38,576 nucleotides of DNA from an uncultured bacterium (GTDB lineage Bacteria; Lernaellota; Lernaellaia; Lernaellales; Lernaellaceae). Positions 1 through 38,576 of the stretch are shown piece after piece. The notes under the pieces were generated by a model. The model ran no database searches and was not told the origin of the DNA. It worked only from the letters and a program-made list of their open reading frames with translations. The stretch spans positions 1-38,576 of the forward strand of contig CAZHPN010000038.1 of the NCBI GenBank assembly GCA_964534375.1. Reading direction: 5' to 3'. How positions within the stretch are numbered: position 1 is the first letter of the stretch; each line of letters starts with the position of its first letter. Position numbers and translations under genes: made by a program.

Positions 1-87
1 CAAAGCGGACATCTTTAGCTGCTACTACTGCGGACTTGTTTAACTGTCAGCGACACCCCACCTCGCGCCAGCGCCGCGACGTTTGCG

Positions 88-987
88 TTATCCTCTTCGC
101 GCCGTCGTTTGGCGGCGGGAATCCACCGCGGCCAGCACCACCGCCGACAACGTCAAGGCGCAACCGACGGCCGCCGCCGGGGCGACGGTCTCGCCGAGCC
201 AAAGATAGGCGATCAGCGTGGCGCCGACCGGCTCGCCGACGACGGTCATCGCCACCGCGGCCGGCTTCGCGTCACGAACCGCCCACGTCAACAAGTTGTG
301 GCCGACGAGCTGCGGCAGCAAGGCCGCCAGCGCCAGATAACCGAGCGCGGCGGGGGGCGACGGCGTCAGCGGCATGCCCAGCGCCCGGGCCGCACCGAAG
401 AGCAACGCGGCGCCGGTCGCCGTCGCGACGCCGGAAAAGGCGCCCAGATCCATGTCGTCGCCGACGCGTCGCGCGATCGCGAGATACGACGCCATCGCGG
501 CGGCGCCGACCAGCGCCAAAACGTCGCCGGCCAGCGCATCGCCGCGTGCCCTCACATCCTGACGCCCAAGTGCGAGCAGTCCGAGAAAGGCGAGGCCCAG
601 GTAGAGCCAGAAGCGCCGGTCGGGGCGGTCACGGCCGGTGATCGCCCCCGCCAGGCCGAGCAACAGCGGCGTCGTTGTGACCAACGTCACCGAGGCGGCG
701 ATGGACGTCAGCGCCAGCGACGTGACCCAGGCGCCGAAATGCACCGTATAACAAACCCCCGCGAGCGCCGCCGCCCGGTAGAAGCGCGCCGGCGGCCGGC
801 GAAACGCCGCACGCAACGTCCACGGCAGCAACACCGCGGCGGCGATGGCCAGCCGCCAGCCGGCCGCAACCAACGGCGTGGTCGTCGCCGCCTTGCGAAA
901 CAACGGCGCGGCGGTCGAGATCGCCGCCATCGCGACCAACAGCAGGTACGGCCGCAGGCGGGCGGCGGATTCGCGTGTAGTTGTCAT
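88..987 (-). CDS. DMT/EamA family transporter
   Basis: About 10 hydrophobic helices in two EamA-like halves (e.g. HFGAWVTSLALTSIAASVTLVTTTP, QLVGHNLLTWA, GEPVGATLIAYLWLGE). Start trimmed to the ATG at 987 (MTTTRES). Confidence 0.9.
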   Translation of the reverse strand: MTTTRESAARLRPYLLLVAMAAISTAAPLFRKAATTTPLVAAGWRLAIAAAVLLPWTLRAAFRRPPARFYRAAALAGVCYTVHFGAWVTSLALTSIAASVTLVTTTPLLLGLAGAITGRDRPDRRFWLYLGLAFLGLLALGRQDVRARGDALAGDVLALVGAAAMASYLAIARRVGDDMDLGAFSGVATATGAALLFGAARALGMPLTPSPPAALGYLALAALLPQLVGHNLLTWAVRDAKPAAVAMTVVGEPVGATLIAYLWLGETVAPAAAVGCALTLSAVVLAAVDSRRQTTARRG

Positions 988-1061
988 CGGGCGCCCATTA
1001 AATTCAGCCAAGTCGTCGCGGATAGGATATATTAAGAGTACAACTAGGGAAGAGTCCATCG

Positions 1062-2969
1062 ATGCTTGGTTTGGAAGTCTGGCTTGCGCGCCACGGCTTC
1101 ATGGGGCCGCTGATCTCGCGCGCCAAAGAGAGCGACCGGCGCGTCCGGCTGGCGGCGGTGACGGCGCTGGGCGGGCTGCCGAAGCCGAAAGTCGTGGAGC
1201 CGCTCTGCCGCGCGCTCGACGACGAGTCGGACGAGGTGCGCGAAACGGCGGCGAAAGCCCTCGGTGGGCGCGGGGCCGAGATCGCGATCGAACCCCTCAA
1301 GAAGAGCCTCGGCGACAAGGAACCGAAGGTCCGCAAGGCGGCCATGTTGGCGCTGATCACCTATGAGCGGCCCGTCTCTCTTTGGGGCTGCGCCTGGTTG
1401 GCCGGCGAGGGCGGACCCCGGCAAAAGACCGAAGCGCGCGAGACCCTGCTCGCCGCCGCCGGCGACGCCATTTTGCCGCTGCGCACCGCATTGACCGACG
1501 GCGCCTGGCAGGTGCGGTCCGCCGCGACGGAAATCATGGCGGCGCTCAAGGACCCGCGCGTCGAGGAACAACTCGGCGCCGTTCTGCAGACCGATCCGGA
1601 TGCCGACGTGCGCAAAGCCGCGGCCGTCGCGCTCGGCGATCTCCTCGGCCCCAACGCCCCCGACGCGCTGCTGGCGGCGCTCAACAACACCCAGGAAGAC
1701 GTCGCGGTGCGGTCCGCCGCCGCAAAATCGCTCACGCGTTACGGCGCGGAAAAGGGCCTGCTGGCCTGGATTTGGATGCTGGCGATCGGCGACGACGCGC
1801 AAAAGACGACCGGCCACCGGGTCGTGGCGGACGCGGGGCTGGCCGCGTTCGATCCGCTCTGCGCGGCTTTGAAAGACGGCTATTGGACCGTCCGGCGCGC
1901 GGCGGCTGGCGCGCTGGTCGAGATGAAAGACCCGCGTGCGGTGTTGCCGCTGTGCAACGCGTTGTCCGACGGCGATTGGCAGGTCCGGCTCTCGGCGGCC
2001 GAAGCGCTCGCCCAAATCGCGGACCGCACCTCGTTCGTTCCGTTGAAGAGAACGCTGACCGATCCGATCTCGGGGGTGCGCGCTGCCGCCGCCTTGGCTT
2101 TGGGTCGGCTGCGGGCCATCGAATCCGTCGAGGCGCTGACGCCCATGCTGACCGATCCGGATTACGAGGTGCGTGCGGCGACGATCCGCGCCCTGGGTTC
2201 GCTGAAATCGACGAGAACGATCGAATCGTTGATCGCGGCGGTGAAAGACGAGTCGGACATCGTGCGCCATGCCGCGGCGGACGCGCTCGGCGACCTGGGC
2301 GGCGCCGCCGCGGTCGACGCCTTGTGCGCGGCGCTGAAAGACCTGAACGACCGGGTCCGCGTCGCCGCCGCTGCCGCGCTCGGCAAACTGCGGAGCCGCG
2401 CCGCGTTTCGGCCGCTGGCGGAGGCGCTAAACGACTGGTACTCGATCGTCGGTCACAGCGCGGCCCGGGCGCTGCTTGAAATCGGCCCGCCGCCCAGCCT
2501 CTGGGGGCACGCCTGGCTGTTGGGCAGCGGCGACGAGGGTGAAAAAGCCGGGGCGAAGGCCGCCATTCGCGAGGCCGGCGCGGCGGCGGTGGACGCGCTG
2601 AGCGCGGCGCTCAAGATTTGGCAGGTCGAGATTCGCTGCGCGGCGGCGCAAGCCCTCGGGGAAATCGACGATCCGCGCATTGTCGCGCCGCTGGTCGTCG
2701 AAGGCACGCGGCCGCCGCTGAACGATGCCGTGCTGAAAGCCGCCTTTCAGGCGCTGTTCAACGCCAAACAGCCCGCCACCGGCGTCCAATTGGCCAAAGC
2801 TATCGATGCCACCATCTTCATGCCGGATGACAAGCCGCTGATCGAACGGATGTTGGAATACGTGCGAACGCTGGTGCAGTCATCGCCATGGCTGACGAAA
2901 CAGGACCGCGAAGCGTTGGCCGCCGTGTACAAGAAGCTCCGGACGCCGCCGCCGCGACCGGCGGAATGA
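1062..2969 (+). CDS. HEAT-repeat (PBS lyase HEAT-like) protein, 635 aa
   Basis: Many ~31-aa repeats of the form L.D.D..VR.AAA.ALG.L. Confidence 0.9.
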   Translation: MLGLEVWLARHGFMGPLISRAKESDRRVRLAAVTALGGLPKPKVVEPLCRALDDESDEVRETAAKALGGRGAEIAIEPLKKSLGDKEPKVRKAAMLALITYERPVSLWGCAWLAGEGGPRQKTEARETLLAAAGDAILPLRTALTDGAWQVRSAATEIMAALKDPRVEEQLGAVLQTDPDADVRKAAAVALGDLLGPNAPDALLAALNNTQEDVAVRSAAAKSLTRYGAEKGLLAWIWMLAIGDDAQKTTGHRVVADAGLAAFDPLCAALKDGYWTVRRAAAGALVEMKDPRAVLPLCNALSDGDWQVRLSAAEALAQIADRTSFVPLKRTLTDPISGVRAAAALALGRLRAIESVEALTPMLTDPDYEVRAATIRALGSLKSTRTIESLIAAVKDESDIVRHAAADALGDLGGAAAVDALCAALKDLNDRVRVAAAAALGKLRSRAAFRPLAEALNDWYSIVGHSAARALLEIGPPPSLWGHAWLLGSGDEGEKAGAKAAIREAGAAAVDALSAALKIWQVEIRCAAAQALGEIDDPRIVAPLVVEGTRPPLNDAVLKAAFQALFNAKQPATGVQLAKAIDATIFMPDDKPLIERMLEYVRTLVQSSPWLTKQDREALAAVYKKLRTPPPRPAE

Positions 2970-3005
2970 AAGCCGGACCATGGCGAGAGGCGCTTCTTTC
3001 CGCGG

Positions 3006-3122
3006 ATGGGAATAATGGGATTTATGGGAATATTGAATGAGAGGTTCGCGTGGTTCGCGTCACGCCCATGAGGCCCACGCCACCAATCGCTCCCATGACT
3101 CCCATGCTTCCCATAATTCCCA
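3006..3122. repeat. Inverted 9-mer microsatellite palindrome between convergent genes
   Basis: ATGGGAATAATGGGATTTATGGGAA (3006-3030) is complementary to TCCCATGACTCCCATGCTTCCCATAATTCCCA (3091-3122). Confidence 0.75.
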
Positions 3123-3147
3123 ATCGCTGTTGACGACCGAACGGCGC

Positions 3148-3399
3148 CTACGACGCCGCCAGGCTGGACCCCGCGGTCACGTCGACGACCGGCAGCCGCG
3201 CCTTGCCGTCGCAGGCCCAGCAGCGCTCGACGACGAATTCGATCGGGTTCGCCGGCGCATCGACCGGGGGTTCGCTCCACGGCGACGCTTCCGCTGGCGA
3301 CAGCCGAATGACGCCGTCGCCGTCACAGACCGGGCAACGCATCGTTCTCGGGCGTTTTCGCGCAAACCGGCTCTCTCGTTGTTCGTGCGTGGCAGCCAT
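3148..3399 (-). CDS. Small putative zinc-finger protein (DnaJ-type CxxCxGxG pair), 83 aa
   Basis: CPVCDGDG and CWACDGKA motifs; strong RBS AGGAGG upstream of the ATG at 3399. Confidence 0.6.
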   Translation of the reverse strand: MAATHEQRESRFARKRPRTMRCPVCDGDGVIRLSPAEASPWSEPPVDAPANPIEFVVERCWACDGKARLPVVDVTAGSSLAAS

Positions 3400-3557
3400 C
3401 GTCCCCTCCTGATCGCGCATAATCTTACGTTCTTGCCCCACATCGCGACCAATTCGTTCACTTGCACGACGGAGCATACGCGGCGGCCGGTCGAGCGATA
3501 ATCGGGAGAATCCCGAAACGGGCATGCTAAAAACCCGAACGACCACGGGATAACTTC

Positions 3558-3605
3558 AAAAAAACCGCCTTTCCGCGCCCGGTTGCCCTGGGCGGGGAAA
3601 GGCGG
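3558..3605 (-). terminator. Intrinsic terminator after pilin cassette B
   Basis: CCGCCTTTCC...GGAAAGGCGG stem followed by a T run on the minus strand. Confidence 0.8.
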
Positions 3606-3626
3606 CGTAGGACCGTCGTCGGTCGC

Positions 3627-4994
3627 TTATTTGTCTTGCGCCCAACTCAACACGTGCGCCGGATCGGCGATCACGTTGTAGGCGGAAGAGTAGGTGTACC
3701 AATAGTTCGGATCCGAGTTGCTGCTGAACTGGCTCGGGGCCTGCACGTCCACCGACCCGAAAGCCGTCACCACGCCCGTGTATTTCACGTTGCCGTGCAA
3801 CTCATAGTTGCCTTCGGAGTAAACCAGGCCGTTCATCGTGCTCTGGGTGTTGGTGTCGAAATTGAGCAGGACGTTGCCCTGCGCGACCATCGACACGGTC
3901 GACCCTTGGGTGATCAATCCATTCGCTCCGTTGTTGCCGCCGTTGCCGCTGCCGCCGCCGTAGCCGCCGCTGCCGCTGCCGCCGCTGCTGCCGCTGGAGC
4001 CGCTGCTGCCGCTGTCGCCGCCGGAGCCGCCCATGTTCTGGCAACCGCCAGACATGTCGCCGCCGCCGCTGGAACCGCTGGAACCGCTAGAGCCGCTCGA
4101 TCCGCCGTAGCCGCCGGACCCGCTAGACCCACTGGATCCGCCCGAGCCGGACGAACTGCCCGTGGCGATGATTTGGCCCGTGGCGACGATCGTGCCCGTG
4201 CCGGCGAGCGTGCCATTAAGCGTCACGTCGCCGTCGACGAAGATCGTCCGCTGGCCGTTCGGTCCCGGCGTGACCGAACTGAAATCCAGATCGTTGAACG
4301 TCTGCGGATTCGACTGGTCGCCAAAGACCTTGCCGCCGAAAGACCATTTCGAATCGGCCTGGTTGGCGAGACCCTGGATCTGCGACAGAGTCAACTTGAC
4401 CGCGCCGACGTCCATCGCCGGTTTGGCAATCCGATTCACCGCGGTGTTGTAGCCGGTCACCGACACGTGGCTCGACGCCGGAATGTACAGGTTCATCTTT
4501 TGCGTGCCGTTGTCCAAATTGAGGCTGGCGTTGCCGTTGACGCGGATTCCCTGGGCGCTGAGCACCGGCGAGCCGGTCAGCGTCAGGTCGCCGCCCACGT
4601 TAATGTCCGAACCGAACGCGGAGTCGGTGTTGATGATCGCCTCGACCGACCGCGTCGCCGAGCCCTTGCCGCCGCTCGCCACGGCGCGCACCGTCAGCGG
4701 ACCGAAATCCGTGACGGTTGCCGAACTCGTGGTGTTGTTCTTCATCCCCGTGACCGGCACCGTGCCGGTGAACGACGGGTTCTGCCGCAACGTTTCCACG
4801 GCCTGTTCCAATGCCGACTCCGACGCCCAGAAAGCGAGCGTACTGTCGCGATAGTTGCCGGCGATGCGGATGTCGCCAACGGCCAACGACACGGCCGCCG
4901 CCCCCAGCACCGTCACGGCGATCACGACCAGCAGGACGATCAGCATCACCATGCCTCGCTCGTCCGCGGCGTGAACGATCACTTTTCGTTTCAT
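3627..4994 (-). CDS. PilX-like minor pilin (X4) with ~80-aa Gly/Ser insertion
   Basis: ERG|MVMLIVLLVVIAVTVLG class III signal without Glu5; PilX_N-type AFWASESALE; paralogue of three nearby genes. Confidence 0.8.
   Translation of the reverse strand: MKRKVIVHAADERGMVMLIVLLVVIAVTVLGAAAVSLAVGDIRIAGNYRDSTLAFWASESALEQAVETLRQNPSFTGTVPVTGMKNNTTSSATVTDFGPLTVRAVASGGKGSATRSVEAIINTDSAFGSDINVGGDLTLTGSPVLSAQGIRVNGNASLNLDNGTQKMNLYIPASSHVSVTGYNTAVNRIAKPAMDVGAVKLTLSQIQGLANQADSKWSFGGKVFGDQSNPQTFNDLDFSSVTPGPNGQRTIFVDGDVTLNGTLAGTGTIVATGQIIATGSSSGSGGSSGSSGSGGYGGSSGSSGSSGSSGGGDMSGGCQNMGGSGGDSGSSGSSGSSGGSGSGGYGGGSGNGGNNGANGLITQGSTVSMVAQGNVLLNFDTNTQSTMNGLVYSEGNYELHGNVKYTGVVTAFGSVDVQAPSQFSSNSDPNYWYTYSSAYNVIADPAHVLSWAQDK
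3927..4160 (-). repeat. In-frame Gly/Ser low-complexity insertion
   Basis: GSSGSSG/GSGGYGG units, absent from the three paralogues. Confidence 0.9.
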
Positions 4995-5100
4995 GGAATT
5001 CCCTCCTCGCGGGCCGGGCCTGCGGCCGGCCTCTCCAATGTTTTTTGCTCTCCATCATACCAACCCCCTGAGATTCACCGAACGACATCGAGCGCCTCCT

Positions 5101-6228
5101 TTAGGTATCCTGCGCCCAACTCAGGACATGAGCCGGATCGGAAAGGATGTTGTAGGCGGACGAATAGGTGTACCAGAAATTTGGGTCTGAATTATTGGTG
5201 AATTGGCTCGGCGCCTGAACGTCAACCGAGCCGAAAGCCGTCACAATGCCAGTGAAACTGATCTTGCCGTGCAACTCGTAGTTGCCTTCGGAAAAGATCA
5301 AGCCGTTCATGGAACTTTGCGCGTTGGTGTCGAAATTCAGCAAGATATTGCCCTGCGCGACCATCGAGACGGTGGAGCCATTCGTGACGAAGCCGTTGTC
5401 CGCGGTGATCGAGCCGGTCGTGATGATCGTGCCGGTGCCGCTCAGCGAACCGTTGAGCGGCACGTTGCCGTCGACGAAGATCGTCCGCTGGCCGGTCGGG
5501 CCCGGCGTCACCGTGCCGAAATCGAGATTGACGAATGTCTGGCTCGCCTGCTGGCTGCCGAACGCGCCGCTGCCGAAGTACCAGGCGGGGGCCGCCTGGT
5601 TGGCCAACGTCATCCACTCCTGCGTGGTCGGCGCCACGGCGCCGAGGTCCATCGCCGGAGTATTGACGCGCGTGTACGCGTTGTTGCCGGTCAACGACAC
5701 GGTGCTGCTGGTCGGAATCATCAGATTGAAGTTCGGCGTTCCCGGATCCAAATTGAGCGCCGCATTGCCATTGACGCGAACGCCGGGGCCGGAAATGCGC
5801 GGTTTGCCCGCGAGCGTCAAATCGCCGCCGACGTTGATCGTCCCGGTAAAAACCGAGTCGGTGTTGAGAACCGCTTCCAGCGTCTTGGTCGCCGGCCCTT
5901 TTTTGCCCGTCGCCAACACCTGCACCATGTTCGTCGACAACGCGACCACCGACGCGGAGGTCGTCGTCGCGTTCGACAACGGCGTCAACGTCACCGCGCC
6001 GGTGAACGCCGGATTCTGCCGCACGGCTTCCACTCCCTGTTGCAGCGCCCCGTCGGCCGCCCAGAAGGCGAGGGCGCTGTCGCGGTAGTTGCCCGAGACG
6101 CGGATGTCGCCGACGGCCAGCGACACCGCGGCGGCCCCGAGCACCGTCACGGCGACCACCACCAGCAGCACCACCAGCATCACCATTCCACGTTCGTCAG
6201 AAACGCCACGCATTACATTTTTTTTCAT
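5101..6228 (-). CDS. PilX-like minor pilin (X3)
   Basis: ERG|MVMLVVLLVVV, AFWAADGALQ; RBS GGAGG. Confidence 0.82.
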   Translation of the reverse strand: MKKNVMRGVSDERGMVMLVVLLVVVAVTVLGAAAVSLAVGDIRVSGNYRDSALAFWAADGALQQGVEAVRQNPAFTGAVTLTPLSNATTTSASVVALSTNMVQVLATGKKGPATKTLEAVLNTDSVFTGTINVGGDLTLAGKPRISGPGVRVNGNAALNLDPGTPNFNLMIPTSSTVSLTGNNAYTRVNTPAMDLGAVAPTTQEWMTLANQAAPAWYFGSGAFGSQQASQTFVNLDFGTVTPGPTGQRTIFVDGNVPLNGSLSGTGTIITTGSITADNGFVTNGSTVSMVAQGNILLNFDTNAQSSMNGLIFSEGNYELHGKISFTGIVTAFGSVDVQAPSQFTNNSDPNFWYTYSSAYNILSDPAHVLSWAQDT

Positions 6229-6359
6229 CGTCTACCTCCGAGCGGGGTTCAATTACTGATTTTTAATCTCAACTGTCTGACAACCAAAAAGTAACCATCG
6301 CTTGCCGTTCCGGCGCCCGCCTAAGGTTTTTCGAAGCGTTCCCGCGTTGGCGTTGCGCC

Positions 6360-6398
6360 AAAAAAAATCCGGCGCGGGTTGCGACCCGCGCCGGATTT
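6360..6398 (-). terminator. Intrinsic terminator between giant pilin B and X3
   Basis: AATCCGGCGCGGGT-loop-ACCCGCGCCGGATT stem followed by a T run on the minus strand. Confidence 0.85.
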
Positions 6399-6422
6399 GC
6401 TTGAGCAAATCAGCGTTCTCGT

Positions 6423-9400
6423 TTACGGGCACGTGCCCTTGCCGGCCCCGGCGATGTCGCCCGAGCAACCCGTCGATTCGTTGCCCGACATGTCGACCGC
6501 GGTGACGTAGTAGTCGTAGCAGTTCTTGTTGGTCGCCAGGCCGTTCGTATCCACGTAGCTGACAGTCGGCTTCGTCGGCGTTACGCCGGAGGCGAGCTTG
6601 CTGAAGCCGCCGGAGCCTTTCGTCTCGCGGTAGATGTTGTAACTGGCGATGTCGGGCTCGGAGTTCGCGGTCCACGAGAGGTCGATTGTCCCGTTGCCGC
6701 TGCCCTTGGTCGCCGTCAGGCCGGCCGGGCAGGCGGGCGGCGTCGTGTTCACGATGTAGTCGTACGTGTAGGAACCCGCCTCGGGGCTGCGATCCGTCGC
6801 GCCGGTGTTGTCGCGCGACGTGAAGTACAACCAGATGCGGGCGTTGTGGCTGCCGGGAATCGTCGCGTCCCACGTGCCCGATTGGGACGTCATTGCGAGC
6901 GTGGTGTATCCGGAGGTCGGCGCCACCGACTGGAACGACGTGTCGACGTAGTACAGTGCGTCCACGGCGGCAATCCCGGCGCCGTTTTCATCGGTGACCA
7001 CGACGTGCGTCGGGACGGGGAAGTAGTTCAGGACCTGGATCGCCGCCGTCACGGGCGAACAGTAGGTGTCCGTGCCCGGATAATCCTGTTCGGCGAAGGT
7101 GATCGCCGGCGCGGCCATGAACGTCAGTTGCGCCAGGCTGCTGGTGCAGGAGCGGCCGGTGATCGACGATTTCTGGTAGCCGTACACGGCGGACACCTGC
7201 AGGTCGTGAATGTCGACGTCGTCCGCATTGAGCCGGAAACGCACGGTCGAGCCCGACGCGTACGTGTGCGTCAACGGGTTGGTCAGGTTGACCGTGTTGC
7301 CGGAAACGCTGGCGACCACGTTCGTCTCGCCGGTCGTCCCGCTCGTTATGTACACCGTGTTGCCCGTCGCGAATGCCGTGCCCGACGCCGTTTGCAGGGC
7401 CTTCGAGCCCGACGTCGCGGAAGAGGTCAACGTCGTGGCGTTCTGCGTGAACGTGAGGCGAATCGAGGCCTTGCCGTTGCCTGGGATCGACGGTTGGACG
7501 TTCGTGGGCAGTGTGATCAGGGTTCCGGAGACAGCCGGCGTTCCGGTGTACGTCCAGATGACGGTGCCGCTCGGAATCTCGATCGTCTTGAGCGCCGCCT
7601 GCGGGTTGTTCCACGTGAACTGCAAGGTTTGCACAATCACGCTGCTCGACGCCGAGTCGTTCTTCAAGCCGAACGAACCTTGATTGGCGTACGTGCCGCC
7701 GACTGTCGCGCTGACGCTCGTGTCGTCGTACAAGCCGCCGTCATGAACCGTCACGGTCACGTAGGTGGTGGCGGTCTGGCCGGTGAAGGAGTCGGTGGCG
7801 GTCGCGTTGAGCGCGTACGAGCCGTCGCACCAGCCGGTGGCCGGCCCGGCGTTGCACGGATTCGCCGTGCCGCCGAAGCCGCAGTATTGCACGACGTTGG
7901 CCGTCACGGGGAATTGCGCCGTGCCCGGATCGGGCGCCGCCCAGAGCTTGACGTTGAGGATGCCTTTGCCGTCGTCATTGGTCATATTCGGCGGGTTGGA
8001 AAGGCCCGGGTCGTCCGCCGCATACGCGGCCGCCTGGAAAACGATCTGGCCGTTGGTGATGGTGGCGCCGTTGGCCGGCGACGTGATCTGAACCACCGGC
8101 GGGGCGGCGCCGGGCGTGGCGTTCGCCTCGGCGGCGCTCGAATAGATGTTGCACTGGTCGTAGGCGAAGATGCTGAAGTAGTACTTCACGCCGTTGGTCA
8201 GGCCGGTGACCGAGGTTTGCATCGGCGCATTCGGCGCGCCGGTGATCTGCGCAGCCAGCGTGCCCGAGGTCGTCGTGGTGGGGTAACCGGTGGTGCTGTA
8301 GCGAATCTCGACGCCGGCGAAGTCGGCGTCGGGGGAGTTGGTCCAGTACAGATCCACGCCTTGGTAACGGCCGACCGCGTTGAACGGGCTCGGCACGGCC
8401 GGCGGGGTCGCCGGCGACTTGGTCGGCGTGGTGTTGGTGACGCCGTTGGTCGGCGAATCGGTTCCGGCGGCGGCGCCGTTGCCGTAGATCTCGGGCGACG
8501 GCGTGCCTTCGTTGGCGCAATCGACCGCGGTGATGACATAGTGATATTCGGTGCAGGCAATCAAGTTGGTCGTGTCGGTGTAGGTGGTCGTGCCCGTCGT
8601 CAACGTCGTTTCGTTGGCGATTTCATTGGCCGAGTTCACCGGCACGGGGGAAGACGTGGAGCGATAAATGCGAAAACCGCGGACATCCGGAGCGTTCGGC
8701 GGCGTCCAGGTCAAGGTCACTTCATTCGGACCCGCGGCGGCGTCGCCGCTGGGGGCGCCGGGCGGGGTCGTGTCGTTGATCGTAATGGAAATTTCGCTCG
8801 ATTTGGCCGATTCGTTATAGCTGGTGTCATAGGCGGTCATCGCCACATAATAGGTTTGGTTGTTGTTCAAACGAACGTCCTGCACCGTGGCCGTGGTCAA
8901 GGTTTCCGGCGAGACGGTGTACGGCGGCAACAAGTAGTTGCCCGACGACGTGCCGTAATAGACTTTGAAGCCAGCCAGGTTCGTCAGCGGGGCGCCATTG
9001 CAGGATTCCGTCGTCGGCGGCGTCCAACCGATGCCGAACTGCCCGCAGGTGCTATTGTTGGTCATGGTCAGACCGGTCGGCGGGTTCGGCGCGCACGTGG
9101 TGGCGTTGTAAGGGCGGTTGCCCATGTTCCTCAAATCGACGGACAGAGTGTAGTCCGGCGAGTTCTTCATCGGGCCCCCGGCCTGCACGATCAGGACCAC
9201 ACGGCGAATCGCGGCGCGGTCCGTCTCGTTGAGGCCGTTAACGGGGTCGGGAACCATTTCGGTGTTGGTCTCGTTGTAATAATGAAATTCCAGATTGCCG
9301 ATCCGGTCGCCGAGCGTCACGCCGTTGCGCGTCAAGACGCCCGTGGGGAACGCGGCCACGTAACTGACCGTCTCGACGGTCCGCACCAGCGTTTGCGCGG

Positions 9401-9902
9401 CCGTATACGAATTCTGCAGCCCCGCCGCGAGCTTCACCGTCGCCGGCGTCGTACTGTAGTCGATAATGGTTCCACTGGCGGCGACCGGAACCATCTCGAC
9501 GTTGCCGCCGCCGTTGAGGAACACGTAATCGCCGGGGTTGATGATCGCGTGCCCCTGGACGAGATTCAACTGAATCGACGTGGCGCCGGCGTTGGCGTTC
9601 GCCGCGAGGTTCTGGACGATGTTCGATTGGACATCGCCGGAGAAGGTCATCGCGTACTTGTTCGCCACGGTGAACGCCTGGGCGTTGATGACGCCGAAGT
9701 TGGCCATGCGCAGTTCGCGGCTGAGTTGTTCGAGCGTCAACCGCGACGATTGGTTGCCCGAGGAGAAGTTGGTCGCCGCCTGCAGCGCCCGGTGCTGGCT
9801 GAGGAACAGGTAATACGCGGCGCCGATCAGCAGCATGGACAGCAACGTGGCGACCATGATCTCGATCAGGGTGAAGCCTTCGTTTCGACGTTTTGTTTTC
9901 AT
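6423..9902 (-). CDS. Giant PilW-like prepilin fused to FN3/Ig-like domains (copy B), 1159 aa
   Basis: G|FTLIEIMVA prepilin motif; LEQLSRELRMA.FG PilW-like helix; four FN3-like units (W..P..., Y.VYYG, YY..VTA.D...NES) and an Ig-like PPVVQITSPANGAT domain. Confidence 0.85.
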   Translation of the reverse strand: MKTKRRNEGFTLIEIMVATLLSMLLIGAAYYLFLSQHRALQAATNFSSGNQSSRLTLEQLSRELRMANFGVINAQAFTVANKYAMTFSGDVQSNIVQNLAANANAGATSIQLNLVQGHAIINPGDYVFLNGGGNVEMVPVAASGTIIDYSTTPATVKLAAGLQNSYTAAQTLVRTVETVSYVAAFPTGVLTRNGVTLGDRIGNLEFHYYNETNTEMVPDPVNGLNETDRAAIRRVVLIVQAGGPMKNSPDYTLSVDLRNMGNRPYNATTCAPNPPTGLTMTNNSTCGQFGIGWTPPTTESCNGAPLTNLAGFKVYYGTSSGNYLLPPYTVSPETLTTATVQDVRLNNNQTYYVAMTAYDTSYNESAKSSEISITINDTTPPGAPSGDAAAGPNEVTLTWTPPNAPDVRGFRIYRSTSSPVPVNSANEIANETTLTTGTTTYTDTTNLIACTEYHYVITAVDCANEGTPSPEIYGNGAAAGTDSPTNGVTNTTPTKSPATPPAVPSPFNAVGRYQGVDLYWTNSPDADFAGVEIRYSTTGYPTTTTSGTLAAQITGAPNAPMQTSVTGLTNGVKYYFSIFAYDQCNIYSSAAEANATPGAAPPVVQITSPANGATITNGQIVFQAAAYAADDPGLSNPPNMTNDDGKGILNVKLWAAPDPGTAQFPVTANVVQYCGFGGTANPCNAGPATGWCDGSYALNATATDSFTGQTATTYVTVTVHDGGLYDDTSVSATVGGTYANQGSFGLKNDSASSSVIVQTLQFTWNNPQAALKTIEIPSGTVIWTYTGTPAVSGTLITLPTNVQPSIPGNGKASIRLTFTQNATTLTSSATSGSKALQTASGTAFATGNTVYITSGTTGETNVVASVSGNTVNLTNPLTHTYASGSTVRFRLNADDVDIHDLQVSAVYGYQKSSITGRSCTSSLAQLTFMAAPAITFAEQDYPGTDTYCSPVTAAIQVLNYFPVPTHVVVTDENGAGIAAVDALYYVDTSFQSVAPTSGYTTLAMTSQSGTWDATIPGSHNARIWLYFTSRDNTGATDRSPEAGSYTYDYIVNTTPPACPAGLTATKGSGNGTIDLSWTANSEPDIASYNIYRETKGSGGFSKLASGVTPTKPTVSYVDTNGLATNKNCYDYYVTAVDMSGNESTGCSGDIAGAGKGTCP

Positions 9903-10279
9903 TGCGCCACCACCGTTTGAGCGGAGATTTGGAAGTTTTTGCGATCCGTCACCACCACCACCACCGTGCGCAGATTGTCGGCGGCGTTAGGCGTGACGGT
10001 TGTCACCATCTTGTAATCCGGAAAATTGGGGATCGTGCCATAGTTCTGGGTGGTCGAAACCACGGAGTCATACGCTTCGAGCCGGAGCTGTTCGAGCGTC
10101 GCATTGGCCAGGGTGGTCATGTTCGTGATCGACTGCGAGATGTCCTGGCGGTTGGCGACCGTGCTCAACGTGCCGCCCAGGGCCAGCAAGCCGATCGTCA
10201 AGAGGAAAATTGCCGCCACGACTTCCACGAGGGTAAATCCGTCGTCGCGCCGCCGGCGCGTGGTGCATGCTAATACCAT
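9899..10279 (-). CDS. PilV/GspI-like minor pilin (copy B)
   Basis: G|FTLVEVVAAIFLLTIGLLAL; ATGA overlap with the downstream gene; start taken at ATG 10279. Confidence 0.82.
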   Translation of the reverse strand: MVLACTTRRRRDDGFTLVEVVAAIFLLTIGLLALGGTLSTVANRQDISQSITNMTTLANATLEQLRLEAYDSVVSTTQNYGTIPNFPDYKMVTTVTPNAADNLRTVVVVVTDRKNFQISAQTVVAQ

Positions 10280-10869
10280 CTCACCCACCCCGACGTCGGC
10301 GTATCGTTGGCGAACTTCCAGGTCTGGATCACGCCCGTGGCCAGCACGGAGACCGCGCGCCCGAGCATCGGCCGCGGATCGGAGGAGGCGCCCATGTAGA
10401 TCACGCCGCTGTTGGTGGCGGAGCCGTTGGCGTGGAACGTGACGGAAATCGGATTGTTCGTGGCGCCCATCACGACCGGCGCGGTGACGGTGTGGCCGTC
10501 GATGCCGAACGACGCCACCAGGCGAAACGACGCGCCGCCGCCGTAGTTGGCCAACGATCGCGCCCGAATCAATTCGTTCAGGTCCGGGCCGTTGTTGTCG
10601 ACGTCATTGTAGGTCGACAATACGCCGTGCACCGTGTCGAACGTGACCACCACGTCGTTGCCGAATTTCACCGACTCCGACCGGGCTTGGCGCAAGTCGT
10701 CCGCCATCGCCTGGGCGACATGATTGACCTGTTGCTCGGGAGTGTACTGCTGAGCGATGGGGATGATCGCGATGGTGGACAAGACGACTCCCAGCGCGAT
10801 CGCCAGTTCAAGAATCGAGAAACCGCGTTGGTCCGCTCGCAATACGCGCAAGGCTCTCTTTTTCGACAT
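10270..10869 (-). CDS. FimT/GspH-like minor pilin (copy B)
   Basis: QRG|FSILELAI; DLRQARSESVK...VVVTF; VTFHANGS; RBS GGAGG before the ATG at 10869. Confidence 0.85.
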   Translation of the reverse strand: MSKKRALRVLRADQRGFSILELAIALGVVLSTIAIIPIAQQYTPEQQVNHVAQAMADDLRQARSESVKFGNDVVVTFDTVHGVLSTYNDVDNNGPDLNELIRARSLANYGGGASFRLVASFGIDGHTVTAPVVMGATNNPISVTFHANGSATNSGVIYMGASSDPRPMLGRAVSVLATGVIQTWKFANDTPTSGWVRWY

Positions 10870-10949
10870 GGCATCCTCCACTGACCGGCAACAAGCTTGC
10901 TTGTCGCGGCCAGGACGTTATCGTACCGAGTGTTCCCTTTCGGAAAGCT

Positions 10950-10962
10950 CAACTAACTGATT
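10950..10962 (-). promoter_or_regulatory. IHF-consensus site
   Basis: AATCAGTTAGTTG matches WATCARNNNNTTR. Confidence 0.45.
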
Positions 10963-11131
10963 TTCAATCTCGATTACAACCGAACACCCCGAACTTAAGC
11001 ACCGTTCGGCCAGAGAAGAACCGGGTAGGGTTTTTCGAAGAGCCTTTTGGGGCCGAAAATCGGTCTCGACGACGCTTGAATCCGCCAACGCCGGCGGTCC
11101 CGTGCGCGGCCGGCGGACGCGCCCGAATCGA

Positions 11132-11144
11132 TAACTAGCTGATA
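11132..11144 (-). promoter_or_regulatory. IHF-consensus site
   Basis: TATCAGCTAGTTA matches WATCARNNNNTTR. Confidence 0.45.
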
Positions 11145-11271
11145 TTTATTGGATTTCCTTGGATCGCAGCGGCGTTTGAAGAAGTAGCGGCGGCGCTACC
11201 CTTGTTCCCGGTCCGACTCACGGGCCGGAGGCGGCGCTTTGTAAGGAATACGGAAGTGGCGCCGCCTGCTC

Positions 11272-12402
11272 TTACTGATCCTGGGCCCAACTGAGTATGT
11301 GCGCTGGGTCGGAAAGCACGCTGTAGGCCGACGAATACGTGAACCAGAAGTTCGGGTCGGAATTATTTGTGAACTCACTCGGGTTTTCGATGTCAATCGA
11401 GCCGAAGGCCGTGACAATGCCGGTGAACTGGATCTTGCCATGCAACTCGTAGTTGCCTTGCGTGTACACGAGGCCGTTGAGCGAACTCTGTGCGTTCGTG
11501 TCGAAGTTCAGCAGGCAGTCGCCCTGCGAAATCATCGAGACCGTCGCGCCACTGCTGACGAATCCGCCTTCGCCGACGATGCTGCCGGTCGCCACGATCG
11601 TCCCGATGCCGCTCAGCGACCCGTTGAGGGTCACGTTGCCGTCGACGAAAATGGTGCGCTGGCCGGACGGACCGGGCGTAATCGTGCTGAAGTCGAGGTC
11701 GTTGAACGTGACGTTCGTGTCCTGACTGTCGAAAATACCGTCGTTGTCGTAATACGCGCTCGGGGCGGCTTGTTGGGCCAGACCCTGCCACTGGGACATG
11801 GTCATCGCGATCGCGCCCAGGTCCATGGCAGGTTTGTTCACCAGATTCACGGCGCTCAGGCCGCTGCCGCTCAGAGTGCTGTTGGACGGAAGATAAAGGT
11901 TGATCGTCGGCGTACCCGGGTCCAGATCGAGGCTCGCGCTGCCGTTGACGCGGACGCCCTGAGACGAGATGCGCGGTTTGCCCGACATAATCAGGTTGCC
12001 GCCGCCATTGATTGCCGAGGTAAAAGCCGAATCGGTCGTAATGATCGCCTCGACGACCTTTTCCGCCAGGCCGACATGGCCGATCGCCACGGCGCGGACC
12101 ACCGTCCCGGACACCGCGGTGACTGTCGTGCTGGCGGTCGCGTTGTTCGTCAGGACCGGCGGCGTGACCGTGCCGGTGAACGCCGTGTTCTGGCGCAACG
12201 TCTGCAGCGCTCCCTGTAGGCCCGCTTCCGCCGCCCAGAATGCTTTGGCGCTGTCCCGGTAATTGCCGGCGACGCGCAGGTCGCCGACCACTACGGTCAA
12301 TGCCGCCACCCCGAGAACCGAAACGGCGCCCATGGCCAATAGCACGACAAGCATCACCATGCCGCGCTCGCCCGTACGCCGCGAAGTTTGTTTGGTTTTC
12401 AT
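11272..12402 (-). CDS. PilX-like minor pilin (X2)
   Basis: ERG|MVMLVVLLAM, AFWAAEAGLQ; paralogue of X1, X3 and X4. Confidence 0.82.
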   Translation of the reverse strand: MKTKQTSRRTGERGMVMLVVLLAMGAVSVLGVAALTVVVGDLRVAGNYRDSAKAFWAAEAGLQGALQTLRQNTAFTGTVTPPVLTNNATASTTVTAVSGTVVRAVAIGHVGLAEKVVEAIITTDSAFTSAINGGGNLIMSGKPRISSQGVRVNGSASLDLDPGTPTINLYLPSNSTLSGSGLSAVNLVNKPAMDLGAIAMTMSQWQGLAQQAAPSAYYDNDGIFDSQDTNVTFNDLDFSTITPGPSGQRTIFVDGNVTLNGSLSGIGTIVATGSIVGEGGFVSSGATVSMISQGDCLLNFDTNAQSSLNGLVYTQGNYELHGKIQFTGIVTAFGSIDIENPSEFTNNSDPNFWFTYSSAYSVLSDPAHILSWAQDQ

Positions 12403-12441
12403 GATTCGCCTCTCTTTCCAGACCCTTCACATCATGTGCAT

Positions 12442-12458
12442 AGCAAAAGCCGCGCCAA
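12442..12458 (-). promoter_or_regulatory. Sigma54 (-24/-12) promoter for X2
   Basis: TTGGCGCGGCTTTTGCT has GG-N10-GC with the TGGC/TTGC consensus, 40 nt upstream of the ATG. Confidence 0.75.
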
Positions 12459-12700
12459 CCTCGGGATGCTGCAATATGGCGCACCTACCGTCGCGCGCCG
12501 CGGTTTGATCGGCCAAAAAGTAACGGGTTGTTTCCAGATGAAAAGGCGCCAGACAGTTCTCGAGTTCGGGAGAAGGTCCGGTCATGAGCGGCGAAGCATT
12601 GAGCCGCGCAAAGGGACTTGATTGCCGCCGCACGTCTGGCCGTGCCTCTCTGCCGCTATTCAGGAGTTTCCTGTTTTCGCCGGAAGGCTTCGCCTCGGTT

Positions 12701-12730
12701 CAATCCGCAATCCGCAATCCGCAATCCGCG
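12701..12730. repeat. Heptamer tandem repeat (CAATCCG)4
   Basis: Seen directly; the same unit recurs at 17852-17883. Confidence 0.9.
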
Positions 12731-12768
12731 AATTTGGTTGTGGCTTTGCCGCGTTGCGTACGCGCCGG

Positions 12769-13899
12769 TTATTGGTCTTGCGCCCAACTGAGAACATGTG
12801 CCGGTTCGGAGAGCACGCTATACGCCGAGGAGTAGGTGTACCAGAAGTTCGGGTCGGAATTATTCGTGAATTGGCTGGGATTCTGGACGTCGATCGAGCC
12901 GAAGCAGGTGACGACGCCGGTGAACATGATCTTGCCGTGCAACTCGTAATTGCCCTGGGCATACACGAGGCCGTTCAGCGAGCTTTGTGCGTTGGTGTCG
13001 AAGTTGAGCAGGACATCGCTCTGGGACACCATCGAGACGGTGGCGCCGCTGCTGACGAATCCGCCTTCGCCGATGATGCTGCCGGTGGCGATGATCGTGC
13101 CGATGCCGCTGAGCGAACCGTTGAGCGTCACGTTGCCGTCGACGAAGATCGTGCGCTGGCCGGAGGGGCCGACCGGAATTGTGCTGAAATCCAGATTGTT
13201 GAACGTAACATTCGTATCCAAGCTGCCGAAAATGCCATCCGTGTCGTAGTAGGCGCTGGGCGCGGCCTGCTGGGCGAGGCCCAGCCACTGGGCCTGCGTC
13301 ATGGCGATCGCCCCGAGGTCCATGGGCGCCGAATTGACGCGGTTCACCGCGTTGTTGCCAGTGACGGTGAGGGTGCTGGAAGGCGGCATGTACATGTTGA
13401 TCGTCGGCGTCCCGGGGTCGAGATCGAGATTCCCGCTGCCATTGACGCGCACGCCTTGCGAGGAAATACGCGGCTTGCCCGACATCGTAATGTTGCCGCC
13501 GCCGTTGAGCGCCGCGGTATAGGCCGAATCGGTCGAAACGACCGCCTCGACGACCTTCTCCGCCTGCCCCTTGCGGCCGGTGGCGACGACGCGGACGAGC
13601 GAGCCCGACAATACCGTCACGGTCGTCACGTTCGTTGTGTTGTTCGTCAACGTCGGCGGCGTGACCGTGCCGGTGAACGCGCTGTTCTGCCGCAGCGTCT
13701 GCAACCCCTGCTGCAACCCGGCCTCGGCGGCCCAGAACGCCGCCGCGCTATCGCGGTAATTGCCGGCGACGCGGATGTCGCCGACGACGACGGTCAGCGC
13801 GGCCATGCCCAGCACCGACACGGCGGCCATCATCATCAGCACGATCAACATCACCATGCCGCGTTGGTCTGCCGCCCACGTGATCTTGTTTTTTTTCAT
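12769..13899 (-). CDS. PilX-like minor pilin (X1)
   Basis: QRG|MVMLIVLMMM, AFWAAEAGLQ; starts 18 nt after the stop of giant pilin A. Confidence 0.82.
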   Translation of the reverse strand: MKKNKITWAADQRGMVMLIVLMMMAAVSVLGMAALTVVVGDIRVAGNYRDSAAAFWAAEAGLQQGLQTLRQNSAFTGTVTPPTLTNNTTNVTTVTVLSGSLVRVVATGRKGQAEKVVEAVVSTDSAYTAALNGGGNITMSGKPRISSQGVRVNGSGNLDLDPGTPTINMYMPPSSTLTVTGNNAVNRVNSAPMDLGAIAMTQAQWLGLAQQAAPSAYYDTDGIFGSLDTNVTFNNLDFSTIPVGPSGQRTIFVDGNVTLNGSLSGIGTIIATGSIIGEGGFVSSGATVSMVSQSDVLLNFDTNAQSSLNGLVYAQGNYELHGKIMFTGVVTCFGSIDVQNPSQFTNNSDPNFWYTYSSAYSVLSEPAHVLSWAQDQ

Positions 13900-13917
13900 G
13901 GCCAACTCGTTATTTTC

Positions 13918-16900
13918 TTATGGGCACGTTCCCGAACCCGCTCCGGCGATATGGCCCGAACAGTTTTGCGATTCGTTGCCCGATAGATCGAGCGCCGTAA
14001 TGTAGTAGTCGTAACAGTTCTTGTTGGTTTGCGAGCAGGTCGTGTCGGAATACGACGTTCCGGACACGTTCGTGGCGATCTTGCTGAACGTGCCGCCCTT
14101 GACCGTTCGATAAATGTTGTAGCCCGAAATGTCCGGCTCGGAGTTGGCGGTCCACGTCAAGTTGATCGTCGAGTTGCCGCTGCCTTTCGTCGCGGTCAGG
14201 CCGGTCGGGCACGCCGGCGGCGTCGTATTCGCAATGTAGTCGTAACAATATGCGCCCGTCGCCGGGGTGCGGCCGGTATTGGCGGCGTTGTCGACCGCCC
14301 CGAAATACAGCCAGACCCGAGCGCCGTGGTTGTAAGGGATCGTCCCGGCCCAGTCGACGTTCGTCGAGTTGTACGTCAGCGCCAGCGAAGCGTAGCCCGA
14401 GGTCGGCGCCACGGTTTGAAATTTCGAGTCGACGTAGTAATAGGCGGTCGAACTGGCGATGCCCTTGCCGCTCTGATCGGTGACGACGACGTGGGTGGGC
14501 ACCGGGTAGTAGTTCTTCACCTGGATCGCGGCCTCCACCGTCGAGCACAGCGTGTCCAGCGCCGGCTGGTCCTGCTCCGCCAGCGTCAACAGCGGCGCCC
14601 CCTGGAACGTGACGTTCGCCTGGGCGCTGGAGCAAGTGTTGCCGGTCGTGCCGGCTTTCTGGTAACCGGCGACCAACGTCAACTGCATGCCGTAGATGTC
14701 CACGTTGTCGGGAGATGAATTGTGCCAAAGCGTGGCCCCGGAACTGTAGGTGTGCGTCAGATTGTTCGTCAGGGTGATCTGGCTGCCCGTGATGCTGCCG
14801 ATCACGTTCGAATCGGACGTGGTTCCGTTGGTGAGATAGATCGCGTCGCCGACCAGGAAACCCGTGGTCGACGCAACCTGCAAAACCTTTTGCCCCGACG
14901 CCGCCGAGGAGGTCAACGTCGTCGAAACCTGGGTGAATGTCAGGCGAATCGTGTCCTTTCCGCTGGCGGGAATCGACGGCTGGCTGCCGGCCGGGATGGC
15001 GATCACCGTGCCCGACGCGGCTGGCGCGCCGGAGTAGGTCCAGATGACGGTCCCGGTCGGAATTTCCACCGTTTTAAGCCGCGCCTGCACGGTGTTCCAG
15101 GTGAATGTAAAGTTCTGGATGACCGAAGCGTCGCCGCTGGCGTCGTTGCCCAAACCGAACGAGCCCTGATTGTTATACGTGCCGCCGACGGTCGGCGTCA
15201 CGGTTTGGTCGACGTAAAAGCCGCCGTCGTGAATCGTCACGGTTACAGATGCGACGGCCGTTTGGCCCGTCATCGAGTCGGTGGCCTCCGCGCTGAGCGT
15301 GTACAGGGCGTCGCACCACTGGGTCACGCTGCCGGCCGAACACGGGTTCGAACTGCCGCCGAAGCCGCAATATTGGATGGCCGTTGGCGTTACCGGGAAC
15401 TGGCCCGTGCCGGGGTCGGGCGTCACCCACATCTTGACGCTGGAAATGCCCTTGCCGTTGTCGGTCGACATGTTCGGCGGGTTGGAAACGGCCGGAGAAT
15501 CGGGGGCGTAGGCGCAGGCCTCGAAAACCAACTGGCCGTTGGTGACCGTCGAGCCAGTGGTCGGCGACGAAATCTGAACCACCGGCGGCGTGGCGCCCGG
15601 CGTCGCGTAGGCGTTGGCCGCGGCGGAATAGAGCAGACACTTGTTGTAAGCAAAAATGCTGAAGAAATACTTCGTCCCGTTGGTCAGGCCGGTGGCGGTC
15701 GTCGTCATCGCCTGGTTGGGCGAACCCGCGAGATTGGCGACCAGCGTGCCGGAGGTGGTCGACGTTGGGTAACCGGTCGTGCTCGAGCGGATCATCACGC
15801 CGGCAAAATCGCTGTCCGGCGAATTCGTCCAGTACAGGTCGACCGCCTGGTATCGCGCGGAGGCGGTGAACAGCGTCGGCACGGCAGGGCCCGTCGCGGG
15901 CGACTTGGTCGCGGTGGTGTTGGTGACGCCGTTGTTCGGTTGATCGGGGCCCGTGCCCTGGCCGTTGCCGTAGATTTCGTTGGACGGCGGGCCTTCGTTG
16001 GCGCAGTCGACCGCGGTGATGACGTAATGGTACTCGGTGCACGGCACGACGGTGGTGTCCGTGAAGGTCGTCGTGCCCTCCGTCAGGGTCGTTTCGTTCG
16101 CGACCTGGTTGGCCTGCGTCACCGTGACCGGCGAGGCCGTCGTGCGGTACACGCGGAAGCCGCGGATGTCGGGGGTGTTCGGCGGCGGCGTCCAGGTGAG
16201 CGTGACCGTGCCCGGGCCGGCCGTGGCGTCGCCGCTGGGCGCGCCGGGCGGATTCTGGTCGACGATCGTGATGCTGATTTCGCTCGATTTCGCGGATTCG
16301 TTGAAGCTGGTGTCATAGGCCGTGACGGCGACGTAGTAGGTTTGGTTGTTGTTCAGCCGGACATCCTGCACTGTCGCCGAAGTCACGTCAGGCGGTGAAA
16401 TATTGTCCGGCGGCGAAAGATACGTGCCGGTGCCCGTGCCGTAATACACGTGGTAGCCGGCCAGGTCGGTCAACGGCGAGCCGTCGCACGCGTTGGTCGT
16501 CGGCGGCGTCCAACGGATGCCGAACTGGCCGCAGGTGTTGTCCTGCGTGACCTGTAGATTGGTGGGCGGATTCGGCGCGCAGTTGGTGGTTGTGTACGGA
16601 CGGTTGCCCATGTTGCGCAATTCGATCCAGTGCGTGTAATTCGGCGCCGAGTTTGCCGCCACGCCGCCGGCTTGCAAGCGCAATTCGATGCTGCGGATCG
16701 CCGCGCACTGCGTCGAGTTCAGGCCGTTGACCGGGTCGGGCGTCATTTCCGTGTTCGTCTGGTCGAAATAATGAAATTCCAGATTCGTGAGCCGGTCGCT
16801 GAGCGTAACGCCGTTGCGCGTGAGCACGCCCGACGGAAACGCCACCGAGTAGGTCACGGTCTGGATGGTGCGCACGAGCGTCTGGCCCGCCGTATAGGAA

Positions 16901-17394
16901 TTTTGCAGCGGGGTGTTCAAATGCAACGTGGGGGGATTGGTCGTGTAGTCGACGAGCGTGCCGCTTTGCGCGACCTGGTCCATTTCCACATTCCCGCTGC
17001 CGCCGTTGAGAAACACGTAATCGGTGGCGCCGATGACCGTGTGGCCGGACGTGAGCGGCAGTTGGATGCTCGTTGCGCCGGCCGAGGCGTTCGCCGACAG
17101 CATCTGCACGACGTTCGACTGGAGGTCGCCGGAGAACTGCACGGAATAGAGCTTGGCCTGCGTGAACGTCGCCTGGCCGATAACGCCGAAGCCGGCCATG
17201 CGCAACTCGCGGCTCAATTGTTCGAGCGTCGCGCGGGACGATTGCCCGGCGGACGAAATGTGGGTGATGTTCGCCAGCCCGCGATGCTGGCTCAAGAACA
17301 CGTAGCACGCCCCGCCGATCAACAACATCGTCAAGGCGAGCGTGACCACCAGTTCGATCAACGTAAAGCCGCGTTGTCCGCCAAGTTTTTTCAT
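13918..17394 (-). CDS. Giant PilW-like prepilin fused to FN3/Ig-like domains (copy A), 1158 aa
   Basis: True start is MKKLGGQRG|FTLIELVV at 17394 (ATGA overlap); colinear with copy B along its whole length. Confidence 0.85.
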   Translation of the reverse strand: MKKLGGQRGFTLIELVVTLALTMLLIGGACYVFLSQHRGLANITHISSAGQSSRATLEQLSRELRMAGFGVIGQATFTQAKLYSVQFSGDLQSNVVQMLSANASAGATSIQLPLTSGHTVIGATDYVFLNGGSGNVEMDQVAQSGTLVDYTTNPPTLHLNTPLQNSYTAGQTLVRTIQTVTYSVAFPSGVLTRNGVTLSDRLTNLEFHYFDQTNTEMTPDPVNGLNSTQCAAIRSIELRLQAGGVAANSAPNYTHWIELRNMGNRPYTTTNCAPNPPTNLQVTQDNTCGQFGIRWTPPTTNACDGSPLTDLAGYHVYYGTGTGTYLSPPDNISPPDVTSATVQDVRLNNNQTYYVAVTAYDTSFNESAKSSEISITIVDQNPPGAPSGDATAGPGTVTLTWTPPPNTPDIRGFRVYRTTASPVTVTQANQVANETTLTEGTTTFTDTTVVPCTEYHYVITAVDCANEGPPSNEIYGNGQGTGPDQPNNGVTNTTATKSPATGPAVPTLFTASARYQAVDLYWTNSPDSDFAGVMIRSSTTGYPTSTTSGTLVANLAGSPNQAMTTTATGLTNGTKYFFSIFAYNKCLLYSAAANAYATPGATPPVVQISSPTTGSTVTNGQLVFEACAYAPDSPAVSNPPNMSTDNGKGISSVKMWVTPDPGTGQFPVTPTAIQYCGFGGSSNPCSAGSVTQWCDALYTLSAEATDSMTGQTAVASVTVTIHDGGFYVDQTVTPTVGGTYNNQGSFGLGNDASGDASVIQNFTFTWNTVQARLKTVEIPTGTVIWTYSGAPAASGTVIAIPAGSQPSIPASGKDTIRLTFTQVSTTLTSSAASGQKVLQVASTTGFLVGDAIYLTNGTTSDSNVIGSITGSQITLTNNLTHTYSSGATLWHNSSPDNVDIYGMQLTLVAGYQKAGTTGNTCSSAQANVTFQGAPLLTLAEQDQPALDTLCSTVEAAIQVKNYYPVPTHVVVTDQSGKGIASSTAYYYVDSKFQTVAPTSGYASLALTYNSTNVDWAGTIPYNHGARVWLYFGAVDNAANTGRTPATGAYCYDYIANTTPPACPTGLTATKGSGNSTINLTWTANSEPDISGYNIYRTVKGGTFSKIATNVSGTSYSDTTCSQTNKNCYDYYITALDLSGNESQNCSGHIAGAGSGTCP

Positions 17395-17891
17395 TGCGCC
17401 ACCACCGTCTGCAGTGACACCTGGAACCCCGATTGATCGGTCACGAGCACCTGGATAGTCACGGCCGAGTCGTCGCTGTTGGGCGTGACGATCACCTGTT
17501 CTTTGTACCGCGGAAAACCTGGAATCTGGCCGAAGTTCTGGGTCGAGGAAACGATCGACGTGAACGAATCGAGCTTGATCTGTTCGAGCGTGGCGTTGGC
17601 CAGCGTCGTCATGTTCGTAATCGATTGCGAAAACGTCTGGCGTTTCGCGGCGGTGGACATCGACGCCGCCAGACTCAGCAAGCCGATCGTCAGCAGAAAG
17701 ATTCCGACGACGACTTCGACCAGCGTGAAGCCGTCGGCGCGCCGAGGTCCGGGGCTCGGGATTCGGGATTCGGGATTCGGGTTCCCGCCTTCGCCAAGGC
17801 TTCGGCGGACAGGGCGGGTTCCGGGTTCCGGGTCCCGGGTTCGGAAACCCACAATCCGCAATCCGCAATCCGCAATCCGCAATGGGCTCAT
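17391..17891 (-). CDS. PilV/GspI-like minor pilin (copy A) with a repeat-expanded leader
   Basis: G|FTLVEVVVGIFLLTIGLL; ATG 17891 overlaps the upstream stop (ATGA); 54-aa leader versus 14 aa in copy B. Confidence 0.8.
   Translation of the reverse strand: MSPLRIADCGLRIVGFRTRDPEPGTRPVRRSLGEGGNPNPESRIPSPGPRRADGFTLVEVVVGIFLLTIGLLSLAASMSTAAKRQTFSQSITNMTTLANATLEQIKLDSFTSIVSSTQNFGQIPGFPRYKEQVIVTPNSDDSAVTIQVLVTDQSGFQVSLQTVVAQ
17754..17883. repeat. Composite repeat: (GGGATTC)n + REP-like palindrome + (CCGGGTT)n + (CAATCCG)4
   Basis: Seen directly within the pilin leader coding sequence. Confidence 0.85.
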
Positions 17892-18484
17892 ATCCAGCGA
17901 ATCCATGGCCCCGGACTCCCGTACGCGTGGTACTTCCAGGTTTGAATGGTTCCCGTTCCCAGGATCGAGATCGCGCGTCCCAACAGCAGGCTGCCGTTGC
18001 GTTTGTGCGTTAGGTAGATGACGCCGGAATTCGTCGCCGAGCCGTTGGCGTGGAACGTGACGGTGAACGGGTTGACGGTCGCGCCCATGACGACCGGGGC
18101 GGCGATCTGCGCGCCGTCGATGCCGGTGGTGACGACACTCCCGAAAGCTCCGACGCCGTAGTTGCTCAAGACGTTGGAACGGATCAATTCGGAGAGAAAG
18201 GGTCCGTTATTGGTTACGTCGTTGTACACCTTCACCACGCCGGCGATCACATCGATGGTGACGATCACGTCGTTGCCGTATTTCACCGACTGCGACCGCG
18301 CCTGCCGCAGGTCGTCGGCCATCGCGGCGGTGGCCTTGTTGATTTCCGATTCCGGCGAGTAGTCGCGCGCAAACGGAATGATGATGACGACGAACGCCAC
18401 CACCGCCATCGCTACTACGACCTCAAGGATGGAGAAACCCGCGTTTCCGCGCCAACCGATCAATTTTGTTTTCTCGACCGTCAT
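17888..18484 (-). CDS. FimT/GspH-like minor pilin (copy A)
   Basis: AG|FSILEVVV; DLRQARSQSVK; VTFHANGSATNSGVIY identical to copy B. Confidence 0.85.
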   Translation of the reverse strand: MTVEKTKLIGWRGNAGFSILEVVVAMAVVAFVVIIIPFARDYSPESEINKATAAMADDLRQARSQSVKYGNDVIVTIDVIAGVVKVYNDVTNNGPFLSELIRSNVLSNYGVGAFGSVVTTGIDGAQIAAPVVMGATVNPFTVTFHANGSATNSGVIYLTHKRNGSLLLGRAISILGTGTIQTWKYHAYGSPGPWIRWI

Positions 18485-18519
18485 ACCACGCCCTGTTGCC
18501 CCCGCCCCGGATTGGTCAG

Positions 18520-18536
18520 TGCAATAAGGGCGCCGG
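18520..18536 (-). promoter_or_regulatory. Sigma54 promoter for pilin cassette A
   Basis: CCGGCGCCCTTATTGCA has GG-N10-GC, ~36 nt upstream of the ATG. Confidence 0.6.
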
Positions 18537-18751
18537 AATCCGGTCCGTGAATTCCGGTCGTTTTCTTCGCGTCCCGTCCCGCGGCACGCCCGCTCACATT
18601 ACAAAAAGTCACGCGGCATTACAAATCGTACGATTCTTCGCGCTGGGAATTTCCCGGCGTTGCGTCCGCCGTCCCGGGCTCCCGATTGCCTGCCGCGAAT
18701 CCCGACTTATCTTCAGAAAAAACAACCGACCATCTACCGGGAGATATTCTC

Positions 18752-19930
18752 ATGAATAAGGAATTAAGTCGACGGGAATTTGTCAAGCTGGCAGGCGCCG
18801 CGGTTATTGGCGCCCCGTTTGCTGGACTATTTTTCGAGGGCGGCGCGGCGGCGGGCGACGGTTTTTATTTCCTCCAGCTCACCGACACGCACTGGGGGTT
18901 CGACAAGCCGGCGATCAACCCCGATTTCGCGGGCACGTTGAAGAAGGCATTCGCCCGGGTCAACGCCCTGCCGCGGCAGCCGGATTTCATCGTCTTCACC
19001 GGCGACTTGACGCACACGACGGACGACGACAAGGTCCGCCGCCAGCGGATGTTTGAGTTCAAAGAGATGGTCAAGGGGCTCACCGTGCAGAACATCAAGT
19101 TTCTGCCGGGCGAGCACGACGCGTCGTTGGACGGCGGCAAGGCGTTCCAGGACTTCTTCGGGGCGACGCATTACGCTTTTGAGCACAAGGGCGTGCACTT
19201 CATCGCGCTGGACAACGTCTCGGATCCGCGCGGCATCGTCGGCGACGCGCAGTTGGCGTGGCTCCACGACGAATTGAAAAAACTCGCCGCCAACGACCGG
19301 CTCATTATCCTGACGCACCGGCCGCTCTTCGACCTCGCGCCCGATTGGGATTGGGCGACCCGCGACGGCGGCAAGGTCCTCGAGTTGCTGGCCCCGTTCC
19401 ACAACGTCAGCGTGCTGTACGGCCACATTCACCAGGTGAACCGCCAGAAGACCGGGGCGATCGAACACAACAGCGCCATGGGGCTGATGTACTCGTTTCC
19501 CGCGCCGCATGCCGTGCCGAAAAAAGCCGCGATTCCGTGGGATCCGACGCATCCGTACGCCGGCCTAGGTTATCGCGAGGCCCAGTTGGCTCCGGCCGCG
19601 GCGATGACGCTGGTCGAGATCCCGCTGGTCGCCAAAGCCGCGGCGGCGGCCGGCGACGCGGTCATCGCCGTCACCGCGAAGCAATTCGAGTTCAAGCCGA
19701 GTGAAATCACCGTGAAAAAGGGCGTCCCCGTCGTGCTGGCGTTCACGTCGCTCGACAAGACGCACGGCTTCAATTGCCCGGGTCTGAAAATCCGCACGGA
19801 CATTCCGCCGGGCAAGACGACCGAAGTGCGGCTGGTTGCCGAGCAAACGGGGCGTTTCCCCTTCCATTGCGATGTTTTTTGCGGCGACGGCCACGAGGAC
19901 ATGACCGGGACGATCATCGTCACCGAGTAG
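18752..19930 (+). CDS. Tat-exported metallophosphoesterase fused to a C-terminal CuA-type cupredoxin domain
   Basis: SRREFVK Tat motif; DTH, TGDL, GEHD, HRP and GHIH calcineurin-like motifs; HGF...CDVFCGDGHEDM CuA motif. Confidence 0.88.
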   Translation: MNKELSRREFVKLAGAAVIGAPFAGLFFEGGAAAGDGFYFLQLTDTHWGFDKPAINPDFAGTLKKAFARVNALPRQPDFIVFTGDLTHTTDDDKVRRQRMFEFKEMVKGLTVQNIKFLPGEHDASLDGGKAFQDFFGATHYAFEHKGVHFIALDNVSDPRGIVGDAQLAWLHDELKKLAANDRLIILTHRPLFDLAPDWDWATRDGGKVLELLAPFHNVSVLYGHIHQVNRQKTGAIEHNSAMGLMYSFPAPHAVPKKAAIPWDPTHPYAGLGYREAQLAPAAAMTLVEIPLVAKAAAAAGDAVIAVTAKQFEFKPSEITVKKGVPVVLAFTSLDKTHGFNCPGLKIRTDIPPGKTTEVRLVAEQTGRFPFHCDVFCGDGHEDMTGTIIVTE

Positions 19931-19952
19931 GGGCGGGTTTCCGTGCCCGCCC
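19927..19952 (+). repeat. GTAG-type REP-like element overlapping the stop codon
   Basis: GTAG followed by GGGCGGG-N8-CCCGCCC. Confidence 0.55.
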
Positions 19953-20006
19953 GCCGGCATGCAGGGGCGGGATCCTGTCGCCAAAAATCTTTTCGTTCGT
20001 CCGCTG

Positions 20007-20091
20007 CGGAATGGCGAATTGAAAATGGAGAATGAAGAATTGGCGGCGCCGCCCGACTTTCGCCATTCGCCATTCGCCGTTCTGCATTCCG
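20007..20091. repeat. Inverted heptamer microsatellite palindrome
   Basis: GAATGGC-like units (20007-20041) complementary to (TTCGCCA)n units (20059-20091). Confidence 0.75.
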
Positions 20092-20226
20092 GTTTTCGTC
20101 CCGCCAACATATCTGGCGCCAGCGCCAGCGCCCGCTGCGTCCCGCTGGGATTGACCGTCGTTGTTCGAACGGGGTAACCTCAATCCAAGTCGGCTTGAGA
20201 AAATACTCCCTTCGGTGAGGTGTCGC

Positions 20227-21540
20227 ATGAACAAACATTTGCCTTTCGCGCTAGGACTGCTCGCGATCCTGGCGCTTGCCGCGTCGCTGGCGATTTGCAT
20301 CGCCGACGGAACCGGCGTCACGAACAATCCGGCCTTCGCCGCGGACGCGGCGACGGGCGCGATCCCGTGGTCACCGGTGGTTTCCTCCGCCAGTGCGGCT
20401 TTGGGCGACCGCGCCTGCGGCCCGTTCAATTGCTTCACCGGCTGCTGCGATTCGAACGGCGACTGTCAGCCCGGCAACACGGACAGCGTCTGCGGCGCCG
20501 GCGCGCAGCAGTGCGAAAATTGCGGAACGAACGGCGAATATTGCGACGATCGCCGGCAGTGCTCGCCGGGCCGGGCGTGCCGCGGGGGGGAATGCCAGAA
20601 CGGCTGTTGCGACGCCAATCGGCAATGCCAGAGCGGCAACGACGACGCCTATTGCGGCGGCGGCGGACAAGCCTGCGTCAATTGCGCCGGCGAAGGCCAG
20701 TCCTGCGAGAATCAGCAATGCGCGGCCAGCGGCTGCAACCCGCAATCCTGCCCCAACGGCTGCTGCGATTCGGCGAGCCAGACCTGCCAGCCGGGCGACA
20801 CGAGCGACCTGTGCGGGTCGGGCGGCCAAGCGTGCGTGGCCTGCGCGCCGGGCGACTATTGTCAGGGCGGCCAGTGCATCTCCCCCAGCGACGACGACGA
20901 CAACGACAACGACGACGCGGTGAATCCGGACTGCGAGGTCGTGGCCAACGGCATCGCCAACACCTGCAAATACAGCTACTACGATTTGACCGGCCAGGCG
21001 CTCGACGCGGCGTCGCTGGTGCAGTGGTGCGACGCCTGCGAAGCGTTGTTCGGCAAGTCGCTTTCGTCGCCGTTCTTCAACTGCGCCGAGTCCTGCGTGG
21101 TCGGCTCCCCGGCCTGCCAGAACAGTTGCTTCGCCGTCTGCCAGACGCCCGGCGATCCCGGCGGCACTGGCTGCCCGCACACGGTGCATGTGATTTACTC
21201 GTGCGAACTGGCCTTCCCGCTCACCGGGTTGCCCAACCTCTACGTGCCGGAACTGGACGAAGAAACGCTGTGCCAATCCGACACGCAGCACGCCTGGGCG
21301 TGCTATGCGCAATGCGCGGCGAACGACCCGTGCTCCAGCCCGCCGACCGAGGCGGAAGCCACCGCGATGATGAATTGCCTGAGCGCCTGCGGCGGGGCCG
21401 TCGATGACGACAACGACACGGTCGACGACGACGCGGCCGACGACGACGCCTCGCCGGCCGATGACGATTCGTCGCCAGCCGACGACGATGCGTCGCCGGG
21501 CCCGAAGGCGGCCGCGAGCAGCACCGGGTGCGGCTGCTGA
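20227..21540 (+). CDS. Secreted Cys-rich repeat protein with Asp-rich linkers and C-terminal GCGC
   Basis: Signal-like N-terminus; three C..GCCD....CQ.G..D..CG.GGQ.C..C repeats; DDDASPA repeats; ends SSTGCGC. Confidence 0.8.
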   Translation: MNKHLPFALGLLAILALAASLAICIADGTGVTNNPAFAADAATGAIPWSPVVSSASAALGDRACGPFNCFTGCCDSNGDCQPGNTDSVCGAGAQQCENCGTNGEYCDDRRQCSPGRACRGGECQNGCCDANRQCQSGNDDAYCGGGGQACVNCAGEGQSCENQQCAASGCNPQSCPNGCCDSASQTCQPGDTSDLCGSGGQACVACAPGDYCQGGQCISPSDDDDNDNDDAVNPDCEVVANGIANTCKYSYYDLTGQALDAASLVQWCDACEALFGKSLSSPFFNCAESCVVGSPACQNSCFAVCQTPGDPGGTGCPHTVHVIYSCELAFPLTGLPNLYVPELDEETLCQSDTQHAWACYAQCAANDPCSSPPTEAEATAMMNCLSACGGAVDDDNDTVDDDAADDDASPADDDSSPADDDASPGPKAAASSTGCGC

Positions 21541-21563
21541 AACAGTTTCGTAGACGGCTCACG

Positions 21564-21592
21564 AGGGGCGCGGCGTGTCGCGCCCCTTTTTT
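21564..21592 (+). terminator. Intrinsic terminator
   Basis: AGGGGCGCG...CGCGCCCCT stem followed by a T run. Confidence 0.8.
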
Positions 21593-21625
21593 CACCGCGC
21601 GGACGATGGTCCCCGGGCGCGCGTG

Positions 21626-21654
21626 TTGACAGGTCCGAGCGCGGTTTGTATTAA
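21626..21654 (+). promoter_or_regulatory. Putative sigma70 promoter for rrf2
   Basis: TTGACA-N17-TATTAA. Confidence 0.5.
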
Positions 21655-21678
21655 CCGGCGCGGGAGGAAAACTCGTTC

Positions 21679-22122
21679 GTGTTGTCGAAAAAAGCCAAAT
21701 ACGGCCTCAAAGCTCTGATCGCCCTCGGCCGCGACGGCGACGGCGGACCGATGCTGATCGCCGATCTCGCGGCCCGGGAGCGCATTCCGCTCAAGTACCT
21801 CGAACTGATCCTGCTCGAACTGAAAAAGCACGGCGTGGTGCACAGCAAGAAAGGCAAGGGCGGCGGCTATCAGCTCGGCCGCGACCCGCGCGACATCGTC
21901 TTCAGCGAGGTGTTGCGCATCCTCGACGGCCCGCTGGCCCTGACGCCGTGCGTCAGCGAAACCGCCTACCGCCGCTGCGACGAATGCCTCGACGTCGAGA
22001 CCTGCGGCATCCGCGTGACGATGAAGCAGGCGCGCGACGCAGTGGTGGGCGTGTTCGACCGGACGACGCTGGCGGCGGTGATCGCCCGCGAAAAAAAGCT
22101 GCTTGCGGCGGCGAAAAAATAG
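21679..22122 (+). CDS. Rrf2 family transcriptional regulator (IscR/CymR-like, Cys-containing)
   Basis: MLSKKAKYGLKAL, IPLKYLELIL, SKKGKGGGYQL, DGPLALTPC...CDEC.....C. Confidence 0.95.
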   Translation: MLSKKAKYGLKALIALGRDGDGGPMLIADLAARERIPLKYLELILLELKKHGVVHSKKGKGGGYQLGRDPRDIVFSEVLRILDGPLALTPCVSETAYRRCDECLDVETCGIRVTMKQARDAVVGVFDRTTLAAVIAREKKLLAAAKK

Positions 22123-22125
22123 GGC

Positions 22126-22173
22126 TTGCGCGGGCTTTTTTTTCGTCGTATAGTCTAGTTAGTCAATAGACTA
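22126..22173 (+). promoter_or_regulatory. Sigma70 promoter overlapped by a palindromic operator (probable Rrf2 site)
   Basis: TTGCGC-N17-TATAGT; perfect inverted repeat TAGTCTA-N9-TAGACTA at 22151-22173. Confidence 0.7.
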
Positions 22174-22208
22174 AATCGTTGACATCGACAATGTAGGGAG
22201 ATCGCGAC

Positions 22209-23006
22209 ATGACGCAGCAGGCAATCGAACGCATCACGGTGCTGGCGGGCCAGGGCCGCAGCGGCCGGCGCGACGAATTCGAGCGCATCGATCTGGCGAT
22301 CGGCGACGTCGTCTCGATCGTCGGGCCGACGGGTTCGGGCAAGACGACGCTGATCAACGACCTGGAGTTGTTCGCCGACAACGACACGCCGACCGGGCGC
22401 CGCGTGCTGATCGACGGGCAGCGGCCGCCGGCCTCGTACAAAGAGAACCCGTCGAGCAACCCGATCGCGCTGATCACGCAGCACACCAATTTCCTCTCGG
22501 ATCTGCCGGTGGAGCTGTTCCTGCGGACGCACGCCGGCATCCGCACGCAGAACCCGTCGCGCGTCGGCAAGCTGGTCGAGGAAACGATCGTTTTCGCCAA
22601 CCAGTTGACCGGCGAGCCGATCATTCTCGAAAGCCGCATGACGGAGCTGTCCGGCGGCCAGACGCGGGCCCTCTTGATCGCCGACGCGACGATCGTCTGC
22701 AACACGCCGATCGTGCTGCTCGACGAGGTGGAAAACGCCGGCATCAACCGCACCCGCGCGCTCGAACTGCTGCGCGCCTATCGCAAGATTTTCATTTTCG
22801 TCACGCACGATCCGCGCATCGCGCTGTTGTCCGATTACCGCATCGTGATGGAGGAAGGCCGCGTCACGAAATTGATCCACACCACCGACGAGGAAAAACG
22901 GTGCGCGGTGGAAGTGAGCAAACTCGACGACCTGTTGGCCCGCCTGCGCGACAAACTCCGGCACGGGCTGCAATTGCAAATGAGCGATATGGAGGGATGG
23001 GCATGA
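22209..23006 (+). CDS. ABC-type ATPase with no permease partner
   Basis: Walker A GPTGSGKT, signature LSGGQ, Walker B IVLLDE, H-loop VTHD. Confidence 0.9.
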   Translation: MTQQAIERITVLAGQGRSGRRDEFERIDLAIGDVVSIVGPTGSGKTTLINDLELFADNDTPTGRRVLIDGQRPPASYKENPSSNPIALITQHTNFLSDLPVELFLRTHAGIRTQNPSRVGKLVEETIVFANQLTGEPIILESRMTELSGGQTRALLIADATIVCNTPIVLLDEVENAGINRTRALELLRAYRKIFIFVTHDPRIALLSDYRIVMEEGRVTKLIHTTDEEKRCAVEVSKLDDLLARLRDKLRHGLQLQMSDMEGWA

Positions 23007-23704
23007 AGATGGCAATGTGCGCCGGTCCGGCCACGACCGGCAAGACCTCGGTGCTGCGGCACGTCACGAAAAAACTGCAAGCGCGCGGCGACAAGCCGGC
23101 TTTCCTTAAGATCGACGTCCAGTACGCCGACGAAGACGAAACTTTCGCCCGCGATTTCGGCATCCCCACGCGCAAGGTGTATTCGGGCGAGCTTTGCCCC
23201 GACCACTGCAGCGTCATGGTCCTCGGCGACGCGCTGCACTGGGCCGAGGCGCAGGGCTGCAACATCCTGCTGGTCGAGACGGCCGGCCTGTGCCTGCGCT
23301 GCTCGCCGTACGCCGAAGGCGGCCTGGGCATCGTCGTGCTCGAAGCGACCAGCGGCATGAACCTGCCGTTCAAGGTCGGGCCGATGCTCTCGCTGGCCGA
23401 CGTCGCGGTCGTGACGAAAATCGACTGCGTGTCGCAGGCCGAGCGCGAAGTGTTCCGCGCGCGCATCCACGAAGTCGCGCCGGCGGTGAAGGTGCGGGAG
23501 GTCAACGGCCTGTACGGCATCGGCATCGATCCGCTGATCGAGATGATCCACAACTCGCCGGACACGTTCGACGGCATGATGCTGCGCGGCAATCCGCCGG
23601 TCGGCACGTGCACCATTTGCGTCGGCAAGAAGGAAATCGGCTGGCAGGCGCATTTCGGCGTCGTGCGGCCGCTCGACGATCAAACGTTCTACCGGGGCGA
23701 GTGA
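23003..23704 (+). CDS. HypB/UreG (G3E)-type P-loop GTPase, putative metallochaperone
   Basis: GPATTGKT, CPDH, VETAGLCLRCSP, TKID, C-terminal CTIC; RBS GGAGG and ATGA overlap. Confidence 0.85.
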   Translation: MKMAMCAGPATTGKTSVLRHVTKKLQARGDKPAFLKIDVQYADEDETFARDFGIPTRKVYSGELCPDHCSVMVLGDALHWAEAQGCNILLVETAGLCLRCSPYAEGGLGIVVLEATSGMNLPFKVGPMLSLADVAVVTKIDCVSQAEREVFRARIHEVAPAVKVREVNGLYGIGIDPLIEMIHNSPDTFDGMMLRGNPPVGTCTICVGKKEIGWQAHFGVVRPLDDQTFYRGE

Positions 23705-23707
23705 GCC

Positions 23708-24907
23708 ATGCCGGCCCGCGCTTATTTCGACCACTCGGCGACGACGCCGCTCGATCCGCGCGTCGTCGAGGCGATGCAGTTGCCGCTCGGCGCCTGCCAC
23801 GGCAACCCGTCCAGCCTGCATTGGGCCGGGCGCGAGGCGAAGGCGGCGCTCGACCGCGCGCGGCGGCAGGTGGCCGCGCTCCTCGGCGCACAGCCGGAGG
23901 AGATCTTCTTCACCGGCAGCGGCACGGAAGCGGTGAACCTGGCCATGAAGGGCGTCTTCGAGGCCAACGGCAGCGGTCCATGCCACATGCTGATCGGCGC
24001 GATCGAACATCAGGCGTCGATCGCCACGGCGGAATATCTGCAGCGGCGCGGCGCGGAGGTCGATCGCCTGCCCGTCGACGGCGACGGCCTGGTCGACCCG
24101 GATGAAGTCGCGCGGCGCATTCGCCCGCAGACGCGCCTGGTTTCGGTGATGGCCGCCAACAACATCGTCGGCACGTTGCAGCCGATCGCAGCGATCGCCC
24201 GCCTCGCGCACGAACGCGGCGTGTTGTTCCACACCGACGCCGTGCAGGCGGCCGGGAAGATTCCGCTCGACATGAGCATGGCGCCCATCGATTTGCTGTC
24301 GTTGTCCGGCCATAAAATCTACGGCCCGAAAGGCGTCGGCGCGTTGTACGTGCGGGCGGGCACGCCGCTCGAACCGCTGATTCACGGCGGCGGCCAGGAA
24401 CGCAACGTGCGCTCCGGCACCGAGAACATGAGCGGCGTCGTCGGTCTGGGCGCCGCGGCGGAAATCGCCGCCGCCGAGCGCGCCGACGAAGCGGCGTGGC
24501 TGACCGGCTGCCGCGACCGCCTGATCGACGCCGTGCTCGAACGAATTCCGAATGCGCGTCTGCTCGGCCACCGCTGGCGGCGCCTGCCGGGCCACATCTG
24601 CCTGATGTTCGACGGGCAGGAAGGCGAGGCGATCCACCTGCTGCTGGCGCTCGACGAAGAAGGCTTCGCCGTTTCGTCGGGCAGCGCGTGCAGTTCGAGC
24701 CATGCGAGCGAACCGTCGTACGTGCTGCTGGCGATGGGCTTGGACGCCGTCCGCGCGCGCGGCTCGTTGCGCATCACGCTGGGCCGCTTCAACACCGAGG
24801 ATGAGATCGAGCGGTTCATCGACGTGCTGCCGCGCGTCGCCGCGAAGCTGCGGCCGCTCACTCTGCATTCTGAAAAATCCATTCCTTTCGAAAGGAGTCC
24901 CTTATGA
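23708..24907 (+). CDS. iscS: Group I cysteine desulfurase (IscS/NifS family)
   Basis: YFDHSATTP, GNPSS, HTDAVQ, SGHKIYGPKG, RSGTEN, SSGSACSS. Confidence 0.93.
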   Translation: MPARAYFDHSATTPLDPRVVEAMQLPLGACHGNPSSLHWAGREAKAALDRARRQVAALLGAQPEEIFFTGSGTEAVNLAMKGVFEANGSGPCHMLIGAIEHQASIATAEYLQRRGAEVDRLPVDGDGLVDPDEVARRIRPQTRLVSVMAANNIVGTLQPIAAIARLAHERGVLFHTDAVQAAGKIPLDMSMAPIDLLSLSGHKIYGPKGVGALYVRAGTPLEPLIHGGGQERNVRSGTENMSGVVGLGAAAEIAAAERADEAAWLTGCRDRLIDAVLERIPNARLLGHRWRRLPGHICLMFDGQEGEAIHLLLALDEEGFAVSSGSACSSSHASEPSYVLLAMGLDAVRARGSLRITLGRFNTEDEIERFIDVLPRVAAKLRPLTLHSEKSIPFERSPL

Positions 24908-25638
24908 GCGCCATTGCTGCGCCCGCGCTGCCCGGACTGGATTGCGGCCTCTGCGGCTATCGCACCTGCGACGAACTGGCCGCGCAACTCGGCGCCAAGC
25001 CGGATCTGCTGAAGCGCTGCATCATGCTGTCGGACGACAAAGCCAAAGCGAAAAAATCCGACGCGCCGCCGCGCGCCGCCGCGTCGCAGGCCGCGCCGCC
25101 GCTGACCTCCTGCGCCGCCGCGGGCGCCGCCGCGCCCTGCCGCCAGATGCGGCCGATCAACGAGAAAGAGCCGTGGAAAGACAGCCTCGGCCGCGATTTC
25201 GATTTCTACCTGGAGCATTTCCCGGAAGAACCCGGCCCGCGCGAGACGATCCTGCCGCACAACCCGATGATCACGCGCGAGATGGATATCCAGGTGGGCG
25301 ACATCCTCATCGGCCGGCCGCTGGGCATGTCGTGCGGCTGTCCGATCACCCACTGCGGCGTGACGATGAGCGTCGACAAGCGCACGGGCGTCATCGTCTG
25401 GTGCGTTACCGGCCCGCTGAATCCGCGCCAGGGCAAATACAAGGATTTGGGATATTATATCGCCGAAGCGTACGACGGCCTGATCACCGCCGCGCGCGGC
25501 GACGTCCGCATCGGCGAACGCTATTTCTTCCAGCCGCGCATGTGCATGCTGCAATGGCGCCACAGCGGCCTGGTCAATTATCTCAACCGCACCAAAGGCC
25601 AGATGCAAGTCCGGCTGGAAGGTTTGTGGATCGGGTGA
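24904..25638 (+). CDS. (Fe-S)-binding protein with an uncharacterised C-terminal domain
   Basis: LPGLDCGLCGYRTC...C (RnfB-N-terminal-type 4Fe-4S motif); C-terminal CGCPITHCG and C...HSG; ATGA overlap. Confidence 0.85.
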   Translation: MSAIAAPALPGLDCGLCGYRTCDELAAQLGAKPDLLKRCIMLSDDKAKAKKSDAPPRAAASQAAPPLTSCAAAGAAAPCRQMRPINEKEPWKDSLGRDFDFYLEHFPEEPGPRETILPHNPMITREMDIQVGDILIGRPLGMSCGCPITHCGVTMSVDKRTGVIVWCVTGPLNPRQGKYKDLGYYIAEAYDGLITAARGDVRIGERYFFQPRMCMLQWRHSGLVNYLNRTKGQMQVRLEGLWIG

Positions 25639-25653
25639 GACGCGGCCGGGCGG

Positions 25654-28155
25654 CTAGTTGTTCTTCGCGCACCGGAAGCCGAAATTGTTGAAAGCGTATT
25701 GCGGCGGGTAGCCGAAGCGGTTCGAAACGCGCAGGCCGCGCGGCTCGAAATACCAGCAGCCGCCGCGCAGCGCCCGCGTCGTGCCCGAAAACGGCCCCGG
25801 CGGATTGTTCGCCGTCGACGACGCATAATAGCCCTCGTCGAACCAATCGGCGCACCATTGCCACACGTTGCCTAGCATGTCGTACAGGCCCCAGGAATTG
25901 GGTTGCCTGGCGCCGACCGCATGCGTCGCGCCGCCGGCGTTGCGGGCGTACCACGCGATCGCGTCCAGCTTGCCGTAGCGCGGTCCGGTCGACCCGGCGC
26001 GCGCCGCGTACTCCCACTCGGCCTCGGTGGGCAGGCGTTTGCCGGCCCAGCGGCAATAGTCGCGCGCGGCCGCCCAGTCGACGCAGACCACCGGTTGGTT
26101 CGGACCGTTCCACTCTGGATCTTGCGAGCAACTCGACGGCTTGCAGGCGCCGGTCGCGGCGCATTTGCGATATTGGGCGTTGGTCACCGGGGTTGCGTCC
26201 AGCCAGAAGGCGTCGAGCGTGACGCGATGCGGCGGCTGCTCGGCGTCGAAGCACTCGGCGTCGCCCGGCGAACAACCCATCGTAAAACTCCCGGCTGGGA
26301 TTTTGACCATGGCGGCGAGATCGGCCGGCGCGGCGGCCTGCGCCGCCGCCTCGGGCGAAATCTCCGGCGCGGCTGCGGCGGGCGCAACGTCGCGAACGCA
26401 ACGGAAGCCGACGTCGGCGGCCCCGGTCGCGGAATCCTCGTAGCCGCGGCAGGAAGCGCGCACGGCGCGGGGGCCGCTTTTCCAACTGCCGCCGCGGATT
26501 ACATGCCCGGCGCGGGTGGTCGTCGGGCCTTTGGGGTTTTCCAGCGGCGAGGTGGCGTAATAGTCGATGGCCTTCCGGTCGCTGCAATATTCCCAAACGT
26601 TGCCGCTGATGTCGCACAAGCCGTAGAAGTTGCGGGCCATCGCGCAGACCGGCGACGTGCCGGCGTACTTGTCGTCGTAACCGAGAAAAATGGTGCGGCT
26701 GGGCGTCTCGCGCTTGGCGGTTTCGTCGGCGTAGTTGCCATATCGTGGCGGCGGCATGCCGGAGTCGCCCCACGGAAACACCTTCTTTTCGAGCCCGCCG
26801 CGCAAGGCGTATTCATATTCCGCCTCGGTCGGCAGACGTTTCCCGCGCCACGCGCAATACGCCGCGGAATCGTTCCAATCGACGCCGTTCACCGGGTGGT
26901 CCAGATGTTTGTGATTGCCCCAATTGAAATGCGGCCCGCTCGCCGCGTCGCCGGAGGCCGCCGGTTGCTGGCACGCGCCCGCTTGGACGCATTGTTGATA
27001 TTCGGACACGGTCACCGGATGTTCGTCCATCAGAAAACCGCTGATCGTCGTGCGGTGCGCCGGTTTTTCGTCGCTGCTGCATTGCAGATCGCCCGGCGCG
27101 CAACCCATGGTGAACGCGCCGCCGGGGATCCTGATCATGCCGGCCGCGCTGCCGGCGGCGGCGGTCGATGCAGCGGGCGCCGGCGGCGCCGCCGGGCGGG
27201 CCGCGGCCGGCGCGCGCGGCAGCGATTGGTCCGCCGGGGCCGGCGCCCGGGCCGACTCGACTGGCGCTTCGTCGCGCGCGCAACGGAAGCCGACGCCGTC
27301 GCCGACAAGGTCGGGCTGGCTGGCCGACCGCGCCGACGCGCGCAGGTATTTGGCGTCGTCGAACCAACAACCGCCCCGCGTCACGCGGTTCAGGCCCGAG
27401 CCGGGGCCGGTCGGGTTGTTTTTGGGCGAGGACTCGTAGTAGGTGTCGTCGAACCAATCGGCGCACCACTGGAAGACATTGCCGAACATATCGTAGAGGC
27501 CCCAGGCGTTGGGTTGTTTTTCGCCGGCGGGATGCGGCCGGCCGCCGGAATTGAGCGCGCACCAGGCGATCGCTTCGAGTTCGCCGTAGCGCGGCCCGGG
27601 CGAGCCGGCGCGCGCGGCGTATTCCCATTCCGCCTCGGTCGGCAGGCGTTTCCCCAATTTGGCGCAGTACGTTTGGGCGTCTTTCCAGGGGACGGGCGCC
27701 GCGGGGCAGGTGGGGCAATCCCGCGCCGCGGCGAAGTCGGTCTTGGTTTCCATGACGCGCTCGTATTCGGCGATCGTCACCGGCCGCGCATCCAGATAAA
27801 ATCCGCGCAGGACCACGCGATGCGCAGGCTTTTCGTTTTGGCGACATTCCGTGTCGCCCGCGGTGCAGCCCATGACGAATGTCCCGGGCGGAATTCGCGC
27901 CATGCCGGCCGGACCCGGCGCGCTGCCGGGTGGCGAGTCGGCGGCGGCCGGACCGCGGCCGAAGAAGTACGCCGCGCCGAGCAAAACTACGCCAACGCCC
28001 GCGAAACGCAGGATTTTCAGCAAGCCGTCCCGAACCACACGCACGCTCTCTGCCGCGCGTTGCGCGGCGCACCCGGCCGCCGCAAACATACGAAACATCC
28101 CGCCGGCGACCGTTGTCGTGCGACGATCATTGCCCGCGCGGGCGGCCCGCGTCAA
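25654..28155 (-). CDS. Protein with three FGE/SUMF1-like (C-type lectin fold) domains; start uncertain
   Basis: Three copies each of F.MGC..GD..C, RLPTEAE(W/Y)EYA.R, GNVW(Q/E)-like, RGG(C/S)W and GFRC; N-terminal hydrophobic segment; Ala/Pro linkers. Confidence 0.9.
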   Translation of the reverse strand: MTRAARAGNDRRTTTVAGGMFRMFAAAGCAAQRAAESVRVVRDGLLKILRFAGVGVVLLGAAYFFGRGPAAADSPPGSAPGPAGMARIPPGTFVMGCTAGDTECRQNEKPAHRVVLRGFYLDARPVTIAEYERVMETKTDFAAARDCPTCPAAPVPWKDAQTYCAKLGKRLPTEAEWEYAARAGSPGPRYGELEAIAWCALNSGGRPHPAGEKQPNAWGLYDMFGNVFQWCADWFDDTYYESSPKNNPTGPGSGLNRVTRGGCWFDDAKYLRASARSASQPDLVGDGVGFRCARDEAPVESARAPAPADQSLPRAPAAARPAAPPAPAASTAAAGSAAGMIRIPGGAFTMGCAPGDLQCSSDEKPAHRTTISGFLMDEHPVTVSEYQQCVQAGACQQPAASGDAASGPHFNWGNHKHLDHPVNGVDWNDSAAYCAWRGKRLPTEAEYEYALRGGLEKKVFPWGDSGMPPPRYGNYADETAKRETPSRTIFLGYDDKYAGTSPVCAMARNFYGLCDISGNVWEYCSDRKAIDYYATSPLENPKGPTTTRAGHVIRGGSWKSGPRAVRASCRGYEDSATGAADVGFRCVRDVAPAAAAPEISPEAAAQAAAPADLAAMVKIPAGSFTMGCSPGDAECFDAEQPPHRVTLDAFWLDATPVTNAQYRKCAATGACKPSSCSQDPEWNGPNQPVVCVDWAAARDYCRWAGKRLPTEAEWEYAARAGSTGPRYGKLDAIAWYARNAGGATHAVGARQPNSWGLYDMLGNVWQWCADWFDEGYYASSTANNPPGPFSGTTRALRGGCWYFEPRGLRVSNRFGYPPQYAFNNFGFRCAKNN

Positions 28156-28240
28156 GGATCGTCTGCCTTTATGCGCGTTGACGGTTCCGCCGCCGTACGG
28201 TCAAATAACGGTCAAACTTCGACGCGGAAGGAGCCCTGGA

Positions 28241-28651
28241 GTGAAACGAGTCATCGGCATCGGCGGCATTTTTTTCAAGTCGCAAGATCCGCAAAAACTG
28301 GCGGAATGGCATCGCCGGCATCTGGGCTTGGAATTGATCGACGGCGCGATCGCCAGTTTTCCGTGGCGCAGCGCGGACGAACCAGAGTCCGAAAACCGCA
28401 CGATGTGGGCGCCGTTTCCCAAGAACACGCGCTATTTCGCGCCCAGCCGCGCGCCGTTCATGATCAATTTCATCGTCGCCGATCTGGATCGCCTGCTGCG
28501 GCAATTGCGCCGCGAAGGCGTCGAGGTCGACGAACGCATCGAGGATTCGGAATTCGGCCGCTTCGGCTGGATCATGGACCCCGAAGGCCACCGCATCGAA
28601 TTGTGGGAGCCGCCGCGCGCCAAGCGCGCTAAAAAGCGCAAAGGAAAATAA
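28241..28651 (+). CDS. VOC/glyoxalase family protein
   Basis: KRVIGIGGIFFK, FMINFIVADLD, FGRFGWIMDPEGHRIELWEP; GTG start with RBS. Confidence 0.92.
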   Translation: MKRVIGIGGIFFKSQDPQKLAEWHRRHLGLELIDGAIASFPWRSADEPESENRTMWAPFPKNTRYFAPSRAPFMINFIVADLDRLLRQLRREGVEVDERIEDSEFGRFGWIMDPEGHRIELWEPPRAKRAKKRKGK

Positions 28652-28682
28652 GGACGGACGCAAATTGTCCCCGCGACTGCTC

Positions 28683-28781
28683 TGATCCCGTTGATCCTGT
28701 TGATCCTGTCAAAAAAAAGACCTTGCCGCCGCTGGCGGCAACTATAGCGTTTTTGACGGATCAACAGAATCAACGCGATCA
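28683..28781. repeat. ~100-nt inverted 9-mer microsatellite hairpin between convergent genes
   Basis: The (TTGATCCTG)n-TCAAAAA arm pairs with the TTTTTGAC-(GGATCAACA)-like arm; inner stem TTGCCGCC/GGCGGCAA. Confidence 0.8.
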
Positions 28782-28807
28782 ATTGGGGATAATAACTGCA
28801 GTTGCGC

Positions 28808-31333
28808 TTACGGAATCGCCTCTTGGAAAATAGGATAAAGATTCAGCACCACGATCGCGCTCTTGGCCGTCGCGTCGAAGCCTTGCGGCAAATTCAGCTT
28901 CACGCCGGTCAAATGGCCCGCCGCGTCGGCGAGGCGCTGCAAACTGGAGCCGTAGTTCATGGTGACGGCCTCGCCGGTCGTCTCATCGATGACGAGAATC
29001 ACCGGCAGTTGCTGCGCTGCGGTCAGCTTGTTCGGCGCAAAGTCGGCCTCGAGCCAGCCACCGCCGTAGGCGCCGCCGGTCGCCTCGTACGTGAGCCCGG
29101 TCACAACGATCCCGGCCGGTTTTTGGCCCTCGGGGCCGACCTGCGGCGCCAGCATCGCCGTGCCGTTGACCGTCATGATGCCGGATGTCGGGTTGCACAA
29201 GCCCAGCAGTTCCAGCGCGAAGCCGAAGAATTGAATGTCCGCGCAGGTCACTTCGGCGTAGATATTCAGCGACTCGTACGTCAGATTCGGCGGAATCTCG
29301 CCGGCGACGCGGAACAGATCGAGCGCGATCGACACGCCCGAAACGTCGACGTTCAACCCGGCGCCGGCGACGGCGAAGTACGAGTCGATCGACTGCCCAT
29401 TCATGGGGAAAATCGTCTGGGTGTCATAATTGATCGTCGGCGCCAGACCGGGCGTGCCCTCGACGGCGAGCAGGATGAAGCGGTTGTGCGCCGGATCGAC
29501 CGCCACCGCGCTCATCAGGTAGTTGTAGCTGTCGAAGCCGATCTGATTGAAGGTCGCCAGCATCGGCGGCTGCGGCGCCGCCATGCGGTGAAACAGCAGC
29601 ACCGTCGCTTGCGTGTCCGTCACCGCCAGCGGCAGCGGCTGGCCGGTCGGCGCCGACGTCTGGAACGGGAACGAGCCGGCGAAGGTCCCGTCGATCGTGC
29701 CGCCGCTGACGCGGTCGCCCAGGCGCGCGCCCCCGACGAGGTAATCGCCAGCGAGGGCGATCGAATAATTCGTGTTCAACGCGAGCGGTTCCTGGGGGAT
29801 CACGCTCAGGAAATTGCCGTCCGCCGAGACCTGCACCTGGTTGGCGAACGCGGGCGTGGTCGTCACTTTCAGGTCGGGCGGGTTGATGCGGGCGCGGACC
29901 GTCACGCCGTTCTTGCGCACCACCAGCCGGAACGTAAACACTTCCGCCGGCGTGGGCCGCGTCGCGATCGACGGCACGGTGGCGCCGCCGGAGGTGAAGA
30001 AATACAGGAGCGCGCCGTTGGGCGGGATGTCCTCGCCCGGCGAGGTGTCGCAACGCGGATCGCCGCTCGATTCGCAATAACCGAAGGGCACGAAATAAAC
30101 GTCGCCGGACTGGCCGCCGATGTAGAGGCCCTGCTTGCCGATCACCGGCGAGCCATTGAGGTTGTTGCGGTCGCTCGTCGTCGTATCGAACGACCACAAC
30201 CGCGTCCCGTCGTCGCGCAGGCAATACAGCCGGCCGTCGCCGCAGCCGAAATACAGGTTGCCGTCGGCGTCGATCGAGGCCGACGAGCGGATCGGGTCGA
30301 GCGTGTCGTAGCGCCATTTCAGCGAGCCGTCGGGATTCAGCGCATACATCGTGCCGTCGGCCGAACCGACGTAAATCGTGCCGTCGGCCGCGAGCGCCGG
30401 CGTGGCGTAGATGTGGTCATTCGCGGCGAACGTCCACAGCTCTTTGCCGTCGTCGACGTCATAGGCGTGCACGTAGCCGTCGAACGAGCCGACCACGATC
30501 GTCGAACCGTCGGCGTAGATCATCGGCGACGACGCCACCGGCCCGAGCGTCAAGGCGCTCCAGCGCCGTACGCCCGCGGGCGTCGCCGACCGCACGATGA
30601 AATCGTTGGCGCCGAAATAGAGATTCCCGTCCGTGGCGACCGCCGCCGCCGACCAGACCTGATCGAGCGTGGTGTAGGTCCAGTCGATGTCGCCCGCCTG
30701 CGACACCGCGTACAGATGCCGGTCGTCGTTGCCCGCGTACAGCGTGCCGTCGTGGCCCATCGCAATGTGGCCTTCCCACCATTTGATGAAGCCGAGGTTG
30801 CCGAGCGCGGACAGCTTCCATTTCATCGCGCCGTTCGCATCGAGCGCGTACAGATAGCCGTCGCCGGCGGGGACGAAGATCGTGCCGTCCGCCGCGAGGA
30901 TCGCCGTCGAATCGATGATGTCGCCCGTGGCGAATTTCCATTTCAGCGTGCCGTCGGGGTTGATCGCATAGAAGTACGTGTCGGCCGAACCGATGTAAAT
31001 CGTGCCGTCTTCGTCGATGACGCCTTCGAGAAACAGGCCCTTCTGGGTCTGAAAAGCCCACGGCTGCAAATCGTTCGCCGTCGGCGCGATCGGGCTTACG
31101 CCCGTGTGATGACTCGTTCGCCGGAAGGCGGGCCAGGGCGAGGTGCTCTTGACCGGGACATCGTAATCGTACGTTTCGGGCGTCGGCGAAATTTCGTCAT
31201 CGTCGGCGGGCGAGGCGTCGTCGTCGGCGCCAGTGGAATTTTTGTTGTGATTCGTGGCGGCGCAACCCGCGAGCAGGACCCACGCGAGAAAGACTGCGGC
31301 CAACATCAGCGCGGTGGCGAATCGTTTTCTCAT
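28808..31333 (-). CDS. Lipoprotein with PQQ-like beta-propeller repeats and an unknown C-terminal region
   Basis: Lipobox LAGC; about 8 repeats of DGTIY.GS.D..LYA.N.DG..KW. Confidence 0.88.
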   Translation of the reverse strand: MRKRFATALMLAAVFLAWVLLAGCAATNHNKNSTGADDDASPADDDEISPTPETYDYDVPVKSTSPWPAFRRTSHHTGVSPIAPTANDLQPWAFQTQKGLFLEGVIDEDGTIYIGSADTYFYAINPDGTLKWKFATGDIIDSTAILAADGTIFVPAGDGYLYALDANGAMKWKLSALGNLGFIKWWEGHIAMGHDGTLYAGNDDRHLYAVSQAGDIDWTYTTLDQVWSAAAVATDGNLYFGANDFIVRSATPAGVRRWSALTLGPVASSPMIYADGSTIVVGSFDGYVHAYDVDDGKELWTFAANDHIYATPALAADGTIYVGSADGTMYALNPDGSLKWRYDTLDPIRSSASIDADGNLYFGCGDGRLYCLRDDGTRLWSFDTTTSDRNNLNGSPVIGKQGLYIGGQSGDVYFVPFGYCESSGDPRCDTSPGEDIPPNGALLYFFTSGGATVPSIATRPTPAEVFTFRLVVRKNGVTVRARINPPDLKVTTTPAFANQVQVSADGNFLSVIPQEPLALNTNYSIALAGDYLVGGARLGDRVSGGTIDGTFAGSFPFQTSAPTGQPLPLAVTDTQATVLLFHRMAAPQPPMLATFNQIGFDSYNYLMSAVAVDPAHNRFILLAVEGTPGLAPTINYDTQTIFPMNGQSIDSYFAVAGAGLNVDVSGVSIALDLFRVAGEIPPNLTYESLNIYAEVTCADIQFFGFALELLGLCNPTSGIMTVNGTAMLAPQVGPEGQKPAGIVVTGLTYEATGGAYGGGWLEADFAPNKLTAAQQLPVILVIDETTGEAVTMNYGSSLQRLADAAGHLTGVKLNLPQGFDATAKSAIVVLNLYPIFQEAIP

Positions 31334-31683
31334 CGTTGTTCCCTCGGTAGAGCGTTGATCTGCCAGGCGCACAGATCATCCATATTGTTTATTACCAAGC
31401 GCAACCGGCGCGGTAAAGCCGGCGGAGGCACTATTTGAGCGTCGCTCAAAAACGTTGTAAATTGGAGCATCCAGAGTCGTCGGGTTGCGGAGGGGGCAAA
31501 AAGTTCCGTTCCGGCACTCGGAAAAGACCTTTTTTCGTTGACGCGAAAAGGGTTTTCCCGCTACATTCAACAGTCGGAATTCTGTCAGCGGCGAGGCCAA
31601 ACGGAAAATTAGTTCGGTGTGAAACAGAGTTTGTCTGACCCGTGCGTCCGATTCCAACCCGAACCGCGGAGGGATCTTCAGCC

Positions 31684-32547
31684 GTGAAAAATCCGAATCA
31701 TCGTAACGCGCGGCGGCGAACGCCAGAAATTTGGCGCTGGAGCTTGGTCCTCGCCGCGTGTTTGTTGTTCTGGGCCGGCGCCTGCACGAGCAAAAGCAAG
31801 TCCAACGCCGGGCCGGGCGGCGGCGCGGCGACGCTCGACGACTGCGGCTTTCCGATCGTGGCGCCGCCGGCCGGGTGCGACCAGTGCCACGGCTTCCCGC
31901 CGAACGGCGTGCAGCATCCGCCGAACAAGCACTGTTCCCATTGCCACGGCCGCGTGATCGACGCCAACTACAATTTTCTTCAGCCGAACTTGCACCAGAC
32001 CGGCCAGGTGATCTACGACGTGGGTTGCACCTCGTGCCACGGCTGGGACAACGGCGCGTCGCCGCCGCAGAATCTGTACGGCCAATGCGGCGTCAACCAA
32101 CCGGGCGTCGGTTCGCACGCCTCGATGCGCAACCCGACGCTGCCGGTGCACCGCGTCGCCTGCACGAATTGCCATGACGTGCCGTTGGACGTTTGGTATC
32201 CGGGGCACATCACGGGCCAGAACAAGGCCACGGTGCACTTCAAGAACATGGCCACGCTGAAAGGCGCGCAGCCGGTGTGGGACGGCAAGAAATGCTCGGG
32301 CACGTATTGCCACGGCGCGACGCTCAAGGGCGGCTTTTTCAAAGAGCCGGTGTGGGGCGACCAAAGCGGTCGGGCGTCGCAGTGCGGCGCCTGCCACGCG
32401 TTGACCGACCCGAACGGCAACACCAACGCGGATTGCCATGCCTGCCACCCGACGACGGTCGATGCGAACCAAAACATCCTGCCCAACGGCACGCACATGA
32501 ACGGCTTCATCGATATCGGCGGCGCGGCCCCAGGAGGCACGAAATGA
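31684..32547 (+). CDS. Multiheme c-type cytochrome lipoprotein (CxxCH plus CxxxxCH)
   Basis: CDQCH, CSHCH, CTSCH, CTNCH, CSGTYCH, CGACH, CHACH; lipobox-like AGAC; GTG start after GGAGGG. Confidence 0.88.
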   Translation: MKNPNHRNARRRTPEIWRWSLVLAACLLFWAGACTSKSKSNAGPGGGAATLDDCGFPIVAPPAGCDQCHGFPPNGVQHPPNKHCSHCHGRVIDANYNFLQPNLHQTGQVIYDVGCTSCHGWDNGASPPQNLYGQCGVNQPGVGSHASMRNPTLPVHRVACTNCHDVPLDVWYPGHITGQNKATVHFKNMATLKGAQPVWDGKKCSGTYCHGATLKGGFFKEPVWGDQSGRASQCGACHALTDPNGNTNADCHACHPTTVDANQNILPNGTHMNGFIDIGGAAPGGTK

Positions 32548-33155
32548 ATCGGCGCGATTTTCTCAAGACTTCGTCGGCGACGCTCTTTTCCGCCCTCGTC
32601 GTGGGCGCGGCGGGCATGCCCCGCCTGGCGACGATGGATGAAAACCCGCTCTGGATGAAACGCGATCCGCTTACCGCCGCCGATCCGGCCCCGCTGCCGG
32701 AAATCACGGCGATCGTCAACATCATGGTGCCGGCCGATCCGCTGATTCCCGGCGATTTCAAAGGCTCGGACTATTACGGCGACTGGGTGCTCGCGGCGAC
32801 GCTCGGCGAGGCGGGCCAAATCATGACGGTCCTGATCCTCAACAACTACGCGCAAAAGTTGCACGGCAAGACGTTCATCAACTGCACCGCCGACGAGCAA
32901 ATGGACGCGCTCAAGCAGTGGGTGCAGGAGCGCGAGACGTATCCGGACGAGATCAATCAGATGCTGACCGGCGTGCTGACCATTTCGGTGGTCGGCACCT
33001 ACGAAGTGGAAGATCCGGTTCTGAACCGCGAGGTTTTCACCTTGATGGGCTGGTTCGATCCGAACGATCCGGACGGCACGATGCGCAATCCCTGTTCGGG
33101 CTACGTCGACGCCAATATTTATCCGGTCCGCCTGAAGAAAGGATTCACGTCATGA
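32544..33155 (+). CDS. Tat-signal small subunit (gluconate 2-dehydrogenase subunit 3-like)
   Basis: MNRRDFLK; positioned directly before the GMC flavoprotein; ATGA overlaps at both ends. Confidence 0.75.
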   Translation: MNRRDFLKTSSATLFSALVVGAAGMPRLATMDENPLWMKRDPLTAADPAPLPEITAIVNIMVPADPLIPGDFKGSDYYGDWVLAATLGEAGQIMTVLILNNYAQKLHGKTFINCTADEQMDALKQWVQERETYPDEINQMLTGVLTISVVGTYEVEDPVLNREVFTLMGWFDPNDPDGTMRNPCSGYVDANIYPVRLKKGFTS

Positions 33156-34684
33156 TCGAACATGCCGATTTCGTCATCGTCGGCGCGGGCGCCGGCGGCG
33201 GAACCCTGGGCGCCGAACTGGCCGAGGCCGGCGCGAAGGTCGTTTTCCTCGAAGCGGGCAACGATCTGGACATCACCTACGGCTCGCCGACGCATTTCGC
33301 GAACCGGCAAAAGTTCATGGACACGGTCAACGACGGCTTGTTCTGGCACGACGAATACACCGGCCGGAACTGGACCACCGACATGGGCGAATGCGTCGGC
33401 GGCGGCACCACGACCTACGGCGGCGTGCTCGAGGAATCCAACCCGCGCGATTTCGACCAGGGGTATTGGCCCTTCACCTGGGACAGCTTTCAGCCGTACA
33501 TCTCGCTGGCGAAAAAACGCTATCACGTGTCGCGCTGGCCGATCGAGAAACTGAGCCACTACGCGCAACTCGTCAACGACGCGGCCGGCGGCATCCTCGG
33601 CCCGATCCAATCGGCGTTCAATCAAGTCCCTTATACCGAGTACGGCATCTATCACGACCGCTGCCGGCAGTGCAAATGCTGCATCCTGGGCTGCCGCTAC
33701 AACGCCAAGGCGAATGCGCTGACCATCGCGATGCCGAAGGCCAAGTGGTTCGGCGCCAAGGTTTACGACAATTGCTGGGTGACGCGCCTGAACACCAACG
33801 CGACGGGCACTAAAATCCTGAGCATCAGCTACCTGAAGCGCACGGCCACCGGGGTCGACACCGAGAACGATCAGGAGCACACGATCACCGCCGACCATTA
33901 CATCCTCTCGAGCGGCTCGATGATCACGCCGATGCTGCTGCACTGGTCGGGCAAGAACGGCGAGTGTCTGGCGAACTCGAGCGGGCAGGTCGGCCACAAC
34001 TTGCGCGGCCACTTTTTCCGCGCGACGTACGCCGTGCTCGCGCGCACCGACGTCCGCACGTACCAGGGGCAGGTCGTCGAACTCAACGACCTCTACCAGA
34101 ATTACGACAAGGGCTACTTGTTGGAATTCAACATGGCCGCGCCGCCGACGTACATGGGCGGCATGGTCGAGGTCATGGAGAAACCCGATCTGCTGCATTT
34201 CATGGGCTTGCCGTTCAAGCGCTTCATGCGCAACTATCCGCGGGTCATTTGTTCCGCGCCGCTGGTCCGCAGCTTCGACCAGGGCTTCACCAACAACTCC
34301 GTGCTGCCCAACCCGACCCGAAAAAATCGCTATGGCGATCCGCTGCCGACCGTGACCTTCGAGCCGAATTTCCAGGAACAGGAATGGCTCGATGCGGCCG
34401 TCGCCGCCGCCAAGCAGATTCAAATCACGGCCGGCGCCGACACCACGCAGATGTTCAGCGGCGGGATCGACGTCGTCCACAAAACCGGCACCTGCCGCAT
34501 GGGAACGGACCCAAAAACCTCGGTCGTCGACCCGAACGGCCGGGTCTGGGACATGGACAACCTCACGATCACCGATGGCAGCATCTTCCCGGCGCCGCTG
34601 TTGGCGAACTGCGCGTTTATCATTTACTGCCTGGCGTACAAAGTCGCCGACAGCCTGCTCGGCCGGAAGACGCCGACGGCGTAA
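33152..34684 (+). CDS. GMC family FAD oxidoreductase
   Basis: IVGAGAGG, VGGGTT, CRQCKCCILGC, VGHNL, HKTGTCRMG, SVVD, DGSIFP. Confidence 0.92.
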   Translation: MIEHADFVIVGAGAGGGTLGAELAEAGAKVVFLEAGNDLDITYGSPTHFANRQKFMDTVNDGLFWHDEYTGRNWTTDMGECVGGGTTTYGGVLEESNPRDFDQGYWPFTWDSFQPYISLAKKRYHVSRWPIEKLSHYAQLVNDAAGGILGPIQSAFNQVPYTEYGIYHDRCRQCKCCILGCRYNAKANALTIAMPKAKWFGAKVYDNCWVTRLNTNATGTKILSISYLKRTATGVDTENDQEHTITADHYILSSGSMITPMLLHWSGKNGECLANSSGQVGHNLRGHFFRATYAVLARTDVRTYQGQVVELNDLYQNYDKGYLLEFNMAAPPTYMGGMVEVMEKPDLLHFMGLPFKRFMRNYPRVICSAPLVRSFDQGFTNNSVLPNPTRKNRYGDPLPTVTFEPNFQEQEWLDAAVAAAKQIQITAGADTTQMFSGGIDVVHKTGTCRMGTDPKTSVVDPNGRVWDMDNLTITDGSIFPAPLLANCAFIIYCLAYKVADSLLGRKTPTA

Positions 34685-34813
34685 CGGCAAACGCGCGGCC
34701 CGGCCCGCGGCCGGTTTTTCCGCTTGCGTTCGCCGGAAAACTTTTTTAGAATCCGGCCCCCTGGGACTGCCCCGGGCGAACGTCGATCTGTGAATCATTG
34801 AAAATCCCTTTAT

Positions 34814-34886
34814 GGGCCGTTAGCTCAGCTGGAAGAGCGCTGCCTTCGCAAGGCAGAGGTCGGCAGTTCGAATCTGCTACGGTCCA
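34814..34886 (+). tRNA. tRNA-Ala(CGC)
   Basis: Cloverleaf; G3:U70 pair; anticodon loop TTCGCAA; GTTCGAAT T-loop; CCA not encoded. Confidence 0.95.
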
Positions 34887-34895
34887 TTTTCTTTT

Positions 34896-34968
34896 GCCCC
34901 CGTAGCTCAGTGGATTAGAGCATCGGACTCCGGATCCGTGTGCGCAGGTTCGATTCCTGCCGGGGGCG
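34896..34968 (+). tRNA. tRNA-Arg(CCG)
   Basis: Acceptor stem GCCCCCG/CGGGGGC; anticodon loop CTCCGGA; GGTTCGATTCC. Confidence 0.93.
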
Positions 34969-34977
34969 CACGCCGAC

Positions 34978-35003
34978 GCCGCTGACCCCAGCGGCTTTTT
35001 CTT
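34978..35003 (+). terminator. Terminator after the tRNAs
   Basis: GCCGCTG-ACCC-CAGCGGC followed by a T run. Confidence 0.75.
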
Positions 35004-35015
35004 ACGCCGCCAAGT

Positions 35016-35047
35016 AAAAAGCCCGTCCCCGTTTCCAGGGCGGGCTC
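35016..35047 (-). terminator. Terminator after the C25 peptidase
   Basis: AGCCCG...CGGGCT stem with TTTTT on the minus strand. Confidence 0.6.
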
Positions 35048-35069
35048 CGTCTGCCCCGCGGCCGGCGAC

Positions 35070-36824
35070 TCAGCGCGTCCAGAGCACCATCGACGGATCG
35101 CCGAACAGGTTGTACTGCTCGAAGTACCGGTGGGCATTCCCCGTGTGATTGCTCTTGGTCCAGACGAACATCTTGCCGGCCAGGGCCATGCTGGCCGCCC
35201 AAACCTGATCCGGCATGACCTGCGTGCTCGGATTGGCGGCGACGGCGGCGAACGCCGCGCCGAACATGCCGCGCTCGTACCAGTCGTCTTCGGTCCAATA
35301 GGAGTACACCGAACTTGCCAGCATCCCCGACGCGCCGTGCGCGACGCGCAGCCAGGTTTCGGAAAAGCATTCATCCTGGGCGTAATCGCCGGTCAGGCAG
35401 GCGAAACTGGCGACGAACGGGTACTCCGTGTTGGTCAGCGCCTCGACATCCGATTGGTAATACGCCGGGCCGTCCGCCCAGTCGGTCACGTCGCCGTGGC
35501 CGGAGAAAACGGTGTAATTCTGACCCGCGTTGACCGCGGCCGTCACTTGCGCCGGCGTCGCGTTGTAAGTGTGGCAATAGAGTTTCGCGCTCGTGTAATG
35601 ATTCGGATCGAGGTAGTTGGCGATGACGAAGTTGTGCGAGCCTTCCGAAATGACATAGTCGTCCTGGCTGGCCAGGAACGCCGCGTTCTTGCGCCAGGCG
35701 CCGCCGTCGGATTCGTAGGCGGCAATTTTGGCAACCATATTGCTCAGGTGCGCCGTGGTGATCGCCGGCAGGCGGCCTAGCAACAGCGAGGGCAGGTAGC
35801 TGCCGGTGTTCAGCACCGAGTAGTAGAGGTCGGTCGGCGGGTTATCCAATTGCGTGCCGACAATGTAGGGGATCGTGTCGACGGCGCCGACGAGCAGCAC
35901 GAAGGTCAGATTGGGCAGCAAATTGTATTGCAGCTTGATGTACGCCGAGATCTCCGCAACGGTCGCCCCGATCGCCTCGACGTCCTCGGTGTGGACCGTC
36001 CAGCCGTCGCGAGTTTTCAAGGCGGCCAGTTCGTCGAGGGCGGTTCCGGCTAGATCGTCCGCATAGATGATGAGGTAGTCGGCGCCTTTTTTCGGCGCGT
36101 CGAAGATCGCCCAGTGGGCGCCGGTGTTGGCGATGTACGCGATTACGATTTCATCGAAAATGGGGTTGCCGAAACGTTCCGCCAGCGCGGTGGTTTGCGC
36201 CAGATCCGCGTCGCTAAGGTGGATCGTCACAGTCAGGTCGCGCGCGACCAACAGCTCGTTTTTCGCGGGGTTGTAGTCGACCGGCGTGATTTCGAGCAGC
36301 GCCAGGCGATGGTTGCGCACCATCTCTTCGTCGACGATGTCCGCGAAACGGCCGACCACGAAGGCGTCGGCGGCGTAAAGGCTTTCGTCCATGGCGAAGG
36401 GCGCGCGGTCGAGCGCCCCGGGCAGTTTCGGCACGGACGGCTGGGTCGGCGCGATCGGGCCGGCCACACGAATTCGCTCGACCATCTTCGGGTCGACGGT
36501 CACCGCGGCCTTCGCGCCGAACGGCAGCAGCACGGCCCGCCGCAACGCCGGCAACGAAGGTTGACCCGTATCGCCCCAGCTATCGAAACCGTCGATGGTC
36601 GCCGCGACGAAATTGCGGCCGTGAATTTCGACGTTTTTCAACTGGACATCGCCGTAGGAAACGTGAAAAACGATCTCGTTCTCGCTCTCGGCCTGCAATG
36701 TCAGGGGCCCCGCCGCCGCGAAGACGCCGCCAGTCCCCGAACCGCCGCCGTTGTCGCCCTCGCCGCAGCCAGCGCAGGCCAGGATCGCGATCGTGAGCAG
36801 GAATAGCATCGTGCGCCAATTCAT
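35070..36824 (-). CDS. C25 (gingipain-family) cysteine peptidase, lipoprotein
   Basis: Lipobox ACAGC; C25 propeptide (GQPSLP, PVDYNP); YLII, FVLLVG, TDLYY, GRLP, SGHG, ACLTG, YNLFGDP. Confidence 0.9.
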   Translation of the reverse strand: MNWRTMLFLLTIAILACAGCGEGDNGGGSGTGGVFAAAGPLTLQAESENEIVFHVSYGDVQLKNVEIHGRNFVAATIDGFDSWGDTGQPSLPALRRAVLLPFGAKAAVTVDPKMVERIRVAGPIAPTQPSVPKLPGALDRAPFAMDESLYAADAFVVGRFADIVDEEMVRNHRLALLEITPVDYNPAKNELLVARDLTVTIHLSDADLAQTTALAERFGNPIFDEIVIAYIANTGAHWAIFDAPKKGADYLIIYADDLAGTALDELAALKTRDGWTVHTEDVEAIGATVAEISAYIKLQYNLLPNLTFVLLVGAVDTIPYIVGTQLDNPPTDLYYSVLNTGSYLPSLLLGRLPAITTAHLSNMVAKIAAYESDGGAWRKNAAFLASQDDYVISEGSHNFVIANYLDPNHYTSAKLYCHTYNATPAQVTAAVNAGQNYTVFSGHGDVTDWADGPAYYQSDVEALTNTEYPFVASFACLTGDYAQDECFSETWLRVAHGASGMLASSVYSYWTEDDWYERGMFGAAFAAVAANPSTQVMPDQVWAASMALAGKMFVWTKSNHTGNAHRYFEQYNLFGDPSMVLWTR

Positions 36825-37272
36825 AGCTCGCCTCTGCTGTAAGGGATCCTCACGTGCGCGAGAACTAGCAATTCGCACATAGAAAGCCGAACGACTATTT
36901 CATTTTATACGCCTGTCCGATCTCGATTTCCACCACGAAAAAATTACCTCAAGAAATTTATTTTCGGGATAAAACGGTTTTGAGATTGCGAATCAGTAAC
37001 ATAGCGGTTGGACAGCTTGCGCATCGTACGAACGCCGCACGCGCCAGACGACCGGCGAAATTTTGACGGTTGCCGAGAAACGGCAGTTTTACGAATTCTC
37101 TAATAATTTCCATTAGATGAAATGTTTTGTCGAGATGACACGCCATTTTCCAGGCGCGACGAGCGCCATACTCGGTAGAATACGCAGCGTTTCGTCATAG
37201 ATTTGGCGAATTCTCTGGCAATCTCGGTAAGAGCGGGTCAAGGTGGCGGGGGCTGGTCGCTACACACATTCA

Positions 37273-37341
37273 TAACTTATTGTTTTTGAAGACTTTTTAT
37301 AGATCCCCCGCGGCATCGCCATCGTTGGCACGCAACTTGAA
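37273..37341 (+). promoter_or_regulatory. Putative sigma54 promoter with an upstream IHF-like site
   Basis: TTGGCACGCAACTTGAA at 37325 (perfect -24 box, variant -12 TTGA); TAACTTATTGTTT at 37273 is near the IHF consensus. Confidence 0.5.
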
Positions 37342-37427
37342 ATCCTAGCGCACCAAATTTGAATCGTGGGTTCGCACATCGAGATTCGGCAACTGAACCG
37401 GGAAACCATTGCGCAAAGGAGCAGGGC

Positions 37428-38576
37428 ATGAAACGCGTGATCCTGGCGGTTTTGGCGGCGGCAATTCTGATGGCGCTGGGCTGCGGCGGAATCAGCGGCG
37501 AACCCGCTGCGGCGACGGCCGCGACCGTCGCCCCGGCATCCGTCGCCGGCGACAAATTTTCGCCGGACTTGATCCCGGCGATCGAGACCGCCGGCCGCAT
37601 CCACGTCATCGTGCAAGCCGATCCGCAAGCCGTTTACCGGCGCGTGGTCGGCGACGCGGCGCAATTCGAAACCAATCCGGCCGTCATTTGGAAGGCCCAC
37701 GATGACGGCGCCGTGATTTGGAAGAACCAACCCGACAGCGCGGTCATTTGGAAAGGCCGGCAGGACGGCGCGGTGATCTGGAAGCTTTCGCCGGAACAGG
37801 CGGTGATCTGGAAAGCGGCGACCGACCAGGCCGTGATTTGGAAATTCGTCGAAAAATTGACGGTCGCCGGCTTCGCGGTCGACGCCGCGTTTGAGTCGAT
37901 TCACGCGGTCAAGATGACGGCGGACCGCGGGACCGTCAACGCGCTCGCGGCGATGGACGAGGTTCTCTACATCACCCCCGACCGGACCGTGAAAGTCGCC
38001 GGCCTCGATATAACCAATGAGACGCTCGGGTTGGGAAATGTCGCGAAGCGCACGAGCGCCGTCGCTTTCACCGGCTTGACCGGCGCCGGCGTCGGCATCG
38101 CGATTATCGATTCGGGCATTGACGCGGCCCAGGGCGATTTTTCGGGGCCGGCGGGCTCGCGGATCGCAGCCGGGAGAAATTTCACGACGGAAGGCGCGGC
38201 CACAGATGTCACCGACGGTTACGGCCACGGCACGCATGTCGCCGGCCTGGTCGCGGGCAACGGTCGGGAATCGTACGTCAACGGCTATAACACCACCTTT
38301 GAAGGCGTCGCGCCGATGGCTACGCTGGTCATCGCCAAGGCGCTCACCAGCCAGGGTTCGGGCACGGTGAGCGGCGCGATCGCGGCCCTGGAGTGGGTGC
38401 TTTCGGTCAAGGCGCAATACAACGTGCGCGTCGTCAACATGTCGCTCGGCCTGCCGCCGCTCGACCCGTGGAGCAAAGACCCGCTGTGCGAGGCCGTGCA
38501 AAACGCCGTCAACAACGGGCTCGTGGTGGCGGTGGCGGCCGGCAACTACGGTTGGTATGACGGCCAGACGCTCTAC
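37428..38576 (+). CDS. S8 subtilisin-like (AprX-type) serine peptidase, lipoprotein; runs off the window end
   Basis: Translated by hand (absent from the ORF track because no stop codon lies within the window): lipobox ALGC, GVGIAIIDSGI, DGYGHGTHVAG, VVNMSLG, VAAGN. Confidence 0.92.
   Translation, partial: MKRVILAVLAAAILMALGCGGISGEPAAATAATVAPASVAGDKFSPDLIPAIETAGRIHVIVQADPQAVYRRVVGDAAQFETNPAVIWKAHDDGAVIWKNQPDSAVIWKGRQDGAVIWKLSPEQAVIWKAATDQAVIWKFVEKLTVAGFAVDAAFESIHAVKMTADRGTVNALAAMDEVLYITPDRTVKVAGLDITNETLGLGNVAKRTSAVAFTGLTGAGVGIAIIDSGIDAAQGDFSGPAGSRIAAGRNFTTEGAATDVTDGYGHGTHVAGLVAGNGRESYVNGYNTTFEGVAPMATLVIAKALTSQGSGTVSGAIAALEWVLSVKAQYNVRVVNMSLGLPPLDPWSKDPLCEAVQNAVNNGLVVAVAAGNYGWYDGQTLY
37680..37844 (+). 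repeat. Six in-frame 30-nt repeats encoding AVIWK-x5
   Basis: GC(C/G)GT(C/G)AT(T/C)TGGAA(A/G) recurs at an exact 30-nt period. Confidence 0.92.

Follow-up and report, generated by a model that had tools for sequence, protein, structure and literature searches.

When a cysteine desulfurase and a soluble ABC-type ATPase are encoded side by side, does the operon build Fe-S clusters, or does it serve another branch of sulfur metabolism? The SUF system consists of SufS with SufBC2D and the SMS system of SmsCB, and the minimal systems of the NIF, ISC, and MIS types combine NifS or IscS with a U-type scaffold. The locus that raises the question lies in a window of 38,576 nucleotides (the whole stretch of DNA analyzed here) from an uncultured bacterium of the Lernaellaceae, where these two genes are accompanied by genes for a G3E GTPase and an Fe-S protein. 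A first-pass annotation of the sequence had proposed a non-canonical, sulfur-mobilizing maturation machine, with the GTPase and/or the Fe-S protein as putative scaffold or client. A scaffold-free, co-inherited unit does stand, but its neighbors in other genomes do not point to Fe-S biogenesis and its ATPase is not SufC-like; most likely, it is a module specialized for sulfur metabolism rather than for the general assembly of Fe-S clusters.

A tightly packed operon and its regulator

The four proteins are encoded by a genuine, compact operon (Table 1). Read directly from the sequence, the ABC ATPase and GTPase genes overlap by ATGA (23003-23006), as do the NifS and Fe-S protein genes (24904-24907), and the GTPase stop TGA (23702-23704) is separated from the NifS start by "gcc", a 3-nt gap, exactly the coupling that had been claimed. 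The GTPase start was set at ATG 23003, and not at the beginning of an alternative longer GTG frame (22901), because homologues align from residue 1. The operon is surrounded in the window by unrelated genes (pseudopilins, FGE-sulfatase-like, phosphoesterase), and the sulfur context considered below is therefore borrowed from other genomes.

Table 1. Genes and candidate control elements of the locus (window positions)
Feature	Position	Strand	Remarks
Intrinsic-terminator-like hairpin of the gene upstream of Rrf2	21564-21587		
Promoter-like TTGACA-17 nt-TATTAA	21626..21654	+	upstream of Rrf2 gene; read by eye
Rrf2-family regulator gene	21679..22122	+	147 aa; GTG start
Promoter-like TTGCGC-17 nt-TATAGT	22126..22154	+	before four-gene operon; read by eye
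Perfect 7+7 palindrome TAGTCTA-N9-TAGACTA	22151..22173	.	100% complementary; candidate Rrf2 operator
ABC ATPase gene	22209..23006	+	265 aa; soluble ABC-type
GTPase gene	23003..23704	+	233 aa; G3E, HypB/UreG-type
NifS-type desulfurase gene	23708..24907	+	399 aa; class I (NifS/IscS-type)
Fe-S protein gene	24904..25638	+	244 aa; two-domain

The operator-bearing promoter described in the first pass fared less evenly: the hexamers are present by eye and the palindrome, which overlaps the -10 hexamer, is perfect, but a consensus scan found no promoter between the Rrf2 and ATPase genes, and we therefore rate the operon promoter and candidate operator as plausible only. The same scan missed the hexamers upstream of the Rrf2 gene because its rule requires T as the sixth base of the second hexamer. 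Allowing up to 2 mismatches, the 6.3-Mb genome contains no other copy of the palindrome, with about 3 sites expected from composition; the regions preceding the ATPase gene in 49 other loci do not conserve it. Four RNA-library runs from 2 studies, where carried-over DNA is possible, contain contigs that match sections of the operon at full identity. One spans 22186-22367, some bridge the ABC/GTPase junction (22974-23161 and 22969-23286), and one bridges the NifS/Fe-S junction (24891-25235), none of which is proof of a single transcript.

CymR-type regulators control cysteine metabolism in Firmicutes. The arrangement here is similar, with Rrf2 regulators upstream of the ATPase-GTPase-Fe-S protein trio in 33 loci and cysK, cysE, and CBS-type genes downstream, and CymR is the best-scoring model for all 4 linked Rrf2 proteins tested, although every score is below the CymR cut-off. 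The window's own regulator (PF02082, E 1.4e-33) reaches 70.9 bits with both the IscR and CymR models, far short of their cut-offs (207.55 and 195), and is only about 37% identical to the Rrf2 proteins of its relatives. Unlike the 33 other trio-linked Rrf2 proteins, it carries a Cx8Cx2Cx5C set (C91, C100, C103, C109). The four-gene operon is probably repressed by Rrf2.

A conserved trio and a dedicated desulfurase

All of the best 80 genome loci encode the Fe-S protein, 76 the GTPase, and 72 the ATPase. Their gene order is invariably ABC-GTPase-(NifS)-FeS, and the GTPases of the close loci are 69-82% identical across ~15 phyla. The same trio in the same order recurs in 80 distant metagenome loci (Fe-S protein 80, GTPase 76, ABC 62), with identities to the window of 44-53% for the ATPase, 48-58% for the GTPase, and 26-44% for the Fe-S protein. 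With only 207 clusters at 50% identity and E <= 0.001, the family is compact. Both sets of loci bear out the remark of the first pass that anaerobes and methanogens carry comparable sets of genes.

The desulfurase is less constant. In 76 close loci it lies between the GTPase and Fe-S protein genes 52 times, directly after the Fe-S gene once, and is absent 23 times; it adjoins the trio in 0/80 loci of the distant clade. Mapped on the GTPase tree, its presence switches no fewer than 7 times, and it varies even inside one genus of this phylum. In each of five genomes from five phyla, the trio-linked NifS is 58-62% identical to the window's copy, and the other 10 NifS matches in those genomes are 31-49% identical to it. 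On a NifS tree, the 15 trio-linked copies group in a single clade (support 100/99) that excludes 11 paralogues. Thus, the four genes are co-inherited and the linked NifS is one dedicated lineage, repeatedly lost, but the unit as first drawn was too wide: the conserved core is the trio, to which a single clade adds NifS as an accessory dispensable in cis. The enzyme itself (Aminotran_5 PF00266, E 1.3e-78; 456.1 bits against the TIGR03402 NifS model, cut-off 530.75) has its catalytic Cys loop and PLP lysine, with SGHK and SSGSAC conserved in close relatives.

Metal-site motifs and a domain of no recognized fold

The ATPase (ABC_tran PF00005, 52.7 bits, cut-off 25) has a Walker A motif GPTGSGKT, a Q-loop, LSGGQ, a Walker B LLDE followed by VENAGI, and an H-loop, a set kept in 51 close rows of the alignment and mostly kept in 37 distant rows. 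The atypical D-loop DEVENAGI, pointed out in the first pass, is found in the translation and is (nearly) invariant in the 51 close rows. No permease adjoins the gene at the locus, again as first noted, and the nearest solved structures are transporter nucleotide-binding domains (E 2e-12). A SufC-like identity was rejected: the match to true SufC is 34 bits over only 91 residues, against 55 bits over 212 residues for CysA.

The GTPase (cobW/HypB/UreG PF02492, 41.2 bits, cut-off 20.7) carries a HypB/UreG-type metal site. Its CPDH aligns with the nickel-binding CPH of UreG and CH of HypB, and its predicted model (pLDDT 83.7) finds HypB and UreG as best folds (E 5.7e-11 to 5.4e-10). Residues C65, H68, C97, C100, C203, C206, and H217 are kept in 71 rows of the close clade and 46 of the distant one, C6 and C69 being additional in the window's clade; the CPDHC, CLRC, and CTIC motifs first reported are all in the translation and (nearly) invariant in 73 close rows. 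In its G3E fold and CPH/CH-type motif, the protein resembles the GTPases of HypA/HypB and UreE/F/G/D nickel insertion. It differs from them in scoring far below both family cut-offs (47 bits for the HypB model, cut-off 121.2), in a C-terminal CxxC...H extension, and in its pairing with an ABC ATPase and an Fe-S protein, with no hydrogenase or urease genes adjoining.

The Fe-S protein has an RnfB-type N-terminal Cx2Cx4Cx16C domain (PF04060 "FeS", 34.1 bits, cut-off 23, residues 9-40), a disordered linker, and a C-terminal beta domain with conserved Cys/His; in its model (pLDDT 82.3) the linker, residues 47-81, is below 50 and the beta domain is modeled confidently. Both the Cx2Cx4Cx16C and the CGCPITHC motifs listed previously are in the translation and (nearly) invariant in 71 close rows. 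C146, P147, H150, C214, M215, and H220 are at least 90% conserved family-wide, and conservation of C144, C151, and C167 is limited to the close clade. Foldseek matched the C-terminal domain to nothing at E <= 0.001, and its top VIA-align Z over 48,161 chains is 4.1. A strongly conserved Cys/His site thus sits in a domain of no recognized fold.

Sulfur assimilation in the neighborhood

Sufficiently long flanks are available for 28 distant loci, of which 20 read trio-MMP16-cysteate synthase-ComDE, 2 ComA(-ComB)-trio, and 1 trio-cysteate synthase-ComDE. In the close clade, neighbors include CBS/CysK-type genes (16 loci), serine acetyltransferase (7), persulfide-dioxygenase-rhodanese (5), and O-acetylhomoserine sulfhydrylase (4). 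CysT-CysW-CysA directly follow the Fe-S gene in locus L043, a CysA-like match lies likewise downstream in L038, L039, L046, L047, and L051, L079 is flanked by a sulfate-binding protein and CysT/CysW, and L071 contains CysN and a TauE-type sulfite exporter. These neighbors belong to sulfur assimilation (sulfate importer, CysK, CysE, CBS, MetY) and are not Fe-S clients, so that the neighborhood speaks against the Fe-S biogenesis role first suggested. In many anaerobes and methanogens the module is accompanied by genes of this kind, and a role in the handling of inorganic sulfur is therefore probable.

In methanogens, genes for an "ATPase / Ni2+-binding GTPase / COG2000-domain Fe-S protein" have been described as co-localized with coenzyme M biosynthesis genes, and the role of this trio "remains unknown" according to the relevant passages of that preprint (Chadwick, Williams, Shalvarjian, Nayak, bioRxiv 10.1101/2025.02.10.637553). 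As far as described there, these are the same three families in the same order as in the window. The window's clade differs in having the NifS insert, an Rrf2 regulator, and the extra Cys of both proteins (GTPase C6, C69; Fe-S protein C144, C151, C167), and in lacking coenzyme M genes, none of which occur in this genome.

Genome content and co-occurrence

As the first pass had it, no scaffold is present: the operon encodes no U-type or SufB-type protein, and this genome (94.43% complete) has no SUFBD match and a sole NifU_N, on another contig beside another NifS and another Rrf2. Like SUF and SMS, the window encodes a desulfurase together with a soluble ABC-type ATPase, but neither operon nor genome has a SufB/SufD-like protein, and SUF has no G3E GTPase. 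The class I desulfurase under an Rrf2 regulator recalls NIF, ISC, and MIS, although the operon is without a NifU_N domain. Within the window's family, SUFBD is absent from 3/4 trio genomes, and 4/4 trio-less genomes have one SUFBD-like gene; it is absent from 3/5 trio genomes from 5 phyla.

A larger sample did not sustain replacement of SUF by the trio. Among 101 genomes from the family that includes G017 (cross-tabulated by hand, completeness not given), SUFBD is found in 16/27 with the trio versus 38/74 without, and there is therefore no complementarity. CysW occurs in 23/27 versus 48/74 and NIR_SIR in 15/27 versus 52/74; the trio is present in 11/28 genomes with CysW only (no NIR_SIR), 12/43 with CysW and NIR_SIR, and 4/30 without CysW. 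No sharp partner of the trio emerged from these 101 genomes.

What the module may do

We tentatively favor NTPase-driven maturation of a metal-sulfur center in the Fe-S protein, which would then serve assimilatory sulfur chemistry (probability roughly 0.4). The locus is a self-contained operon for a horizontally mobile four-protein module, in which the NifS-type enzyme would draw sulfur from cysteine as persulfide. The GTPase would deliver the metal and the ABC ATPase do ATP-driven conformational work, both NTPases building or inserting a metal-sulfur center at C146/H150/C214/H220 of the Fe-S protein, a site that C144, C151, and C167 may join in the window's clade. The N-terminal 4Fe-4S domain would wire the center to an electron donor, and the matured protein could supply or convert inorganic sulfur species for C-S bond-forming enzymes: CysK, CBS, and MetY in bacteria, and cysteate synthase, ComA, and MMP16 in methanogens.

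Several other explanations have to be weighed against this. The trio might instead interconvert reduced sulfur (sulfide or NifS persulfide) and sulfite, providing methanogens with sulfite for coenzyme M and, in bacteria, connecting the uptake of sulfate or thiosulfate with cysteine synthesis. Cysteate synthase or ComA, either of which uses sulfite, does occur in 23/28 distant loci with enough flank, 3 of them without MMP16 and 0 loci with MMP16 alone, a small count; the sulfate importer genes after the trio and the CysN and sulfite exporter of L071 fit as well, and 4/5 genomes with CysTW beside the trio show neither NIR_SIR nor above-cut-off PAPS_reduct. However, neither a user nor a producer of sulfite is detectable in this genome: cysteate synthase, a sulfate-binding protein, and CysN were all missing by tblastn, there is no ComA or NIR_SIR, and PAPS_reduct is represented only by one 45-bit stand-alone domain. 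A domain search of the locus returned no siroheme, molybdopterin, or flavin domain, and the CysW/NIR_SIR classes give only a weak trend in the 101 genomes; this explanation is unlikely. That the four proteins form a stand-alone, non-canonical Fe-S biogenesis system, with NifS as sulfur source, the Cys-rich GTPase dimer (or else the Fe-S protein) as scaffold, the ATPase in the role of SufC, and clusters passing to many apo-proteins, appears rather improbable. A desulfurase and an ATPase in one operon, the seven conserved Cys/His of the GTPase, and the missing SUFBD genes would agree with it, and so would the four Cys of the window's Rrf2, which would suit an Fe-S or redox sensor. Against these stand the lack of trio/SUFBD complementarity in 101 genomes, the separate NifS-Rrf2-NifU cluster of this genome, a distant clade without linked NifS and placed in coenzyme M operons, an ATPase nearer CysA than SufC, and neighbors from sulfur assimilation and not Fe-S enzymes.

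A pure relay, in which persulfide or sulfide from NifS, or free sulfide, passes to CysK-, MetY-, and MMP16-type enzymes with the NTPases as gates and no new metal center, strikes us as distinctly doubtful. To our knowledge, the known persulfide relays (TusA, SufE, rhodaneses) require no NTPase; the complete HypB/UreG metal-site motif points to metal handling, and this genome has no COG1900 enzyme. The dedicated, co-inherited NifS and the sulfide-using neighbors nevertheless suit a relay, as do the statements in the relevant part of the methanogen preprint that it is unclear which sulfur species MMP16 and L-ASST use, and that in the absence of sulfide MMP16 turns essential (10.1101/2025.02.10.637553). 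Finally, the proteins might share no function, the ATPase energizing a permease elsewhere, the GTPase maturing another nickel or cobalt enzyme, and their adjacency being merely regulatory. The resemblance to transporter nucleotide-binding domains would allow this, and a cognate permease or client could lie elsewhere in the genome, but the recurrence of one gene order, with overlaps, at 160 loci from two deeply diverged clades, and a sulfate importer that adjoins the trio with its own CysA, make it extremely improbable. Under the maturation reading that we prefer, as in the wider view of a sulfur-metabolism module, this widely shared yet uncharacterized four-protein set probably handles inorganic sulfur by a route not yet described.

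Organization of the operon and its control region

The five genes of the operon were found in the sequence at the coordinates that the first-pass annotation had assigned to them, together with the tight coupling it had described: the ATPase and GTPase genes overlap by ATGA at 23003-23006, a 3-nt gap separates the GTPase stop (23702-23704) from the desulfurase start (23708), and a second ATGA, at 24904-24907, joins the desulfurase to the Fe-S protein. Every motif that it had quoted was likewise present in the operon's proteins. None of the five proteins (0/5) reaches a named equivalog in NCBIfam. The regulator passes a single Rrf2 model, that of the superfamily (107.3 bits, cut-off 73.3), and lies under the curated equivalog cut-offs for IscR (70.9 vs. 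207.55 bits), CymR (70.9 vs. 195), RirA (49.6 vs. 193), and NsrR (42.6 vs. 182).

Features of the operon and its surroundings in the window
Feature	Position	Strand	Basis
Pseudopilin-like gene cluster	3627-17868	-	
Calcineurin-like phosphoesterase	18686-19930	+	
459-aa Cys-rich protein	20161-21540	+	
Rrf2 regulator	21679-22122	+	ORF call, Pfam
Candidate promoter, TTGCGC-17-TATAGT	22126-22154		By-eye reading
Perfect palindrome, TAGTCTA-N9-TAGACTA	22151-22173		
ABC ATPase	22209-23006	+	ORF call, Pfam
G3E GTPase	23003-23704	+	ORF call, Pfam
NifS-type desulfurase	23708-24907	+	ORF call, Pfam
Fe-S protein	24904-25638	+	ORF call, Pfam
833-aa FGE-sulfatase protein	25654-28155	-	

An operator-bearing promoter had also been proposed. 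The promoter-like hexamers and the perfect palindrome overlapping them can indeed be read 5' of the ATPase gene, but a consensus promoter scan reported none upstream of it, and the promoter is kept here as a candidate. Conservation of the operator was rejected: the best palindromes 5' of the ATPase in 49 other loci have no sequence in common with that of the window. Searching the genome for the palindrome with up to two mismatches returned its single site and no second copy, so it names no additional regulon target.

Contigs from four metatranscriptome runs (two studies) match parts of the Rrf2, ATPase, and GTPase genes, the NifS/Fe-S junction, and the Fe-S gene with 0 differing letters. Gene junctions are bridged by three of these RNA contigs, which leaves a single transcript unproven, carried-over DNA being possible, and gaps in their cover (e.g., 23363-23664) carry no meaning. 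Four DNA runs labeled wetland metagenome contain 45-94% of the sampled words.

The operon's own neighbors are unrelated genes. Upstream lies the gene of a 459-aa protein that combines a hydrophobic N-terminal segment, many copies of a Cys-rich repeat (e.g., C..GCCD....C.PG), and an Asp-rich tail, and that matches nothing in Pfam or NCBIfam; before it come a calcineurin-like phosphoesterase fused to a C-terminal cupredoxin-like domain after a Tat-like signal, and a pseudopilin-like cluster (PilX_N, N-terminal methylation motif), two of whose products, at 1159 and 1316 aa, are very large and carry fn3 domains. Downstream, a convergent gene whose stop lies 15 nt beyond the end of the Fe-S gene encodes three FGE-sulfatase (formylglycine-generating-enzyme-like) domains (E 2.4e-167).

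A trio shared by two clades

Loci resembling that of the window (the close clade) were sought in one genome per species, and the best 80 of 204 were kept. Throughout these 80 the order ABC-GTPase-(NifS)-FeS is invariable. All 80 contain the Fe-S protein, 76 the GTPase, and 72 the ATPase, and contig ends account for the genes not found. All but one of the record titles, that of Bdellovibrionota bacterium FG-1, mark their genome as a MAG. The phyla given in these titles for the same best 80 are Chloroflexota, Planctomycetota, Acidobacteriota, Verrucomicrobiota, Thermodesulfobacteriota, Nitrospirota, Elusimicrobiota, Omnitrophota, Hydrogenedentes, Armatimonadota, Bdellovibrionota, Eremiobacterota, Lentisphaerota, and others. 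A distant, methanogen-type clade was sought by screening metagenome contigs with an alignment of divergent family sequences, of which two bear names (Methanophagales, Methanoregula). It gave 80 loci in the same gene order (Fe-S protein 80, GTPase 76, ABC 62), in which the lone NifS-like match (1/80) is not adjacent to the trio. In a GTPase FastTree built from 71 close rows and every fourth distant row (12/46), the two clades part with support 100. As both clades hold ATPase, GTPase, and Fe-S protein, and NifS is not adjacent in the distant one, the conserved unit is the trio, and NifS an addition of the window's clade.

The operon holds the three families of the methanogen ATPase/GTPase/COG2000 Fe-S trio in their order, but the coenzyme M operon setting is lacking in a genome without ComA, cysteate synthase, MMP16, or ComDE; it is a NifS-bearing bacterial variant of this uncharacterized methanogen-type family. 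Papers on COG2000 or the trio give no functional assignment in the openly accessible literature searched. MA3300-MA3302 was rejected as the trio of M. acetivorans, MA3302 being MreA.

Properties of the trio proteins

The ATPase matches PF00005 (52.7 bits), and its Walker A, Q-loop, LSGGQ signature, Walker B, and H-loop are intact and conserved; VENAGI stands in place of the D-loop and is kept in both clades. Its nearest solved and curated relatives, at ~50 bits, are transporter nucleotide-binding domains. CysA aligns with it over 212 residues (55 bits), and a verified SufC from a trio-bearing genome (TIGR01978, 359.4 bits) over 91 (34 bits); the SufC model is absent among the 25 best of 139 NCBIfam matches, and the protein is not a SufC/SmsC-type ATPase. 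No permease adjoins it within the window, and where CysT/CysW come after the trio a separate CysA is encoded.

The GTPase matches PF02492 (cobW/HypB/UreG; 41.2 bits, cut-off 20.7), and the top Foldseek matches of its model (pLDDT 83.7) are HypB 2wsm, UreG 4hi0, HypB 2hf8, and UreG 5xkt (E 5.7e-11 to 5.4e-10, TM 0.61-0.77). Its CPDH falls, in an alignment, on the dimer-interface motif that binds nickel (CPH in UreG, CH in HypB); C65 is present in 70/71 close and 46/46 distant rows and H68 in every row. Over these 71 and 46 rows C65, H68, C97, C100, C203, C206, and H217 are conserved; C6 and C69 are confined to the close clade. In nucleotide-binding domain, fold, and Cys/His motif the protein thus belongs with the G3E P-loop GTPases (HypB/UreG/CobW/MeaB), with what is by its residues a complete predicted metal site, but it is not HypB or UreG proper, scoring 47 against 121.2 bits (TIGR00073) and 21.9 against 204.2 bits (TIGR00101).

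The Fe-S protein consists of an RnfB-type N-domain, a disordered linker (residues 47-81), and a confidently modeled beta domain. Its family is compact and strongly constrained: at E <= 0.001 the 90%-identity clusters hold 2277 relatives, but clustering at 50% identity leaves only 207, with C146, P147, H150, C214, M215, and H220 at least 90% conserved across the whole family and C144, C151, and C167 conserved in the close clade only. The fold of the modeled C-domain was recognized neither by Foldseek (zero matches at E <= 0.001) nor by a wide VIA-align search (best Z 4.1, to phage tail beta-domains), a result that does not prove a new fold; the top ESM Atlas scores (0.75, to PF04060 clusters) are no more than a lead. 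Complex prediction of the GTPase with the C-domain (residues 88-244) gave a score of 0.00 and a mark of 0.32, which speaks neither for nor against contact.

A dedicated desulfurase

NifS matches PF00266 (E 1.3e-78) and scores 456.1 bits with TIGR03402, below the cut-off of 530.75. SGHK, with the PLP lysine, and SSGSAC, the catalytic Cys loop, are conserved in 49 NifS rows, the features of the class I desulfurases of the ISC/NIF/MIS systems. In five trio-bearing genomes from five phyla, the linked copies are 58-62% identical to that of the window and 10 other desulfurase matches 31-49%; the window genome's own paralogs are 35-48% identical to its linked copy. In a maximum-likelihood tree of 26 rows, from which sequences with <300 aligned residues (the L176, L177, and contig C43 copies) were dropped, the 15 linked copies form one clade (support 100/99) separate from 11 paralogs.

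The first-pass annotation had let its proposal of a noncanonical Fe-S or metal-sulfur assembly system hang on how regularly the desulfurase is linked in homologous clusters. Linkage turned out to be frequent and not constant: among the 76 close loci that hold both GTPase and Fe-S protein, NifS lies between them in 52 and directly after the Fe-S gene in 1, and 23 have no NifS at >=50% identity. Mapped onto the GTPase FastTree, its presence takes 16 changes, and well-supported branches force 7 or more of these. Within the window's family, the arrangement is Rrf2-ABC-GTPase-NifS-FeS in G013, Rrf2-ABC-GTPase-FeS, lacking NifS, in its congener G014, and ABC-GTPase-FeS in G015. A single early gain followed by repeated loss is the simplest reading. 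Two loci look like decaying linked desulfurases, or assembly errors: L027:6353-7001, where the 648-nt GTPase-FeS gap holds a 35%-identical remnant (residues 182-392), and L037:5817-6946, where NifS is broken across three frames.

Gene neighborhoods

Among the best 80 of 204 close loci, 33 have a Cys-less Rrf2 gene upstream of the trio, and CymR is the best specific model, always under its cut-off, for 4/4 linked Rrf2 proteins tested; sigma-54 activators adjoin the trio in 8. Downstream genes in these 80 include cystathionine-beta-synthase-type/CysK (16 loci), CysE (7), MetY (4), and a persulfide-dioxygenase-rhodanese fusion (5). CysT-CysW-CysA follow directly 3' of the Fe-S gene in L043; L038, L039, L046, L047, and L051 are similar, with a CysA-like match downstream, a permease and a CysA-like match lie by the trio in L070, and a sulfate-binding protein and CysT/CysW flank it in L079.

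The distant clade has 28 loci with enough flank, of which 20 read trio-MMP16-cysteate synthase-ComDE, 2 ComA(-ComB)-trio, and 1 trio-cysteate synthase-ComDE; 5 have none of ComA, MMP16, cysteate synthase, or ComDE. At L110:4886-5380 (-), and likewise in 7 further distant-clade loci, a divergent gene immediately 5' of the trio codes for a 165-aa protein that has no match in NCBIfam.

Iron-sulfur and sulfur genes of the window genome

The window genome (completeness 94.43%) has 0 matches to SUFBD (PF01458), a search whose control was positive in 14/14 genomes, and so no SufB/SufD/SmsB-type scaffold. PF01592 (NifU_N/IscU) has 0 matches among the operon proteins, which therefore include no U-type scaffold encoded with the desulfurase; the genome's single NifU_N match lies on contig C26, where another NifS and another Rrf2 adjoin it. 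Because the defining scaffolds of those systems were looked for and are missing, the module falls outside ISC, NIF, SUF, and SMS. The C26 locus (L001, C26:39336-42698) reads NifS, Rrf2, and a 232-aa NifU_N protein whose tail is rich in Cys and resembles a zinc ribbon, apparently housekeeping Fe-S genes.

NIR_SIR, ComA, and COG1900 were not found in this genome, and a COG1900 (HcyBio) partner was rejected on that absence; tblastn found no sulfate-binding protein, CysN, cysteate synthase, MMP16, or ComDE. Its sole PAPS_reduct-domain gene encodes a stand-alone 236-aa protein (45 bits; L082, C137:1648-5100) with no other sulfate-assimilation gene around it. The genome does encode CysK with CysE, MetY twice (once in a cluster with CBS), and three additional NifS paralogs of full length. 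From this inventory, therefore, the organism seems to assimilate reduced sulfur and to build ordinary Fe-S clusters via NifS-NifU.

Function of the module

Our combined reading, to which we give a probability of about 0.4, is an NTPase-driven metallocenter maturation whose product serves assimilatory sulfur chemistry. The NTPase-driven step would act on the target-like Cys/His domain of the Fe-S protein, and is proposed because that domain occurs together with a G3E GTPase carrying a complete predicted metal site; the dedicated desulfurase would supply sulfur where present. The gene contexts are the reason for assigning the product to assimilatory sulfur chemistry and not to a general supply of Fe-S clusters. 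Set against that predicted metal site, a metal-free sulfur relay seems improbable, even with a desulfurase at hand, and it is very hard to believe that proteins kept in one order in both clades have no common function.

A general Fe-S machine could draw on the window's small phylum (trio in 4/17 genomes): in its family SUFBD is missing from 3/4 trio genomes, and one weak SUFBD-like gene is present in 4/4 trio-less ones. In every genome of the family (G000, that of the window, and G010-G016) the trio or else a single weak SUFBD-like, perhaps SmsB-like, gene is present, and only G015 combines the two. The complementarity with SUF suggested there was rejected by a hand cross-tabulation of 101 genomes, their completeness not given, from the family of G017 (L013: Thermoguttaceae): SUFBD occurs in 16/27 genomes with the trio and 38/74 without it. 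The co-occurrence check against sufB that had been recommended thus gave, in this larger sample, no sign of trio-for-SUF substitution, and with the gene contexts pointing elsewhere we doubt that the module is a general Fe-S machine. An order-level sample was uninformative, the trio occurring in 1/121 genomes, the center genome itself.

Sulfite interconversion, which is more specific than the combined reading, is unlikely, if less easily set aside. In four genomes, of completeness not given, the trio adjoins an operon for a sulfate importer (L038, L047, L070, and L079, in G235, G236, G163, and G237), and none of the four has NIR_SIR or a PAPS_reduct match over cut-off. Across five genomes with the trio beside CysTW, NIR_SIR is found in 1/5 and PAPS_reduct over cut-off in 1/5, but family-wide absence of NIR_SIR is also high (34/101). 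The 101 genomes show weak trends only: NIR_SIR is in 15/27 with the trio and 52/74 without, and CysW in 23/27 and 48/74; the trio occurs in 11 of 28 genomes with CysW and no NIR_SIR, 12 of 43 with both, and 4 of 30 without CysW. In its fullest form, which we regard as improbable, the trio would form the core, both for catalysis and for maturation, of a small enzyme without siroheme whose new metal-sulfur center interconverts sulfide or protein persulfide and sulfite. It would be the missing sulfite source for coenzyme M in methanogens, and in the bacterial clade NifS would feed it cysteine sulfur, with some genomes placing it in a sulfate-importer operon where classical sulfite and PAPS/APS reductases were not found.

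The trio spans roughly 15 bacterial phyla as well as methanogen and ANME lineages, with GTPase identity of 69-82% across phyla. Methanogens carry it in the coenzyme M operon, whose product is required to form methane, and bacteria in cysteine and sulfate-uptake operons. Solving its reaction would probably close a gap in anaerobic sulfur assimilation, and its study could uncover a new metal-sulfur center and a novel role for an ABC ATPase that partners a G3E GTPase.
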